Part shown: positions 1-64,000 of the stretch, in pieces
Layout: each line of letters opens with the position of its first letter
Position numbering within the stretch: the stretch's first letter is position 1
Source of the DNA: Macrostomum lignano
Taxonomy: Eukaryota
Reading direction: 5' to 3'
Assembly (NCBI GenBank): GCA_002269645.1
Contig: NIVC01000856.1
Location: 186,001-250,000 of the forward strand
Length of the DNA stretch: 64,000 nucleotides
Translations under genes and position numbers: made by a program
The notes under the pieces: generated by a model
The model's database searches: none
Seen by the model: the letters and a program-made list of their open reading frames with translations, nothing else
Told to the model about the DNA's origin: nothing

Positions 1-27
1 CAGTTTCTCAAGCATTCAGTCGTCAGC

Positions 28-345
<318 letters not shown>

Positions 346-1001
346 ATACTTTGGCATTTTAGTATACTTATCGTAAATAGAAATAATAAAAATAAAATGT
401 ATTGACGGATGCTGGACGGAGAAGGTCAAAGCAAGTTTAAATATGTGATACTTTCCTCTGAATTTTATTTCAACTTAAAGACAAAAGGCTGTTTTCCAAG
501 AAGCGTCTAATAATTTTAATAATTTAAAAAGATGCAGCTCAGGTTCTAATTAGGTATATTGACGGTGAGCAGAACCAGAACCATGCGAATGGAGGCATTT
601 AAACATTTCTAAAAAATTACAAGCAAAAAAGTATAAATGACCTAATAGTACAAAAAGTTGTTGAAAAAGTACAAAAAGCTGCTCAAGATGTTTGGAGTCC
701 AGAAGGCCAGCTGGAAATATACTCGTATTTTTTTAGACTAAAAAATACAAAAGGTTGCTACCAATGCAATCCAGGCCACGTGAAATAAACAAATAGAAAA
801 GTAAAATTCTAAGAAAAAATGAGATAGACAGAGAAACAAGACTGTTCGACGGAAGGTAAAAAGAAAAAAATCCGGAATGTTAGAATATAAGAAACCGCGT
901 GTTAATACGCTCCTAATTGCGATAGTAAAACTGGCATCCGAAATTTATGAGCTCATAATATTTGTTTAAATGAACATGAACATCCAACCGAAAGGCAAGT
1001 A

Positions 1002-4000
1002 TTAAACTAGGTACTTTCTCTTCAGGTATGTCAGGTAGGAGAAGTCACTCTCGCCGGCTGTGACTCCAGGCGACTCCGACAATCGAGTTGTTGATTTGGC
1101 TCGACTCGAGATCAGATTGCGTCTGGCGGTGTCCTCTGAGTTCAGGGATTTATGGGCGGCGGGTTAGAATTGGAGCGCAGGTGAGAATTTGAGCTGAGTT
1201 TTGGGTGCTGGTTTTATGGGGTAGGCGTCCTGTTTGAAGTTTTGGGGTGTCGGTTTTATGGGGTAGGCGGCCTGTTTGAAGTTTTGGGGTGTCGGTTTTA
1301 TGGGGTAGGCGGCCTGTTTGAAGTTTTGGGGTGTCGGTTTTATGGGGTAGGCGGCCTGTTTGAAGTTTTGGGGTGTCGGTTTTATGGGGTAGGCGGCCTG
1401 TTTGAAGTTTTGGGGTGTCGGTTTTAAGGGGTAGGCGGCCTGTTTGAAGTTCCACAGAAGAGGAAATGACAAATTGTTATGACTCACCTGACTCAAGATG
1501 TTTAGAGATGCTGCAATTTAATTCGGCGCGCAGTTCCTCAAGAAGGAACGCGTCCAGCTGCTGTTGCTGCTGCTGATGAGGCAACCGGGGCTGCTGCGGA
1601 GGAGGCGGCTGCGGCAGTCTGGACTGCTCGCCACCGATGTACCCCGTCAGCTGGGCGTCAGTCAAGAAGGCTCGAGACGAGGCGACAGCTCTGGCGCGCT
1701 CCTTTTCCAGACTGAGCGCTGCCGCGGTGTGCGCCTCCGCGTTGCTGACCCGCTGCAGCTCCTCGGTGAGCTTGCGGCGCAGCCGGCGCTCCTGATCGTG
1801 GCTCTGCTTGAGGTGCTCGCAGGTCGAGCTGAGCTGCAAGCAGGCCTGCCGAAGCTGCTCGGCGTCCATCTGGGGAGGCGGAAACTATTTTTTCAGGGGT
1901 GTCGCCATGAATTTTATGCTGGGGGTGGGGGGCAAAAAGCCAAGATTTTACATGTACAGTATTTTCAGAATTGGTGTTGTCAGCGCTCATTTTAGCGCCG
2001 CAGGCGCTCATTTCAGCACCGCAGGCACTCATTTTAGCGCTGCAGGCACTCATTTTAGCGCTGCAGGCACTCAGTTTAGCACCACAGGCACTCATTTTGG
2101 ATCCGCAGGCACTCATTTTAGCGCCACAGGCACTCATTTTAGCGCCACAGGCACTCATTTTAGCGCCACAGGCACTCATTTTGGATCCGCAGGCACTCAT
2201 TTTAGCACCGCAGGCACTCATTTTAGCACCACAGGCACTCATTTTAGCACCGCAGGCACTCATTTTCGATCCGCATGCGTTATTTTTTGTCGCCCTGAAG
2301 TGTAATTGATTTCGTTAACGGGTCACAAGGTTGGGTGGGGGGGACAAAGCATTGGCATATCCCCCCATACCTTTTTCTGGGGGGGACATGCCCCCCCCCC
2401 CCTATCCCCCCCGGTGGCGGTGGCGACGCCCCTGGATTTTTTTGGAGAGCTCGATGAGTGATATAGGGTGTTCAGTGTAACTGAGTGGGGCTTCGGTAGT
2501 AGCTGAGTGGGGCTTCCGTGTAGCTGAGTGGGGCTTCGGTAGTAGCTGAGTGGGGCTTCCGTGTAGCTGAGTGGGGCTTCCGTGTAGCTGAGTGGGGCTT
2601 CGGTGGTAGCTGAGTGGGGCTTCCGAGTAGCTGAGTGGGGCTTCGGTAGTAGCTGAGTGGGGTTTCCGTGTAGCTGAGTGGGGCTTCCGTGTAGCTGAGT
2701 GGGGTTTCGGTGGTAGCTGAGTGGGGCTTCCGAGTAGCTGAGTGGGGCTTCCGTGTAGCTGAGTGGGGCTTCCGTGTAGCTGAGTGGGGCTTCCGTGTAG
2801 CTGAGTGGGGCTTCGGTGTAGCTGAGTGGGGCTTCGGTGTAGCTGAGTGGGGCTTCCGTGTAGCTGAATGGGGCTTTGGTGTAGCTGAGTGGGGCTTCTG
2901 TGTAGCTGAGTGGGGCTTTGGTGTAGCTGAGTGGGGCTTCGGTGTAGCTGAGTGGGGCTTTGGTGTAGCTGAGTGGGGCTTTGGTGTAGCTGAGTGGGGC
3001 TTCTGTGTAGCTGAGTGGGGCTTTGGTGTAGCTGAGTGAGGCTTCTGTGTAGCTGAGTGGGGCTTCTGTGTAGCTGAGTGGGGCTTTGGTGTAGCTGTGT
3101 GGGGCTTTGGTGTAGCTGAGTGGGGCTTCTGTGTAGCTGAGTGGGGCTTTGGTGTAGCTGAGTGGGGCTTTGTTGTAGCTGAGTGGGGCTTCCGTGTAGC
3201 TGAATGGGGCTTTGGTGTAGCTGAGTGGGGCTTCTGTGTAGCTGAGTGGGGCTTTGGTGTAGCTGAGTGGGGCTTCGGTGTAGCTGAGTGGGGCTTTGGT
3301 GTAGCTGAGTGGGGCTTTGGTGTAGCTGAGTGGGGCTTCTGTGTAGCTGAGTGGGGCTTTGGTGTAGCTGAGTGAGGCTTCTGTGTAGCTGAGTGGGGCT
3401 TCTGTGTAGCTGAGTGGGGCTTTGGTGTAGCTGTGTGGGGCTTTGGTGTAGCTGAGTGGGGCTTCTGTGTAGCTGAGTGGGGCTTTGGTGTAGCTGAGTG
3501 GGGCTTTGTTGTAGCTGAGTGGGGCTTCCGTGTAGCTGAGTGGGGCTTCGGTGTAGCTGAGCGATAAATTTCCATGCAGCTGAGGAAGGTGTCCACATCT
3601 GGCAATTCTCACCATTCTAACCGACTCGAACGTGACGGCCTCGGGTCCATCGGCGCTGTCGAACCCGTTGCTTCTAAACTCGAGCGTCAGGCCGGTGCGC
3701 TCAGAGGCTGCGGCTGGAGCGGGCGCCGAGTTCTGACTGGTCGAGACCAGAACTTCGACTGGGGAAGAGCGATGCTGCTGCTGCTGCTGCTGCTGCTGTC
3801 TCGAGGCTTCTTGGATATCAAAATCTACATCTGGCTAAAATTTATTGAAAGTTAACTTTTCCTCTTGTATAAAATTTCCAGTATCTCAGTCAGCCTCATC
3901 ATCAATCCTAGCATCTTTAACAAGCCCCATCAATCCCAGCATCTTCAACAAGCCCCATCAATCCTAGCATCTTCAACAAGCCCCATCAATCCCAGCATCT

Positions 4001-7000
4001 CAGCCAGCCTGTCAGTCTCACCAGCCCCAGCAGTTTTCGAATTCGAATTCTTAGCGCCGACGCCGACTCTCCAACCTCCGCGCTTTCCGCCAGCGCCTCC
4101 GTCAGCTGCGCCGCGATGCGCCGCGCCGATTCGGCGCGCCCGGCTCGCTCCCCGTCGGCGCGGGCCGCTCCGGTGGCCGCCTCAGCGGCCGCCGACGTCT
4201 CAACTTGGGCGGCTCGCGCGGTCGCCAACTCGGCGCGGGTCTCCGCCAGGCGCTCGCGCAGGTCCGCCAGCGCCTCGGATGCCGCCGCGGCCGAAGCCGG
4301 CGACGCCGCATCGCCGTTGGCTTCAGCGACGGCAGCGGCTCTGATTGACATCTCGGCTTTGATTCTGCAAAGTTTGCGAAATCTCATTGTGCTATTTGAA
4401 CTTCTTAGGTTTACAGGGCTCCGAGAGGACTTCAGGAGAGCTTCAGGGTGACTTCAGGAGAGCTTCAGGGTGACTTCAGGAGAGCTTCAGGGTGACTTCA
4501 GGAGAGCTTCAGGGTGACTTCAGGAGAGCTTCAGGGTGACTTCAGGAGAGCTTCAGTGTGACTTCAGGAGAGCTTCAGGGTGACTTCAGGAGAGCTTCAG
4601 TGTGACTTCAGGAGAGCTTCAGGGTGACTTCAGGAGAGCTTCAGGGTAGCTTGTACTCATTGAAAGTTCAATCAGCCAATCGGCGCTCACCGCTCGCCCT
4701 CCTCCCGCTCCAGCTCCAGTTTGCGCTTTAGCTCAGCTACCTCAGACCGCGCCGCCTCAAGCGCCAGCGACGCTTCAGCGCTGACCTCGCGCTCTCGGCG
4801 AAGGTCGACTCGCGCCAATTCTTCGGCGCTGGCCGCGTCGGCGCGCAGGCGCTCGGCAAGGCGCGCGGACTCGGCCTGTTCGGCTTCGAGACGCCTCCGA
4901 GCCGTCGCCAGCTCGGCCTCCGCGTCTGCCTGGAGCCGTCGAGCTTCCGACAGCTTGTTGGTCGCGAGTTCGAGCTCCTCAGACAGGCGGGCCGACTCGG
5001 CGCGACTCTCGGCGAGGTTGTCGACTGCAGTGGCCAGCTCCGCCTGCAGGCGGGCGAGCGCCTCGGGGTCTTCCCGGACCGGGCTGGGGCAGGCGGAAGT
5101 TGCGACCGCGACTGATGACGTCATCGGCTTCGGCGACGGTGCTCTAGGGCTGCTTGGCTTTCTGCTTCTGGAAGAGATTGCGGTGAAGGAGAGTAGCGTC
5201 AGAAATTTTTTTGTTGCTATGAGAAATTTCGGGGTGATTTTGTGGCTAGTTAAGGGAGGAGTTTCAGGGTGGCTTCATTAATAACTTCAGGGTGACTTCA
5301 TGCAGAGTTGTAGGCTGATTTCATTCATAACTTCAGGGTGACTTCATGGAGAGTTTCAGGCTGACTTCATTCATAACTTCAGGGTGACTTCATGGAGAGT
5401 TTCAGGCTGATTTCATTCATAACTTCAGGGTGACTTCATGGAGAGTTTCAGGCTGACTTCATTCATAACTTCAGGGTGACTTCATGGAGAGTTTCAGGCT
5501 GACTTCATTCATAACTTCAGGGTGACTTCATGGAGAGTTTCAGGCTGACTTCATTCATAACTTCAGGGTGGCTTCATGGAGAGTTTCAAAAAGCCGATGA
5601 AGATCTCACAGCGTCCCGGTCGCTGAAGCGGCAGCATCAGCAGCAGCAGCTGGGAACTCTTCAATGGACCGTTTGGGAGATTCCTCATCATCAGCATTGA
5701 GTTTTTCGCCAGCTTCTTGAGGTGAAGCTGATGTCCTATAAATTAAAAATTGAACAGTTTTGCGGCATGATTTCCCTGTTTGAAGTAACGCTCGCACAGA
5801 TGGGTGACTATGCGCTTTCATAGAAACCAGAATGCACAACTCAGGCAGCTGAACCCACCCGATTTCCTGCACTCCATCATCTTCGGTCGTTTCGTTCCTG
5901 CCAGCGAATTTGATCTGAAGTTTTCAATTTGGATAAGTGCATGCATGGTTCAGAATATCAGATAGCAATGCGAACTGCGTTCACCCGTGTTAAACCGTCA
6001 ACTTTGAAACAATTAATCTTGTTTAATGTTGTTACCATGGCTACAGACGTTTTTGAACCTAAAGAGCCATTTTCAAGTCTATTTCTAAAACTAAGATTGA
6101 AATACTACATAGTAATAATACTACTTGGAATTAGTAGCTCGCTATGTCTAATCATCAAGCATGTGCTCTCTCTGTGCCTTGGGGATTCGCCCTCGCCTTT
6201 CATGGATGTGTGAGTTGCACCGTGCACGAACATCCATGCACAAGCTAGAGCACTCCTCAGAACACTTCTCGTACTGAGACCACTACAAACTGCAATACAG
6301 AAGCCTTTACCCAGCTGCACTCACAGTGACGTTGCCCCCGCCGTCCCGCGCGAAGTCGATGTCCTCGTCGGTGTCCGTGTCCCCCTGAGCCTGCGTTTCC
6401 AACTTGTCCTTGGCCGCTGCTGCTAGCGGCTTCTCGACGCCGCTGGCCGCTGACGGCTCCGACCGGTTCGACGGCGGCCCGTCAGACGCCGCTAGCGAGG
6501 CCTCCGAGTCCCAGAATTCCAGACCGTCTGCTTTTTTAGCGACATCGACGGAAACGGCTGCTGCCGGAGGCTGGTTCTGGTCAGGTTTTCAAAGTTTAAA
6601 CGGACCGTTAGTCAACTTATTAGAAATGCGTTTAGGTTTTTTTGTGGCAATTAGAAATAGTTGGCGCTCTAACCAGATCAGCAGCGATCGCGGCGGCCAC
6701 CACTGCTGCCTCCTCCGCAATGGGCTGCAGGCTTCCTTGATTGCGTGCTGAGTCGGGCGGCTGCTCCTGCTGCTGTGTTCTTGGAGAGGGGGCTTCCGTG
6801 GCCGCGCTGCTGGGCACGTCCTCGGTTGCTGAGTCCCATTCGCTGATCTGCAAGGGTAATCAGTTTTATTGGAACTAGCTCATAACTTTCGATAGCAACT
6901 GATAACTTAGATTGGATATAAAAGTCAAGCATATTTCTGGAAGTTCAGTAATGTTCCGAGTGTCGCGTCGTCGTTTAACTAAGAGTTCAATTGAGTAGCA

Positions 7001-10000
7001 CGATGATTTGGTAAAATGAACGATGTCTCAGTTTCGATATATTAATCATAAACGATGCTAACGCAAACGATGCTCAATATATAATTATTAACGCATTGGG
7101 GTGGCGGGGCGCACGGGGCACGAAATCGGGGTGGTAGGTACACTGGATGTACAGTCAATATTTCAATAGTCAATCAGCTAGTCACTTAGTTATAAGTACA
7201 GCGGCAGAATCCAGCGCTGCCTCACCGAGTAAACAAACTACTATCTGACAGTTGTTACATTTGTTCTAAAATGTCCTTCAAAAGGTCAAGCTATCTTCCA
7301 AAAGGTCAAGCTATCTTCCAAAAGGTCAAGCTACCTTCTAAAAGGTCAAGCTACCTTCCAAAAGGTCAAGCTACCTTCCAAAAGGTCAAGCTACCTTCTA
7401 AAAGGTCAAGCTACCTTCCAAAAGGTCAAGCTACCTTCTAAAAGGTCAAGCTACCTTCCAAAAGGTCAAGCTACCTTCTAAAAGGTCAAGCTACCTTCTA
7501 AAAGGTCAAGCTACCTTCCAAAAGGTCAAGCTACCTTCTAAAAGGTCAAGCTACCTTCCAAAAGGTCAAGCTACCTTCCAAAAGGTCAAGCTACCTTCCA
7601 AAAGGTCAAGCTACCTTCTAAAAGGTCAAGCTACCTTCCAAAAGGTCAAGCTACATTCCAAAAGGTCAAGCTACCTTCCAAAAGGTCAAGCTACCTTCCA
7701 AAAGGTCAAGCTACCTTCCAAAAGGTCAAGCTACATTCCATAAGGTCAAGCTACCTTCCAAAAGGTCAAGCTACCTTCCAAAAGGTCAAGCTACCTTCTA
7801 AAAGGTCAAACTACCTTCCAAAAGGTCAAACTACCTTCCAAAAGGTCAAGCTACCTTCCAAAAGGTCAAGCTACCTTCTAAAAGGTCAAGCTACCTTCCA
7901 AAAGGTCAAGCTACCTTCCAAAAGGTCAAGCTACCTTCCAAAAGGTCAAGCTACCTTCTAAAAGGTCAAGCTACCTTCCAAAAGGTCAAGCTACATTCCA
8001 AAAGGTCAAGCTACCTTCCAAAAGGTCAAGCTACCTTCCAAAAGGTCAAGCTACCTTCCAAAAGGTCAAGCTACATTCCATAAGGTCAAGCTACCTTCCA
8101 AAAGGTCAAGCTACCTTCCAAAAGGTCAAGCTACCTTCTAAAAGGTCAAACTACCTTCCAAAAGGTCAAGCTACATTCCAAAAGGTCAAGCTACCTTCCA
8201 AAAGGTCAAGCTACCTTCCAAAAGGTCAAGCTACCTTCTAAAAGGTCAAGCTACCTTCCAAAAGATCAAGCTACATTCCAAAAAGTCAAGCTACGTTCAG
8301 AAAATAAAACTACGTTTCGAAAAGCTACTCTAAATTTCTGAATGTACAGCTGATTTCCAAAAGTACAGAAACGTACAGAAATCGGAGTTGCGCTACAAAA
8401 TTTTCGCTTTAAGTAAATAAAATAAACTTTACGTACAGACAAACGTAGAAAAACTTACCTCATCCCTAGCAACGGAGTTGGCCGACTCTCCAAGATTGAC
8501 AGTGGCAGGCAGTGGCTTGGAATTGGACGGCTGCGGCACCGCGGCGGCAGCTGCAATGCTCGGCGCCTCCGTCATGGAGTTGTCCCAGTCGGATTCGTCT
8601 TCCGGTGCCGCTGACAGCTTTGCAGACGCTGGTTGAGCCTGGGAAAAGTGGAAGATACATGGAAGCTTGATGCTGCTGACAGAGGTGTACGGTATGGCTT
8701 TCTCTTACTCTACCTTGACTTCGTCAGGGCCTTTTGCTGCGGCCGACACAGCGACAGACTCGTCCCAGTCTGACTCCTCATCGTCTGCTTTTGCAGCGGT
8801 GACTTGCTCTGTGGACTCCTGATTTGATAGGTAAGACAAGTGAAGCATTAGCTTGTTTTGGAACTCTGTAAATAGTTGGCAAGTATGGCCATTCGCATAC
8901 CCTCTTTAGCTTTGGCTGCGGTGGCGGCGCCTCTGAAATTTCCGAGGCCTCCCAGTCCGAATCTTGCCGCTGAAACTGCAGTTTATGTTTAGGTTAGAAT
9001 AAATTCTATTTATAGGAATTTAATACAGCATTCTACGTTCCCACCTCACTCGCTGCCCCTAGACACGCTGCCATTTCTACCCTTACCCACCCCACTCCCT
9101 GCCCATAGACACGCACCCATTTCTAACCCACCCACGTCACTCCCTGCCCATAGACACGCACCCATTTCTAACCCACCCACGTCACTCCCTGCCCCTAGAC
9201 ACGCACCCATTTCTAACCCACCCACGTCCCTCCCTGCCCCTAGACACGCACCCATTTCTAACCCACCGACCTCACTCCCTGCCCCTAGACACGCACCCAT
9301 TTCTAACCCACCCACGTCCCTCCCTGCCCCTAGACACGCACCCATTTCTAACCCACCCACGTCACTCCCTGCCCCTAGACACGCACCCATTTCTAACCCA
9401 CCCACGTCACTCCCTGCCCCTAGACACGCACCCATTTCTACCCAACCCACCCACCTCATTCCCTGCCCCTAGACACGCACCCATTTCTAACCCACCCCTG
9501 CCTAGACACGCACCCTAGACACGCACCCATTTCTAACCCACCCACCTCACTCCCTGCCCATAGACACACACCCATTTCAAACCCCCCACTTGACTCCCTG
9601 CCCACAGGGTCTAAGCGTCCTTATTAATTTCGTTAAAAGCATACCCAGGCAATTCAAACCACTCACACCGTCCCTGGGAGTGGCCGCATTGCCAACTGAT
9701 CTCGGTGTCGGCGCCGTTGTCGGCGGGAATTCCGACGCCACCGTATTGTCATCGTCGTCGTCCTCGGCGTCGCCAATTTCAACGATATCCTCGACGTCGT
9801 CGGCTATATTGTTCTTGGCCGATCCGACTGAGCCGGCCGCGGCCGCTGTGCCAGCCATTCGCTTCTCCAGCTCGAGTTTGAGATTGATCTTGGCGCCTAG
9901 CGACTTGCCGCCAGTCTCGGGGGCCGCTGCCGACGCGCTCTGCGAGTTGCTCCAGTCCGAGTCCGACTCGTTGCCACCGCCGCCGCCGACACTCGCTGCT

Positions 10001-13000
10001 GCGGCCGGCTGCGAAGGCGCCGGTGGCGTCATTGCGGCAGAATTCTTTGTCGTCGCAGTAGCAGCTTCAGGTACGGCGGCGAGAGATTTCCTCATCGGCG
10101 GTGCCTCGGCTCTCTATGACGGTAGGGGTGAATAAAACAAAAATATACTAATCGTAGTCTTAAGTACGAGTACAATGCAAAGCTCTTATCTTTAAGTGAT
10201 AATAATTGCACAAAAATTTTATTGGCCGAGGCCGGTCGCGTGAATGAAGCGGGCAGACGATATTCAATGGGGGTCGTCCTAGAGCGTTTCTAAAAATACG
10301 AGTAGAAACAGTTCAACCCGACCAGCCAATCAGATTTGTTAACCGATTTTTAGTAAATTCAGACTTCAAATGGTTTTACAAGTGCCAAAATGTACATTTA
10401 ATTCGAGTATATATTTTACTTCTTTCTTACCTCCTAATTTGTTACTAAGACTATAACATTATCTGCATCATTTTTGTGCATCAAAATTAATTGGAGTGAG
10501 TTCACGGCTATTTGTTATCGATCGATATGAATTAAAATTGTGAAATTCACACGGAAAATGTGAGAAAAATTAGCTGGGCACATCTTGCAAGTTAAGCTTT
10601 ACCAGTTAATTTGCACGTACGTCACTCTTGCTGTTAAGTCTTCTGTATTATTAGAGATTTTGGAAATCGATAAATTAGGAAAGTAATATGGTTAGGGCCT
10701 CAAACTTAGAAGAGATGATTAGTTTCAAGCTTTAAGGAAACTGTGCGCCTAAGAATAATGCTGCAGTAGTATAGCTTTCACAAACTCTGGTCAGTGGTTT
10801 AGTTTTCTTATCACTGCCTACAGAGAGCTGCTTAGCTTACTAAATATGGGGAAAATTAGCTGTAGATAAATGCGGGATTAACCTAACGCTGTCAGCTGTT
10901 ATCAGCTCAGGTGTATTAAATTGTCGCATGGCGCAGCCAAGGTGAAAAGATTATGGATGAGCAGCGAGTTGAAAAAGCAGCAGCAACAGCGGCAGCGGAA
11001 GCAGTACCGCGGAAGATTTATTGGCTTCCCCGGCGACACTGCCAGCTGCCAGACGAGCAGCTTCATCATCGCTGCCCAGACTCTCAATTGAGGCGGTCGG
11101 CGAGACCGCTGGCGACTGTGAGCGAGAGCGCTTCCGCTTGTCCCGCACGATTGGCACCTTCAGGGAGCGGCTCTTCTCGGTCTCTGGAGATCCGTGTGAA
11201 GTTTGGGCACCCTATCAGTCTCTCACTGTCTCTGCACCTGTCAGTCTCTCACTGTCTCTGCACCTGTCAGTCTCTCACTGTCTCTGCACCTGTCAGTCTC
11301 TCACTGTCTCTGCACCTGTCAGTCTCTCACTGTCTCTGCACCTGTCAGTCTCTCACTGTCTCTGCACCTGTCAGTCTCTCACTGTCTCTGCACCTGTCAG
11401 TCTCTCACTGTCTCTGCACCTGTCAGTCTCTCACTGTCTCTGCACCTGTCAGTCTCTCACTGTCTCTGCACCTGTCAGTCTCTCACTGTCTCTGCACCTG
11501 TCAGTCTCTCACTGTCTCTGCACCTGTCAGTCTCTCACTGTCTCTGCACCTGTCAGTCTCTCACTGTCTCTGCACCTGTCAGTCTCTCACTGTCTCTGCA
11601 CCCTATCAGTCTCTCACTGTCTCTGCACCTGTCAGTCTCTCACTGTCTCTGCACCTGTCAGTCTCTCACTGTCTCTGCACCTGTCAGTCTCTCACTGTCT
11701 CTGCACCTGTCAGTCTCTCACTGTCTCTGCACCTGTCAGTCTCTCACTGTCTCTGCACCTGTCAGTCTCTCACTCTCTCTGCACCTGTCAATCTCACTGA
11801 CTTCACTCTCACTGACCCAGTTGATTGTCTTCCTGCAGCACACTCTTATTTTACATCTGTAAATTACCCAGTCTCTCCACCCGTCTGAACTTACATTGAC
11901 AAAATATATTTTTCTTCTAACCCATAACCGAAGCCACTTAAACTTTTCCTTCACACCATGTAGAACGGCTCACCCGGATCAAAGACTTGCACCGAGGATT
12001 CGCCAGGCGGCAGCACATTCAGACTGATCGCCCTGCGACCGCCCACCAGGGCTACAACGGGCGACCTGCTGCGGCCAGCCACTCTAGTATTCTGTATTAT
12101 TACGTAATTTTTTGTATGCACTCTTTTAATCTACTGTTAGTAGAAATGCATGCAAATTGAAGCAATTTTCGTATGCGTGACTATAAAAATTTGAAAAAGG
12201 GAATATAAAAGCCATCAAAACGACAGGGAAGTAAATTCTGTGGGATGCAAGAATGCAAGGAAATCGTCACACAAAGCATCTCCGCGTGGAAAAAGAGTAG
12301 CAGAAACTCAAAGAAACTCAATTGCTGCAACCGATAAACGACCTGATTCGACGAATTCTCGGGCTCAGCAGCCGCTTTCGACTTTCGCTGCTTTTCCTGT
12401 CCTGCCATCTGCTATTTCGAGTAGTGCGTAAAGAAAGATATGCTGAAAAGTACACTCTCAAACAATATGGGTCTGTCTGTGTTTAGTAGGTAAAGTAAAT
12501 TAAGCTTGTTAGGACACCCGAACTTACTACTGGAATGTCGAAATCTGTCGATTTTGATTCGTCTTCTTCAAAATCGCTGCTCGTACGATTTCCTCCTGCA
12601 ACGGTGATAGAAGCCTGGTTTTTCACTAACGCATTTATGACAAATAGATAGGCACAAAAATGATTGTAGAAGATCTTGAAGAATTATTAAGAACCAAGAA
12701 AAGAAGGGGGTTGCAAAGTTGGGATACTTTACGAGCTAAAAAACGAACATAAATTTCGTAGAAGAATATATTGAAGGCCGAAGATAATAAATAATAGAAG
12801 AAAATCCAAAAAAACAAAAGGGAATCCAAAAGCGGGGCACATTATTCAATTTGGAGGGAAATCCCAGCCTTGAAGAGAATTCCCTAAATTTGAGGGAAAT
12901 CCCAACCTTATAGGTAATTCCCATAATTTGAGGGAAATCCCAACTTTTGAGGGAATTTCCTTAATTTGGGGGAAACCCCAACCTTAGAGGGAAATGCCAG

Positions 13001-16000
13001 ACTTGGGGTGGAAAATTCCAAACTTGGAGGGAAATCTCAAACTTTAGGGAAATCTCAAACTTGGAGGGAAATCCATAAATTACAGGGTAATCCTAAATCT
13101 GGAGGTAAATCTCAAACTTCGAGGTAAATCCCTAAACCCTAAAGCGGAGGAAGATACCAAGACGAAGGTCAATCTACTTTGGACAGAGGACAGCTCTCCA
13201 ACGCAGCGGCAAGGAGAAGGGATTCCCGGCGGCTCTCACTTGGCGTGTTCGGATTGCTGACGCTCGGTCGGCCGCTCCGGCGTGATTCGATGATTTTCAG
13301 GCAGTCCGGGTGCGGCTTGGCGTAGTCCGAGCAGCTGCGCCCTGCGTGAACGGTTGGGGTCGCACAGGCGGTGTACTTTTGAGCATGCGTGGCTTACCCG
13401 TATTCATTTTTGTTTGGCAAATGGAAAAACTTGAGCAGTTTTAAATTTGTTTGCGGATTTTATCCGTCTCTGATGATCATTTTTTTCTGTTCACTCTTCA
13501 CCTGTCAATATCGCAGATTCTTTTCACCCGCCAATCTCACTGACTCTTCACCTGTCAATCTTACTGACTCTTCACCTGTCAATCTCACTGACTCTTCACC
13601 TGTCAATCTCACTGACTCTTCACCTGTCAATCTTACTGACTCTTCACCTGTCAATCTCACTGAATCTTCACCTGTCAATCTTACTTCTTATTTACCTGCC
13701 AATCTCACTGACTCTTCACCTGTCAATCTTACTGTCTCTTCACCTGTCAATCTTACTGCTTATTTACCTGCCAATCTTACTGACTCTTCACCTGCCAATC
13801 TTATTGCTTATTTACCTGCTAATCTTACTGACTCTTCACCTGTCAATCTCACAGACTCTTCACCTGTCAATCTCACTGACTCTTCACCTGTCAATCTTAC
13901 TGCTTATTTACCTGCCAATCTTACTGACTCTTCACCTGTCAATCTTACTGCTTATTTACCTGCCAATCTCACTGACTATTCACCTGTCAATCTTACTGAC
14001 TCTTCACCTGTCAATCTCACTGATTCTTCACCTGTCAATCTTACTGACTCTTCACCTGTCAATCTTACTGACTCTTCACCTGTCAATCTCACTGACTCTT
14101 CACCTGTCAATCTTACTGACTCTTCACCTGTCAATCTCACTGATTCTTCACCTGTCAATCTCACTGATTCTTCACCTGTCAATCTTACTGACTCTTCACC
14201 TGTCAATCTTACTGACTCTTCACCTGTCAATCTTACTGACTCTTCACCTGTCAATCTTACTGACTCTTCACCTGTCAATCTTACTGACTCTTCACCTGTC
14301 AATATCGCAGATTCTTTTCACCCGCCAATCTCACTGATTCTTCACCTGCCAATCTCACTGCTTATTTACTTGCCAATCTTACTGACTCTTCACCTGTCAA
14401 TCTCACTGACTCGTCAATCCCCACCACCATTTTAGTGGTTGCTTTCTTATAATTGCCTCTATATATCCTCTATAATTTATATCTATACCTTAATCTATAT
14501 ATCCATTGGCATAATAATCGTATATCTGTCTGCGCTGGAATGCTCAGGGCCTAGCGTCAGACACTTTTGACTATTTAAACAGCCACTCTGGGAGTCTAGA
14601 AAACACCCTAGCTGCTGGAGCGATGCAGAGGGGAACCATCTTGCTAATGCGATTTCTGTGTTTCTGTCAACAGACCCGCAGCATCCGTAGCCGCGAGGCT
14701 GGCTCCTTTGTCCAGCAGCGCCGCCACCATGCTTGTCCGGCCCGACTCGCAGGCCAGCATGAGAGCCGTCCGGCCGTTTGAGTCCGTGGTGTCCACAGCG
14801 TCGGACATTGAGGACAGCAGCGCGGCCAGCGATTCTGAGCTGCCGTTTTGCACCGCCATGTGCAGCAGCGAGATCGACTGCATGAAGGAAGGAACACGGC
14901 GCTTTGATGGTGGCCTCTGGACATGAGAAATGAATTTGGTGCGTGCTGGGGCTGGTAGAGGGAGCAGGGTGCTGGGGCTGGTAGAGGGAACAGGGTGCTG
15001 GGGCTGGTAGAGGGAACAGGGTGCTGGGGCTGGTAGAGGGAACAGGGTGCTGGGGCTGGTAGAGGGAACAGGGTGCTGGGGCTGGTAGAGGGAACAGGGT
15101 GCTGGGGCTGGTAGAGGGAACAGGGTGCTGGGGCTGGTTGAGGGAACGGGGTGCTGGGGCTGGTTGAGGGAACAGGGTGCTGGGGCTGGTAGAGGGAACA
15201 GGGTGCTGGGGCTGGTAGAGGGAACAGGGTGCTGGGGCTGGTAGAGGGAACAGGGTGCTGGGGCTGGTTGAGGGAACAGGGTGCTGGGGCTGGTTGAGGG
15301 AACAGGGTGCTGTACATTAACGACGTACCGACTCATCCTTAGCCAAATTTGGAACTTTCTTTAAAAGCACTCTGATGCAGAGGGCTCGGTTGGTTTGTAC
15401 AGCTCGATAAAGAGGCGTTCGATTCTCTTTGTCAACTACGGTGGCATCGGCACCCATAGACAACAGAACATCCACCGCTCGTTCTTGTCCGTTTGCACAA
15501 GCAAGATGCAAAGCCGTGCTACAATGATGATTTAAAATGACAATACGCGATATTACATTCTTTTAATGCTTGTTACATTAATTGATCTAGCTGCTATTCA
15601 ATGGGTGGCCTATTTATTTATTTATTCTATTTATTACTAGACTCGAATTTGCTCTCTGATAATTTCTATGATGACTGTGACTGTACCAATTAGGTTTCAG
15701 TAAGACCTTATGTAATATAAAAATGAATGATATAAATGATTAACTTGGTTTCTTTTGGTTCTAATTTGTGCAAATCTGAAGTTTTGCTTCCGCATTAAAC
15801 TCATTTGAAAAGTAGTAAACGTGCCAGGATTTTAAATAACTCATCAATGTAATAAAATTTTATTACTGTTGACCTAGTTTCTTAAACCTAGCTTATACCT
15901 AGGTCAATTGTCCAATATGAATGGCATAGGTGAAAAACGCTGACTTACCGTTTTTCCGAGTCCGGAACATTGACATCGTTTTGAAAGGTATTGAGTTTTT

Positions 16001-16148
16001 TTATGTCTCCATTCCATGCTGCTCGATAAATTTTGTCAAGAGATTTTTCCTTGATGTTATAGCAACCATTTGATTCCTTGCTGGAACTGGAAGCTGGAGC
16101 TGTACCCGTGGAATCTTTCGACTTGTTCTTTGAAAAAAGCTTCATCAT
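1002..16148 (-). CDS. ANKRD26: Ankyrin repeat domain-containing protein 26-like (N-terminal ankyrin repeats, low-complexity middle, coiled coil); 21 exons, ~1357 aa
   Basis: Exons (minus, 5'->3'): 16148-15949, 15518-15329, 14877-14676, 13341-13240, 12595-12528, 12401-12343 (uncertain), 12083-11974, 11183-11008, 10113-9667, 8969-8901, 8818-8714, 8638-8459, 6847-6674, 6576-6325, 5914-5859, 5735-5610, 5167-4691, 4364-4022, 3834-3613, 1869-1488, 1135-1002. All GT-AG and phase-consistent (4074 nt). N-term MKLFSK..YNIKEKSLDKIYRAAWNG..RTALHLACANG..DKENRTPLYRAVQ and C-term ELNCSISKHLES..YLTYLKRKYLV* resemble both ends of ANKRD26 as recalled. Confidence 0.85.
1209..1452. repeat. 42-bp minisatellite, ~6 copies
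   Basis: Unit GTTTTATGGGGTAGGCGGCCTGTTTGAAGTTTTGGGGTGTCG. Confidence 0.95.
1894..2434. mobile_element. hAT-type MITE (541 bp) with internal 21-bp minisatellite
   Basis: TIRs CAGGGGTGTCGCCA / TGGCGACGCCCCTG (13/14); 8-bp TSD tatttttt / gatttttt; G-tracts near the ends. Confidence 0.8.
1985..2270. repeat. 21-bp minisatellite inside a hAT MITE
   Basis: Unit ACTCATTTTAGCGCCGCAGGC. Confidence 0.95.
2476..3560. repeat. 21-bp minisatellite with 336-bp higher-order duplication
   Basis: Unit GTAGCTGAGTGGGGCTTCCGT; rare variants recur 336 bp apart. Confidence 0.95.
3895..4030. repeat. 28-bp short tandem repeat
   Basis: Unit CAAGCCCCATCAATCCCAGCATCTTCAA. Confidence 0.8.
4425..4647. repeat. 22-bp minisatellite
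   Basis: Unit CTTCAGGAGAGCTTCAGGGTGA. Confidence 0.95.
5267..5587. repeat. 46-bp minisatellite related to the 22-bp unit
   Basis: Unit AACTTCAGGGTGACTTCATGGAGAGTTTCAGGCTGACTTCATTCAT. Confidence 0.93.
7277..8293. repeat. 20-bp minisatellite, ~50 copies
   Basis: Unit AAAAGGTCAAGCTACCTTCC; 340-bp higher-order duplication. Confidence 0.97.
9043..9577. repeat. 45-bp minisatellite
   Basis: Unit CTAGACACGCACCCATTTCTAACCCACCCACGTCACTCCCTGCCC. Confidence 0.95.
11215..11800. repeat. 26-bp minisatellite
   Basis: Unit CACCTGTCAGTCTCTCACTGTCTCTG. Confidence 0.97.
12845..13130. repeat. Degenerate ~20-bp tandem repeat
   Basis: Recurring TTGGAGGGAAATCCCAAAC-like unit. Confidence 0.7.
13495..14410. repeat. 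24-bp minisatellite
   Basis: Unit CACCTGTCAATCTTACTGACTCTT. Confidence 0.96.
14946..15311. repeat. 26-bp G-rich minisatellite
   Basis: Unit GGGTGCTGGGGCTGGTAGAGGGAACA. Confidence 0.96.
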
Positions 16149-16615
16149 TTTTAGGCTGTGATTAGAAGTGTTTAGATTATTCAGACAAAACAAATGCGTT
16201 GAATGATGAATTTTGTTTTAAACTTTACATCTTTTTCACAATAGTCAAAAGATATGGATGGCAGGATGGTATGGTAAATCGATTTTGGTGAAATAATAGA
16301 GAGAATTCGATTGATGTTAAAAAAGTAGCTTACATACAAATTTTATGTCAAAATTTCAGCTATAATTTCAATATTATAAACGTAGAAAGTTAAAAATATA
16401 ATTAAATGATGTATTTGTATGTATTCTCTTTAACAAATGTGAAAAATTAATTAGCGTGGTTTTACTGGAAATTTATTTTTAACTTATAAAGAGCACACCG
16501 CTCGAGTCAAGCTAGCTCGCTTCGCCAAATCGCTCGCTCGCTTCAAGCTCGGGATCGTCGTGTATTAATTTTATATTTAGCTAATATTTTAGTAGGCCTA
16601 TATGGACTAGTTCTC

Positions 16616-16732
16616 GGGGTCGTACTATAAAGCTGTCGTAGCGTAAGTTGGATCGTACATCGGAACTTTTACACTGCTGAGATAGGAGCTAAGAACGATC
16701 TTATCTTACGATGGCTTTATAGAACGGGCCCC
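16616..16732. mobile_element. Small (~117 bp) putative MITE with Harbinger-like GGGGCC termini
   Basis: Left GGGGTCGTACTATAAAGCTGTCGTAG versus reverse complement of the right end GGGGCCCGTTCTATAAAGCCATCGTAAG; no clear TSD. Confidence 0.45.
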
Positions 16733-17351
16733 TCGTCTTTACCAGCATATATTTCAGCGTAGGGTCTCTAGGCTAGTTTTGGGTTGGCTGGATTTAAAAT
16801 AAAAAGGCCTAATATCTGAACTTTTTAATTGTGTAAAATTTTGTATATGCATGCGCAGTAATGTTATGGTAATGTCTTCCCAGGGCATAGCTTTTTGACT
16901 TGGTGGACTGGAAAAACAGGACAAGTGGATATGATAAGCTAAGCTAAGCTAAGAGCCAAAAGGCTGGATAGAGCAGAAATCTAAAAGCCTAGGCTTAACT
17001 GTTTTGATTTTATTGTCAAGGAATCTGTAGTAAGCCTAGCCTAGTGACCGCAAAAGTTTGATAATGATACTAACTAGGCCCCTATAGAAATAAATAATTC
17101 ATACTGTGTTGTACTTTTGCAAAAGTCACTACAAATCAATTAGGGCCTAAGCCTAGGTTATTAAAAAATAAAGTCATGCCTATTTAGCATGATTATTATA
17201 CCCAATGAAGCAATGATGGCTATAGCTTGGCTATGGCTATACTATAGGCATAGGGGGCCTATTGTGTAGGGCTGGTACCTAAATTCTTTGTGACCTAGAC
17301 CTATGTCCTATGATGATAATACTATCTTATGTCATATGATCTATGATTATA

Positions 17352-17651
17352 TATATGCACAACCCCCTTGAATTTATACTGGCTATTAGTATTACAACTT
17401 ACTTTTGTCCAAAAATGCAATTTAATTGTGAAAAAAACATTAAGCAAAAATTAACACAATTTTGGATAGGGCCTAAATGACAGGAGTAACTATAACTATC
17501 TTAGTAAGGCTAAATGTCTCATCATCTAATTTAGGCCTACTATCATCTATATTTTGGATAGGCAGTTTTGCTACTTACCTTTGGTTTACCACAATTTATG
17601 GTAGGCTAGCTAGATTGGCCAAGTCAGCCAGCAATTGTACATATATGTATG
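17352..17651. mobile_element. Older, transition-decayed copy of the 28S-fragment MITE
   Basis: Collinear with 18224-18511: tatgcacaac~catgcgcaac, ttttgtccaaaaatgc~ttttggccaaaaatgc, 28S-like core at 17482-17534, right end attgtacata~gttgcgcatg. Confidence 0.7.
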
Positions 17652-18223
17652 ATTAGGCCCAAGGCCTTATGGTTAGACCATGGCTAGAAGTGTAGGATAT
17701 TAAAACCTATATAGGCTAGGCTAGGGTAGAGCATCATTAACTGAACATAAAAGTGTCACTTTTAGACTTTTTTTAGCAAAAAAGTTTTGTATGTAGAGAA
17801 ATAAAAGGTATAGTAGATGACAGCCTAGATATATCTTTGCAAGACACAAAATGAGTTTTTAGAGCTAGGGTCAATTTCATAAAGCTACGAGTGTCAAGTA
17901 TCAACAATTTTGGTTTTATAAACATGGTGCATTTCTAGTATAAAAAATAACTCATTTTTTATGTTTATAGTTGAACTAGGCCTATATAAAAGTGATCTAG
18001 CCTTTAGACCATAGACCAAAGTTTTAAGATTTTTCTTTTTTTGCTTTGATAGATTTGGTTAAGAGATAGTCTCTATAAGTCTATGTTCTTCTTGGTCTAT
18101 ATATAATACTTTATTTACTACAATGAAAGACAAAGAAAAAGCAACTTAGATTTTTTTGGATTGTACCTAGACCAAAGGGGATGTTTTGTTTAGAAGGTTC
18201 ATTAGTATATTGATGTCCTCATA

Positions 18224-18511
18224 CATGCGCAACCTCCGAAATTCGGTCGGCCATGCGACTTAGTTTTAACAAAAATGCGACGTAGTTTTTGGCCAAAAAT
18301 GCGACTTACATGTAAAAAAACCCTAAAGCAAATAAACGCAACTTTGGGTAAACGGCAGGAGTAACTATGACTGTCTTATTAAGCCAAAATGCCTCGTCAG
18401 CTACTTAGCACTACTACTTGGTTATTTTTTCGGGTGGCATTTTTGCGACTTCCTTGGTTGGCCGCCAAATCGGTCGGCCGGATCGGCCGACTCGGCCGAC
18501 TGTTGCGCATG
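18224..18511. mobile_element. 288-bp MITE with TA target-site duplication carrying a 28S rRNA fragment
   Basis: TIRs CATGCGCAAC (18224-18233) / GTTGCGCATG (18502-18511), flanked by TA on both sides; subterminal TCGGCCG repeats; a second decayed copy lies at ~17352-17651. Confidence 0.8.
18346..18408 (+). pseudogene. 63-bp degenerate fragment of 28S rRNA (region with the R2 / I-PpoI target), not a functional rRNA gene
   Basis: GGGTAAACGGCAGGAGTAACTATGACTGTCTTATTAAGCCAAAATGCCTCGTCAGCTACTTAG versus conserved eukaryotic LSU GGGTAAACGGCGGGAGTAACTATGACTCTCTTAAGGTAGCCAAATGCCTCGTCATCTAATTAG. Confidence 0.88.
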
Positions 18512-18799
18512 TATGCTATCAGACATGAAAAAATAAAAATATATAAGAAAACAATTTGATAAAAGCTACAAGTGTCATAGCAATTTATCAAAAAACATAA
18601 GACAAGAAGAAGTATTTTCATATAGAAGCATCTAGTTTAGTGCATGTTTATGGATAAAACCCCTAAAGAAGTAAAGAAGTGCTTGTAATTTGTCAAATTT
18701 TGCTTGTCACTTATAACTTGTCAATTTATAAAGTTGTGACAGCTATTTTTATAAAATGCATTATTTTGCAGAATTATTACTCATCACTTGTAATTTGTC

Positions 18800-19560
18800 C
18801 AACAAATGCTTTATGAAATAGGCCCCTAATAAAAGGGCTAGGGAACAATGCCTCTGGATTGCCTGCAGGCAATGCAGTTTGCCCAAGTTGAACAATGCTA
18901 AGTCCTAATCCATGCTTTAATATGCAAATTGATAATAGAGCCAGTAATTAGAATGAAAGGCTTAGTCCTAAGAGAAGAGCCAGAGGTGCTAACTCTTGCA
19001 AGGACATCAGCTAGCTCATTCCTTTGTATCTCCACATGCCCCAGAACCTACTTAAGAGTAATTTTTGTTGGTAAAACCCAATATTTTAAGGAGTTTCATA
19101 TAGTTGTGGACTATAGCAGAGTTGACCCTATAACCACTGATAGCATGCAAGGCAGCTTGGCTATCTGAATAAAAAGTTAATGTTTTTTGCCTGGTATACT
19201 AGTGGCAAAAAGCTCTGCAATGCAAGAGCTGATGGCAAGAACTTTACCTTGGAAGACATTGGAGTTGACCCCAATATATTGAGCATAGGTTGCAATCCAA
19301 TGACCCATCTGTTCAAGAAGATTCTAACACCAAAGCTGGTGTTGACTGACTGCTTAAAACCATCAATATAGCAGTAGAGCTCACTAGGGTTCCAGTGGTC
19401 ATTGATGATATTGCACAGGTCAATAGCTAGAGTAGCATTGTCTCTAGTTGAGCATCGAGACAATGCCATTGGTAAAGATGCAATTGGCGTGAAACTGGTT
19501 GAGAATATTAAGGCATAGGTTTACTATGCAGTACAAGGTTTTGTTGACTTTAGTTGTGGC
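18800..19560 (-). mobile_element. Degenerate non-LTR retrotransposon fragment with RNase H domain (I/R1/Loa-like)
   Basis: Across stops and frameshifts: CYIDGFKQ (YTDGSK-like), SNVFQGKVLAI, FYSDSQAALHAI, *VLGHVEIQRNELADVLAR (WVPGH..GNE.AD.LA), then IKAWIRT*HCSTW..CRQSR. Confidence 0.85.
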
Positions 19561-19589
19561 TTAGCTTTTATCTACTTCATAAGGTTCCC

Positions 19590-20170
19590 CTTTCTAGCCT
19601 ACCTTCTTCCTCCTTAGTCTACCCTCTCTCCTAGTGTACCCCTTCCTCTCCTCTCTATCCTTTCTTCTAGTGTAACCCCTCCTAGCCTATCCCCTCCTCT
19701 CCTAGTCTATCCCCTCTCCTAGCCTATCCCCTCTCCTAGCCTATCCCCTCCTCTCCTCTATCCTTTCTTCTAGTGTAACTCCTCCTAGCCTATCCCCTCC
19801 TCTCCTAGTCTGCCCCCCTCCTCTCCTAGCCTATCCCCTCCTCTCCTCTCTATCCTTTCTTCTAGTGTAACCCCTCCTAGCCTATCCCCTCCTCTCCCAG
19901 TCTATCCCCTCCTAGTCTATCCCCTCTCCTAGCCTATCCCCTCCTCTCCTAGTCTGCCCCCTCCTCTCCTAGCCTATCCCCTCCTCTCCTAGTCTACCCC
20001 CTCCTCTCCTAGCCTATCCCCTCATCTCCTAGTCTCCCCCCTCCTATCCTAGTCTACCCCTCCTCTCCTAGTCTACCCTCCTCTCCTAGTCAACCCCCTC
20101 CTCACCTAGTCTACCCTCCTCCGATTTTACCCCCCTCCCAGACTACTTCTCTCCCAGCCTACCATACCCT
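19590..20170. repeat. CT-rich degenerate tandem repeat
   Basis: CCTCTCCTAGCCTATCCC-like units. Confidence 0.9.
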
Positions 20171-20380
20171 CTCCAATTTCTATTCCTGACAGTCTATTCA
20201 CCGATGCATATGCAATTTATGTACTGACGCAGTACTGACTACTGACTGCCGACCATTGCACCTTACGCATTGATCCAATGCTGCTGCTGTTAATGCATTG
20301 ACAATGCCTGTGTTGCTACTTGGCTAGTAAGCAAGTAAGCAAATCGTATTCCCTACGTAACTTTTTTTTCAAAAATATGC

Positions 20381-21839
20381 ATGCAACTCGCCGCTATCAC
20401 TGCCGCGCAATGCCGCTGCGGCCATCGCAGGCTGCTTCCGCCAAGATCATTAGCTAAATTCTTGTATTCTCGCGGCTGCAGCAGCGAGTCTTCGTCTCAG
20501 CCGCAGCAGCAGCTATCCGGCCTGCCTATCATCCGTCTGTCGCCTAATCCGTTAATCCGCTCTCCTGGCGGCCTGTTTCGCAATATCGGCAACCGGATTA
20601 AACTGGCTCTACTGAGCACGGCTAGTCGCGATCGGGAATTGACGCCTCGTAGCTTTGCGGACGCTTGCCGCGACCTCCTGCCAGTCATTGTTGACGGCCT
20701 GGCCGCCGCTGACCAGGGAGACGATTCGTTGAGCGGACTGCTCAGCCCCGAGTGCCTGAGCCTGGCCAAGGATTATTACAGCAGGATGAATGATGAGCAG
20801 CGGGAACAGCTGGCTAGAATGGCCAGTAACATTATTGTGGCCAATATTGAGGTTTGTGGGGCTGCTTGTTTTAGAGGGGCATTGTGGCTCTCCTGTTGTT
20901 TTAGTTGGCCATATTGGTCATAGTAGTTTCAGTTGGTCATAGTAGTTTCAGTTGGTCATAGTAGTTTCAGTTGGTCATAGCAGTTTCAATTGGTCATAGT
21001 AGTTTCAGTTGGTCATAGTAGTTTCAGTTGGTCATAGTAGTTTCAGTTGGTCATAGTAGTTTCAGTGGGTCATAGCAGTTTCAGTGGGTCATAGTAGTTT
21101 CAGTTGGTCATAGCAGTTTCAATTGGTCATAGTAGTTTCAGTTGGTCATAGCAGTTTCAATTGGTCATAGTAGTTTCAGTTGGTCATAGTAGTTTCAGTG
21201 GTCATAGCAGTTTCAGTTGGTCATAGTAGTTTCAGTTGGTCATAGTAGTTTCAGTGGGTCATAGCAGTTTCAGTTGGTCATAGTAGTTTCAGTTGGTCAT
21301 AGTAGTTTCAGTGGGTCATAGCAGTTTCAGTTGGTCATAGTAGTTTCAATTGGTCATAGTAGTTTCAATTGGTCATGGTAGTTTTAGTTGGTCATAGAGT
21401 TGGTCATAGCAGTTTCAGTTGATCATAGCAGCGGCAGTTTCACAGCCGACCCGCCACCGTCCCCCCACCGCCGCAGTCCCTGAGCGGCCTGCCGCAGCAT
21501 TTTTCCAAGCTAAGCGGCAACTTCAATGGCGAGGGACAGCCAGCAACCGGTGTGATGGTTGTCGATGCTAGAATGACTCTGCTTGGCAGCTTGAAGAGGC
21601 CGGCTGCCGACCAGCTGATGATGCTGGTGCTGCAGCTCATGAGCTCAAGGCCAAAGGACCCGGACACTTTAGAGCACGGATTCGTGTGGAGTCTGGGCCT
21701 GCAGAGAACCTTCATCTTTCCGCCCGGCTCAGATCGTGTCCGCTCGCCAAGCGGGCAAGAATATTCGGACAATGGCTGGCTGGTTGACAATGTCAATGTC
21801 ATGATGTTAAAAGATTGGGTGCAACAAGTGCAAAACTAA
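20381..21839 (+). CDS. Mitochondrial protein, MAIP1 (C2orf47)/Tim44-like; 2 exons, ~293 aa
   Basis: Exon 20381-20851 (GAG|gtttgt) and exon 21429-21839 (tag|CAG, phase 0). Arg/Ala-rich N-terminus resembles a mitochondrial presequence. NRIKLALL..DRELTPRSFADAC..LSGLLSPECL and LQRTF..WLVDNV follow the recalled MAIP1 pattern. Exact exon 2 acceptor is uncertain. Confidence 0.6.
20915..21428. repeat. 19-bp minisatellite
   Basis: Unit CATAGTAGTTTCAGTTGGT. Confidence 0.96.
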
Positions 21840-22123
21840 TTCTACTTTGCTTAACCTTAGTAACCGCAGTAGTTGTAATTATAATATTTCATTGCCTGAT
21901 AATTTTTATGTAATCCTTTATCACTGAAATGAAGTACAAATGAAGTTTTCAACATCAATAAATATTGCAGACCCCAGTCTACATGGCTTTATTGTTCCAG
22001 CAGTTTCTGAGTCTGCTTTTATTCTGTCAATTTACACTTATTAATCTGGATGCGGGCTATTTGCGACGTGACCACCTAGTGTTCGAGCGTATAGGCAAGG
22101 CTGTTCGGTAACCTTAAGAAAAG

Positions 22124-22705
22124 GAGCGGAGGGGAGGAGAGGATCAGAGGAGGGGAGGAGCGGAGGGAGGAGAGGAGCAGAGGAGGGGAGGAGAGGAGCG
22201 GAGGAGAGGAGCGGAGGGGAAGAGAGGAGCGGAGGGGATGAGAGGATCAGAGGAGCGGAGGGGATGAGAGGAACAGAGGAGTGGAGGGGATGAGAGGATC
22301 AGAGGAGCGGAGGGGATGAGAGGAACAGAGGAGCGGAGGGGAGGATCAGAGGAGCGGAGGGGAAGAGAGGAACAGAGGAGCGGAGGGGAGGATCAGAGGA
22401 GCGGAGCGGATGAGAGGAACAGAGGAGCGGAGGGGAGGATCAGAGGAGCGGAGGGGATGAGAGGATCAGAGGAGCGGAGGGGAGGAGAAGAAAATATTAG
22501 CGGAGGGGAGGAACATAGGAGCGGAGGGGAGGAACATAGGAGCGGAGGGGAGGAACATAGGAGCGGAGGGGAGGAACATAGGAGCGGAGGGGAGGAACAT
22601 AGGAGCGGAGGGGAGGAACAGAGGAGCGGAGGGGAGGAACATAGGAGCGGAGGGGATGAGAGGAACAGAGGAGCGGAGAGGATCAGAGGAACGGAGGGGA
22701 GGAAC
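22124..22705. repeat. GA-rich degenerate tandem repeat
   Basis: GAGGAGCGGAGGGGA-like units. Confidence 0.92.
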
Positions 22706-23660
22706 ATAGCATTTGATGTCTCATTAAATGTCTTAAAAATGAATTTTGCCAGTTTTATTGCAGTTTTCACAATTCACTTCTACTAAGCCAATCCAACCCT
22801 TGCCAGAGGCATCAGATGCAGACTTATCTGGTTCTATCTAGTCGTAGCGTATTTGCTGCCAACTACTCTTTCTCTTGAAGGTTATGGAGAGGTCCTAGGA
22901 CGAGAACAGTTCAATGGCTTGTCATATGAAGTAAATTTTTCAACTTTTTATTTAATACAAAAATGCTCTTCTATCCCCGTGGATTTTGTATTGTTATGCT
23001 TGTATTGCAGTGCAGTGCTCTGGGTGGTAGACCTGGAAGGGTAAAGAATGTACAAGCCCAAGTGCGCGTACATATACAGCTTCAATAGGTTAGCTTATAT
23101 GATAAAAAGAAGCCAAAATAATCTTAACTGTGAGAGTCTGGAGTGGTTGGTTGCTAGTAGAGGTATGAATAAATATGTGCATAACTCTTGCCTTAAACTA
23201 GTATATGTACATGCAAGTACAGGGCCGTTGGATAGAAAAGGCTGAGCACAGTCTATGCTCGCCCATTGGTTCTGCCTCTCGAGCTTGTCATTCCTGTCAT
23301 GGACTTCTGGATCTCAACGTATTGGACTGGGAACCATCAGTATATAAACACACTGGTATAATTTCGCTGTGATTTAATCCCATAAGTTTTGTTAGATAGA
23401 AAAATTAACAGTTTATTTTCTTAATTCTTTCTCTGTCATCGTTTGTAAAAGAAATTAATTAAAGGCACGATAATTAGGTTGACAGCAAGTTTCCAATCCA
23501 GATTCTATGATATGCTTAGTTGTCCATGATCACAGCCTCATCTATATTAGCTGCTATTTTTATTTGCTTCTTACATCTGCCTCGTAATATAATTTTCAGC
23601 GCTAGGCCAATTTGAACAGTTTGATGCGATTGCGTTCGCCATAGAGCCCTGCCTGTTGAA

Positions 23661-25375
23661 ATGCTTCAACAATCGTTGTCGCAGCAGCTGCTGTTGCTGA
23701 TCCTGCTGCTTGTCTGCTCCGCCGAGCTGGTCGCCTCGGCCACTGGGGAGTCCACGACTCCCGCCAGCTCCCGAAACAGCACTGGGGGCGGTGCTCACTC
23801 CAACGAGTCCCACCAGTGCATGCTCGGCTCCCTGATCTGTATTCACGACGACTTGAAGCCGTTTCTAGTTACAGCTCTGTGGCTTTTGTTCCTTGTTGTG
23901 CTGCTGCTGGTATTTGAACGGACCGAGCACGCCCAGCATCATGCGCAGCATCCGCATCCGGCTGTCAGCATTGATGACGCGGCTAGCGAGGTGTCCGCCA
24001 CCTTGCGGAGTCGTCTGTATAAGGTTGGTTAGTTGTGCGATCCTTTGTGGCCATTCTCATTGTAGAGTTCGTGTTATTCTATGATATGAGTGCCATTTCC
24101 ATGGTTTGAGTGCTATTTCTATATTGAGTGCCATTTCTATGGCATGAGTGCCATTTCTATGGTATGAGTGCCATTTCTATGGTATGAGTGCCATTTCTAT
24201 GGTGTGAGGGCCATTTCTATGGTATGAGTGCCATTTCTATGGTATGAGTGCCATTTCTATATTGAGTGCTATTTTCATTGGCATTCATTTAGAGACGCAT
24301 ATTCTTGGTACAGGCGCAATTTCCAGTGCATCGGTGCCAGTTCGATAGTTTTTATACAGGTGCATTATACAGTGACGTTCAACTTCTTTATACAGGTGCG
24401 CAGATTCTGCAACAAAGTGCTGCTGCACGGCATCAAGGAATACCTGCCTACCAGCTGTCTGCAGATCCTGCTGGGCTTGGCTTTCGCTGGCGCATTTCAA
24501 CTATCCGGCTACCACATCGACCACCTGGAGAATCTGAACCCCAGCCTGTTCTTTCACTTCCTGCTGCCAATCATCATTATTAATGCCGGCTTTGGCGTTG
24601 AGAAGCGGCATTTTTATTTCAATCTGCCGGCTATTCTATCCTTCGCTGTTATTGGTGAGTCTTTGTGCTGCCTGCTGTCTTTGTTGTCTGTGCTAGATGA
24701 GTCTGTTGTCTGTGCTAGATGAGTATTTGTTGTCTGCGCTAGATGAGTCTTTGTTGTCTGTGCTAGATGAGTCTTTGTTGTCTGCGCTAGATGAGTCTTT
24801 GTTGTCTGTGCTAGATGAGTCTTTGTTGTCTGCGCTAGATGAGTCTTTGTTGTCTGCGCTAGTGAGTCTTTGTTGTCTGTGCTAGATGAGTCTTTGTTGT
24901 CTGTGCTAGATGAGTCTTTGTTGTCTGCGCTAGATGAGTCTTTGTTGTCTGTTCTAGATGTGTATTTGTTGTCTGTGCTAGATGAGTCTTTGTTATCTGT
25001 ACTAGACAAGTCTTTGTTGTCTTGTGCTGTAAGTTGGTGCTGATCAGCTTGACCGCAGATTTCTCATATATTTTTCAGGCACCATCATTGTGGCCCTGGT
25101 GATTGGCTACTGCATCTACGCCATGTCCATCATAGACCCCAGCCCGTTCAGCTTGCTGAAGAATGTCACCAAAATCGAGGCGCTCACCTTCGGCGCCCTG
25201 ATCTCGGCAGTGGACCCGGTTGCCGTGCTGGCCCTGTTTGAGCGAATGCACCTGAATAAGCCTCTGTACATGACACTGTTTGGCGAGTCCGTGCTCAACG
25301 ATGCCGTGTCTGTGGTGAGCTGGCTGGCTGGCTGATTGGCTGGCTGATAGGCAGATGGCAGGCAGGCAGGCAGGC

Positions 25376-25464
<89 letters not shown>

Positions 25465-28400
25465 CACTCTCAGATTCACCCGCACCGAATCGGCCATCTC
25501 CTCGCCACGCAGGTGCTGTACAACATGTTCACCCAGGCCAAAGCAGCCATGGTCAGCCACGGCGTGGAAGAGTGGCACCCGACCTCCATAGAGATAGCCG
25601 GCACCGCTGTGTACAGCATTCACGTTGCCGTCACCGGCTTAATCATTGGCATCGCTTGCGGCGTCCTGGCGTCCGGCCTGATGCGCATCCTGCCCAATGC
25701 CGGCAATCAGAACCTGGCCGTGCTCATTGTGGTCATCGCCGGCTACCTCAGCTTCTACTTAGCTGAGCTCATTGCCGCATCTGGCATTCTATCGTGAGTT
25801 CTAGATCTAGATTAATCAACTCATGATATGCCCCGCTCATATATGCTTTGCCTGAAAAATCAAATTTTCAGCACATTCGTCTGCTCAATTGTGATGTCAA
25901 TCTACCTGGCCAACCTGACTCCAATCTCTCAGAGCTTTCTTCGTCAGAGTACTAAAAGCTACGCTGAAATATCCGAAGGCTTTATTTACCTGGTTATGGG
26001 CGTGTCGGCTCTGCAATTATTCTTTGGCACAAGCACTCCGAGCAATGTTATTGATGTGCCATTCATATTTATCACTCTGTTTCTGTGCATTGTGCTCCGG
26101 TTTGCTTGTGAGTACTTTTTCTTTATTATGTCATGTTTGTAAATTTGTTTCAGTGTGAGTCACCTTTGACTCATGTCACAGCTGAGTGTGAGTCACATTT
26201 GACTCGTGTCACAGCTGAGTGTGAGTCACCTTTGACTTGTGTCACAGCTGAGTGTGAGTCACATTTGACTCGTGTCACAGCTGAGTGTGAGTCACCTTTG
26301 ACTTGTGTCACAGCTGAGTGTGAGTCACATTTGACTCGTGTCACAGCTGAGTGTGAGTCACCTTTGACTCATGTCACAGCTGAGTGTGAGTCACATTTAA
26401 CTCATGTCACAGCTGAGTGTGAGTCACCTTTGACTTGTGTCACAGCTGAGTGTGAGTCACCTTTGACTCGTGTCACAGCTGAGTGTGAGTCACATTTAAC
26501 TCATGTCACAGCTGAGTGTGAGTCACCTTTGACTCGTGTCACAGCTGAGTGTGAGTCACATTTAACTCATGTCACAGCTGAGTGTGAGTCACATTTGACT
26601 CGTGTCACAGCTGAGTGTGAGTCACCTTTGACTCGTGTCACAGCTGAGTGTGAGTCACCTTTGACTCATGTCACAGCTGAGTGTGAGTCACATTTGACTT
26701 GTGTCACAGCTGAGTGTGAGTCACCTTTGACTTGTGTCACAGCTGAGTGTGAGTCACATTTGACTCGTGTCACAGCTGAGTGTGAGTCACCTTTGACTTG
26801 TGTCACAGCTGAGTGTGAGTCACATTTGACTCGTGTCACAGCTGAGTGTGAGTCACCTTTGACTCATGTCACAGCTGAGTGTGAGTCACATTTAACTCAT
26901 GTCACAGCTGAGTGTGAGTCACCTTTGACTTGTGTCACAGCTGAGTGTGAGTCACCTTTGACTCATGTCACAGCTGAGTGTGAGTCACATTTGACTCATG
27001 TCACAGCTGAGTGTGAGTCACATTTGACTCGTGTCACAGCTGAGTGTGAGTCACCTTTGACTTGTGTCACAGCTGAGTGTGAGTCACATTTGACTCATGT
27101 CACAGCTGAGTGTGAGTCACCTTTGACTTGTGTCACAGCTGAGTGTGAGTCACATTTGACTCATGTCACAGCTGAGTGTGAGTCACCTTTGACTTGTGTC
27201 ACAGCTGAGTGTGAGTCACCTTTGACTTGTGTCACAGCTGAGTGTGAGTCACATTTGACTCATGTCACAGCTGAGGGTGGGTCACTGATGACTCACACCA
27301 CAGCTGAGGGTGGGTCACTGATGACTCACACCACAGCTGAGGGTTGGTCACTGATGACTCATACCACAGCTAGTAAATTTGTTAAACGTTGATTCAACAA
27401 GCCTATTACTAAATCATTTGAACTGCAGGTGTCTACGGCATTGGCTACTTGCTCAAGCTCGGCTCTTTAACCGAACTTCGAGCTTCTGATTTCTTTATTC
27501 TTTCCTACGGCGGCCTTCGGGGCGCGATCGCGCTGGCGCTCAGCCTTATGCTGGATCGGGGGCACTATAAATATGCGAATCACTTTTTTGCTTGCACCAT
27601 GATGATGGTGCTGCTGACCTGCTTCATCAATGTGAGAGGACTGCTGGCTGCTGTTTGACCTTGAGCTTGATCACCTTAAGACTCCAGTGTAGGATGGACC
27701 AGACTCCAGTATAGGATGGAACAAAGACTCCAGTATAGGGTGGAACAAAGACTTCAGTACAGGATGAAAGAAAGACTCCATTCTAAGATGGAACAAAGAC
27801 TCCAGTGTAGGATGAAACAAAGACTCCAGTGTAGGATGAAACAAAGACTCCAGTGTAGGATGAAACAAAGACTCCAATGTAGGATGAAACAAAGACTCCA
27901 GTGTAGGATGAAACAAAGACTCCAATGTAGGATGAAACAAAGACTCCAGTGTAGGATGAAACAAAGACTACATTGTAAGATGGAATAAAGACTCCAGTGT
28001 AGGATGGAACAAAGACTCCATTGTAAGATAGAATAAAGACTAGTATAAAATTGAACAAAGACTGCAGTGTAGGATTGAACAAAGACTCGCGTCCAGATTT
28101 GCTTCTTTGTCTTTATTCTAGGATAAATGAAATCGTTCATTTTCGTCACTGATTTTTAGGGCATATCGCTGAAGCCGCTCATCATGCTGGCCAAAATTGA
28201 AATCGACGAAAGCGTGGAGGACAGCCTCTGGGATCAGATTATGAATAGGGTGAGTGTATTGTATTTGTGGCCTATTTTGCATTTCATTTACTCTCATCGC
28301 TTCTTTCTCTGCTATTAAATTTATTCATTTGATTTAACTCAGACATGCGACTACGTGGGCTTCTTCATGGGCTCGCTAACAGGCTATCAGCCTCTGATGA

Positions 28401-31400
28401 AGCGCATCTACCTAGGGTGAGTTGCTTTTGTGATCCGTCTGCTTCTTATGGATAATGTAGCTATCCGACTACCCTCCCAGATCCTCAGTTGCTAGGCCAG
28501 CCTCCAAGATCCTCAGCTGCTGTGCCAGCCTCCCAGATCCCCAGTTGCTGGGCCAGCCTCCCAGATGCTCTGTTGCTGGGCCAGCCTCCCAGATCCCCAG
28601 TTGCTGAGCCAGCCTCCTAGATCCCCAGTTGCTGGGCCAGCCTCCCAAATCCTCAGTTGCTGGGCCAGCCTCCCAGATCCCCAGTTGCTTTGCCAGCCTC
28701 CCAGATCCTCAGTTGCTGGGCCAGCCTCCCAGATCCTCAGTTGCTGAGCCAGCTTCCCAGATCCCCAGTTGCTGGGCCAGCCTCCCAAATCCTCAGTTGC
28801 TGGGCCAGCCTCCCAGATCCCCAGTTGCTGGGCCAGCCTCCCAGATCCCCAGTTGCTTTGCCAGCCTCCCAGATCCTCAGTTGCTGGGCCAGCCTCCCAG
28901 ATCCTCAGTTGCTGAGCCAGCTTCCCAGATCCCCAGTTGCTGGGCCAGCCTCCCAGATCCCCAGTTGCTGGGCCAGCCTCCCAGATGCTCTGTTGCTGGG
29001 CCAGCCTCCCAGATCCCCAGTTGCTGAGCCAGCTTCCCAGATCCCCAGTTGCTGGGCCAGCCTCCCAGATCCTCAGTTGCTGGGCCAGCCTCCCAGATCC
29101 CCAGTTGCTTTGCCAGCCTCCCAGATCCTCAGTTGCTGGGCCAGCCTCCCAGATCCTCAGTTGCTGAGCCAGCCTCCCAGATCCTCAGTTGCTGAGCCAG
29201 CCTCCCAGTTCCTCAGTTGCTGAGCCAGCCTCCCAGATCCTCAGTTGCTGGGCCAGCCTCCCAGATCCTCAGTTGCTGAGCCAGCCTCCCAGTTGCTCAG
29301 TTGCTGAGCCAGCCTCCCAGATGCTCAGTTGCTGGGCCAGCCTCCCAGATCCCCAGTTGCTTTTCCTGCCTCCCAAATCCTCAGTTGCTGGGCCAGCCTC
29401 CCAAATCCTCAGTTGCTAGGCCAGCCTCCCAGATCATCAGCTGCTGTGCCAGCCTCCCAAATCTTTGCTGGGCCAGCCTCCCAGATCATCAGCTGCTGGG
29501 CCAGCCTCCCAGATCCTCAGCTGCTGGGTTTAAAAAGTAAAACTTGCATTAACGGCAAGCTACCAGTGCATACATACATTTGCTCACTCTCTCACTCACG
29601 CCTCATTCAGTTGGAACCGGTTCAACGACAAGTATCTTCGGCGCGCCCTGCTGAAATCGAAGGTGTACAACGAAGCTCAAGACGAGGGCATCTACGAGCT
29701 GCACCGCAAAATTGTAGCCGACGAATTTCTAAAATTTGCTACTCAAAGCAAGTCGCTCATCGATTTGAATGCCCTGCGCTCAGACTCCATGGTGTACGCC
29801 ATTCGCAGAGTCAGCTCTATGGGGTGAGTGAGGCGCGGTTTCCGGAGCGCCTGGGTGCACACTAATGGGTCACAGTAGGTCACATATTGAGCCACAAAGC
29901 GGGGTTGCATGAGAGTTTCATAAGTGCATCGGATGTGGGGCAGGTGCAAAGTGGTTCACAGTGGTTCACATGTAGGGTACAAGTACATAGAGCGTAATAG
30001 TGGATCACATGTCGGGCGCATAGTGGGTCGCATGTGGGTCGCATAGTGGCTCACTTGGGTGTCGCATATTGCGTCAAAGTGGGTCACATATAAGTCGCAT
30101 AGTGGGTCACAGTGTTTCACATGTAGGACACAAATGCGTCATGGTGGGTCAAATGTAGGTCGCATAGTGGTTCACATGTGGGTCACATGTAGGGCATATA
30201 GTGTGTCACATGTGGGGCACATATTAGGTCACACGGGGGTCGCACATTGCGTCAAAGTAGGTCACATGTGGAGCGCAGCGTGGGTCAGTTGGTCACACAG
30301 TGCTTCACAGGACGACTAGCTATATAGGGCGAATAGTGCTTCACAGTGGGTCACAATGGGTCACATGTGGAGTGCATAGTGGGTCACAGGAACCATTCTG
30401 TCAGTAAACCTATCGCTAACGAGCCCGCAACGCGCACCCCTCCCCCCCCCAGCAACACCGGCATGGTGCACTCCGCCTCATCGCATCGCAGTCTCAACCT
30501 GCCGCCAATAGTCCGCCAGGCGTTGTCAGTCGGCGAAACCCTTGACCAGCTGGACACCGACACCACCCAGCAGGAGCACAACAATCCCGTGCTGGATATG
30601 GAGGCCCTTAGCAACAACCTGGCTAAATCCGAGCGCGACCAGGACGACCAGCAGAATCACCACCGGCATTTCATGCGCGACAATCGCATCATCAATCCGC
30701 GCTCATGGCAGGACAAAAACCACAAGCCGACCGGGTCCTCCTCTGCCAACAATCTGGAGGCTCTGGCCAAGCAGCAGCAGCAGTCTGGGGATCAGCTGCA
30801 CCCGCCTCACCTGTCCGCCAATCCCCGGGTCAAATTCTCCATCAACGCCGATCTGGACGATGACGACGCCGACGACGACAATGCCGACGCTAAGAGCGCC
30901 AGCTCCGGCACGATTCAATTCCTCACTACTGGCGATGAGAAGCCGGAGAAGTCGGAGCAGCAGCAGCAGGATGAGGCACAGCCAGCTGCCGCAGAAGACT
31001 CCGAAAGCACCCTGCCCTATGCGTCTCGCTACTATGCGCATCATCCGCACATTATCCAGCTGCCGAGGCACAGTCGCAATAATCTAGAGATGTCAACCAT
31101 TGTTCGCAAAGGCAGCGACGCGGCCTTGTTGGATCCGGCTGCTGCCGCCGCCGTAGCTTCAGCGGCCTCGGCTACTGGCAGCGGAAACGGCCGGCTGGGC
31201 AAGAAAAAGTCGGTCAGCTTTGCAATGCTGTCCCCGGATCAGGGTGAGTTCATTCTGTATTCTGAGAATTTCTGTGGCATTTGGTTTCTGCTATTTTGTG
31301 TAGTATGAGTAATTAGACTTCGTAATAGGCTCTAAAGCGCTTCGATGTACACCTTGTCTATCCGTCAATGTGCAGTGGATGGCCTCTATCTTCATTCTAG

Positions 31401-34400
31401 CCTGTCTATGGCCTCTATCTCCATTCTAGCCTGTCTATGGCTTCTATCTTCAGTGTAGCCTGTCTATGGCCTCTATGTCCACCCTAGCCTGTCTATGGCC
31501 TCTATCTCCATTCTAGCCTGTCTATGGCTTCTATCTTCAGTGTAGCCTGTCTATGGCCTCTATGTCCACCCTAGCCTGTCTATGGCCTCTATGTCCACCC
31601 TAGCCTGTCTATGGCCTCTATGTCCACCCTAGCCTGTCTATGGCCTCTATCTCCATTCTAACCTGTCTATGGCCTCTATCTCCATTCTAGCCTGTCTATG
31701 GCTTCTATCTTCAGTGTAGCCTGTCTATGGCTTCTATTTTCAGTGTACAGTACGCAGTCTATGGCCTCTATCCCCAATTTCCCCACTGTCTATTACGTCT
31801 TACCCCAATGTACACACTGTCTATGGCCTCTATCCCCCAGTGTGCACACAGTCTGTGTAAAAAGCACATTGTCTTGGGCGTGGTTTCAGGTTAGAAATTT
31901 TCTCTTAAACTCTTTTAGCCTTCTATCGTTCAGGAAAATTTTTATCTCCATATCACATGCCTATTTACTATTATATTTATGAGCTGAGTCTCCAGTTAGT
32001 ATGAGCCGTTTTGCTTGAACGTTATGTTTGTTATTGTACTCTTATATATTCAAGCCAATGCTATGGAGACCTCCGCTCTGTTTTGTTTACTGACTGTATA
32101 TTCACTGTTTGCCTGCCCGCCAGATCTGTCAGATAGCTGTCAAATCTACTCATTGATTGTCTTTATATTTACTAATATAACAAAAGTATAGGACCTTCTA
32201 AGCGTTATAAATCTCTCGTGTTTGCTAGTCTCATTAGTCCTCACAAACCTCAAAAAATGTAAAAGTTACATTTTACACCCAGCTCATGTCCGCAATGAAC
32301 TTAAAACACCCCAGCCCATATATCCTCAATGCACATAAAACACCCCAGCCCATATATCCTCAATGCACATAAAACACCCCAGCCCATATATCCTCAATGC
32401 ACATAAAACACCCCAGACCATATGTCCCCAATGCACATGAAACACCAAATGTACCCAGCAACCTCATGTCCATGGAAGAAGGAAGCAGTACGCGAAGAAA
32501 AGAATATTCTTTAACTTATACTTAGCAGTAATTACAGTTTCTCCAAGGCTTTGCAAGCTGAAAATTATCATCTCTGAGCTGTAGCCACCTTTAGTGCTCA
32601 TACGCAGTTCCTTTTCATCTTTTCACCTTGAGGAAAGTTCCTCAGGAACTGAATGTACTTTTGTTGCTCACCCTGGCTGTCCATCCAAATATGATGGCGC
32701 GTTGCAGGTTACGAAATGGAGCGAAGTTCCTCCCTGTCGCATTTCGGTATCTGTATAATATAATATTGTTTAATTAATAGTAGTTTATTAGAATCTTCGA
32801 TATATATGTACATTTAGTTGAAATGCAATCTCTTTCCTGAGAATGCCACACAAAGCTACTTTCTTTCTTTGATAAGTATTAGCTAGAACATTTTTGCATC
32901 TCAATTTATGCTTGAGTTTTTTCTACGAGAATCTTTACCTTATGCGTTTTTTGGGAATGTGCAGAATGGTTTTGCTTTTCCTGTGCATGCGCTTCAGCTA
33001 CGTTTTTAAATCGAATTCAATCTAATTCCTTAATTCTTATTGGAATTGTCAATCCCGCAGCAACGCTAGATCCGCGGACGCAGCAGATGAAATCCCTGCC
33101 GGAGTCAGCCAGTGACGCCGGTGCCGCCTCCTCCTGTAGCGATTGCCACATGCACGGTCGGTTCCAGGTGCGCGTCTGTCACGAGGATCTGCACCATTCG
33201 GAGCATTTCCTGCCGGCTTCGGTGCCCTACATTCGCGTGGATGGTAAGGCGATTTGAAGTTGATTGGTTAGAGTGGTTGATTCTAACCTGATTGATTAGT
33301 TTTTGAGGTGGGTGGTTTGCTGGCCTGCGATTGGTTAGGGTTTTGGAGGCGGAATGGGTTGCTGGCCTGTGATTGGTTAGAGTTTTGGAGATAGGGTGGG
33401 TTGCTGGCCTGTGATTGGTTAGAGTTTTGGAGGTAGGGTGGGTTGCTGGCCTGTGATTGGTTAGAGTTTTGGAAGGTGGGTGGGTCGCTGGCCTGTGTTT
33501 GGTTAGAGTTTTGGAGGTGGGGTGGGTTGCTGGCCTGCGATTGGTTAGAGTTTTTTTAGGTGGGGTCGGTTGCTGGCCTGTGATTGGTTAGAGTTTTGGA
33601 GGCGGAATGGGTTGCTGGCCTGTGATTGGTTAGGGTTTTGAATGTAGGGTGGGTTGCTGGCCTGTGATTGGTTAGAGTTTTGGAGGCGGAATGGGTTGCT
33701 GGCCTATGATTGGTTAGGGTTTTGAAGGCCAAATGGGTTGCTGGCCTGTGATTGGTTAGGGTTTTGAAGGCCAAATGGGTTGCTGGCCTGTGATTGGTTA
33801 GGGTTTTGAAGGCCAAATGGGTTTCTGGCCTGTGATTGGTTAGGGTTTTAAAGGCCAAATGGGTTGCTGGCCTGTGATTGGTTAGGGTTTTGAAGGCCAA
33901 ATGGGTTGCTGGCCTGTGATTGGTTAGGGTTTTGAAGGCCAAATGGGTTGCTGGCCTGTGATTGGTTAGGGTTTTAAAGGCCAAATGGGTTGCTGGCCTG
34001 TGATTGGTTAGGGTTTTGAAGGCCAAATGGGTTGCTGGCCTGTGATTGGTTAGGGTTTTGAAGGCCAAATGGGTTGCTGGCCTGTGATTGGTTAGGGTTT
34101 TGAAGGCCAAATGGGTTGCTGGCCTGTGATTGGTTAGGGTTTTAAAGGCCAAATGGGTTGCTGGCCTGTGATTTTTTTGGGTTTTGAAGGCGGAATGGGT
34201 TGCTGGCCTGTGATTGGTTAGGGTTTTGAAGGCGGAATGGGTTGCTGGCCTGTGATTGGTTAGGGTTTTGAAGGCGGAATGGGTTGCTCGCCTGTGATTG
34301 GTTAGGCTGTTAAAGTTTAAAGGTGGGGATGTGTCGTCCAAGTGATTGCATAATTACCATAGCTATTTCTGCTCCCGATTCGCGCGCAGACAACGAAACG

Positions 34401-35185
34401 GCCGAGCCATCTGAAGAGTTCAAATTCGAGGTGAACATCTTGGACTCGCTGCCGTGGAATCGGGACAACGATTCCGATCGGAATAATGGTAAGTGCTGTT
34501 TTTTGCAAAAAAAGTTACGTTCAAGTACAAGTACTACATGTGTCTGGCACAATCGCTTTTAGAATCGCCCCGTGAATCGCCTTTAGATTTCCCCCATGAA
34601 TCGCCCTGTGAATCGCCTTTAGAATTGCCCCATCAATCGCCCTGTGAATCGCCTTAATCGCCCGTGAATTGCCTTTAGAATCGCCCCGTGAATCGCCTCG
34701 TGAATCGCCTTTAGAATCACCCCGTGAATCGCCCTAAAAAATCGCCTCGTGAATCGCCCCGTGAATCGCCCTAAAAAATCGCCCCGTGAATCGCTTTTAG
34801 AATCACCCCGTGAATCGCCCTAAAAAATCGCCTTTAGAATCGCCCCGTGAATCGCCCTAAAAATCGCCCCGTGAATCGCCTTTAGAATCACCCCGTGAAT
34901 CGCCCTAAAAAATCGCCCCGTGAATCGCCCTAAAAATCGCCCCGTGAATCGCCTTTAGAATCACCCCGTGAATCGCCCTAAAAAATCGCCCCGTGAATCG
35001 ACTTTAGAATCACCCCGTGAATCGCCCTAAAAATCGCCCCGTGAATCGCTGTTTTAATCGCTTCACCCGCACGCACCTCGCGGCCCGCAGAAGACGCATT
35101 CGATCGCTATCGTCGCGGCGCCGATCCCCAAGGCGGAGCCTCCAATCAAGGGTTCAAAAACGACGCTGGCGAGTCCATAGCCTGA
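23661..35185 (+). CDS. Sodium/hydrogen exchanger (SLC9A/NHE, CPA1 family); 13 exons, ~1070 aa
   Basis: Exons 23661-24023, 24396-24654, 25079-25314, 25513-25793, 25872-26107, 27429-27631, 28160-28249, 28343-28416, 29611-29823, 30390-31243, 33061-33243, 34363-34488, 35091-35185 (3213 nt, phases consistent). Motifs [53 protein letters not shown]. Signal peptide and long disordered C-tail. Confidence 0.93.
24085..24270. repeat. 20-bp minisatellite
   Basis: Unit GAGTGCCATTTCTATGGTAT. Confidence 0.9.
24655..25022. repeat. 24-bp minisatellite
   Basis: Unit GATGAGTCTTTGTTGTCTGTGCTA. Confidence 0.94.
25352..25463. repeat. (CAGA)n/(CAGG)n microsatellite
   Basis: Direct reading. Confidence 0.95.
26153..27372. 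repeat. 33-bp minisatellite, ~36 copies
   Basis: Unit GTCACAGCTGAGTGTGAGTCACCTTTGACTCGT. Confidence 0.97.
27680..28088. repeat. 24-bp minisatellite
   Basis: Unit GGATGAAACAAAGACTCCAGTGTA. Confidence 0.93.
28480..29527. repeat. 28-bp minisatellite
   Basis: Unit GCTGGGCCAGCCTCCCAGATCCCCAGTT. Confidence 0.95.
29860..30389. repeat. Degenerate ~20-bp tandem repeat
   Basis: Recurring GGGTCACATGT / GCATAGT modules. Confidence 0.7.
31396..31780. repeat. 29-bp minisatellite
   Basis: Unit TAGCCTGTCTATGGCCTCTATCTCCATTC. Confidence 0.92.
32305..32445. repeat. 34-bp tandem repeat, ~4 copies
   Basis: Unit CACCCCAGCCCATATATCCTCAATGCACATAAAA. Confidence 0.88.
33270..34310. repeat. 42-bp minisatellite
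   Basis: Unit GGGTTGCTGGCCTGTGATTGGTTAGGGTTTTGAAGGCCAAAT. Confidence 0.95.
34552..35062. repeat. ~12-bp modular tandem repeat
   Basis: GAATCGCCCCGT / GAATCGCCTTTA modules. Confidence 0.92.
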
Positions 35186-35394
35186 CTGATTGATTGATTT
35201 GATAGGACGGGTTTGGACTTGTCGATTGCGCGTTGACGTTGGTTGAGACTGGCGCTGTACTTAACAGTTTTTATTATTGTGCTTTTCTTATAATTCGAGA
35301 GTATCATTAATAATTACATTTGGTCTACATTTGGTCTACTTATTTTTATGACTTTTAACAAAAGCTTTGTCACCATGGTCACCTTGGATTGGGT

Positions 35395-36125
35395 CATAGC
35401 CATCGTAGCCGTTGGTAGGCTGCTAGGGCCATAGACATTGTAGCCGTTGGTAGGCTGTTAGGGCCATAGATATTGTAGCCATTGGTAGGCTGTTAGGGCC
35501 ATAGACATTGTAGCCGTTGTTGGGTTGTTGAGGCCATAGACATTATAGCCGTTGGTGAGTTGTTGGGGCCATAGACATTGTAGCCGTTGGTGAGTTGTTG
35601 GGGCCATAGACATTATAGCCGTTGGTGAGTTGTTGGGGCCATAGACATTGTAGCCGTTGTTGAGTTGTTGGGGCCATAGACATTGTAGCCGTTGTTGAGT
35701 TGTTGGGGCCATAGACATTGTAGCTGTTGGTAGGCTGTTAGGGCCATAGACATTGTAGCCGTTGTTGAGTTGGGGCCATAGACATTGTAGCCGTTGTTGA
35801 GTTGTTGGGGCCATAGACATTATAGCCGTTGGTGAGTTGTTGGGGCCATAGACATTGTAGCCGTTGGTGAGTTGTTGGGGCCATAGACATTGTAGCCGTT
35901 GGTGAGTTGTTGGGGCCATAGACATTGTAGCCGTTGGTGAGTTGTTGGGGCCATAGACATTGTAGTTGTTGATAGGCTGTTAGGGCCGTAGACATTGTAG
36001 CCGTTGGTAGACTGTTAGGGCCATAGACATTGTAGCCATTGGTAGCCTGTTAGGGCCATAGACATTATAGCCGTTGGTAGGCTGTTAGGACCATAGACAT
36101 TGTAGCCGTTGGTAGCTTATTAGGG
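35395..36125. repeat. 35-bp minisatellite
   Basis: Unit GGGGCCATAGACATTGTAGCCGTTGGTGAGTTGTT. Confidence 0.94.
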
Positions 36126-37112
36126 TCATAAACATCGTTATCGGTTTAGCGCGGTTAAGATTAAGCGATAATTGGCATAGCAACCCCAGACAATATAATT
36201 TTTTGTTATTACCGGCTAAACAGTTTCCATTATAGACCCTTGTTTTGTACAGGGCGTTGGATTTGTAATTGATTTTCAAAAATATTAATTAACAATTTTG
36301 CTCAACCTGCTCAATCGCTGGCGACAAAGATTTGCTGATAAAATCAATACAAAGAGAGAAATTTGACTCGTGTTTGCATTGCGCGCATTTCATTCAGAAT
36401 TTGAATGCCTCTCTTTCTGCCCGTCTACTCTTGTGTCTCTCTCTGTCTCACTACGCTTCCTCCGAGAATCTCAAGCCGCAACCGAACTGTGCATCCAAGA
36501 GTATGCATGACGTTTTCGTAAAGTCACACGTCAGTACACGTGCCAACCGCCATAATTATGTTTTATGACTGCAAGAATTTTATAAATTATAGCTATTGAA
36601 TATTTTTTCTTATAAAATGTCTATCAAGCTACTACTTATACTATAATCAGTAGTGTAATGTGTGTGAATCGACTATTTTCATAATATTACTTAACGAAGT
36701 TCAGACGCTAAAAGGCACCTGTAGATTGATTAGTTTAAGATAAGTTCAATGCTCATTATAAATTATGGCCTGTTGTGTGGTCAGAAGCTCTTTCCTCTTG
36801 TTCCTGTTGGTTTGGGCTGTGGTTTCAATTCTAGACTTTTATAGCCGCTTCGGTAGAAATATCTTTACTACCCCATTGTGCTTGTGAGGGTGCATTTTGC
36901 TTTTATTGTGAATCTTTTAATCTTCCTCCACCGAAACCAGCTGTTATTTTGTAAGCTTTGGAATTGCTGCTTTTGTATGTGGCTTCAATATTAAATACAC
37001 TACTCAAAGTACAGTGGGTACTTCTGCCGACTGCCAACCTCAGTCTGTTTTGATTAAAAACATGTTAGTTCATTTTTTGTGTTCTTTTTTATAATAATAA
37101 GGCGAAATTTTT

Positions 37113-38855
37113 TGAGTCTGTGCTCACTCATTGGAGTCTGTGCTCACTCATTGGAGTCTGTGCTCACTCATTGGAGTCTGTGCTCACTCATTGGAGTCTG
37201 TGCTCACTCATTGGAGAGTCTGTGCTCACTCATTGGAGTCTGTGCTCACTCATTGGAGTCTGTGCTCACTCATTGGAGTCTGTGCTCACTCATTGGAGTC
37301 TGTGCTCACTCATTGGAGAGTCTGCTGATCACTCATTGGAGTCTGTGCTCACTCATTGGAGAGTCTGCTGATCACTCATTGGAGTCTGTGCTCACTCATT
37401 GGAGTCTGTGCTCACTCATTGGAGTCTGTGCTCACTCATTGGAGTCTGTGCTCACTCATTGGAGTCTGTGCTCACTCATTGGAGAGTCTGCTGATCACTC
37501 ATTGGAGTCTGTGCTCACTCATTGGAGAGTCTGCTGATCACTCATTGGAGTCTGTGCTCACTCATTGGAGAGTCTGTGCTCACTCATTGGAGTCTGTGCT
37601 CACTCATTGGAGTCTGTGCTCACTCATTGGAGTCTGTGCTCACTCATTGGAGTCTGTGCTCACTCATTGGAGTCTGTGCTCACTCATTGGAGTCTGTGCT
37701 CACTCATTAGAGTCTGTGCTCACTCATTGGAGTCTGTGCTCACTCATTGGAGTCTGTGCTCACTCATTGGAGTCTGTGCTCACTCATTGGAGTCTGTGCT
37801 CACTCATTGGAGTCTGTGCTCACTCATTGGAGTCTGTGCTCACTCATTGGAGTCTGTGCTCACTCATTGGAGTCTGTGCTCACTCATTGGAGAGTCTGTG
37901 CTCACTCATTGGAGTCTGTGCTCACTCATTGGAGTCTGTGCTCACTCATTGGAGTCTGTGCTCACTCATTGGAGAGTCTGTGCTCACTCATTGGAGTCTG
38001 TGCTCACTCATTGGAGTCTGTGCTCACTCATTAGAGTCTGTGCTCACTCATTGGAGTCTGTGCTCACTCATTGGAGTCTGTGCTCACTCATTGGAGTCTG
38101 TGCTCACTCATTGGAGTCTGTGCTCACTCATTGGAGAGTCTGTGCTCACTCATTGGAGTCTGTGCTCACTCATTGGAGTCTGTGCTCACTCATTGGAGTC
38201 TGTGCTCACTCATTGGAGTCTGTGCTCACTCATTGGAGTCTGTGCTCACTCATTGGAGTCTGTGCTCACTCATTGGAGTCTGTGCTCACTCATTGGAGAG
38301 TCTGTGCTCACTCATCGAAGAGTCTGCTGATCACTCATTGGAGAGTCTGCTGATCACTTATTGGAGAGTCTGCTGATCACTCATTGGAGAGTCTGCTGAT
38401 CACTCATTGGAGAGTCTGCTGATCACTCATTGAAGTCTGTGCTCACTCATTGGAGAGTCTGCTGATCACTCATTGGAGAGTCTGCTGATCACTTATTGGA
38501 GAGTCTGCTGATCACTCATTGGAGAGTCTGCTGATCACTCATTGGAGAGTCTGCTGATCACTTATTGGAGAGTCTGTGCTCACTCATTGGAGAGTCTGTG
38601 CTCACTCATTGGAGAGTCTGTGCTCACTCATTGGAGTCTGCTGATCACTCATTGGAGAGTCTGTGCTCACTCATTGGAGAGTCTGTGCTCACTCATTGGA
38701 GAGTCTGTGCTCACTCATTGGAGAGTCTGCTGATCACTCATTGGAGAGTCTGCTGATCACTCATTGGAGTCTGTGCTCACTCATTGGAGAGTCTGTGCTC
38801 ACTCATTGGAGAGTCTGTGCTCACTCATTGGAGTCTGCTGATCACTCATTGGAGA
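37113..38855. repeat. 20-23-bp minisatellite (longest array in the window)
   Basis: Unit TTGGAGTCTGTGCTCACTCA with GA-insertion and CTGATC variants. Confidence 0.97.
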
Positions 38856-39068
38856 GATTGTATGCTTGCTAATGACTGCGTGTTCTCTCATTGAGTATGT
38901 GCTCAATCATAAAAATTCTGTGTTCTCGCTCATCAGAGTTTTCATCGTAATATATTTGTTACGTACTTATAGCAAATAGTTAAAGTACACTAATCGGCAC
39001 TTTCATACACTATTGAAGCCATGCAGTAACTGAATCATCCTGGAGTTGATTTCGTCAACCGATTTCTC

Positions 39069-42000
39069 TCATCCGTAATAAACCGATCGCATCTCGAATC
39101 GATTCGAACTTGGCCCGCCCTCGTAGCCGCCATTCGAATAATAGTAATCATTGGCCTTCCCGGGCTGCGGCGCCGGCGTCCGGTTGGTGCCGCCGTCCGC
39201 CTGCCGGGAGCCGCCGCCGGCCCGCAGAGCTTTCTCGAGGCCGAGCAGCGGAGCTTCAACCAGCATGGAGAGGACCAGACTGACCAGGAAGGTGAGCATG
39301 ATGCTGGCCAGGTAGATCATGATCTGCAGCGGGATTGGGGAACACCGAATTTTAGACTTATTTGTATGACGATTAGTATCGCGAAATTAGTAATGCAGAA
39401 CCTAGCAGTCTGCACTTCCAATGATCATTTCAAGCCTGCAGTTGCAATTCGTTGCGCTGTATGACCGATTTCAGCTTCCAATGACCGATTTCAGCTCCCA
39501 ATGACCGATTTCAGCTCCCAATGACCGATTTCAGCTCCCAATGACTGGTTTCAGCTCCCAATGACTGATTTCACCTCCCAATGATCTATTTCAGCTCCCA
39601 ATGACCGATTTCACCTCACAACGACTGATTTCAGCTCCCAATGATCAATTTCAGTTCCCAATGACTAATTTCAGCTCCCAAAGACAGATTTCACCTCCCA
39701 ATGATCAATTTCAGCTCCCAATGACCGATCTCACCTCCCAATGACCGATCTCAGCTCCAAATGACCGATTTCAGCTCTCAATGACCGATTTAAGCTCCTA
39801 ATGACTGATTTCACCTCCCAATGACCGATTTCACCTCACAATGACTGATTTCAGCTCCCAATGACTGATTTTAGCTCCCAATGACTGATTTCAGCTCCTA
39901 ATGACCGATTTCAGCTCCCAATGACCTATTTCAGCTCCCAATGACCGATTTCAGCTCCTAATGAGCGATTTCAGCTCCCAATGACCGATTTCAGCTCCCA
40001 ATGACCGATTTCAGCTCCCAATGACTGGTTTCAGCTCCCAATGACTGATTTCACCTCCCAATGATCTATTTCAGCTCCCAATGACCGATTTCACCTCACA
40101 ACGACTGATTTCAGCTCCCAATGATCAATTTCAGTTCCCAATGACTAATTTCAGCTCCCAAAGACAGATTTCACCTCCCAATGATCAATTTCAGCTCCCA
40201 ATGACCGATCTCACCTCCCAATGACCGATCTCAGCTCCAAATGACCGATTTCAGCTCTCAATGACCGATTTAAGCTCCTAATGACTGATTTCACCTCCCA
40301 ATGACCGATTTCACCTCACAATGACTGATTTCAGCTCCCAATGACTGATTTTAGCTCCCAATGACTGATTTCAGCTCCTAATGACCGATTTCAGCTCCCA
40401 ATGACCTATTTCAGCTCCCAATGACCGATTTCAGCTCCTAATGAGCGATTTCAGCTCCCAATGACCGATTTCAGCTTCCAATGACCGATTTCAGCTTCCA
40501 ATGACCGATCTCAGCTCCCAATGACCGATCTCAGCTCCCAATGACCGATTTCAGCTCCCAATGACCGATTTCAGCCTCAATGACTGATTTCAGCTGAAAG
40601 TTTTGATCCTTATGACAGATTTTCAGCATCTCAGACTGATATTGCTTGTTATTGATCATTAAAGATCACTCACCAGCATTGAGTCGGACAGGTGGAATTT
40701 GGAGTCGTAGGTGTAAAAGAAGGCGAACATCACGCTGGCATGCACGATGTAGGCACAGTAGCTGAGCCGGGCCAGTGGGGTGAACCAGGACCAGGACAGC
40801 AGCTCGTTCACGGGGCCTGTGGGTGGCAGGAGAGGACAAGTGGAATTCTGGTATAGGTGGTTCATCTGTAGTCATGTGACACTGAACTTAGCTGCCGAAA
40901 AATACGGCGATTTTCTACCATCGATAATGGGCAGTTGTGCAACCGACAGCTCAGCTGCAGCTATTGCGCGGCGCATCTGAAGGTTGCGTACGGCTGTTCA
41001 GTCCAAGGACTGTGGGGTCGCCACACACAGTCTCAACTACGTCAGCTAATGCTGGCACCCATTTCACAGCTGGGTGAACTGAAGCAATGCGGAGTTAAGT
41101 GCCTTCCTCAAGGGCAAATTGTTCCGAGTGAGTCGAGAATCGAACCCGTGACCTTTCAGTCCCTTGATAATTATAATTCTACTCACAGTAAAATGGACAG
41201 AATATTGTTTGTATTAAATTAATAATATTTGAATTTCTAAACTACTCTACTAAAAGTAAAAATAGAAGAAAAAATACGTAAAAGAATATTAATCAATACC
41301 GTGCCCTCATGCACTACCTCCATAGCCGTAGACGCAGGCGAACACAACCCAGGCAACGCAGAGGGCGAATCCCGGACGCAGGAAGGACCAGTAAACCGTC
41401 ACCTGTTGCAGCGTCAGCGGCGGTCCCGTATCGGCAATCTGGCCCTGCACCAGGTACAGCAGGGCCAGGCCTCCCGCTGCCGCGATCGCCCAGCACAGCA
41501 GCGCCACCAGCTGAAGAGAAAGTTGCAGCAATTGGGTGGCATTGCTATGTACAGTGCGCATTTTTTGTTACATTGTTGGCACCGCAAACTATACTGTGAC
41601 ATTCTTGACATCACACTATACTGTAGCATTGTTGGCGCCACACAACCTGATATAGTGAAGGTGCCATTGTGACATTGTTGGCGCCACACTGCTGTGACCC
41701 AGTCAGCGCCAGACTAAAAGGATCACCAAAATTTCTGCGCCGCATACAAAATCCTGCAGGTAACGGTAACTGAGGATCACCTTGGGCATCCTGATGGTCT
41801 TCCTAGTGGCCAGGACGTAGCCAAGCAAAATTCCAATCGCGTAGGCGCCCATGCGGCAGTAGGGCTTGATGTAGATCGTCTCGTAGTACCTGCAATTGTC
41901 AGATAGAAATTTCTGTTTCATATAAACCAATTATCGAACTGCCTTTACAATAGATCATCGGCAAAAAGACTCCGTTGATAAGATTCTCGCGAGTTCCACG

Positions 42001-45000
42001 AATAACAAAAACTGCTCACGTCTTCTCCGGATCGTACCCGTCTGTCTCTCCGGGCACAAAGTTCAAGTGGCCGCGCCGGAAGCCGTACTGATAGTTAAGC
42101 ACGCCCGTGCACACCATGCTGCCAGCCACAACAACGACCGAGGCCACTGATCCGAATATTAGGCCGCCACTGCAAGCATTGGTTAAAGTTGGGCGAAACT
42201 TAATTGATCAACAGATGTGACTTTCCTTGATTTGAATTTTAGGTGGTTAATTTAACACTAGAAAATCAGGTCTTTGACTCGCGGAATTATTTTTCTGTAA
42301 TTTGGAATGTCTCCAATTGGTGCCGTCCTAGAGAGTTCAAGGTCACGCTAAAAAATCACACCTCTCATGGACGAAGCTCCCTTTAATTTGGATCGTCTCT
42401 GATTGGCTACGGTACAAGACATTTCAAGGTCACGCTAAAATCACGCCACTTATGGAAGAAGCTCCCTATAATTTGGATGGTCTTTGATTGGCAACGGTAA
42501 GAGATTTCAAGGTCACGCTAGAAAATCACGCCACTCAAGGAAGAAGCTCCTTTAATTTGGATCGCCTCTGATTGGCTACGGTAAGAGATTTCAAGGTCAC
42601 GCTAAAAATCACGCCACTCATGGAAGACGCTCCTTTAATTTGGATGGTCTTTGATTGGCAACGGTAAGAGATTTCAAAGTCACGCTAGAAAATCACGCCA
42701 CTCAAGGAAGAAGCTCCTTTAATTTGGATCGCCTCTGATTGGCTACGGTAAGAGATTTCAAGGTCACGCTAAAAATCACGCCACTCATGGAAGACGCACC
42801 CTTTAATTTGAATCGTCTCTGATTGGCAACGGTATGAGATTTCAAGGTCACGCAAAAAATCACACCTCCGAACCGTGCATGCATAGTGAAAGTAAAAAAA
42901 CTCACAATACAAATGGCAGCAGTAGAAGCGGCGATAGCAGGTACATCTGCATATCATTGGCCAAGTACCAGGTGTGACCGAGGCACTGCAGAATGGAAAA
43001 TAGAGATTACTTTGGTCTAGGAAGAAGCCTTCGCACTCTAATTGAAATACAGTTACCATCTATGCCAATGCGAGTGATGTGGTAAATTATGGCTTCAGAG
43101 CATTTACGCCACTGTGCCATCCTGTTTGTCAGAGACAAATGTTTTTTATTAGAGAAAAGTATTTTAGTTTTACAACGATTTGTTAAAATAAACAAGCGGG
43201 AACAGAATAAAGATTTGATCGACGCAAAAACCGTCTGACGCGCGCACAATTTAATTTCGTGTCGTCAATTTTTCCCAACACTTCTTTGCGCAAAATAATC
43301 AAAGCATCGAACTGAAATGTTTGAATTCATCATCTCAGCCCCGCCGCTCCCTCCGCAGCCAGGCGATGAAATCATCTGTCTTGAAGGTCGTGGAGCCCGG
43401 CCCGACCGTCTGTTGGTATTTCTTCAGGTCCTGCTTGCGAATGCCCAGAGCGATGCGCTGGCCAAACGTAGTTGTAAAGTACTTGTCGACCTCGCGAAAC
43501 TCCAACTGGCCCGTCTCCTCTTCGTCGATGTTCTCGAATATCAGCTGCCAGGTCTCCTCTTCGCGGGCCTCCTCCGGGTAGATGCCGAGCAGCAGCTTGT
43601 ACTCGCGCAGCGTGATCTTGCCGTCCCGGTTCGCGTCCAGCACTTCGAACATCTCCAGAGCCGACGACTCAGTCAGGCCGTCCTTCTTGCACACCGCCTT
43701 CAAGCCTTCGAATGTGATGAAGCCGCGTTTCTCGGTGTCCACGTCGTTGAACCACTTCATCAGCAGCTGCTTGTCCGGCTTCTGCCGGGCCGCCGCCCCT
43801 GCCGCAGGCTGCTGCTGCGACTGCTGACGCGACGAAAACTTCTGCGATTTGCCGCTGCGCTGCTGACTCCGCCGCGGTGAATTCTGACGGCCGTCCATGA
43901 CTGCTCGGTGGTGCCGCTTGACGACTTCGTCGGTTTCACTACGCAAAACTGATTGACAGGCTTTGCAATCAAAAGCAAGCGGGGGGTCGTCGCATAGCAC
44001 AGGGGGATTGAGCGGTCGCTGCATTATTTAGTATTTATCAGTTTTTGTTCCCGCCAACTGGGATGCTGGGTTCCGGCCATAGACAATTCTGCTGCCAGAC
44101 TGATGCTTTTATGACTGGTCTCTAAGCTGGGACTTTAGGTCTGGCGGCTCTTACGAGGTTAGTGTATGAGGTGTTGTTATCAGCATTAGGAGTATAGGGG
44201 ATTTGCACTGGCATCACTCACATGTGGCAGTGAGGGATCGGGATTAACAGTTAGTGGTGGAGATTGGGGATCCGATATCTTCTGAGTAGGAATTATAGGG
44301 ATCAGAATTTGAGTAGGGATTATTGAGATCACAGATTTGTGATTCAATTTTGGAGTAGGGATTATTAAGATCTGGGGTTTGGGATCCGAATTTTGAGTAG
44401 GGATTACTGAGATCAGGGAGCGGGGATCCGAGAATCCGAGTTCCTTTCTCCTCACTCACAGCAATGGAGTCGCCCACATTGGCAAAGTTCTGCGCATATA
44501 ACATGAGCGCCCACCAGGACTTCGGACAGCCGGCCACATCCACTGGAGTCCGATCCGGCGATAGGAACGGCCCATTGCCGAAGTAGCCGGTCAGAGACCA
44601 GTGCCAGAACAGGAAGAACATCAGCACGGGCGTCAGCCTCCAATAGCGATGGAAATAGAAGAGCGCCCAGAATTTCCAACTTCTCAAAGTACTCCGGCAT
44701 TTCTCTTTGTCGGCGATGCCCACCTGGCGGCAGAACACGTAGGCTACCAGGGCGCCGCTGAGCATGAAGAATGAGTCCACTGAGGTGGTGGCGTTGATGA
44801 TGATGACGGCCTGCCAGCGCTTGCGGAAGTCGTTCAGGAGTTGCAGCGGGTTGTCTGGTGGGTGAGATTGGATGACAATAGATTAAGATAGGATAGGGCT
44901 ATATCAAGATAGGGTTACACTAGCTCAAGATCTGATGAGACTATAGATCTCTGATAAGACTAGATCACTCTGATGAGACTAGATCTCTCTGATAGGAATA

Positions 45001-48000
45001 AAACTAGGTTTAACGAGACTAGATCTCTCTGATGAGACTAGATCACTCTGAGACTAGATCACTCTGATGAGACTAGATCACTCTGATGAGACTAGATCTC
45101 TCTGATGAGACTAGATTACTCTGATGAGACTAGATCACTCTGATGAGACTAGATTACTCTGATGAGACTAGATCACTCTGATGAGACTAGATCACTCTGA
45201 TGAGACTAGATCACTCTGATGAGACTAGATCACTCTGATGAGACTAGATCACTCTGATGAGACTAGATCACTCTGATGAGACCAGATCACTCTGTTGAGA
45301 CTAGATCACTCTGATGAGACCAGATCACTCTGATGAGACTAGATCACTCTGATGAGACCAGATCACTCTGATGAGACTAGATCACTCTGATGAGACTAGA
45401 TCACTCTGATGAGACCAGATCACTCTGATGAGACTAGATCACTCTGATGAGACCAGATCACTCTGATGAGACTAGATCACTCTGATGAGACCAGATCACT
45501 CTGATGAGACTAGATCACTCTGATGAGACTAGATCACTCTGATGAGACTAGATCACTCTGATGAGACTAGATCACTCTGATGAGACTAGATCACTCTGAT
45601 GAGACTAGATCACTCTGATGAGACTAGATCACTCTGATGAGACTAGATCACTCTGATGAGACTAGATCACTCTGATGAGACTAGATCACTCTGATGAGAC
45701 TAGATCACTCTGATGAGACTAGATCACTCTGATGAGACTAGATCACTCTGATGAGACTAGATCACTCTGATGAAACTAGATCACTCTGATGAGACTAGAT
45801 CACTCTGATGAGACTAGATCACTCTGATGAGACTAGATCACTCTGATGAGACTAGATCACTCTGATGAGACTAGATCACTCTGATGAGACTAGATCACTC
45901 TGATGAAACTAGATCACTCTGATGAGACTAGATCACTCTGATGAGACTAGATCACTCTGATGAGACTAGATCACTCTGATGAGACTAGATCACTCTGATG
46001 AGACTAGATCACTCTGATGAGACTAGATCACTAGTATCGGGATAATACGATCGTTTTCTAGGGTCGGGTGAGGTTAGAAATTTCTAGAATCTGGGTGGGA
46101 CTAGATTTCTAAAGAACAGAGATCCCTCATAAATCGGCGTGCGAATAGATCACTGAGGTTAGATTTCTCTGAGATTGGTGATGAGACTAGATCTCTGCAA
46201 TCGGGTGAGATTAGATCGGCATGCGGTGCAGGCCCTCACCCAAAAGCGGGGCGATAAACAGTAGCGTGTGACCCAGAATGACCCAGAAGATGCTGAGCAC
46301 TCGAATCCCATTGATGCAGCCAAGCGATCCGCCGGAAGCCGGAGCGAACAGCTTGTTGAGGTTGCTGCGCAGGCAGAAAGCTCGGCAGATGTCTCTGTAA
46401 ACGTCTCCTGCAATGCGCGAATGCCTTGCTAACGTTGAAATGACCATATGTACTTTTCAATTTGTCTAAAGTTCTAAAGTGGATTCCGGTGACTCACTCT
46501 GCGCCTCGGGATATCGCGAGTCAACGAAGGCGGTCACAGCCGTGGCCAGAAGTATGAGAAACACGAGCAGTCCTGTGAGACAGCTGCAGTTGAGGATTGG
46601 CTGGATTGCTCTATGACCAGACACTCTGACCAACTACAATGCTGTATGACCACCTAGAATACTCTATGACCAACTACAATACTCTATGACCAACTAGGAT
46701 ACTTTATGACCAACTAGGATACTTTATGACCAACTAGGATACTCTATGACCAACTAGGATACTTAATGACCAACTAGGATACTCTATGACCAACTAGGAT
46801 ACTTAATGACCAACTAGGATACTCTATGACCAACTAGGATACTTAATGACCAACTAGGATACTCTATGACCAACTAGGATACTTTATGACCAACTAGGAT
46901 ACTCTATGAACAACTAGGATACTCTATGATCAACTGTAACATATACATGTAAGACACTGTATAATAAATTTAAACACTCTTATGACAAATTAAGACACTC
47001 CATAGCCAACTGAGACATTCTTATGATACACTAAGCCCCTATAGCCAACCAAGATATTATATGACCAAACAAGACAACTTATGACCAATAGGACACTGTA
47101 TGAACAATAATACACACCGTGACTCACTAAGGCAACCCCCATGGAGAACTGAAACATTCTATGACGCATAAAAAATTTTATGACCCACTAAGACACCATA
47201 CGGCTAACTAAGACGCACTCCTTGCAACTAGCATCCCAGAGCCCGCAGCACCCTCTCCCCGTCGCTCACATCACTGCGAGGGCGCCGCTGCTAAGCGGGT
47301 TGCTGGCCTCCACATTTGTCTGCGCGCAGCTCTTCACCACCAGCTTGTAGGACTTGATGGTGTCCACTATGCCTCCGATGCCCGGCACCCCCTGCAGGAT
47401 GGGGCCCAGCAGGTTGAGGACGATCTCCACCACTGGAATGTCGAAGATGATGCTGTTTTTTATTCAAGCTGAAGTCATAATGATGGCCATTTAGATTTAG
47501 TGACAGAATTACAGCTAATGACAGCCTGCGACAGTTAATAACAGCTATATGACAGCCTGTGACAGTTAATTACAGCTATATGGCAGCCTGTGACAGTCAA
47601 TTACAGCTATATGACACCCTGTGACAGTCAATTACAGCTATATGGCAGCCTGTGACAGTCAATTACAGCTATATGAAAGCCTGCGACAGTCAATTACAGC
47701 TAATGACCGCCTTTGACAGCCAGTGACGTATACATCATGTAAAAAATTGAATGGCAGACAAATACAGCAATTTACAGCCAAATAAATCCAAAATACAGCC
47801 AAATACAGCCAAAACACAGCTATGAAAGCCCCAACGCCGCAAGCCGGCAGATCCTCACCAAAATTGACAGCAATCTCAGCGTCGATCCCTTTGCACGGAT
47901 TCGGCAGGCACAGCGCCAGCTCCAGGCTGGTCTGCAGGCTGTCGCCGCCGCTGAACGCCCGGCCTCCACTATCGGTCGTTGAGTTGCCGCGACTCTTCAC

Positions 48001-49453
48001 GCCGAACATGCAATACCGACCGTTGGTGTGTAACATCAGCGTGCTCGTGTTGGTGCTGTCCTGGTACACCGGCAGCCGGATGCTTTCGCACTCCTCCCGG
48101 GACCCGATCCACCGGACATTGCCCAGCAGGATGCCCGCCTCCGGCTTGAAGATCGAGTCCAGCCCTGGTAATGGAGGAGGGAGGCTGGTCATTGCCTGTC
48201 TCTCTGCCTGCCTCTCTCCCTGCCTCTCTCCCTGCCTCTCTCCCTGCCTCTCTCCCTGCCTCTCTTCCTGCCTCTCTCCCTGCCTCTCTTCCTGCCTCTC
48301 TTCCTGCCTCTCTCCCTGCCTCTCTTCCTGCCTCTCTTCCTGCCTCTCTCCCTGCCTCTCTCCCTGCCCCTCTTACTGCCTCTCTTCCTGCCCCTCTTCC
48401 TGCCTCTCTTCCTGCCTGCCTCTCTTCCTGCCTCTCTCCCTGCCTCTCTTCCTGCCTCTCTCCCTGCCTCTCTGCCTGCCTCTCTCCCTGCCTCTCTCCC
48501 TTCCTCTCTCCCTTCCTTTCTCTCCCTTCCTTTCTCTCTCTGCCTCTCTCCCTGCCTCTCTCCCTTCCTCTCTCCCTTCCTCTCTCCCTTCCTCTCTCCC
48601 TTCTTCTCTCCCTTCCTATCTCCCTTCCTCTCTCCCTTCCTCTCTCCCTTCCTCTCTCCCTTCCTCTCTCCCTTCCTCTCTCCCTTCCTCTCTCCCTTCC
48701 TCTCTCCCTTCCTCTCTCCCTTCCTCTCTCCCTTCCTCTCTCCCTTCCCCTCTCTTTTCCTCTCTCCCTGCCTCTCCACCCTGCCTCTCTCCCCTCTCTC
48801 CCTTCCTTTCTCTCTCTGTCTCTCTCCCTGCCTCTCAGGCTGCCTCTCAGGCTGCCTCTCTCCCTGCCTCTCTCCCTGCCTCTCTTCCTGCCTCTCTCCC
48901 TGCCTCTCTTCCTGCCTCTCTCCCTGCCTCTCTCCCTCCCTCTCTCCCTGCCTCTCACCTGTCTCTCGCCTGCCTCCCTCCCTTCCTCTCTCTCTTCTTC
49001 TCTCTCTGCCTCTCTCCCTTCCCTCTCTTCCGGCTTCTCTCCCAGCCTCTCCTTCCCTACCCCAGTTAAACCAGCAGTCTCACATTGGAGAAACTGGTCC
49101 GACTCGGGCAAGTCGTTGCCGCCAACCAGGCCCAGGATGCTGCTCAGCAGGCTGCTGAACACGGTGCCGCACTCGGGCGACAGCTCCTGGAAGGCGTCGC
49201 CGCCTCGACGAGCCCGAAGCTCCACTGCCGAGGCCCGCAGCTTCTTGGCCGCCAGAGCCGGGTCGCGAGCCACCTCGCCAGCCGCGATGGCCAGAGCTCG
49301 CGCCAGCAGCTGCGGATTCACCCCCTCCTGCTGCTGCTGATTGTCTCTCCAAGAAGAAAAAGACGACGAAGAAGCAACGCAGCCTCCTCCTAGAAGAAAC
49401 AGCGCAAGCAAAGCCACCGGGAGGCTCCGATTTCTGCTACAACTGATCAGCAT
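39069..49453 (-). CDS. Nose resistant to fluoxetine-6 / O-acyltransferase-like protein (NRF domain + Acyl_transf_3); 12 exons, ~805 aa
   Basis: Exons 49453-49084, 48164-47859, 47432-47270, 46583-46498, 46407-46240, 44854-44460, 42985-42906, 42169-42020, 41889-41781, 41510-41318, 40816-40674, 39323-39069 (2418 nt). Motifs GILLGNVRWIGSREEC, CINGIRVLSIFWVILGH, SVDSFFMLSG, FYFHRYWRLTP, HTWYLANDMQ, YIKPYCRMGAY, PLARLSYCAYIVH, VEAPLLGLEK. Confidence 0.92.
39415..40600. repeat. 20-bp minisatellite with 480-bp higher-order duplication
   Basis: Unit AATGACCGATTTCAGCTCCC; lines starting at 39541 and 40021 are identical. Confidence 0.96.
40930..41165 (-). mobile_element. CORE-type tRNA SINE fragment, 5'-truncated
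   Basis: Minus strand reads GGTTCGATTC (B box) followed by CCTTGAGGAAGGCACTTAAC...CCCAGCTGTGAAATGGG, resembling the recalled CORE-SINE consensus CCTTGGGCAAGTCACTTAAC...CTGTAAAATGGG. Confidence 0.6.
42336..42870. repeat. 83/84-bp tandem repeat (167-bp dimer)
   Basis: TCAAGGTCA-anchored units at 42337, 42424, 42507, 42591, 42674, 42758, 42842. Confidence 0.92.
43335..43898 (-). CDS. Intronless EF-hand calcium-binding protein (calmodulin-like, ~187 aa) nested in intron 6 of the NRF-6-like gene
   Basis: Open frame with EF-hand loops DTEKRGFITFEG, DANRDGKITLRE, DEEETGQLEFRE. GC-rich codon usage like neighbouring exons. AATAAA on the minus strand at 43150-43145. An upstream in-frame ATG exists at 44024. 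Confidence 0.85.
   Translation of the reverse strand: MDGRQNSPRRSQQRSGKSQKFSSRQQSQQQPAAGAAARQKPDKQLLMKWFNDVDTEKRGFITFEGLKAVCKKDGLTESSALEMFEVLDANRDGKITLREYKLLLGIYPEEAREEETWQLIFENIDEEETGQLEFREVDKYFTTTFGQRIALGIRKQDLKKYQQTVGPGSTTFKTDDFIAWLRRERRG
44935..46032. repeat. 19-bp minisatellite
   Basis: Unit CTAGATCACTCTGATGAGA. Confidence 0.97.
46610..46935. repeat. 20-bp minisatellite
   Basis: Unit TATGACCAACTAGGATACTC. Confidence 0.93.
47515..47705. repeat. 31-bp minisatellite
   Basis: Unit TGACAGTCAATTACAGCTATATGGCAGCCTG. Confidence 0.9.
48198..49050. repeat. 12-bp CT-rich tandem repeat
   Basis: CCTCTCTCCCTG / CCTCTCTCCCTT units. Confidence 0.95.
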
Positions 49454-50034
49454 TGAGGCAAGCGGTAGAGAGCTGGAAACGCAGACAAGAGAACTTCTGC
49501 AACCCAGAACCGTCTGGGCGCTGTGCTTTTTCTTGGCCGCAAATTTAAATAAGCATCGCAAGGCGAAGCACGCAAGACGCAACCACCTGCTGAGGTTTTT
49601 ATCTAATCTGCCCTGGCTGAATAATGAAAGAGGCGTGCCGAGTCAGCCACGGCCTCTAAAGCGCCCAGGTGGGACCACCACTTCATTCGTCCGATTATTT
49701 TCTCCGTTCTAAAGGCTATCGCTGGGGGCTGATCTTGCATAAAACAAGTAGCAAAAAGAATTTCGGCTGCCTACCAGTGGAAACAGTTGGAAACGAAATT
49801 TTTCAGTCAACAAATTTGGCGACATTGTCCCGCCTCACAGCGGTGAGGCAAAGCTGCCAATTCCGCTGAATCCTGAGAACACGCATGTAAAAGTGCCGCC
49901 AATACATATACTGCACTGCACTCACGACACTCGCTCACACGGGGTGTGTAGCGGTCCAGACTTTCTATTAGTCTCACTCAGGCATGTACACTCTCTGCGA
50001 CTTGAGGGTTGGCTCTCATTGGTGTGAATCGCTG

Positions 50035-50630
50035 GGTTGCTGGGTTGCCTGGAAGGTTGCTGAGTTGTGTAAAAGGTTGTTGGATTGTCTAGAATTTCTC
50101 TGGGTTGTCTAAATGGTTGTTGGGTTGTCTAGATGGTTGTTGGGTTGTCTAGATGGTTGTTGGGTTGTCTAAATGGTTGTTGGGTTGTCTAGATGGTTGT
50201 TGGGTTGTCTAAATGGTTGTTGGGTTGTCTAAATGGTTGTTGGGTTGTCTAGATGGTTGTTGGGTTGTCTAGATGGTTGTTGGGTTGTCTAGATGGTTGT
50301 TGGGTTGTCTAGATGGTTGTTGGGTTGTCTAGATGGTTGTTGGGTTGTCTAGATGGTTGTTGGGTTGTCTAGATGGTTGTTGGGTTGTCTAGATGGTTCT
50401 TGGGTTGTCTAAATGGTTGTTGGGTTGTCTAGATGGTTGTTGGGTTGTCTAGATGGTTGTTGGGTTGTCTAGATGGTTGTTGGGTTGTCTAGATGGTTGC
50501 TGGGTTGTCTAGAAGGTTGCTAGGTTGTCTAGAAGGTTGCTGGGTTGTCTAGAAGGTTGCTGGGTTGTCTAGAAGGTTGCTGGGTTGTCTAGAAGGTTGC
50601 TGGGTTGCCTGGAAGTGCTGGGTTGTCTTG
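50035..50630. repeat. 20-bp minisatellite
   Basis: Unit GGTTGTTGGGTTGTCTAGAT. Confidence 0.95.
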
Positions 50631-51209
50631 AAGGGTATCAGTGCAGTAAGACCAGCTAATATCAAACAAGGGCAGTAGTCACTTGTGAAAATTTTGTTGA
50701 ACACGGTAGGGGTTCAACGTACTGGCAGAGGGTATTTGATATTTGATAAAGTCATTTAAGCAATTTGAGCACTTTTTGGAGCACGATTAACCTCGAGAGA
50801 GAGAGCGCAGTCGCATTTTTAGTAAATTGAGCTGATAAAACTCAAACAAAAATGTTTTGCAAGCCCTAGAATAGACTGGATTTGCGGATAGATAAAACTG
50901 GTGAGCTTATAAAGTAGCCCGAGCTTTTAAAATCAAGCCATATTTCGAAATAAAGACTCCGGTTTGGCGATAAAAGAGCTAAGCTGTGTTGGCTATCTCA
51001 CTTGATTTTTGTATCATTTCTGCTGTACCGACTAATTATTTAACTATAATCGATTTGTTATATCGAGATAAAGAGTATTTTTATAACAAATAAAATAGTT
51101 CGTATAACCAATAGGTACAAACTTTTTCAAGCTTGACTTACTGACTGCATTTGAGGCAATTCTGTCCATTTCGCTGGCTCCTGAGTACACGCAAGAGTGC
51201 CAATGCTGG

Positions 51210-51760
51210 GCTGGCGCCCCTGGGTGCTGGCGCCCCTGGGTGCTGGCGCCCCTGGGTGCTGGCGCCCCTGGGTGCTAAAGCCCCTGGTGCTAAAGCCTCT
51301 GATGCTAAAGCCTCTGGTGCTAAAGCCTCTGGTGCTAAAGCCCCTGGTGCTAAAGCCCCTGGTGCTAAAGCCCCTGGTGCTAAAGCCCCTGGTGCTAAAG
51401 CCCCTGGTGCTAAAGCCCCTGGAGCTAAAGCCCCTGGTGCTAAAGCCCCTGGTGCTAAAGCCCCTGGTGCTAAAGCCCCTGGTGCTAAAGCCTCTGATGC
51501 TAAAGCCTCTGGTGCTAAAGCCTCTGGTGCTAAAGCCCCTGGTGCTAAAGCCCCTGGTGCTAAAGCCCCTGGTGCTAAAGCCCCTGGTGCTAAAGCCCCT
51601 GGTGCTAAAGCCCCTGGTGCTAAAGCCCCTGGTGCTAAAGCCTCTGGTGCTAAAGCCCCTGGTGCTAAAGCCCCTGGTGCTAAAGCCCCTGGTGCTAAAG
51701 CCCCTGGTGCTAAAGCCTCTGGTGCTAAAGCCCCTGGTGCTAAAGCCCCTGGTGCTAAAG
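51210..51760. repeat. 15-bp minisatellite (copy 1)
   Basis: Unit GCTAAAGCCCCTGGT. Confidence 0.96.
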
Positions 51761-51952
51761 GCGATTCCGCTGACTGCTGAGTACACACAAGCGCGCCAAT
51801 ACTGTACGCAGGCACTCATCACACGCTCACAAAGGGTGTACAGCGGCCCTGGCTTTCTAATTGTCAAGTAGGTACAATCTGTTTCTTGGAGGTTGACTGT
51901 TTCGTGTAATCAATTTTTGAGTTGAATTGGTTCGTCACAGTTCATTCCGCTG

Positions 51953-54900
51953 TCACATCTTCCTGGAGGCGGTTGCGCCAACTCTGCGTTTCAACGGTGG
52001 CGTCACGTTCTCGTAGCCATCTGGAGAGCTGCTCAGCACCGCCGCCGCCTCCGCCTCCTCCGATGCAGCCGCCGCCGCCTCCGCCTCCTCCGATGCAGCC
52101 GCCGCCGCCTCCGCCTCCTCCGATGCAGCCGCCGCCGCCTCCGCCTCCTCCGATGCAGCCGCCGCCGCCTCCGCCTCCTCCGATGCAGCCGCCGCCGCCT
52201 CCGCCGCCGCCGCGGCCGCTGCCACAATCAGCTCGGCTGATGCGTCATCCGCTTCGCTGTCTGCGACCTTGGAGGGGGGGGATTAAATATACAGACAGTT
52301 ACAGATAAGCATAATCATTAAATATAGTCACAGACAGTTGCCGACAAGATGCTCGCACAGACGGCCTTCCATTTCTGCTGTTCATAAGACACACCGGCAG
52401 ACAAATATTGCACAGAACAGTTGCTACTGGCAGCAACAGTCAATATAGTTGTATAAGAAATATGCGTAGACAGACTACTTTAAGTAGCAAACGCAGCATA
52501 ATTTCAACGGGTCGCCATTATAAACCCGAAATATCACAATTCTGAAAAGCACCTTCCATCAATATCTCGAAAAATCATGAACACGAAATATCACAAACCT
52601 GAAATATCACGAACCCGAAATATCACGAACCCGAAATATCACAAACCCGAAATATCACGAACCCGAAATATCACAAGCCCGAAATATCACAAACCTGAAA
52701 TATCACGAACCCGAAATATCACGAACCCGAAATATCACAAACCTGAAATATCACAAACCCGAAATATCACAAGCCTGAAATATCACGAACCCGAAATATC
52801 ACAAACCCGAAATATCACGAACCCGAAATATCCCGAACCCGAAATATCACGAACCCGAAATATCACAAACCCGAAATATCACAAACCCGAAATATCACAA
52901 ACCCGAAATATCACAAACCCGAAATATCACGAACCCGAAATATCACAAACCCGAAATATCACGAACCCGAAATATCCCGAACCCGAAATATCACGAACCC
53001 GAAATATCACAAACCCGAAATATCACAAACCCGAAATATCACAAACCCGAAATATCACAAACCTGAAATATCACGAACCCGAAATATCACAAGAGAGTTC
53101 AGTAACTCGCACTGCCCGACGAACTTGAAGCGCGCTTCGCCAACGCAAATCCCAATAGTTGGAATTGCAAGCCCCGATCCCTATAGATCAGTATTTATCC
53201 CCTAAATAATTGCTCAGCCACTGTAGAGCAGTTGATGATCCCAGAGCTCTACTGGATTATTGCTTTTGCAGCTTCCGTTTCTGCTTCAAGCAATAGAAGA
53301 TAATTGCCGTCCAAAAAAAGTCAAAACGCTGTTGGTGCTGCGGCACGCTCGCTTGCGACATCTGCCTGTTTTGGCGGTGGCGGTGGCGGGGTGGGGAAGA
53401 GAACCATGGATGGACCATTCGAGATGAAGCTTTGAGAGAGACTGCGTGATGGAACAGATCGATACAAGCAATTGTAGTGAGCTTGTGCCTTGTTAGCCCC
53501 AGTTTGTGCGCGCATGAGAGCGAAAGAGAGTGGAGGCTGAGCTGCAATGATGTAGCAGCTCGAGTCTGCAGAGGATTCTGCATGGATTGATATGAAGCAA
53601 GAACACACTTCTTCTGTTGCTTCTGTTATATTATTCTGCGTGTCCGAAAATCGGTGCAAAACTTTTGTGCAAAAACGATGCTCCGAATGAAGTGCAACAG
53701 TGGGAGCTCTCACTTCAGGAGCATTGATGGCGGGGCGCCAACATTGTGTGAATCCATATTGCAATACATTTTTTCTTAGTAAATATCAGCACAGAACTTT
53801 ATAGCCTCAATTGAGCTGGGCACAGGCACCAAAGTCTGAAAGCGCAATTAGCTCATTTTGGGCACTGGTAAAAGTATATGGAGCCCCTGGTGCTGGCGCC
53901 CCTCGTGCTGAAGCCCCTGGTGCTGGCGCCCCTGGTGCTGAAGCCCCTGGTGCTAAAGCCCCTGGTGCTAAAGCCCCTGGTGCTAAAGCCCCTGGTGCTA
54001 AAGCCCCTGGTGCTAAAGCCCCTGGTGCTGGCACCCCTGGTGCTAAATCCCCTGGTGCTGGCACCCCTGGTGCTAAATCCCCTGGTGCTATAGCCCCTGG
54101 TGCTAAATCCCCTGGTGCTAAATCCCCTGGTGCTAAAGCCCCTGGTGCTAAATCCCCTGGTGCTAAAGCCCCTGGTGCTAAATCCCCTGGTGCTAAATCC
54201 CCTGTTGCTAAAGCCCCTGGTGCTGGCACCCCTAGGGATAAAGCCCCTGTTGCTAAAGCCCCTGGTGCTGGCACCCCTGGTGCTGGCACCCCTGGTGCTG
54301 GCACCCCTGGTGCTGGCACCCCTGGTGCTGGCACCCCTGGTGCTGGCACCCCTGGTGCTGGCACCCCTGGTGCTGGCACCCCTGGTGCTGGCACCCCTGG
54401 TGCTAAATCCCCTGGTGCTAAAGCCCCTGGTGCTAAAGCCCCTGGTGCTAAAGCCCCTGGTGCTAAAGCCCCTGGTGCTAAAGCCCCTGTTGCTAAAGCG
54501 CCTGTTGCTAAAGCCCCTGGTGCTAAAGCCTCTGTTGCTAAAGCCCCTGGTGCTAAAGCCTCTGTTGCTAAAGCCCCTGGTGCTAAAGCCCTTGGTGCTA
54601 CGATAGACAAACCCGATAAAAACACATTGACTAAATTTGGTACATTTACCTTGTCTTTTCTAATTGCTCCTACTGGAAGTGAAAATCGAGAGCGGTATTT
54701 GAGAGTCTAAGGTATTGTAATGCATTCACAAAGTCTGCTGTAAATAGCTATAGACGGCTATAGATTATGCCTTGTAATTTAATAAATCCTGCCGATATGT
54801 AGCGAGGAAAACTTTATAAAGCTAAAATATAAATGTGGCACGAGCGAAAAAAGAGGACAGAGGCTGGTAGCTTTAATCCGATTTGCCAACCTCAATGTGG

Positions 54901-57797
54901 TGAATGGCGGTGAGCAGCAGGTGCCCGAACTCGTTCGCCACCACCGACTTCCAGGCGTCGCGAAATGCGCTCAGGCAGGCCATGGCGACGCGCGATTCCG
55001 GGGCTAGAAGGTCGTGAGCTCGAGCCGCGACTAGCAGCATGCTGCCCAGTGCCTGCAAGTGGTTGGGAATCAAATTGTGATGATGGGAGGAGGCGGAAAA
55101 TTAATAAGCAGTTTAGAACTCAGATTAGGAATTCAAAAGGATTGGATGTTTGGGATGGGATATTTGAGATGGGATATTTGAGATGGGATATTTGAGATGT
55201 GATATTTGAGATGGGATATTTGAGATGGGATATTTGAGATGGGAAATTTGAGATGGGATATTTGAGATGGGATATTTGAGATGGGATATTTGAGATGGGA
55301 TATTTGAGATGTGATATTTGAGATGGGATATTTGAGATGGGATATTTGAGATGGGAAATTTGAGATGGGATATTTGAGATGGGATATTTGAGATGGGATA
55401 TTTGAGATGGGATATTTAAGATGGGATATTTGAGATGGGATATTTGAGATGGGATATTTGAGATGGGATATTTGAGATGGGATATTTGAGATGGGATATG
55501 TTGGGATCAGACTGTAGAGGAAAGCCGTGACGGGCCAGCACCTGCAGGTGATACTCCAGCCAGTCAGCGCCCGCAGTCCAGCAATCGTCTCCGGTCGGCA
55601 GTCGAGCCGCGACGCCGCTCGCCGCTACGCAGGCGCGCCAGGCGCTTTCCAGCCGGCGCCATCGATAATTGGCGCCAGTCGGCGGCGCGTCAGCAGCTTC
55701 ATCGGCCTCGGCGATGAGGCCCGTCTGGCCGGCCAGCCGGAGAAGCTCCTCAGCGCTCGGCGGCAGCTGCTGTCGGCGGAGTCGGCGCAGGCGGGACAGC
55801 ACGCAGTCGGGCTGGGCGGCAGCGGACAGGCCGTCCAGGCAGTGTCGGGTGTGCGCGAAGGCCTCCTCGCGTAGGCGCTGGGCGCAGCGGCTCTCCGGAT
55901 GCCGCAGGTGCAGCTTGCTGGCCGCCAGCAGCAGCGGCAGCGCCTTCTCCAGACTCGACCGGGTGAGCGCCAGACGACAGCGGGCCGGCTCCGACCTCAG
56001 GTCGGCCTGGCGCTCACCGGACAGGCGGCCGAGCTGCACCAGGTGCTCGCCAAGGCTGGCAAAGGCCGGCATGAAGTCGGCGAATCTGATGGTGTGTAAC
56101 GTGGCGCAGTGATCAGATTTTGGTTGCAATGGTGTCCACAGCAGAAAGGGGGCCGTAGCCCAGCGGTAGCGCAGCTGCTCTGGTGTGCCAGCGACCCAGG
56201 CTCGATTCCAAGTGCAGTCACATTAATTTGAGGCTAAATTGGAAGCTCGGCTTGGCTCTACTGAGCTGTTCGTGGCCGGCACTGACACCACCTCCAACAC
56301 CATCCGCTGGGCGCTGCTGTACGCCTGTCTCTACCCGGAGTGCCAGGCTCGAGTCCAGGCCGAGATTGACGCCCAGATCGGCCGCAATCGCCTGCCGGAG
56401 CAAGTGTAGGCAAGTGTACATGCCAGTGTAAGTGTAGGCAAGTGTAAGTGCAGGCAAGTGTACATGCCTGCCTAACGACAAAATAAAGTCAGGGCCGCTG
56501 TGCACTCCTGTGTGTGCCTGTGCGCATGACTGCGTACGTATCCGAGCGCTTGTGTTCCTGCTCAGGAAAGTCGGCGGAATGTGACAATGTCGCTTAAATT
56601 AATAGAATCAGCTGACAATTTACACAGCAGGATGCTCTGAGCTGAGCCGGTTCTCTAAAATCTCCAGAGAGCCTCCTTCCCCTGTACCTGGTGCAGTCCT
56701 CCAGGCACTCCAGGCAGGCCGTCGCTCGCTCCCCGCAGGCCAGCAGCTGCTGCAGGTTCAAACGGTCCGCCAGCGCCATCGTCCGCGTCATCGCTTCGAC
56801 CAGACGACGCGCGGCGAGTCGAACCGCGTCGCCGTCTGTAGCGAACTTGGGCGACAGCACGGTGGTTGTCATTGTCAGACGAGCCACGGCTCGACCGGCG
56901 GCGGCCGCGTCGCTACACGCAGCGTCGATGGCCTCGGCTAGTCGAGGAGGCGACTCGACGGCAACGCGCCGGCCAGCTGTGGCGAACTGGTCTGCGGCGC
57001 GGGCCACCCAGGCCCCGGTGTCGGCCAACAGCTGCGCTGTGGATTCGGCGGGCGGCGCCGAGGAAGAGCGCAGGCTGATCTCATCGTCACCGCCTGAGCG
57101 GCGCTTCCGGAACTTGAACAGGTTCTGCAGCTGCGGGCAGGTGAGTGTTGCTGTTGGTTGGTGTTGGTATTGGTGCCGAGGTTGCTAGTGCCGCGGGTGT
57201 TGGTGCACGGGGTGTTGGTGCATCGGGTGTTGGTGTATGGGGTTTTGTGCATGGAGTGTTGGTGCACGGGGTGTTAGTGTATGGGGTGTTGTTGTATAGG
57301 GTGTTGGTGTATGGGGTGTTGTTGTATAGGGTGTTGGTGTATGGGGTGTTGGTGTATGGGGTGTTGGTGTATGGGGTGTTGGTGCACGGGGTGTTGGTGT
57401 ATGGGGTGTTGGTGTATGGGGTGTTGATGTATGGGGTGTTGGTGCCGGGGCTGTTGTTGTATGGGGTGTTGGTGCATGGGTGTTGATTCATGGCGTGTTG
57501 CATTTGGTGCTGGGTGTGCGGGGTGTTGGTGCCCAGATTTAATTAAATCTCAACTATTTTGTTTCAATAAAACTTAAACTTAAAACTGTTTCGATAAACA
57601 TGAATTTCTCTCACATGCTTTACCAAGGGAAGCAACGCATTTTCTACCGACTTAGTCTCTGTGGTGGCCAGCAGGGAAGAGATTTCATCAAGGCTGGCAG
57701 TGCTGCCAGTCGAACTTTCGGCCGGAAACTCGGATTGAATTTCTATTTTAGTTTGAATAAATCTACTAGGCGCTCTATTTGGAGAGTAATAGCTCAT
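51953..57797 (-). CDS. CTNNAL1: Alpha-catulin-like (vinculin/alpha-catenin family), apparently shortened; 3' exons uncertain
   Basis: Exons 57797-57615, 57130-56688, 56085-55542, 55052-54891, probable last exon 52267-51953; extra exon(s) at ~53100-53660 are possible. Motifs TKSVENALLPLVKH, AARRLVEAMTRTMALADRL, LSGERQADL, LEKALPLLLAASKLHLRHP, APESRVAMACLSAFRDAW match recalled alpha-catulin segments. Confidence 0.75.
52039..52197. repeat. 30-bp coding tandem repeat, 5 copies (AAAAASEEAE on the minus strand)
   Basis: Unit GCCGCCGCCGCCTCCGCCTCCTCCGATGCA. Confidence 0.9.
52578..53090. repeat. 14-bp minisatellite
   Basis: Unit ACCCGAAATATCAC-like. Confidence 0.93.
53881..54600. repeat. 15-bp minisatellite (copy 2, same family as 51210)
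   Basis: Units GCTAAAGCCCCTGGT / GCTGGCACCCCTGGT. Confidence 0.96.
55150..55498. repeat. 14-bp minisatellite
   Basis: Unit GAGATGGGATATTT. Confidence 0.96.
56149..56220 (+). mobile_element. tRNA-derived SINE-like head (Pol III A and B boxes)
   Basis: 72 nt starting GGGGCCGTAGCCCAGCGG; A-box-like TAGCCCAGCGG 56156-56166, B-box-like GGCTCGATTCC 56199-56209. Acceptor and anticodon stems are imperfect, so not a functional tRNA. Confidence 0.6.
56260..56402 (+). pseudogene. 143-bp inverted duplicate of part of the P450 I-helix exon (source 59995-60137)
   Basis: Read-through comparison gives 142/143 identity to the reverse complement of 59995-60137 (one C/T difference); encodes TELFVAGTDTTSNTIRWALLYACLYPECQARVQAEIDAQIGRNRLPE. 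Confidence 0.95.
57145..57530. repeat. 15-bp GT-rich minisatellite
   Basis: Unit GTGTTGGTGTATGGG. Confidence 0.92.
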
Positions 57798-58772
57798 TGC
57801 GTTTCTCCTAGGCGATTTAAAATGCAGGTTCAAAGCAGAACAGAGACTATATATTTGCATCCGATATTTTCCGGATTTCGATTTCACGCTTCTTGACTTT
57901 TAAACTAGTGTTAAAAATCGGCTAGAAGTAAAACAAAATAAAAGAAACGGCTGTTTGTATTTAAAAATAAATACAATAACTATAAGATTTTATTTATCTA
58001 ATATTATATTTCGCGAGCAGTCGAGTTTAATTACGAGTACCACATTTTCGTCATTTTTACCGATTTAAGTTTTACGATTCAAGCGGTCAGAATTAATAAA
58101 AAAAGTTATATATATTTGGGCTAGTTAAAGTGAGCCGTTTTGAGAACAAAATCAAATTTATTTTGAATTGAAATTAGAAACTTTATGATTTGAGAAAATG
58201 GTGGAATATCAATACACTGATTATACATTTAACTAAAAGAAGTAATTATTGAAAAAAATTGAATTATAGCATTGCTAGTGCATGCTAGTGCATTTCCGAT
58301 CAGGATTGGGCACTTTACGCTCGTATGTGCCATTTTGTCAGTTATTAAGCTTAGTCTCAAATCACGCCATTTTAAAGTAAAATACTCTTCCCATTTGCAC
58401 GAGACTTAACAGGAGTCACAGGACGAGTTTTACTTAGCTTTACTGAGTTTTACCAAAATTTTCATTCACTGAGCAATAACATATATGCTTTAAAATTCAT
58501 AAACTTTTTTGTACTAACTATGACGTATAATAACCGTTTTCATTCTACCAAACTACGCCACAGAAAACCTTGATACATTTTAGAGGCTGAAAAGTGAACC
58601 AATATGCATTTACATGCATACAATATCTTAGCCAAATCTTCATGTAATAAGCTAAAGACATCGTATACATACTATCACCCAGACACGATAAAAAAGCTCA
58701 TCTATTTTGTTTTACTTAACACGTTTCAAATGAAGTTTCTTCGAAACCAAAATTACGAGCCCTCCGTTCAGT

Positions 58773-61700
58773 TCAGCAGGAATCATCGGCGATTCTCTGC
58801 GGCTGCCTGGCCGAGAAAATGATCCGATGCGCGCCAGGCGCGTGCACGATGCCGTCGCTTCCAATTTTGATGTCCTCCAGATTCTTCACGCTGTCCGGGT
58901 GCAGCCGGGCGCTGTGCTGCTGGAGGATCCCGGCGATAAAGAGGAACAGCTCCTGGCGGGCCAGACTCTCGCCAAGGCAGGCTCGCTTACCGACGCCGAA
59001 TGGTACGAGGTGCTCGTTCGGTTGGTACTCGCCCGTGTCGACTGCCAGGAATCGTTCGGGCTGGAAAGCTTCCGGACTGGACCAGAGCTCCGGGTCGTGG
59101 TGGATGCCGTATAGGTTGGTCATGATCAGATCGTCCGAAGAGATGTCGTAGCCCTGGAGTCAAAGCGAATTAACGGCTTTTGGCTTTTTGAAGGTGCTTC
59201 GGCAAGTGGTGTTGGCACTGGGTTTTCTGGTCTTTGTATTGGATTTCATGTTGAGGCTTGGGTGTTTGGGCTGGTGTATTGGGGCTGGGGTGTTGAGGCT
59301 GGGGTGTTGAGGCTGGGGTGTTGGGGCTGGGGTGTTGAGGCTGGGGTGTTGGGGCTGGTGTATTGGGGCTGGGGTGTTGAGGCTGGAGTGTTGAGGCTGG
59401 GGTGTTGGGGCTGGGGTGTTGGGGCTGGGGTGTTGAGGCTGGGGTGTTGGGGCTGGGGTGTTGGGGCTGGGGTGTTGGGGGCTGTGGTTTAGAGGCTGGG
59501 ATGTTGGGGCTGGGGTGTTGGGGCTGGGGTGTTGAGGCTGGGGTGTTGGGGCTGGGGTGTGGGGGGCTGTGGTTTAGAGGCTGGGATGTTGGGGCTGGGG
59601 TGTTGAGGCTGGGGTGTTGGGGCTGGGGTGTTGGGCTGGGGTGTTGGGGCTGGGGTGTTGGGGCTGGGGTGTTGGGGCTGTAGTGTTGGGGCTGGAGTAT
59701 GGGTTGTGGTGTTTTGAGACTAAGTAGTTAATGCTTTGGGTGTTGGGGCTGGGTAATTAGTGACTAGGCTGTTGATGCTGAGGTTTCAGCGTTTTGCGGT
59801 GTAGGTACGTGGGTTGCTAGAGCCTGACTATTTCGGCGGTACCATTCAGCCATCGATTCACCATCGTGCAAAAGCTCACCATAAACTCAACATCGCGGGT
59901 GCACCTGTGTAAAACAGCAAACGGCGCCAGAGTGGCAAATCGTTGAACCTCGTCAATAAACGCCAGCGTGTAGGGCATCCGTTTGCGGTCCCGGTGCTCC
60001 GGCAGGCGATTGCGGCCAATCTGGGCGTCAATCTCGGCCTGGACTCGAGCCTGGCACTCCGGGTAGAGACAGGCGTACAGCAGCGCCCAGCGGATGGTGT
60101 TGGAGGTGGTGTCAGTGCCGGCCACGAACAGCTCAGTCAAGGTGCGCTTCAGTTGGAAGTCGTCGAATGTGTGGTCCTAAGGATTGTCATGAATGTGTTA
60201 TTGTAACTTGAGTTGAGTGCACTATTCTACGCCGGGCCAGTCTGGCCGGCATCTCCCCCCCCCCTCCTCAGATATTTTCTGACTCACCCCCTTCACTTCT
60301 GCGCGTGCGTACCCTCCCCCCTCTCTGCCTAGGCCTTGTCTGTTGTTCAACCCCCATTCTCTGCGTGCGACCCCCCCATTCTTTGCGTGCGACCCCGCCC
60401 CATTCTTTTGTTAGCTTTGCTGCCCCGCCCCTGTTTGTGATTGGTTGCCAGTCCCAGTCTGCCGTGCTGCGCCCCGGCGATTGGCTGGTACGGCTCATGT
60501 TTTTCCTATGCTGATTTCTAAGCCCCCTTTTCTGCCTTTATCCCGCGCCCTCAACCCCCAGTTTGCTGCCTATTTATTCGGACCCCCTTGAGACCCCATT
60601 CTCGTCATCTTCGTGGCTCTCCGGTGATTTTGCTAGCGTTGGTTGCTATTAAGTGTCCGAATTGCCCTACAAATACAATTAAAATATCGATACTCCCACT
60701 GCTCTGTCGGCGCTGTTCCCGAGTTGTACGACTGAAATCGCGGCTGGTAAGCCTTCCAATTTGCAAGTCATTTGGGTCTGCATCTGTACTAGGCACCTTA
60801 GAGGGATTAAGTGCGTCGTACGCCGGTCCCACCCCAAGCAGCTCTGCGTCGTACGCGAGTCTGTAGGCTGTCGTGCGTCGTACGCTCGAGCAGCCTAGTC
60901 CCGACGGACACCGCGTCGTACGCGTGTCAGTGGAGGACCGCAGCCGGGGTCAGTACGCGAACCCGGGTCTGGGAAAGGGGCACGAAAGGACCGAGCCCTT
61001 GAGCCCCATCACAACAGGATGGAGAACATCACATCGTCGCGTTATTGTCCATAGGCGTAGGAACGTTTCAAAAAGTGGGGGGGGGGCAGGTTCAGTGCCG
61101 GATTTAGGGGGAGGGGGGCGCACAAGGTCGAGTTAGATTTTTCTATTTCTTTATATTGAAAATGCACATTTATCATGTACCAATTATTTTTAGAATCAAT
61201 GTTGTCACCACTCATTTTAGCGCCGCAGGCACTCATTTTAGCGCCGCAGACACTCATTTTAGCGCCGCAGACACTCATTTTAGCGCCGCAGACACTCATT
61301 TTAGCGCCGCAGACACTCATTTTAGCGCCGCAGACACTCATTTTAGCGCCGCAGACACTCATTTTAGCGCCGCAGACACTCATTTTAGCGCCGCAGGCGC
61401 TATGTTTTGTCGCTCTGCAGCAAAATGCATTCATGCAAAGCAGCAAAAATAAAAAATAAGAGTAAAAAATGAGCTAAAAGTCTACATTTTGCATTTAAAA
61501 TGTGAAGGGGCCAGATACCATTACTGCCCCCCCGTTCCTACGCCTATGTTATTTTCATCCGTCAACCGCGCCATTCACAACTGGCTGAGCCACAAACACC
61601 AGCTGCACTGGAACAGCTGCTTCGAATATCGGCAAACGCAAGCTGCGATGCCTGCTATGAACCGGAAATTTCATATAATACCTGATTTCTTTAAACAAAA

Positions 61701-63078
61701 TTGACCCTAGAGAGATTTGTATTGATCATATTTTGGTCAACACATCACCTTCAACACTACAACAAAGCGCAAAGACGTCACCTGGCTGCTCGCTAAGGTT
61801 GGACGAGCTCTGACTACCCCCGGACCGGATCCGTGACCTTGCGCGCATTCGTCCGAATCGTCCGATTCGTTGGGCGATGAGTTGTGAAAGAAGCTGCTCT
61901 TCTGAGAAATGAAACCCCTTTAATTCAATGCTCATTTCTGTTCCCCATTTAGTCGATTGCACTCACTGAAGAGGATACAGTCGGCCGGATGCACTCCCTG
62001 TGTGACAGTACTTCTGTAGCTTTAATTAAGAGCTTGGATACCCCCTCCGACCAGGAACGTTTAAAACTGCATGGTGATTTCTGAATTTTCATTCAGCTAC
62101 CAATAGTTCGCTACAATACCTTCTTCCTTCCGTTCAGCTTCTCCTGCTCCATCAGAAAAGCGTCCAGGAAGTCGTTTGGCGAGCTGACTCCGGCCAGCTG
62201 GGCCCGGTGAGCGTCGATTTGCATCTGGCAGAAGCCGTGCGTCACCTTCAGATTCCGCTGCACAACGTACACGTCAACGCCGAGCAGCTCTAGCAGGCGC
62301 ATCACTCCCGGGATCTGGTACAGCAACGGAAATCCCACCGGGATGAATCTGGCCAAGTCGCCGCCCTGCAGATTCTCCTGGGTGGCCGCGAGGAAAGCTT
62401 CGAACCGGTCGTCCTGGGAGCCAGCCCGATAGCCGAACAGCATCACGCTGATGACGTTGGCGATGGCCCGGCAGAGCACTTCAGTGGTGTCCACGCCAGC
62501 TTCGCCAGCCGTGTTGAACTGATCGCGCAGGTCCTGCAGCTCCTGATGGATTGAGTCCTCGGTGCCGGCTCGCGCAAATCCGAAATCGCGAAGAACCTGA
62601 CGATGTGTGGAGTTGCATGGTACTTACGGTGGTGCAACATACTCACTGGGTTGATCATTCATTACTTAAACTCTACTGTGAGGTGTTCCTAATAAAGAAC
62701 GTAATTTTTAAGATTATAAAATCTGGAAAGGTTTATATTTGTGCCTTGGGCATCTCAAATGTCCACGTCCGACCAACGAAAGGCCCACCTTGAGAGCAAA
62801 CCGCCTGTGCTCGCGCCACAGCTCGCCTTCTGAGGACACGATGCCCTTTCCGTGCGTAAGGCTGTTTATATAGTTGGAATTCATCCGACCGCTGAACACA
62901 TCGCCGAATTCCTGCGAGGCCAGAGCCTCCTTGACGGCCGCATAGCTGTTCAACACGACGAACCGACGTGCGCCGAGTCTGTAGCTGACCAGGTCGCCGT
63001 AGCGTTTGCGCCAATCTGCGTGAGCAGCCAGGAATGTCGGCCGAGGCAGGTTCGGCAGGTTGCCTAGCAGAGGCCATC
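58773..63078 (-). CDS. Cytochrome P450, CYP2 clan; 5'-incomplete (membrane-anchor exon presumably beyond the window end)
   Basis: Exons 63078-62789, 62596-62120, 60176-59880, 59153-58773. Motifs GWPLLGNL, WREHRRFAL (WxxxR), ELFVAGTDTT (I-helix), EVQR (ExxR), FQPERF (PERF), PFGVGKRACLG (heme). The first visible exon starts at an AG acceptor in phase 1. Confidence 0.95.
59260..59700. repeat. 14-bp G-rich tandem repeat
   Basis: Unit GGGGCTGGGGTGTT. Confidence 0.93.
60393..60484. promoter_or_regulatory. Promoter-like cluster (2 GC boxes, 2 inverted CCAAT boxes) in a P450 intron
   Basis: CCCCGCCCC at 60393 and 60423; GATTGG at 60439 and 60479. Motif presence only. Confidence 0.3.
60803..60971. 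other. Array of four (plus one variant) hairpins with invariant GCGTCGTACGC apex
   Basis: Motif at 60813, 60846, 60875 and 60913, each embedded in a different extended inverted repeat. Confidence 0.8.
61050..61548. mobile_element. hAT-type MITE (499 bp) with internal 21-bp minisatellite
   Basis: TIRs CATAGGCGTAGGAACG / CGTTCCTACGCCTATG (perfect 16 bp); 8-bp TSD ttattgtc / ttattttc. Confidence 0.85.
61208..61398. repeat. 21-bp minisatellite inside the second hAT MITE
   Basis: Unit ACTCATTTTAGCGCCGCAGAC. Confidence 0.95.
61557..61800 (+). mobile_element. Short LINE fragment (post-RNase H region), interrupted upstream by a hAT MITE
   Basis: SSVNRAIHNWLSHKHQLHWNSCFEYRQTQAAMP has the same I..W....H...W......RQ....P pattern as the 18800-18930 fragment. 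Confidence 0.5.
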
Positions 63079-63214
63079 CTAAAATGAGGATTTATTTGGG
63101 ATTTCGCTTTGATACGAGCTGCATCTCAAAACCTTTGAAACCGGACAAAATTTCACGACGCCTAATGGCACCTCAACTCAACCACGGATTGATCTCAAAT
63201 TGGAGATTAGTACC

Positions 63215-64000
63215 TGAATTTTATTATCTCTAATTGGAGATTAGTACCTGGATGACGTGATTTCTAATTGGAGATTAATACCTGGATGATGTGATCTCTA
63301 ATTGGAGAAATTAGTACCTGGATTTTATGATCTCTAATTGGAGATAAATACCTGAATGATGTGATCTCTAATTGGAGAAATTAGTACCTGGATTTTATGA
63401 TCTCTAATTGGAGATAAATACCTGAATGACGTGATCTCTAATTGGAGATAAATACCTGAATGATGTGATTTCTAATTGGAGATAAATACCTGAATGACGT
63501 GATTTCTAATTGGAGATAAATACCTGAATGATGTGATTTCTAATTGGAGATAAATACCTGAATGACGTGATTTCTAATTGGAGATAAATACCTGAATGAT
63601 GTGATTTCTAATTGGAGATAAATACCTGAATGACGTGATTTCTAATTGGAGATAAATACCTGAATGATGTGATTTCTAATTGGAGATAAATACCTGAATG
63701 ACGTGATTTCTAATTGGAGATTAATACCTGGATGACGTGATCTCTAATTGGAGATAAATACCTGAATGATGTGATTTCTAATTGGAGATAAATACCTGAA
63801 TGACGTGATTTCTAATTGGAGATAAATACCTGAATGATGTGATTTCTAATTGGAGATAAATACCTGAATGACGTGATTTCTAATTGGAGATAAATACCTG
63901 AATGATGTGATTTCTAATTGGAGATAAATACCTGAATGACGTGATTTCTAATTGGAGATAAATACCTGAATGATGTGATTTCTAATTGGAGATAAATACC
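63215..64000. repeat. 34-bp minisatellite running off the window end
   Basis: Unit TAATTGGAGATAAATACCTGAATGACGTGATTTC. Confidence 0.96.

What the first reader, a model, noticed from the sequence alone, without database searches (positions are those of the whole stretch)
56149..56470. Near-identical inverted P450 exon fragment behind a tRNA-like Pol III head inside the catulin intron
Seen: 56260-56402 is 142/143 identical to the reverse complement of 59995-60137 (P450 I-helix exon, 3.6 kb away). It is preceded ~40 bp upstream by a tRNA-like A/B-box head and followed by a short CAAGTGTA-type tandem tail, which is a SINE-like architecture. Inference: catulin pre-mRNA or its excised intron carries 143 nt antisense to the P450 mRNA, and a read-through P450-catulin transcript would form a long hairpin (endo-siRNA substrate). 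Alternatively Pol III makes a sense decoy. The high identity means very recent origin or gene conversion.
Basis: partly seen in the sequence, partly recalled or inferred. Interest (0 to 1): 0.7.

Follow-up and report, generated by a model that had tools for sequence, protein, structure and literature searches.

The report
Inverted P450 exon scrap: repair scar
A 143-base piece of a cytochrome P450 exon really was copied backwards into an intron of the neighbouring gene in the flatworm Macrostomum lignano, but it looks like an ordinary scar of DNA break repair, not a mobile SINE or a demonstrated regulatory device.

Summary
Window 56260-56402 is 142/143 identical to the reverse complement of 59995-60137, which lies inside a P450 exon. 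The copy sits in a 602-nt intron of a vinculin/alpha-catenin-family gene on the minus strand.

The window is Macrostomum lignano Mlig_3_7, scaffold NIVC01000856.1. This neopolyploid genome holds three paralogous copies of the locus.
- A second copy (L005, NIVC01004475.1) carries the identical fragment, tail and junctions. Its own exon matches the fragment 143/143.
- The third copy (L001, NIVC01000019.1) keeps the "tRNA-like head" and the downstream repeat. In place of the 196-nt insert (143-nt fragment plus 53-nt tail) it has 13 unrelated bases.

So the head predates the fragment and is separate from it. It is not a detectable tRNA (ARAGORN and Rfam negative). It recurs nowhere else in about 132 kb of M. 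lignano DNA.

The "tail" is a stutter of partial copies of the right flank. No target-site duplication or poly(A) is evident at the junctions read.

Best reading: one deletion-insertion made by template switching during break repair or replication. It dates after the split from L001 (3.5% SNPs) and before the window/L005 split (1.1%). The antisense and hairpin geometry is correct but untested. Low interest.

The parts
56260..56402 (+). 143-nt copy of the interior of the P450 I-helix exon. It reads P450-sense on the + strand, so it is antisense to the host gene.
   Evidence: 142/143 to the window exon and 143/143 to the L005 exon. Absent from L001.
59995..60137 (-). Donor segment inside P450 exon 60176-59880.
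   Evidence: It carries one private synonymous change (ATC to ATT) that arose after the copy was made.
56403..56455 (+). 53-nt stutter tail: repeated partial copies (7-13 nt) of the right flank AAGTGTACATGCC, plus one AAGTGCAG that also occurs at 56210-56217. The A at 56402 could belong to either the fragment or the tail (1-nt junction homology).
   Evidence: Absent from L001 and identical in L005.
56456..56600 (+). Pre-existing flank, a copy of a roughly 150-nt dispersed repeat. Its first 13 nt served as template for the stutter.
   Evidence: Present in L001 and L005. Related copies at 49992-49850(-) and 51870-51764(-).
56149..56259 (+). Pre-existing left flank. It includes the A/B-box-like 'head' (56149-56209), which is not part of the insertion.
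   Evidence: Window 56178-56259 aligns to L001 17277-17196 at 95%.
56086..56687 (-). Host intron: GT at 56687-56686 and AG at 56087-56086. It is 602 nt long, about a third of it the insert.
   Evidence: Joining the exons is in frame and gives an unbroken alignment to the alpha-catenin N-domain.
56688..57127 (-). Upstream coding exon of the vinculin/alpha-catenin-family host gene.
55560..56085 (-). Downstream coding exon of the host gene. Its 3' limit was not determined.
59880..60176 (-). P450 exon containing the donor segment (I-helix region).
58773..59153 (-). Last P450 exon (heme-binding region and stop). It lies inside the 3.6-kb spacer, about 1.6 kb upstream of the first recognised host exon.

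Best explanation
This is a single deletion-insertion scar. An intron of the alpha-catenin-like gene broke, or a replication fork stalled there, between ...GGCTTGGCTCT and AAGTGTACATGCC.... A free 3' end switched template to the neighbouring P450 exon 3.6 kb away on the opposite strand and copied 143 nt. It then made several abortive short copies of the right flank (the AAGTGTA-type stutter) and was sealed. Taking L001 as the ancestral state, 13 nt were lost.

The event happened once. It falls on the branch leading to two of the three paralogous subgenome copies of Macrostomum lignano, after they split from the third. Both descendants inherited it. The adjacent tRNA-like motif and the downstream dispersed repeat were already in the intron and played no part. 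The insert is most likely neutral.

Shown: presence and absence among the paralogs, identity of the donor lineage, composition of the tail, and the absence of SINE hallmarks.
Inferred: the order of the steps, and the type of repair (polymerase-theta-like end joining, or MMBIR/FoSTeS-type replicative template switching).
For: 1. L001 has 13 nt (GCTCGTACAATTG) where the window has the 196-nt insert. The flanks, including the head and the downstream repeat, align on both sides.
2. L005, a separately assembled scaffold that differs from the window by 1.1% SNPs and many indels, carries the identical fragment, tail and junctions. Its own exon equals the fragment 143/143.
3. In the three-way and five-way comparisons the fragment shares two variants with the window and L005 exons against L001. 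At the single fragment/window-exon difference it keeps the base shared by L005 and L001. The donor is therefore the cis exon lineage, and the window exon mutated later.
4. SNP divergence is 3.5% window-L001 against 1.1% window-L005. If the fragment were older than the L001 split, about 4 fragment-exon differences would be expected. The observed counts are 1 and 0.
5. The tail decomposes into partial copies of the right flank. The right junction has 1 nt of homology, and no target-site duplication or poly(A) is evident in the sequence read.
6. A small deletion (7-13 bp), single-nucleotide homology and inserts copied from nearby sequence are the published signature of polymerase-theta end joining (PMC4490562).
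7. Indels dominate paralog divergence in this genome (PMC10733133). The three paralogs show 31 indels of 25 bp or more over the aligned stretch (window about 50.2-63.4 kb).
Against: There is no outgroup, so the polarity (gain in window+L005 versus loss in L001) rests on the dating argument (p roughly 0.02-0.09) and on parsimony. A 143-nt insert copied from 3.6 kb away is longer and more distant than typical polymerase-theta templated inserts. The left junction has no microhomology. The insertion point coincides with the 5' edge of a dispersed repeat copy, which could hint at a role for that element. All three copies come from one assembly project (one inbred line), and raw reads were not examined.
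Confidence: 0.75

Rival explanations
1. The fragment is older than all three paralogs, and L001 lost it secondarily by a 196-nt deletion with 13 nt of filler. Identity to the exon was kept by intrachromosomal gene conversion between the inverted arms.
For: Without an outgroup the indel cannot be polarised directly. Inverted repeats 3.6 kb apart can undergo gene conversion (general knowledge).
Against: The fragment shows 0-1 differences from the cis exons, where about 4 are expected given 3.5-4.3% local divergence to L001. The private T in the window exon has not been transferred to the fragment, so no conversion has occurred since the window/L005 split. This reading needs both a precise loss and conversion.
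Confidence: 0.1
2. A retroelement made it. Reverse transcriptase copying the downstream dispersed repeat switched template to P450 mRNA, giving a chimeric retrocopy of the U6/L1 type. Alternatively, a transposon captured the fragment (Pack-MULE- or Helitron-like capture).
For: The fragment abuts the 5' edge of a roughly 150-nt dispersed repeat copy and is in the orientation expected for a 5' template switch. The fragment lies wholly within an exon, so an RNA template cannot be excluded.
Against: L001 has the same repeat copy at the same site with the same flanks but no fragment, so the repeat was there first. No target-site duplication, poly(A) or terminal repeats are evident at the junctions read. 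There is no second copy of fragment+repeat in about 132 kb searched. The donor is the immediate cis neighbour, which fits a DNA template nearby.
Confidence: 0.06
3. It is a tRNA-derived SINE, or a Pol III unit, whose body is the P450 fragment. It would make a sense 'decoy' RNA.
For: A-box-like and B-box-like motifs (10/11 each against the consensus recalled from memory) with tRNA-like spacing lie 50 nt upstream of the fragment.
Against: The head is present without the fragment in L001. No tRNA is detected by ARAGORN or Rfam in either version. The fold is no better than shuffles. There is no other copy in about 132 kb. No TTTT terminator follows for over 1 kb. The A-box half of the head is heavily altered between paralogs.
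Confidence: 0.02
4. Whatever its origin, the insert is a retained regulatory module. Host intron RNA, or a P450-to-host read-through precursor, forms 143-bp dsRNA with P450 sequence and feeds endo-siRNA or editing pathways that tune the P450 copies.
For: The geometry is right: both genes are on the minus strand, about 1.6 kb apart, and the duplex is predicted at -344.8 kcal/mol. Multi-gene precursor transcripts are reported for almost 7% of assembled M. lignano transcripts (PMC5730564). The host exons are under purifying selection, so the host gene is probably expressed (14 synonymous against 6 nonsynonymous codon differences).
Against: No expression or small-RNA data were available. Zero substitutions in the fragment between the window and L005 is not significant: about 0.5-1.3 are expected at the 0.3-0.9% divergence of the flanking intron. 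One of the three paralogs lacks the insert. The host gene is not annotated in GenBank.
Confidence: 0.05
5. Assembly artefact, such as a chimeric read or a mis-join.
For: Mlig_3_7 is a PacBio-based assembly of a repeat-rich neopolyploid with known redundancy (PMC5730564; PMC10733133).
Against: The identical insert and junctions occur in two different scaffolds that differ by 1.1% SNPs, many indels and an 837-bp private insertion. The fragment keeps an ancestral base that the neighbouring window exon has lost.
Confidence: 0.02

Closest known systems
Templated insertions ('delins') of polymerase-theta-mediated end joining (C. elegans; PMC4490562)
   Same: A small deletion at the site (13 nt, against the published 7-13 bp). 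Single-nucleotide homology at one junction. Inserted sequence identical to nearby DNA. Several short abortive copies of the flank next to the junction.
   Different: The main insert is 143 nt and was copied from 3.6 kb away in inverted orientation, which is longer and farther than the usual flank-derived inserts. The left junction has no homology. Dependence on POLQ is unknown in this flatworm.
Replicative template switching (FoSTeS/MMBIR) and SDSA-type 'filler DNA' at break sites (general knowledge)
   Same: An inverted copy of a nearby segment, more than one switch in a single event, and no transposon hallmarks.
   Different: Microhomology at the switch points is minimal (0-1 nt). The event is small and isolated, with no larger rearrangement.
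tRNA-derived SINEs
   Same: A/B-box-like motifs lie upstream and a short repetitive stretch lies downstream of a central 'body'.
   Different: The head predates the body and stays in place without it. There is no tRNA fold, no family of copies and no evident target-site duplication. The 'tail' is copied from the flank.
Hairpin-RNA / endo-siRNA inverted-repeat loci and natural antisense transcripts (general knowledge, e.g. Drosophila hpRNA genes)
   Same: A near-perfect inverted repeat of gene sequence lies on one potential transcript, and intronic antisense to a neighbouring mRNA is present.
   Different: The stem is only 143 bp with a 3.6-kb loop that contains exons of two genes. There is no evidence of transcription as one unit, of small RNAs, or of selection.
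Chimeric retrocopies by RT template switching (U6/L1 type) and transposon gene-fragment capture (Pack-MULE, Helitron)
   Same: A gene fragment is juxtaposed to the 5' edge of a dispersed repeat.
   Different: The repeat copy is older than the fragment (L001). There is no evident target-site duplication, poly(A) or terminal repeats, and only a single instance.

Membership tests
tRNA-derived SINE | tRNA-related 5' head with internal Pol III A and B boxes | tested here: inconclusive
   Box-like motifs match 10/11 each with tRNA-like spacing (consensus recalled from memory). No tRNA by ARAGORN at default or by Rfam at E<=10. Fold z=+0.74.
tRNA-derived SINE | Head, body and tail insert as one unit, so empty sites lack all three | tested here: not met
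   L001 keeps the head and the downstream sequence and lacks only the fragment and stutter.
tRNA-derived SINE | Many dispersed copies in the genome | tested here: not met
   No second copy of the head or the fragment unit in the window plus L001-L003 (about 132 kb) other than the orthologous site. The sample is small.
tRNA-derived SINE | Target-site duplication and an A-rich or simple-repeat 3' tail of the element's own | tested here: not met
   No duplication is evident at 56259/56260 versus 56455/56456 in the sequence read. The tail consists of partial copies of the right flank.
Templated insertion by alternative end joining (TMEJ-like) | The insert is identical to sequence elsewhere near the break | tested here: met
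   143/143 to the cis exon in L005 and 142/143 in the window. Tail pieces match the flank.
Templated insertion by alternative end joining (TMEJ-like) | Accompanying small deletion at the site | tested here: met
   13 nt present in L001 are missing in the window and L005. This assumes that L001 represents the ancestral state.
Templated insertion by alternative end joining (TMEJ-like) | One to a few nucleotides of homology at the junctions | tested here: inconclusive
   1 nt (A at 56402) at the fragment/tail junction and none at the left junction.
Templated insertion by alternative end joining (TMEJ-like) | Short insert templated within the immediate flanks | tested here: not met
   The main insert is 143 nt from 3.6 kb away, inverted. 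Only the stutter part meets this feature.
Templated insertion by alternative end joining (TMEJ-like) | Dependence on polymerase theta | not testable with these tools
   Needs genetics in M. lignano.
Hairpin-RNA / endo-siRNA locus | Both arms transcribed on one RNA, with small RNAs from the stem | not testable with these tools
   No RNA data were available. Only the geometry and the duplex energy were computed.
Hairpin-RNA / endo-siRNA locus | Arms conserved beyond neutral expectation | tested here: inconclusive
   0 differences between the window and L005 fragments, against about 0.5-1.3 expected.
Chimeric retrocopy / transposon capture | Fragment and carrier element arrive together, with target-site duplication, poly(A) or terminal repeats | tested here: not met
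   The carrier repeat is present without the fragment in L001. No such hallmarks are evident at the junctions read.

The most novel reading that the evidence does not exclude
In two of the three subgenome copies of M. lignano, the alpha-catenin-like pre-mRNA intron, or a P450-to-host read-through precursor of the kind reported in this trans-splicing species, pairs with P450 exon sequence over 143 bp. It could then act in cis and in trans on all three near-identical P450 copies (141-143/143) through endo-siRNA or RNA editing. That would be a newly born regulatory link created by a repair accident.
Probability: 0.05. Interest if true: 0.6.

Novelty: new member of a known kind. Interest (0 to 1): 0.22.

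Why it matters
It gives a clean, dated example of a long templated insertion: 143 nt, inverted, from 3.6 kb away, with stutter and a 13-nt loss. The example is caught between two subgenome splits of a neopolyploid flatworm whose paralogs diverge mainly by indels. This helps in understanding how that genome diversifies, and it shows how gene-derived inverted repeats, the raw material for antisense or hairpin RNAs, can arise without transposons. It also warns against reading 'SINE architecture' from a chance adjacency of box-like motifs. No function is shown.

Tried and rejected
- ARAGORN on the window and all loci found no tRNA. Relaxed thresholds gave mutually inconsistent calls.
- Rfam found nothing at gathering thresholds, and at E<=10 nothing tRNA-like around either version of the head.
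- Exact-product look-ups of the two ORFs spanning the insert (95 aa on the minus strand, 56 aa on the plus strand), intended to find independent contigs: nothing on record.
- Protein search with the host gene's two joined exons found no hit at E<=1e-5. The gene is not annotated in any of the three scaffolds. GenBank annotation excluded transcripts overlapping repeats (PMC5730564), which may explain this.
A candidate next host exon (55100-54876) gave no alpha-catenin match in the PDB, so the 3' part of the host gene is unresolved and the 'catulin' label is unverified.
- More distant P450 paralogs as donor were rejected: L002 and L003 are only 80-83% identical over 46-60 nt.
- A literature search for Macrostomum SINEs returned nothing.
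- The metagenome, bacterial genome, phage and plasmid collections were not used, because they cannot contain this flatworm locus.
Full report
**1. The observation**

Window 56260-56402 (+) and 59995-60137 form a 143-nt inverted repeat, 99% complementary, with 3592 nt between the arms. BLAST gives 142/143 with E about 1e-67 to 1e-70, so chance is excluded.

- The + strand of the fragment translates to the P450 I-helix region (PF00067, E=1.1e-13).
- The P450 gene is on the minus strand, with exons including 62599-62120, 60176-59880 and 59153-58773.
- The donor segment starts 39 nt inside exon 60176-59880 and ends 115 nt before its end. It is therefore not an exon-shaped unit.
- The AAGTGTA-type tail is real.

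**2. Host gene and intron**

Two minus-strand ORFs flank the fragment. Joined at GT (56687-56686) and AG (56087-56086), they are in frame. They align without interruption to the N-terminal domain of alpha-catenin (PDB 4ons, E=5e-18). The Pfam Vinculin match is E=5e-7, below the curated cut-off.

The fragment therefore lies in a genuine 602-nt intron of a vinculin/alpha-catenin-family gene. 'Catulin' specifically was not verified. The 3' part of the gene could not be traced.

Between paralogs the two exons show 14 synonymous against 6 nonsynonymous codon differences, which points to a functional gene. Yet the gene is absent from the GenBank annotation of all three scaffolds and from the protein collection. 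A possible reason is that GenBank submission excluded transcripts overlapping repeat annotations (PMC5730564).

**3. Organism and paralogs**

The P450 is Macrostomum lignano BOX15_Mlig013417. Its cluster holds g1 and an identical g2/g3 pair.

| Locus | Scaffold | Relation to the window |
|---|---|---|
| L004 | NIVC01000856.1 | 100% identical to window 48773-64000, so the window is Mlig_3_7 |
| L001 | NIVC01000019.1 | Paralogous copy, 3.5% SNP divergence |
| L005 | NIVC01004475.1 | Paralogous copy, 1.1% SNP divergence |

These figures fit the published picture of three young subgenomes: about 2.2% SNPs genome-wide, with divergence dominated by indels (PMC10733133).

**4. The key comparison**

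In L001 the intron aligns to the window on both sides of the fragment. This includes the B-box half of the 'head', the sequence up to ...GGCTTGGCTCT, and from AAGTGTACATGCC onward. Window 56260-56455 (143-nt fragment plus 53-nt tail) is replaced there by 13 nt, GCTCGTACAATTG.

L005 carries the whole intron at 610/612 identity. Its fragment, tail and both junctions are identical to the window's.

Across the 143 nt:
- The L005 exon equals both fragments.
- The window exon has one private synonymous T.
- The L001 exon differs at two other sites.

The simplest history is one copying event from the cis exon on the branch ancestral to window+L005. The window exon then acquired one later substitution.

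Had the fragment existed before the L001 split, about 4 fragment-exon differences would be expected from the local divergence. The observed counts are 1 and 0.

Two separately assembled scaffolds with the same insert, together with the retained ancestral base, make an assembly artefact very unlikely.

**5. What the 'SINE' parts are**

*Head.* ARAGORN and Rfam detect no tRNA in either paralog's version. The fold is no better than shuffled sequence. The head recurs nowhere else in the window or in L001-L003, about 132 kb in all. Its A-box half is heavily altered between paralogs. No TTTT run follows for over 1 kb on the + strand. The head was in the intron before the fragment arrived.

*Tail.* It is a stutter of 7-13-nt partial copies of the right flank, AAGTGTA(CATGCC), plus an AAGTGCAG that also occurs at 56210-56217.

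*Right flank.* It belongs to a roughly 150-nt dispersed repeat with two other copies in the window. That copy is present in L001 without the fragment.

No target-site duplication, poly(A) or terminal repeats are evident at the junctions read.

**6. Mechanism**

The scar has four features:
- loss of 13 nt;
- a long copy from a nearby template on the opposite strand;
- repeated abortive copying of the flank;
- 1-nt homology at one junction.

This is the pattern of template switching during break repair or replication. It shares the published signature of polymerase-theta end joining: 7-13-bp deletions, single-nucleotide homology and inserts copied from nearby DNA (PMC4490562).

The 143-nt length, the 3.6-kb distance and the blunt left junction fit an SDSA- or MMBIR-type switch at least as well. 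The enzyme cannot be assigned here.

Among 31 indels of 25 bp or more separating the three paralogs over the aligned stretch (window about 50.2-63.4 kb):
- 24 are tandem-array changes;
- 6 have no source within the locus;
- only this one is an inverted copy of distant unique sequence.

**7. Consequences**

The host pre-mRNA would contain 143 nt antisense to the P450 mRNA. A P450-to-host read-through RNA could form a 143-bp stem, predicted at -344.8 kcal/mol with the single difference as a G-U pair. Multi-gene precursors are documented in this species (PMC5730564).

Nothing here shows transcription, small RNAs or selection. The absence of substitutions between the two fragment copies is what neutrality predicts at this age.

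From general knowledge, the inverted arms could also mediate inversion of the intervening 3.6 kb. All three paralogs are collinear over this stretch.

**8. Verdict**

The feature is real and correctly located. Its origin is recent, though older than the latest paralog split. It is not a SINE, not a Pol III unit and not an artefact. It is a new instance of a known mutational class, with a small untested chance of regulatory use.

Noticed in passing
window 60184-61020: An 837-bp insertion private to the window paralog, absent from L001 and L005. It ends 6-8 nt upstream of the acceptor AG of the donor P450 exon. ATCCT sits at both edges, possibly a 5-bp target-site duplication. No other copy was found in the window or L001-L003. 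It could weaken splicing of this P450 copy.
   Followed up: partly
window 56456-56600 (+), 49992-49850 (-), 51870-51764 (-): A roughly 150-nt dispersed repeat family at 76-83% identity. The copies at 49992 and 51870 abut minisatellite arrays. The P450 fragment was inserted exactly at the 5' edge of the intronic copy.
   Followed up: partly
window 56149-56185 vs L001 about 17277-17320: The A-box half of the 'head' differs between paralogs by a dense cluster of mismatches plus 8-nt and 4-nt indels, while the B-box half is 95% identical. This looks like a second local replacement event or a conversion. Both versions still resemble an A box.
   Followed up: no
window 51206-51760 & 53882-54600; 1945-2300 & 61168-61420; 57195-57500 & 59249-59695: The window is packed with minisatellites of 14-34-bp units. 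Several arrays at distant sites share the same unit. Most large indels between the three paralogs are copy-number changes in these arrays.
   Followed up: partly
window 55560-57127 (-) and its equivalents in L001, L004 and L005: The alpha-catenin-like gene appears to be under purifying selection, yet it is not annotated in any of the three scaffolds and has no match in the protein collection. Only its N-terminal roughly 320 residues were identified, and the next annotated gene (NRF/acyltransferase) starts near window 49594.
   Followed up: partly
window 63190-64000 and beyond the window end: The first P450 exon lies outside the window (L004 10001-10147, about 450-600 nt past position 64000). 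The first intron is filled by a 34-bp tandem array that runs off the window end.
   Followed up: no
window 57701-57787: An 86-bp segment in the P450/host intergenic region is present in the window and L001 but deleted in L005. The L005 junction has a few altered bases, so this is another delins-type difference.
   Followed up: no

Follow-up and report, generated by a model that had tools for sequence, protein, structure and literature searches.

Four hairpins with an identical apex at one end of a polymorphic 831-bp insertion, a probable solo LTR, in Macrostomum lignano

Four exact copies of the motif GCGTCGTACGC, each able to form a hairpin on a lower stem of its own, lie at one end of an 831-bp insertion in the 64-kb stretch of Macrostomum lignano DNA analysed here (the window). 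The insertion is flanked by a target-site duplication (TSD) and is absent from a second locus of the same species, L247. Judged from its sequence the element is probably a solo LTR from a Ty3/Mdg4-type or another M. lignano LTR family, and the explanation we favour, albeit tentatively, is that the hairpins in its U5-like end represent a repeated protein-binding stem-loop of a retroelement 5' leader RNA, acting in packaging or dimerisation. Motif copies, hairpin potential, insertion, TSD and the absence from L247 are observed; the LTR identity, the borders of U3, R and U5, the direction of transcription and the binding role are inferred.

The copies of GCGTCGTACGC start at positions 60813, 60846, 60875 and 60913, all on the + strand, and are confined to 111 bp with copy-to-copy spacings of 33, 29 and 38 bp; no further copy with up to one mismatch was present elsewhere in the 64-kb window. 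By chance 0.22 copies were expected per shuffle, and none of 100 shuffles reached four. Neighbouring copies are 25–30% identical in their 10-nt flanks, whereas the core is 100% identical, so that count, shuffles and flank identity confirm the description in the first-pass annotation of a motif at these four positions with unrelated spacers. Across 132 kb of M. lignano sequence no other exact 11-mer was clustered between dissimilar flanks once low-complexity sequence and minisatellite edges were set aside. The motif is a small hairpin by itself, with a 3-nt loop on a stem of 4 bp, as would be expected of only about 0.4% of random 11-mers.

The same annotation had set the array apart from the minisatellites of the window, and this stands: TRF found no tandem repeat at the hairpin array even at a minimum score of 30, and head-to-tail units alike across their full length, as in a minisatellite, do not occur, the flanks being at the level of random identity. 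It is true that the window is very rich in minisatellites with periods of 12–42 bp, a range into which the motif spacing of 29–38 bp falls, and a minisatellite of about 33 bp could have decayed until the core alone survived. However, four identical 11-mers would not come through neutral decay intact, each with its flanks still self-complementary, and we assign this reading a negligible probability and regard it as effectively refuted.

The individual hairpins and two further candidates are as follows.

60803–60830, + strand: HP1, GGGAUU..G.GCGU-CGU-ACGC-C-GGUCCC; weak, with two G-U pairs; −9.2 kcal/mol, z −1.33.
60838–60864, + strand: HP2, lower stem of 7 bp with one 3' bulge, then a bulged U, the GCGU/ACGC upper stem and a CGU loop; −11.0 kcal/mol, z −1.57.
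60864–60897, + strand: HP3, 10-bp lower stem, U-U 1x1 loop and the common apex; −19.2 kcal/mol, z −3.99.
60907–60928, + strand: HP4, 5-bp lower stem GACAC/GUGUC, bulged C and the common apex; −9.6 kcal/mol, z −2.18.
60944–60966, + strand: candidate hairpin lacking the apex motif, a CCGGG/CCCGG stem whose loop contains GTACGC; z −1.28; not robust in context.
60971–61008, + strand: candidate hairpin lacking the apex motif, GGGGC../..GCCCC; z −1.52; not robust in context.

The upper stem GCGU/ACGC (4 bp) and the CGU triloop are identical in the four units, the lower stem varies from 5 to 10 bp, the unpaired pyrimidine on the 5' side is U, U, U and C across the units, and the lower-stem pair adjoining the bulge is G-C in some copies and C-G in others. 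That every copy tops its own inverted repeat, as had been proposed, is correct insofar as the stems can be formed as drawn and HP2 to HP4 are robust, but HP1 is weak: in plausible transcript contexts its pair probability was at most 0.15, compared with about 0.95 for HP2 and about 0.9 for HP4, and HP3, the strongest hairpin, reached at least 0.95 in all contexts and on both strands. The supposed fifth variant (HP5) is not the same hairpin, for only GTACGC is common to it and the other units and is placed in a 13-nt loop instead of the apex; its pair probability on the + strand was at most 0.03. When the apex was fixed and the pairing of the flanks was compared with that of random genomic flanks, p values of 0.13 (HP1), 0.08 (HP2), 0.005 (HP3) and 0.034 (HP4) were obtained, which combined by Fisher's method to about 0.001 against genomic and about 0.005 against shuffled flanks.

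Two kinds of host RNA hairpins show a comparable construction. The 3' UTR of the transferrin receptor mRNA carries five IREs, and an IRE is composed of a 5-bp upper stem and a CAGUGN hexaloop in a host mRNA. The array is similar in that its hairpins stand in tandem and each combines a variable lower stem and a lone pyrimidine bulge on the 5' side with a short, conserved upper stem and an invariant loop; however, no Rfam family including the IRE models matched it at E up to 10, and the likeness is an analogy of design only. Roquin constitutive decay elements are hairpins with a Py-Pu-Py triloop and the closing pairs U-A, U-A and C-G, located in host 3' UTRs, sometimes in tandem. With these the array has in common a short stem with a pyrimidine-purine-pyrimidine triloop (CGU here) and the possibility of several copies per RNA, but the closing pairs differ and nothing links the array to an mRNA 3' UTR. 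A miRNA cluster, in which variable loops would top stems of at least about 22 bp, was rejected, given that each hairpin has 9–14 pairs in total and that the apex, not an arm, is invariant.

For the array as a whole the RNA folding z-score was −1.83 on the + strand and −0.95 on the − strand, and with DNA parameters −2.98 and −2.46, respectively; in sliding windows the RNA z-score ranged from −1 to −1.8. By the refutation criterion of the first-pass annotation the RNA folding score was borderline, 11 of 200 shuffles folding as well as the array (RNA, + strand). Selection on structure, the inference originally drawn, is not demonstrated, given that no paralogue was retrieved, that this score is borderline and that the pairing, almost wholly Watson-Crick, is as good on one strand as on the other. 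Because of this pairing an RNA hairpin is indistinguishable from a DNA palindrome, and the active form assumed here (RNA, + strand) is not singled out, since the − strand folds equally well.

These properties have a bearing on two alternatives. The first, which we consider possible but rather unlikely, is a homotypic cluster of binding sites at the DNA level, in which GCGT-N3-ACGC would be the target of a DNA-binding protein of the host or of the element, either a dimeric factor or one with zinc fingers, and the hairpins would be incidental; together the four sites in the LTR would work as an enhancer or insulator or recruit a silencer. A precedent exists in the Drosophila gypsy element, the 5' UTR of which contains twelve Su(Hw) sites that act as double-stranded DNA, are non-palindromic and have unpaired flanks. 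Identical short cores in one orientation, unrelated spacers of about 30 bp and, on the LTR reading, a place near the 5' LTR are found in both arrays, but the core is palindromic and the flanks pair in the present one. An invariant core between spacers of about 30 bp that differ from copy to copy, a palindromic motif with a signal that is equal on both strands and that DNA parameters bring out more strongly than RNA parameters do, and related inverted motifs in U3-like repeats of the element all speak for DNA-binding sites, and M. lignano LTRs are known to gather clustered heat-shock elements (PMC12801592). However, such a cluster leaves unexplained the complementarity of the flanks (combined p about 0.001–0.005) and the regular single unpaired base beside the apex; a palindromic site needs no fixed orientation, yet 4/4 copies point the same way, and an enhancer, unlike an insulator, would be in an unusual place downstream of the putative TATA and poly(A) signals.

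According to the second alternative the hairpins are a functionless mutational by-product of fold-back or template-switch at a small GCGT..ACGC palindrome during reverse transcription or replication. The neighbouring flank would be copied inversely, giving a constant centre with arms of any sequence, and these arms would have decayed afterwards. Four independent fold-backs at four pre-existing identical 11-mers would be required, the source and the perfect conservation (44/44 bases) of these 11-mers would still be unaccounted for, and no comparable cluster was found elsewhere in 132 kb of this repeat-rich genome; we hold this to be improbable, even if the Watson-Crick and strand-symmetric arms, the flaws in the form of single indels or mismatches that fit decayed palindromes (one indel and one mismatch in the arms of HP3), the weakness of HP1 and the single known copy of the element are compatible with it.

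That the hairpins lie within a mobile element became apparent from the comparison with the approximately 93% identical locus L247 (GenBank NIVC01000019.1), which would be a homeologous or allelic locus.

60180–60184, no strand: left copy of the TSD, AGGAT; from comparison with the L247 empty site.
60185–61015, + strand (presumed transcription): insertion of a mobile element, probably a solo LTR; absent from L247, antisense to the P450 gene.
61016–61020, no strand: right copy of the TSD, AGGAT; from comparison with the L247 empty site.

Window positions 60185–61015 (831 bp) are missing from L247, the alignment with which runs to window position 60182 and restarts at 61016. The empty site reads GTGGTCCTA-AGGGT-GGAGAA with one target copy, and the window ...CTA-AGGAT-(831 bp)-AGGAT-GGAGAA. 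In L247 the pyrimidine tract beside the splice acceptor is intact (TTCTCCACCCTTAG/G, with the slash at the acceptor), whereas it is split in the window, so that an insertion in the window and not a deletion in L247 is indicated. The hairpin array occupies the last 210 nt of the insertion, and because it sits at one end of a mobile element the hairpins are probably the element's own signal and the array probably a cis-element of the mobile element, not of the P450 gene. Among the options offered previously a retroelement 5' UTR fits best, considering the 5-bp TSD and the LTR-like layout of the insertion:

60185–60191, + strand: 5' terminus TGTCATG, an inverted repeat with CATCACA at 61007–61013 (6/7 complementary).
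60280–60484, + strand: U3-like enhancer/promoter block; motifs picked by eye, function presumed.
60280–60286, + strand: AP-1-like TGACTCA, read from the sequence.
60351–60408, + strand: 22-bp repeat CCCCCATTCTTTGCGTGCGACC, 2.5 copies, detected by TRF.
60440–60444 and 60480–60484, + strand: inverted CCAAT boxes ATTGG, read from the sequence.
60571–60577, + strand: putative TATA-like TATTTAT, by eye.
60596–60602, + strand: initiator-like CCATTCT, putative start of R, with a predicted TSS near 60598; by eye.
60678–60683, + strand: ATTAAA, a variant poly(A) signal, followed by a GT-rich stretch; by eye, with a putative R/U5 border near 60700.

GC boxes were also read from the sequence within the U3-like block (60280–60484), and the 22-bp repeats hold inverted relatives of the apex motif with two mismatches, at 60363 and 60385. 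On the + strand the motifs identified by eye follow each other in the order of two CCAAT boxes, TATTTAT, CCATTCT and ATTAAA, a layout that appears to resemble U3-R-U5. The promoter-like cluster is not a neighbour of the array, as annotated before, but part of the same 831-bp insertion.

About 409 families of LTR retrotransposons, mostly with few copies, have been described in M. lignano, where LTR promoters were tested in vivo, that of Mlig-id115 by LTR-reporter transgenes, and clustered regulatory motifs, namely heat-shock elements, were located in U3 (PMC12801592). Measured against these LTRs (Ty3/Mdg4 with Mag, Gmr1/Osvaldo and CsRN1; Bel/Pao; Ty1/Copia; PMC12801592), the insertion agrees in its length of 831 bp, the 5-bp TSD, the TG start and a short, imperfect terminal inverted repeat, as well as in the putative order from promoter to poly(A) signal, the clustering of short motifs and the presence/absence polymorphism between duplicated loci. 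It differs in its 3' end, where two extra bases, AC (61014–61015), lie between CATCACA and the TSD instead of a clean ...CA, and in its motifs, which are hairpins in the U5-like end and not heat-shock elements in U3.

The short termini could also be those of a non-autonomous DNA transposon, the motifs of which would be subterminal transposase-binding repeats, perhaps recognised as hairpins or cruciforms. In En/Spm, Ac/Ds and Harbinger elements subterminal repeats occur in opposite orientation near both ends, and here the four motif copies on the + strand are 92–202 bp away from the right end, and two or three relatives, GCGTGCGACCC (9/11 identical when read inward), are 115–210 bp away from the left end in opposite orientation, in addition to a TSD of 3–5 bp and short terminal inverted repeats, TTGTSATG. 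However, these left-end relatives are matches with two mismatches, which are at chance level in the window (7 against 5.85 expected), and belong to one 22-bp tandem repeat. The terminal inverted repeat comprises just 7–8 bp and is imperfect, no longer one was present, and the local alignment of the two ends was no better than that of shuffles (p = 0.96). Moreover, the internal order of CCAAT, GC-box and TATA motifs is more like a Pol II promoter than transposon ends, and we know of no superfamily that pairs this TSD with these termini. A DNA transposon is consequently judged quite unlikely.

Other kinds of elements were considered and rejected. A Transib element would have a 5-bp TSD, but the termini are not CACNNTG-like; a Penelope-like element was discarded as no hammerhead hit was obtained even at E up to 10; and for a SINE or tRNA-derived element neither a tRNA (ARAGORN, 59000–62500) nor an A-rich or simple-repeat tail at either end was found. 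M. lignano trans-splices, and a GGTAAG at 60746, downstream of the promoter-like block, prompted the idea of a spliced-leader RNA gene. The sequence is not known to resemble the M. lignano spliced leader, no Rfam SL or Sm-type match was detected, and the block is a TSD-flanked insertion.

No second copy of the 831-bp element was found in the 64-kb window or in a further 68 kb of M. lignano sequence (L247–L249), neither a homologous full-length element nor a second LTR was retrieved, and the P450 paralogue loci P0008 and P0011 of M. lignano contained neither a copy of the element nor of the motif. With no second copy found, the putative LTR identity is drawn from anatomy. Within the insertion there was no coding potential or Pfam hit, and a 791-aa chimera of stop-free six-frame segments gave no hit at E <= 0.001 in a collection of 5.8 billion proteins. 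A look-up of the exact product of the last P450 exon ORF, aimed at other assemblies of the same allele, had nothing on record. The first-pass annotation had not recognised a named element in the array, and Rfam 15, with its IRE, hammerhead, retroviral psi and frameshift models, gave no hits in the window at gathering level and a best score of 17.9 bits against a cut-off of 40 bits (E = 0.25) in a permissive search of 60000–61400. Scanning metagenome, viral and prokaryotic-genome collections for the pattern GCGTCGTACGC-N(10-40)-GCGTCGTACGC yielded hundreds of matches, all in GC-rich bacteria and dismissed as unspecific; in BLAST of the 900-bp region against every locus retrieved only the motif itself aligned. 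The literature search for the motif string returned unrelated papers only.

Returning to the leader signal, the 831-bp element would have entered the P450 intron and duplicated the target AGGAT, and on its + strand a U3-like promoter block would be followed by an R-like stretch ending after ATTAAA and by a U5-like end of about 315 nt. The genomic RNA of a full-length element would carry the hairpins in its 5' leader, immediately ahead of the primer-binding site. The repeated identical apex could let one of the element's own proteins, most obviously Gag/nucleocapsid, dock at several sites at once, or could alternatively form a dimerisation surface, which is conceivable because the apex contains the self-complementary CGUACG; the sole role of the lower stems would be to present the apex.

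Comparable signals are found in viruses, where packaging stem-loops are read multivalently by a capsid or Gag protein: gammaretroviral psi hairpins share GACG tetraloops, and alphaviruses have arrays with GGG loops. The array is similar to such signals in having several hairpins with differing stems and an identical apical motif, in or near the 5' leader according to its presumed placement. It is different in its larger invariant part (4-bp stem and triloop, 11–12 nt), in its CGU triloop and in a function that is as yet inferred. A further parallel is provided by dispersed packaging signals (PMC6281560). Whether the array stands for an undescribed class of leader signals, that is, an IRE-like module repeated three to four times in the U5 of a flatworm LTR and either read by Gag/nucleocapsid or dimerising via CGUACG, is more doubtful, and we put it forward as an unlikely but conceivable extension.

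To our knowledge, no packaging or dimerisation signal is known for flatworm retrotransposons, and a leader signal, if confirmed, would be the first one defined for a platyhelminth retrotransposon and a compact, sequence-defined handle on RNA selection or dimerisation by a flatworm LTR retrotransposon. M. lignano is a model capable of transgenesis, and a short repeated protein-binding hairpin would be a candidate for an orthogonal RNA tag. For annotation, promoter cluster and hairpins are to be treated as one polymorphic insertion and not as a regulatory feature of the P450 gene.

As regards the neighbourhood, an adjoining LINE fragment had been annotated, but none was found: neighbouring ORFs are without Pfam hit, and to the right of the insertion there are host intron and a MITE-like element with a minisatellite in it. 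The location of the array in a P450 intron was verified; the insertion point precedes the 3' splice site of this intron by 8 nt, and the insertion may impair this copy of the P450 gene.

The 11-mer GCGTCGTACGC was present in four exact copies in the 64-kb window, starting at 60813, 60846, 60875 and 60913 and all on the + strand, against an expectation of 0.22 from dinucleotide shuffles, none of which (0/100) reached four copies; no fifth copy was found there with up to one mismatch allowed. Consecutive copies lie 33, 29 and 38 bp apart, and the 10-nt flanks of neighbouring copies are 25-30% identical, which is the random level. Tandem Repeats Finder (TRF) at its lowest threshold reported no array at the cluster and detected the nearby 22-bp and 21-bp arrays. 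The first-pass annotation had described identical copies with unrelated spacers, distinct from an ordinary tandem repeat; copies, coordinates and spacers were all confirmed, and a decayed minisatellite is effectively excluded by the missing TRF array, the random flank identity and the pairing of each copy's own flanks. With low-complexity sequence and minisatellite edges set aside, GCGTCGTACGC was the sole cluster of exact 11-mers with dissimilar flanks in 132 kb of M. lignano DNA, and the array is a real and unusual feature. Public collections scanned for the motif pair returned chance matches alone, all in GC-rich bacteria, and a literature search found no discussion of the motif string.

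Each copy caps a hairpin (HP1-HP4), and RNAfold recovered the stems as drawn in the annotation.

Hairpins of the array, with RNAfold energies and z-scores
60803-60830, + strand, HP1: -9.2 kcal/mol, z -1.33
60838-60864, + strand, HP2: -11.0 kcal/mol, z -1.57
60864-60897, + strand, HP3: -19.2 kcal/mol, z -3.99
60907-60928, + strand, HP4: -9.6 kcal/mol, z -2.18

Common to all is the upper part, a 4-bp stem GCGU/ACGC with a CGU triloop, which belongs to the ~0.4% of random 11-mers that form hairpins and includes the self-complementary hexamer CGUACG. The lower stems are unrelated in sequence; a single unpaired pyrimidine abuts the motif on its 5' side (U, U, U and C in HP1-HP4, in HP3 as a U-U 1x1 loop), and the adjoining lower-stem pair is G-C, C-G, G-C and C-G, respectively. 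Independently of the motif, with the apex held fixed, the pairing of the 12-nt flanks was scored against random genomic flank pairs (p = 0.13, 0.08, 0.005 and 0.034 for HP1-HP4) and against the shuffled own flanks (p = 0.26, 0.13, 0.0055 and 0.10), which Fisher's method combined over the four copies to ~0.001 and ~0.005. The symmetry of the array is real, with HP3 as main carrier and contributions of HP2 and HP4. In partition-function folds of two plausible transcripts (60600-61015 and 60700-61100), pair probabilities exceeded 0.9 in HP2-HP4, were at most 0.15 in HP1, and reached at most 0.03 on the + strand in a proposed fifth variant (CCGGG/CCCGG); the latter shares only GTACGC, placed in a 13-nt loop, and therefore is not the same module.

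Over 181 nt, the array reached z-scores against dinucleotide shuffles of -1.83 (+ strand; 11/200 shuffles fold as well) and -0.95 (- strand) with RNA parameters, and of -2.98 and -2.46 with DNA parameters; on the folding z-score, by which the annotation would have its claim judged, the RNA value is thus borderline. In sliding 120-nt windows the array was the most structured part of the surrounding 831-bp segment, with z of only -1 to -1.8 on both strands. Because pairing is almost purely Watson-Crick, with G-U pairs in HP1 only, and the signal appears on both strands, the folding data show inverted-repeat symmetry and do not tell RNA, single-stranded DNA and duplex DNA apart as the active form. 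Fold-back synthesis at a small palindrome, with the array as mutational by-product, would fit the slightly decayed Watson-Crick arms, but it requires four events at four 11-mers identical beforehand and is improbable. The retrotransposon gypsy carries an array of Su(Hw) binding sites, to which the GCGTCGTACGC cluster may be likened as an array of duplex-DNA sites; strand symmetry agrees with this, as does the tendency of M. lignano LTRs to gather factor sites, yet neither the self-complementary flanks nor the uniform orientation of the four copies would be accounted for, and we consider it a rather unlikely alternative.

The array lies in a P450 intron, as annotated: the surrounding minus-strand exons code for a CYP2-like P450, whose best match is M. 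lignano BOX15_Mlig013417g1 (98% identity). That gene's locus in GCA_002269645.1 (L247) is a ~93% identical copy of the region, either homeologue or redundant haplotype, in a species known as a hidden allotetraploid (PMC12801592). Both are collinear, except that L247 passes from window position 61016 directly to 60182: it reads GTGGTCCTA-AGGGT-GGAGAA, the window GTGGTCCTA-AGGAT-[831 bp]-AGGAT-GGAGAA. The 5-bp direct duplication AGGAT, single as AGGGT in L247, therefore marks 60185-61015 as a discrete segment. In L247 a pyrimidine tract directly adjoins the splice acceptor (TTCTCCACCCTTAG followed by G, gene strand), whereas in the window 831 bp separate them, which argues for a gain in the window and not a microhomology-mediated deletion in L247. 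The segment lies only 8 nt upstream of the AG in the minus-strand acceptor (60176-60192) of P450 exon 59817-60180, the original tract being displaced to 61016-61035; since the present context (…ACACATTCATGACAATCCTTAG followed by G) is much poorer, this P450 copy may be mis-spliced. A look-up of the exact product of the last P450 exon ORF gave no record.

The segment is very probably a mobile-element insertion. On the + strand its motifs are arranged as in a retroelement LTR, with U3/R/U5 borders set by eye.

Motifs of the insertion, read on the + strand
60280: TGACTCA
60351-60408: 22-bp repeat, 2.5 copies (TRF)
next in order: GC boxes
60440 and 60480: two inverted CCAAT boxes
60571: TATTTAT
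60596: initiator-like CCATTCT, 27 nt past TATTTAT
60678: ATTAAA, then a GT-rich stretch
after this stretch: U5-like end of ~315 nt with the hairpins at its close

The length of 831 bp, 5-bp target-site duplication, TG start, short inverted repeat and this layout make a solo LTR the probable identity. The array belongs to a polymorphic mobile-element insertion, most likely of that kind. The expected terminal CA is set off from the duplication by two extra bases (AC). No ORF of the insertion has a homologue, and a protein search with a six-frame ORF chimera was also empty; neither a tRNA-like part nor an A-rich or simple-repeat tail was found within it, and no Rfam family, hammerheads included, matched. 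A second copy was absent from a further 68 kb of M. lignano DNA, and no homologous LTR was retrieved from the window, these 68 kb or the chimera search; the species holds ~409 LTR-retrotransposon families, mainly Ty3/Mdg4 and as a rule of low copy number (PMC12801592).

A non-autonomous DNA transposon, with the motif copies as its subterminal transposase-binding repeats, would be suggested by relatives of the motif in opposite orientation, with two mismatches, near the other end (60363 and 60385). These, however, are part of a single tandem repeat, such matches are at chance level in the window (7 found vs 5.85 expected), and the terminal inverted repeats are minimal: TGTCATG/CATCACA, 6/7 complementary, is their whole extent, and local alignment of both ends was not above shuffles. 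This origin is very unlikely.

Within a solo LTR, the hairpins would lie in U5, so that the element's genomic RNA would carry them in its 5' leader, just upstream of the expected primer-binding site. One apex on three to four unrelated stems would suit multivalent docking of one protein, and CGUACG could provide kissing or duplex dimer contacts; on this design we propose a Gag/nucleocapsid-binding packaging or dimerisation signal. Transferrin-receptor mRNA with its five IREs resembles the array in design only. Multivalent docking sites of this design are known from the packaging signals of retroviruses and RNA viruses (PMC6281560). The annotation's description of the array holds in its core, and a putative leader-RNA role is plausible; the genomic context of the array was misplaced. 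The promoter-like cluster (60240-60600) lies within the insertion and is not a separate neighbour, and the supposed LINE fragment is not confirmed, as adjacent ORFs gave no reverse-transcriptase/endonuclease signal. To the right follows ordinary intron common to L247.

Further observations concern the insertion's interior. CCCCATTCT occurs four times (60345-60408, 60594-60602), three copies heading 22-bp repeats and one at the inferred transcription start. The 22-bp repeats hold GCGTGCGAC, whose reverse complement is a hairpin-apex relative with two mismatches, and in whole-element folds upstream repeat copies compete for pairing with HP1, HP2 and HP4. Past the inferred poly(A) signal and ahead of the hairpins lie a perfect DRE-like palindrome, TATCGATA (60685-60692), and a splice-donor-like GGTAAG (60746-60751).

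The intron shared with L247 includes a MITE-like element (61050-61548), whose 16-nt terminal inverted repeats (CATAGGCGTAGGAACG/CGTTCCTACGCCTATG) are perfect; a G-run or C-run follows each of them. A 21-bp x 9 minisatellite (61209-61396) lies inside this element and appears longer in L247. Part of the P450 I-helix exon (59995-60137) is repeated inverted past the last P450 exon, 3.6 kb off (56260-56402; 143 nt, 99% identical); the matching place measures ~14 bp in L247 vs ~197 bp in the window, and the copy is therefore a window-specific insertion or duplication. Minisatellites are extraordinarily dense in the window, with dozens of arrays of 12-42 bp periods, many ~1 kb long and 90-97% regular (e.g., 2566-3480, 7120-8450, 13400-14400, 26020-27400, 44935-46150 and 51131-52300), and long 'ORFs' are mostly translated arrays. 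Host-gene fragments are also present.

Host-gene exons
14644-15336, - strand: ankyrin-repeat exon
43335-44024, - strand: EF-hand pair exon
47659-48192, - strand: exon of the nose-resistant-to-fluoxetine (NRF) N-terminal domain
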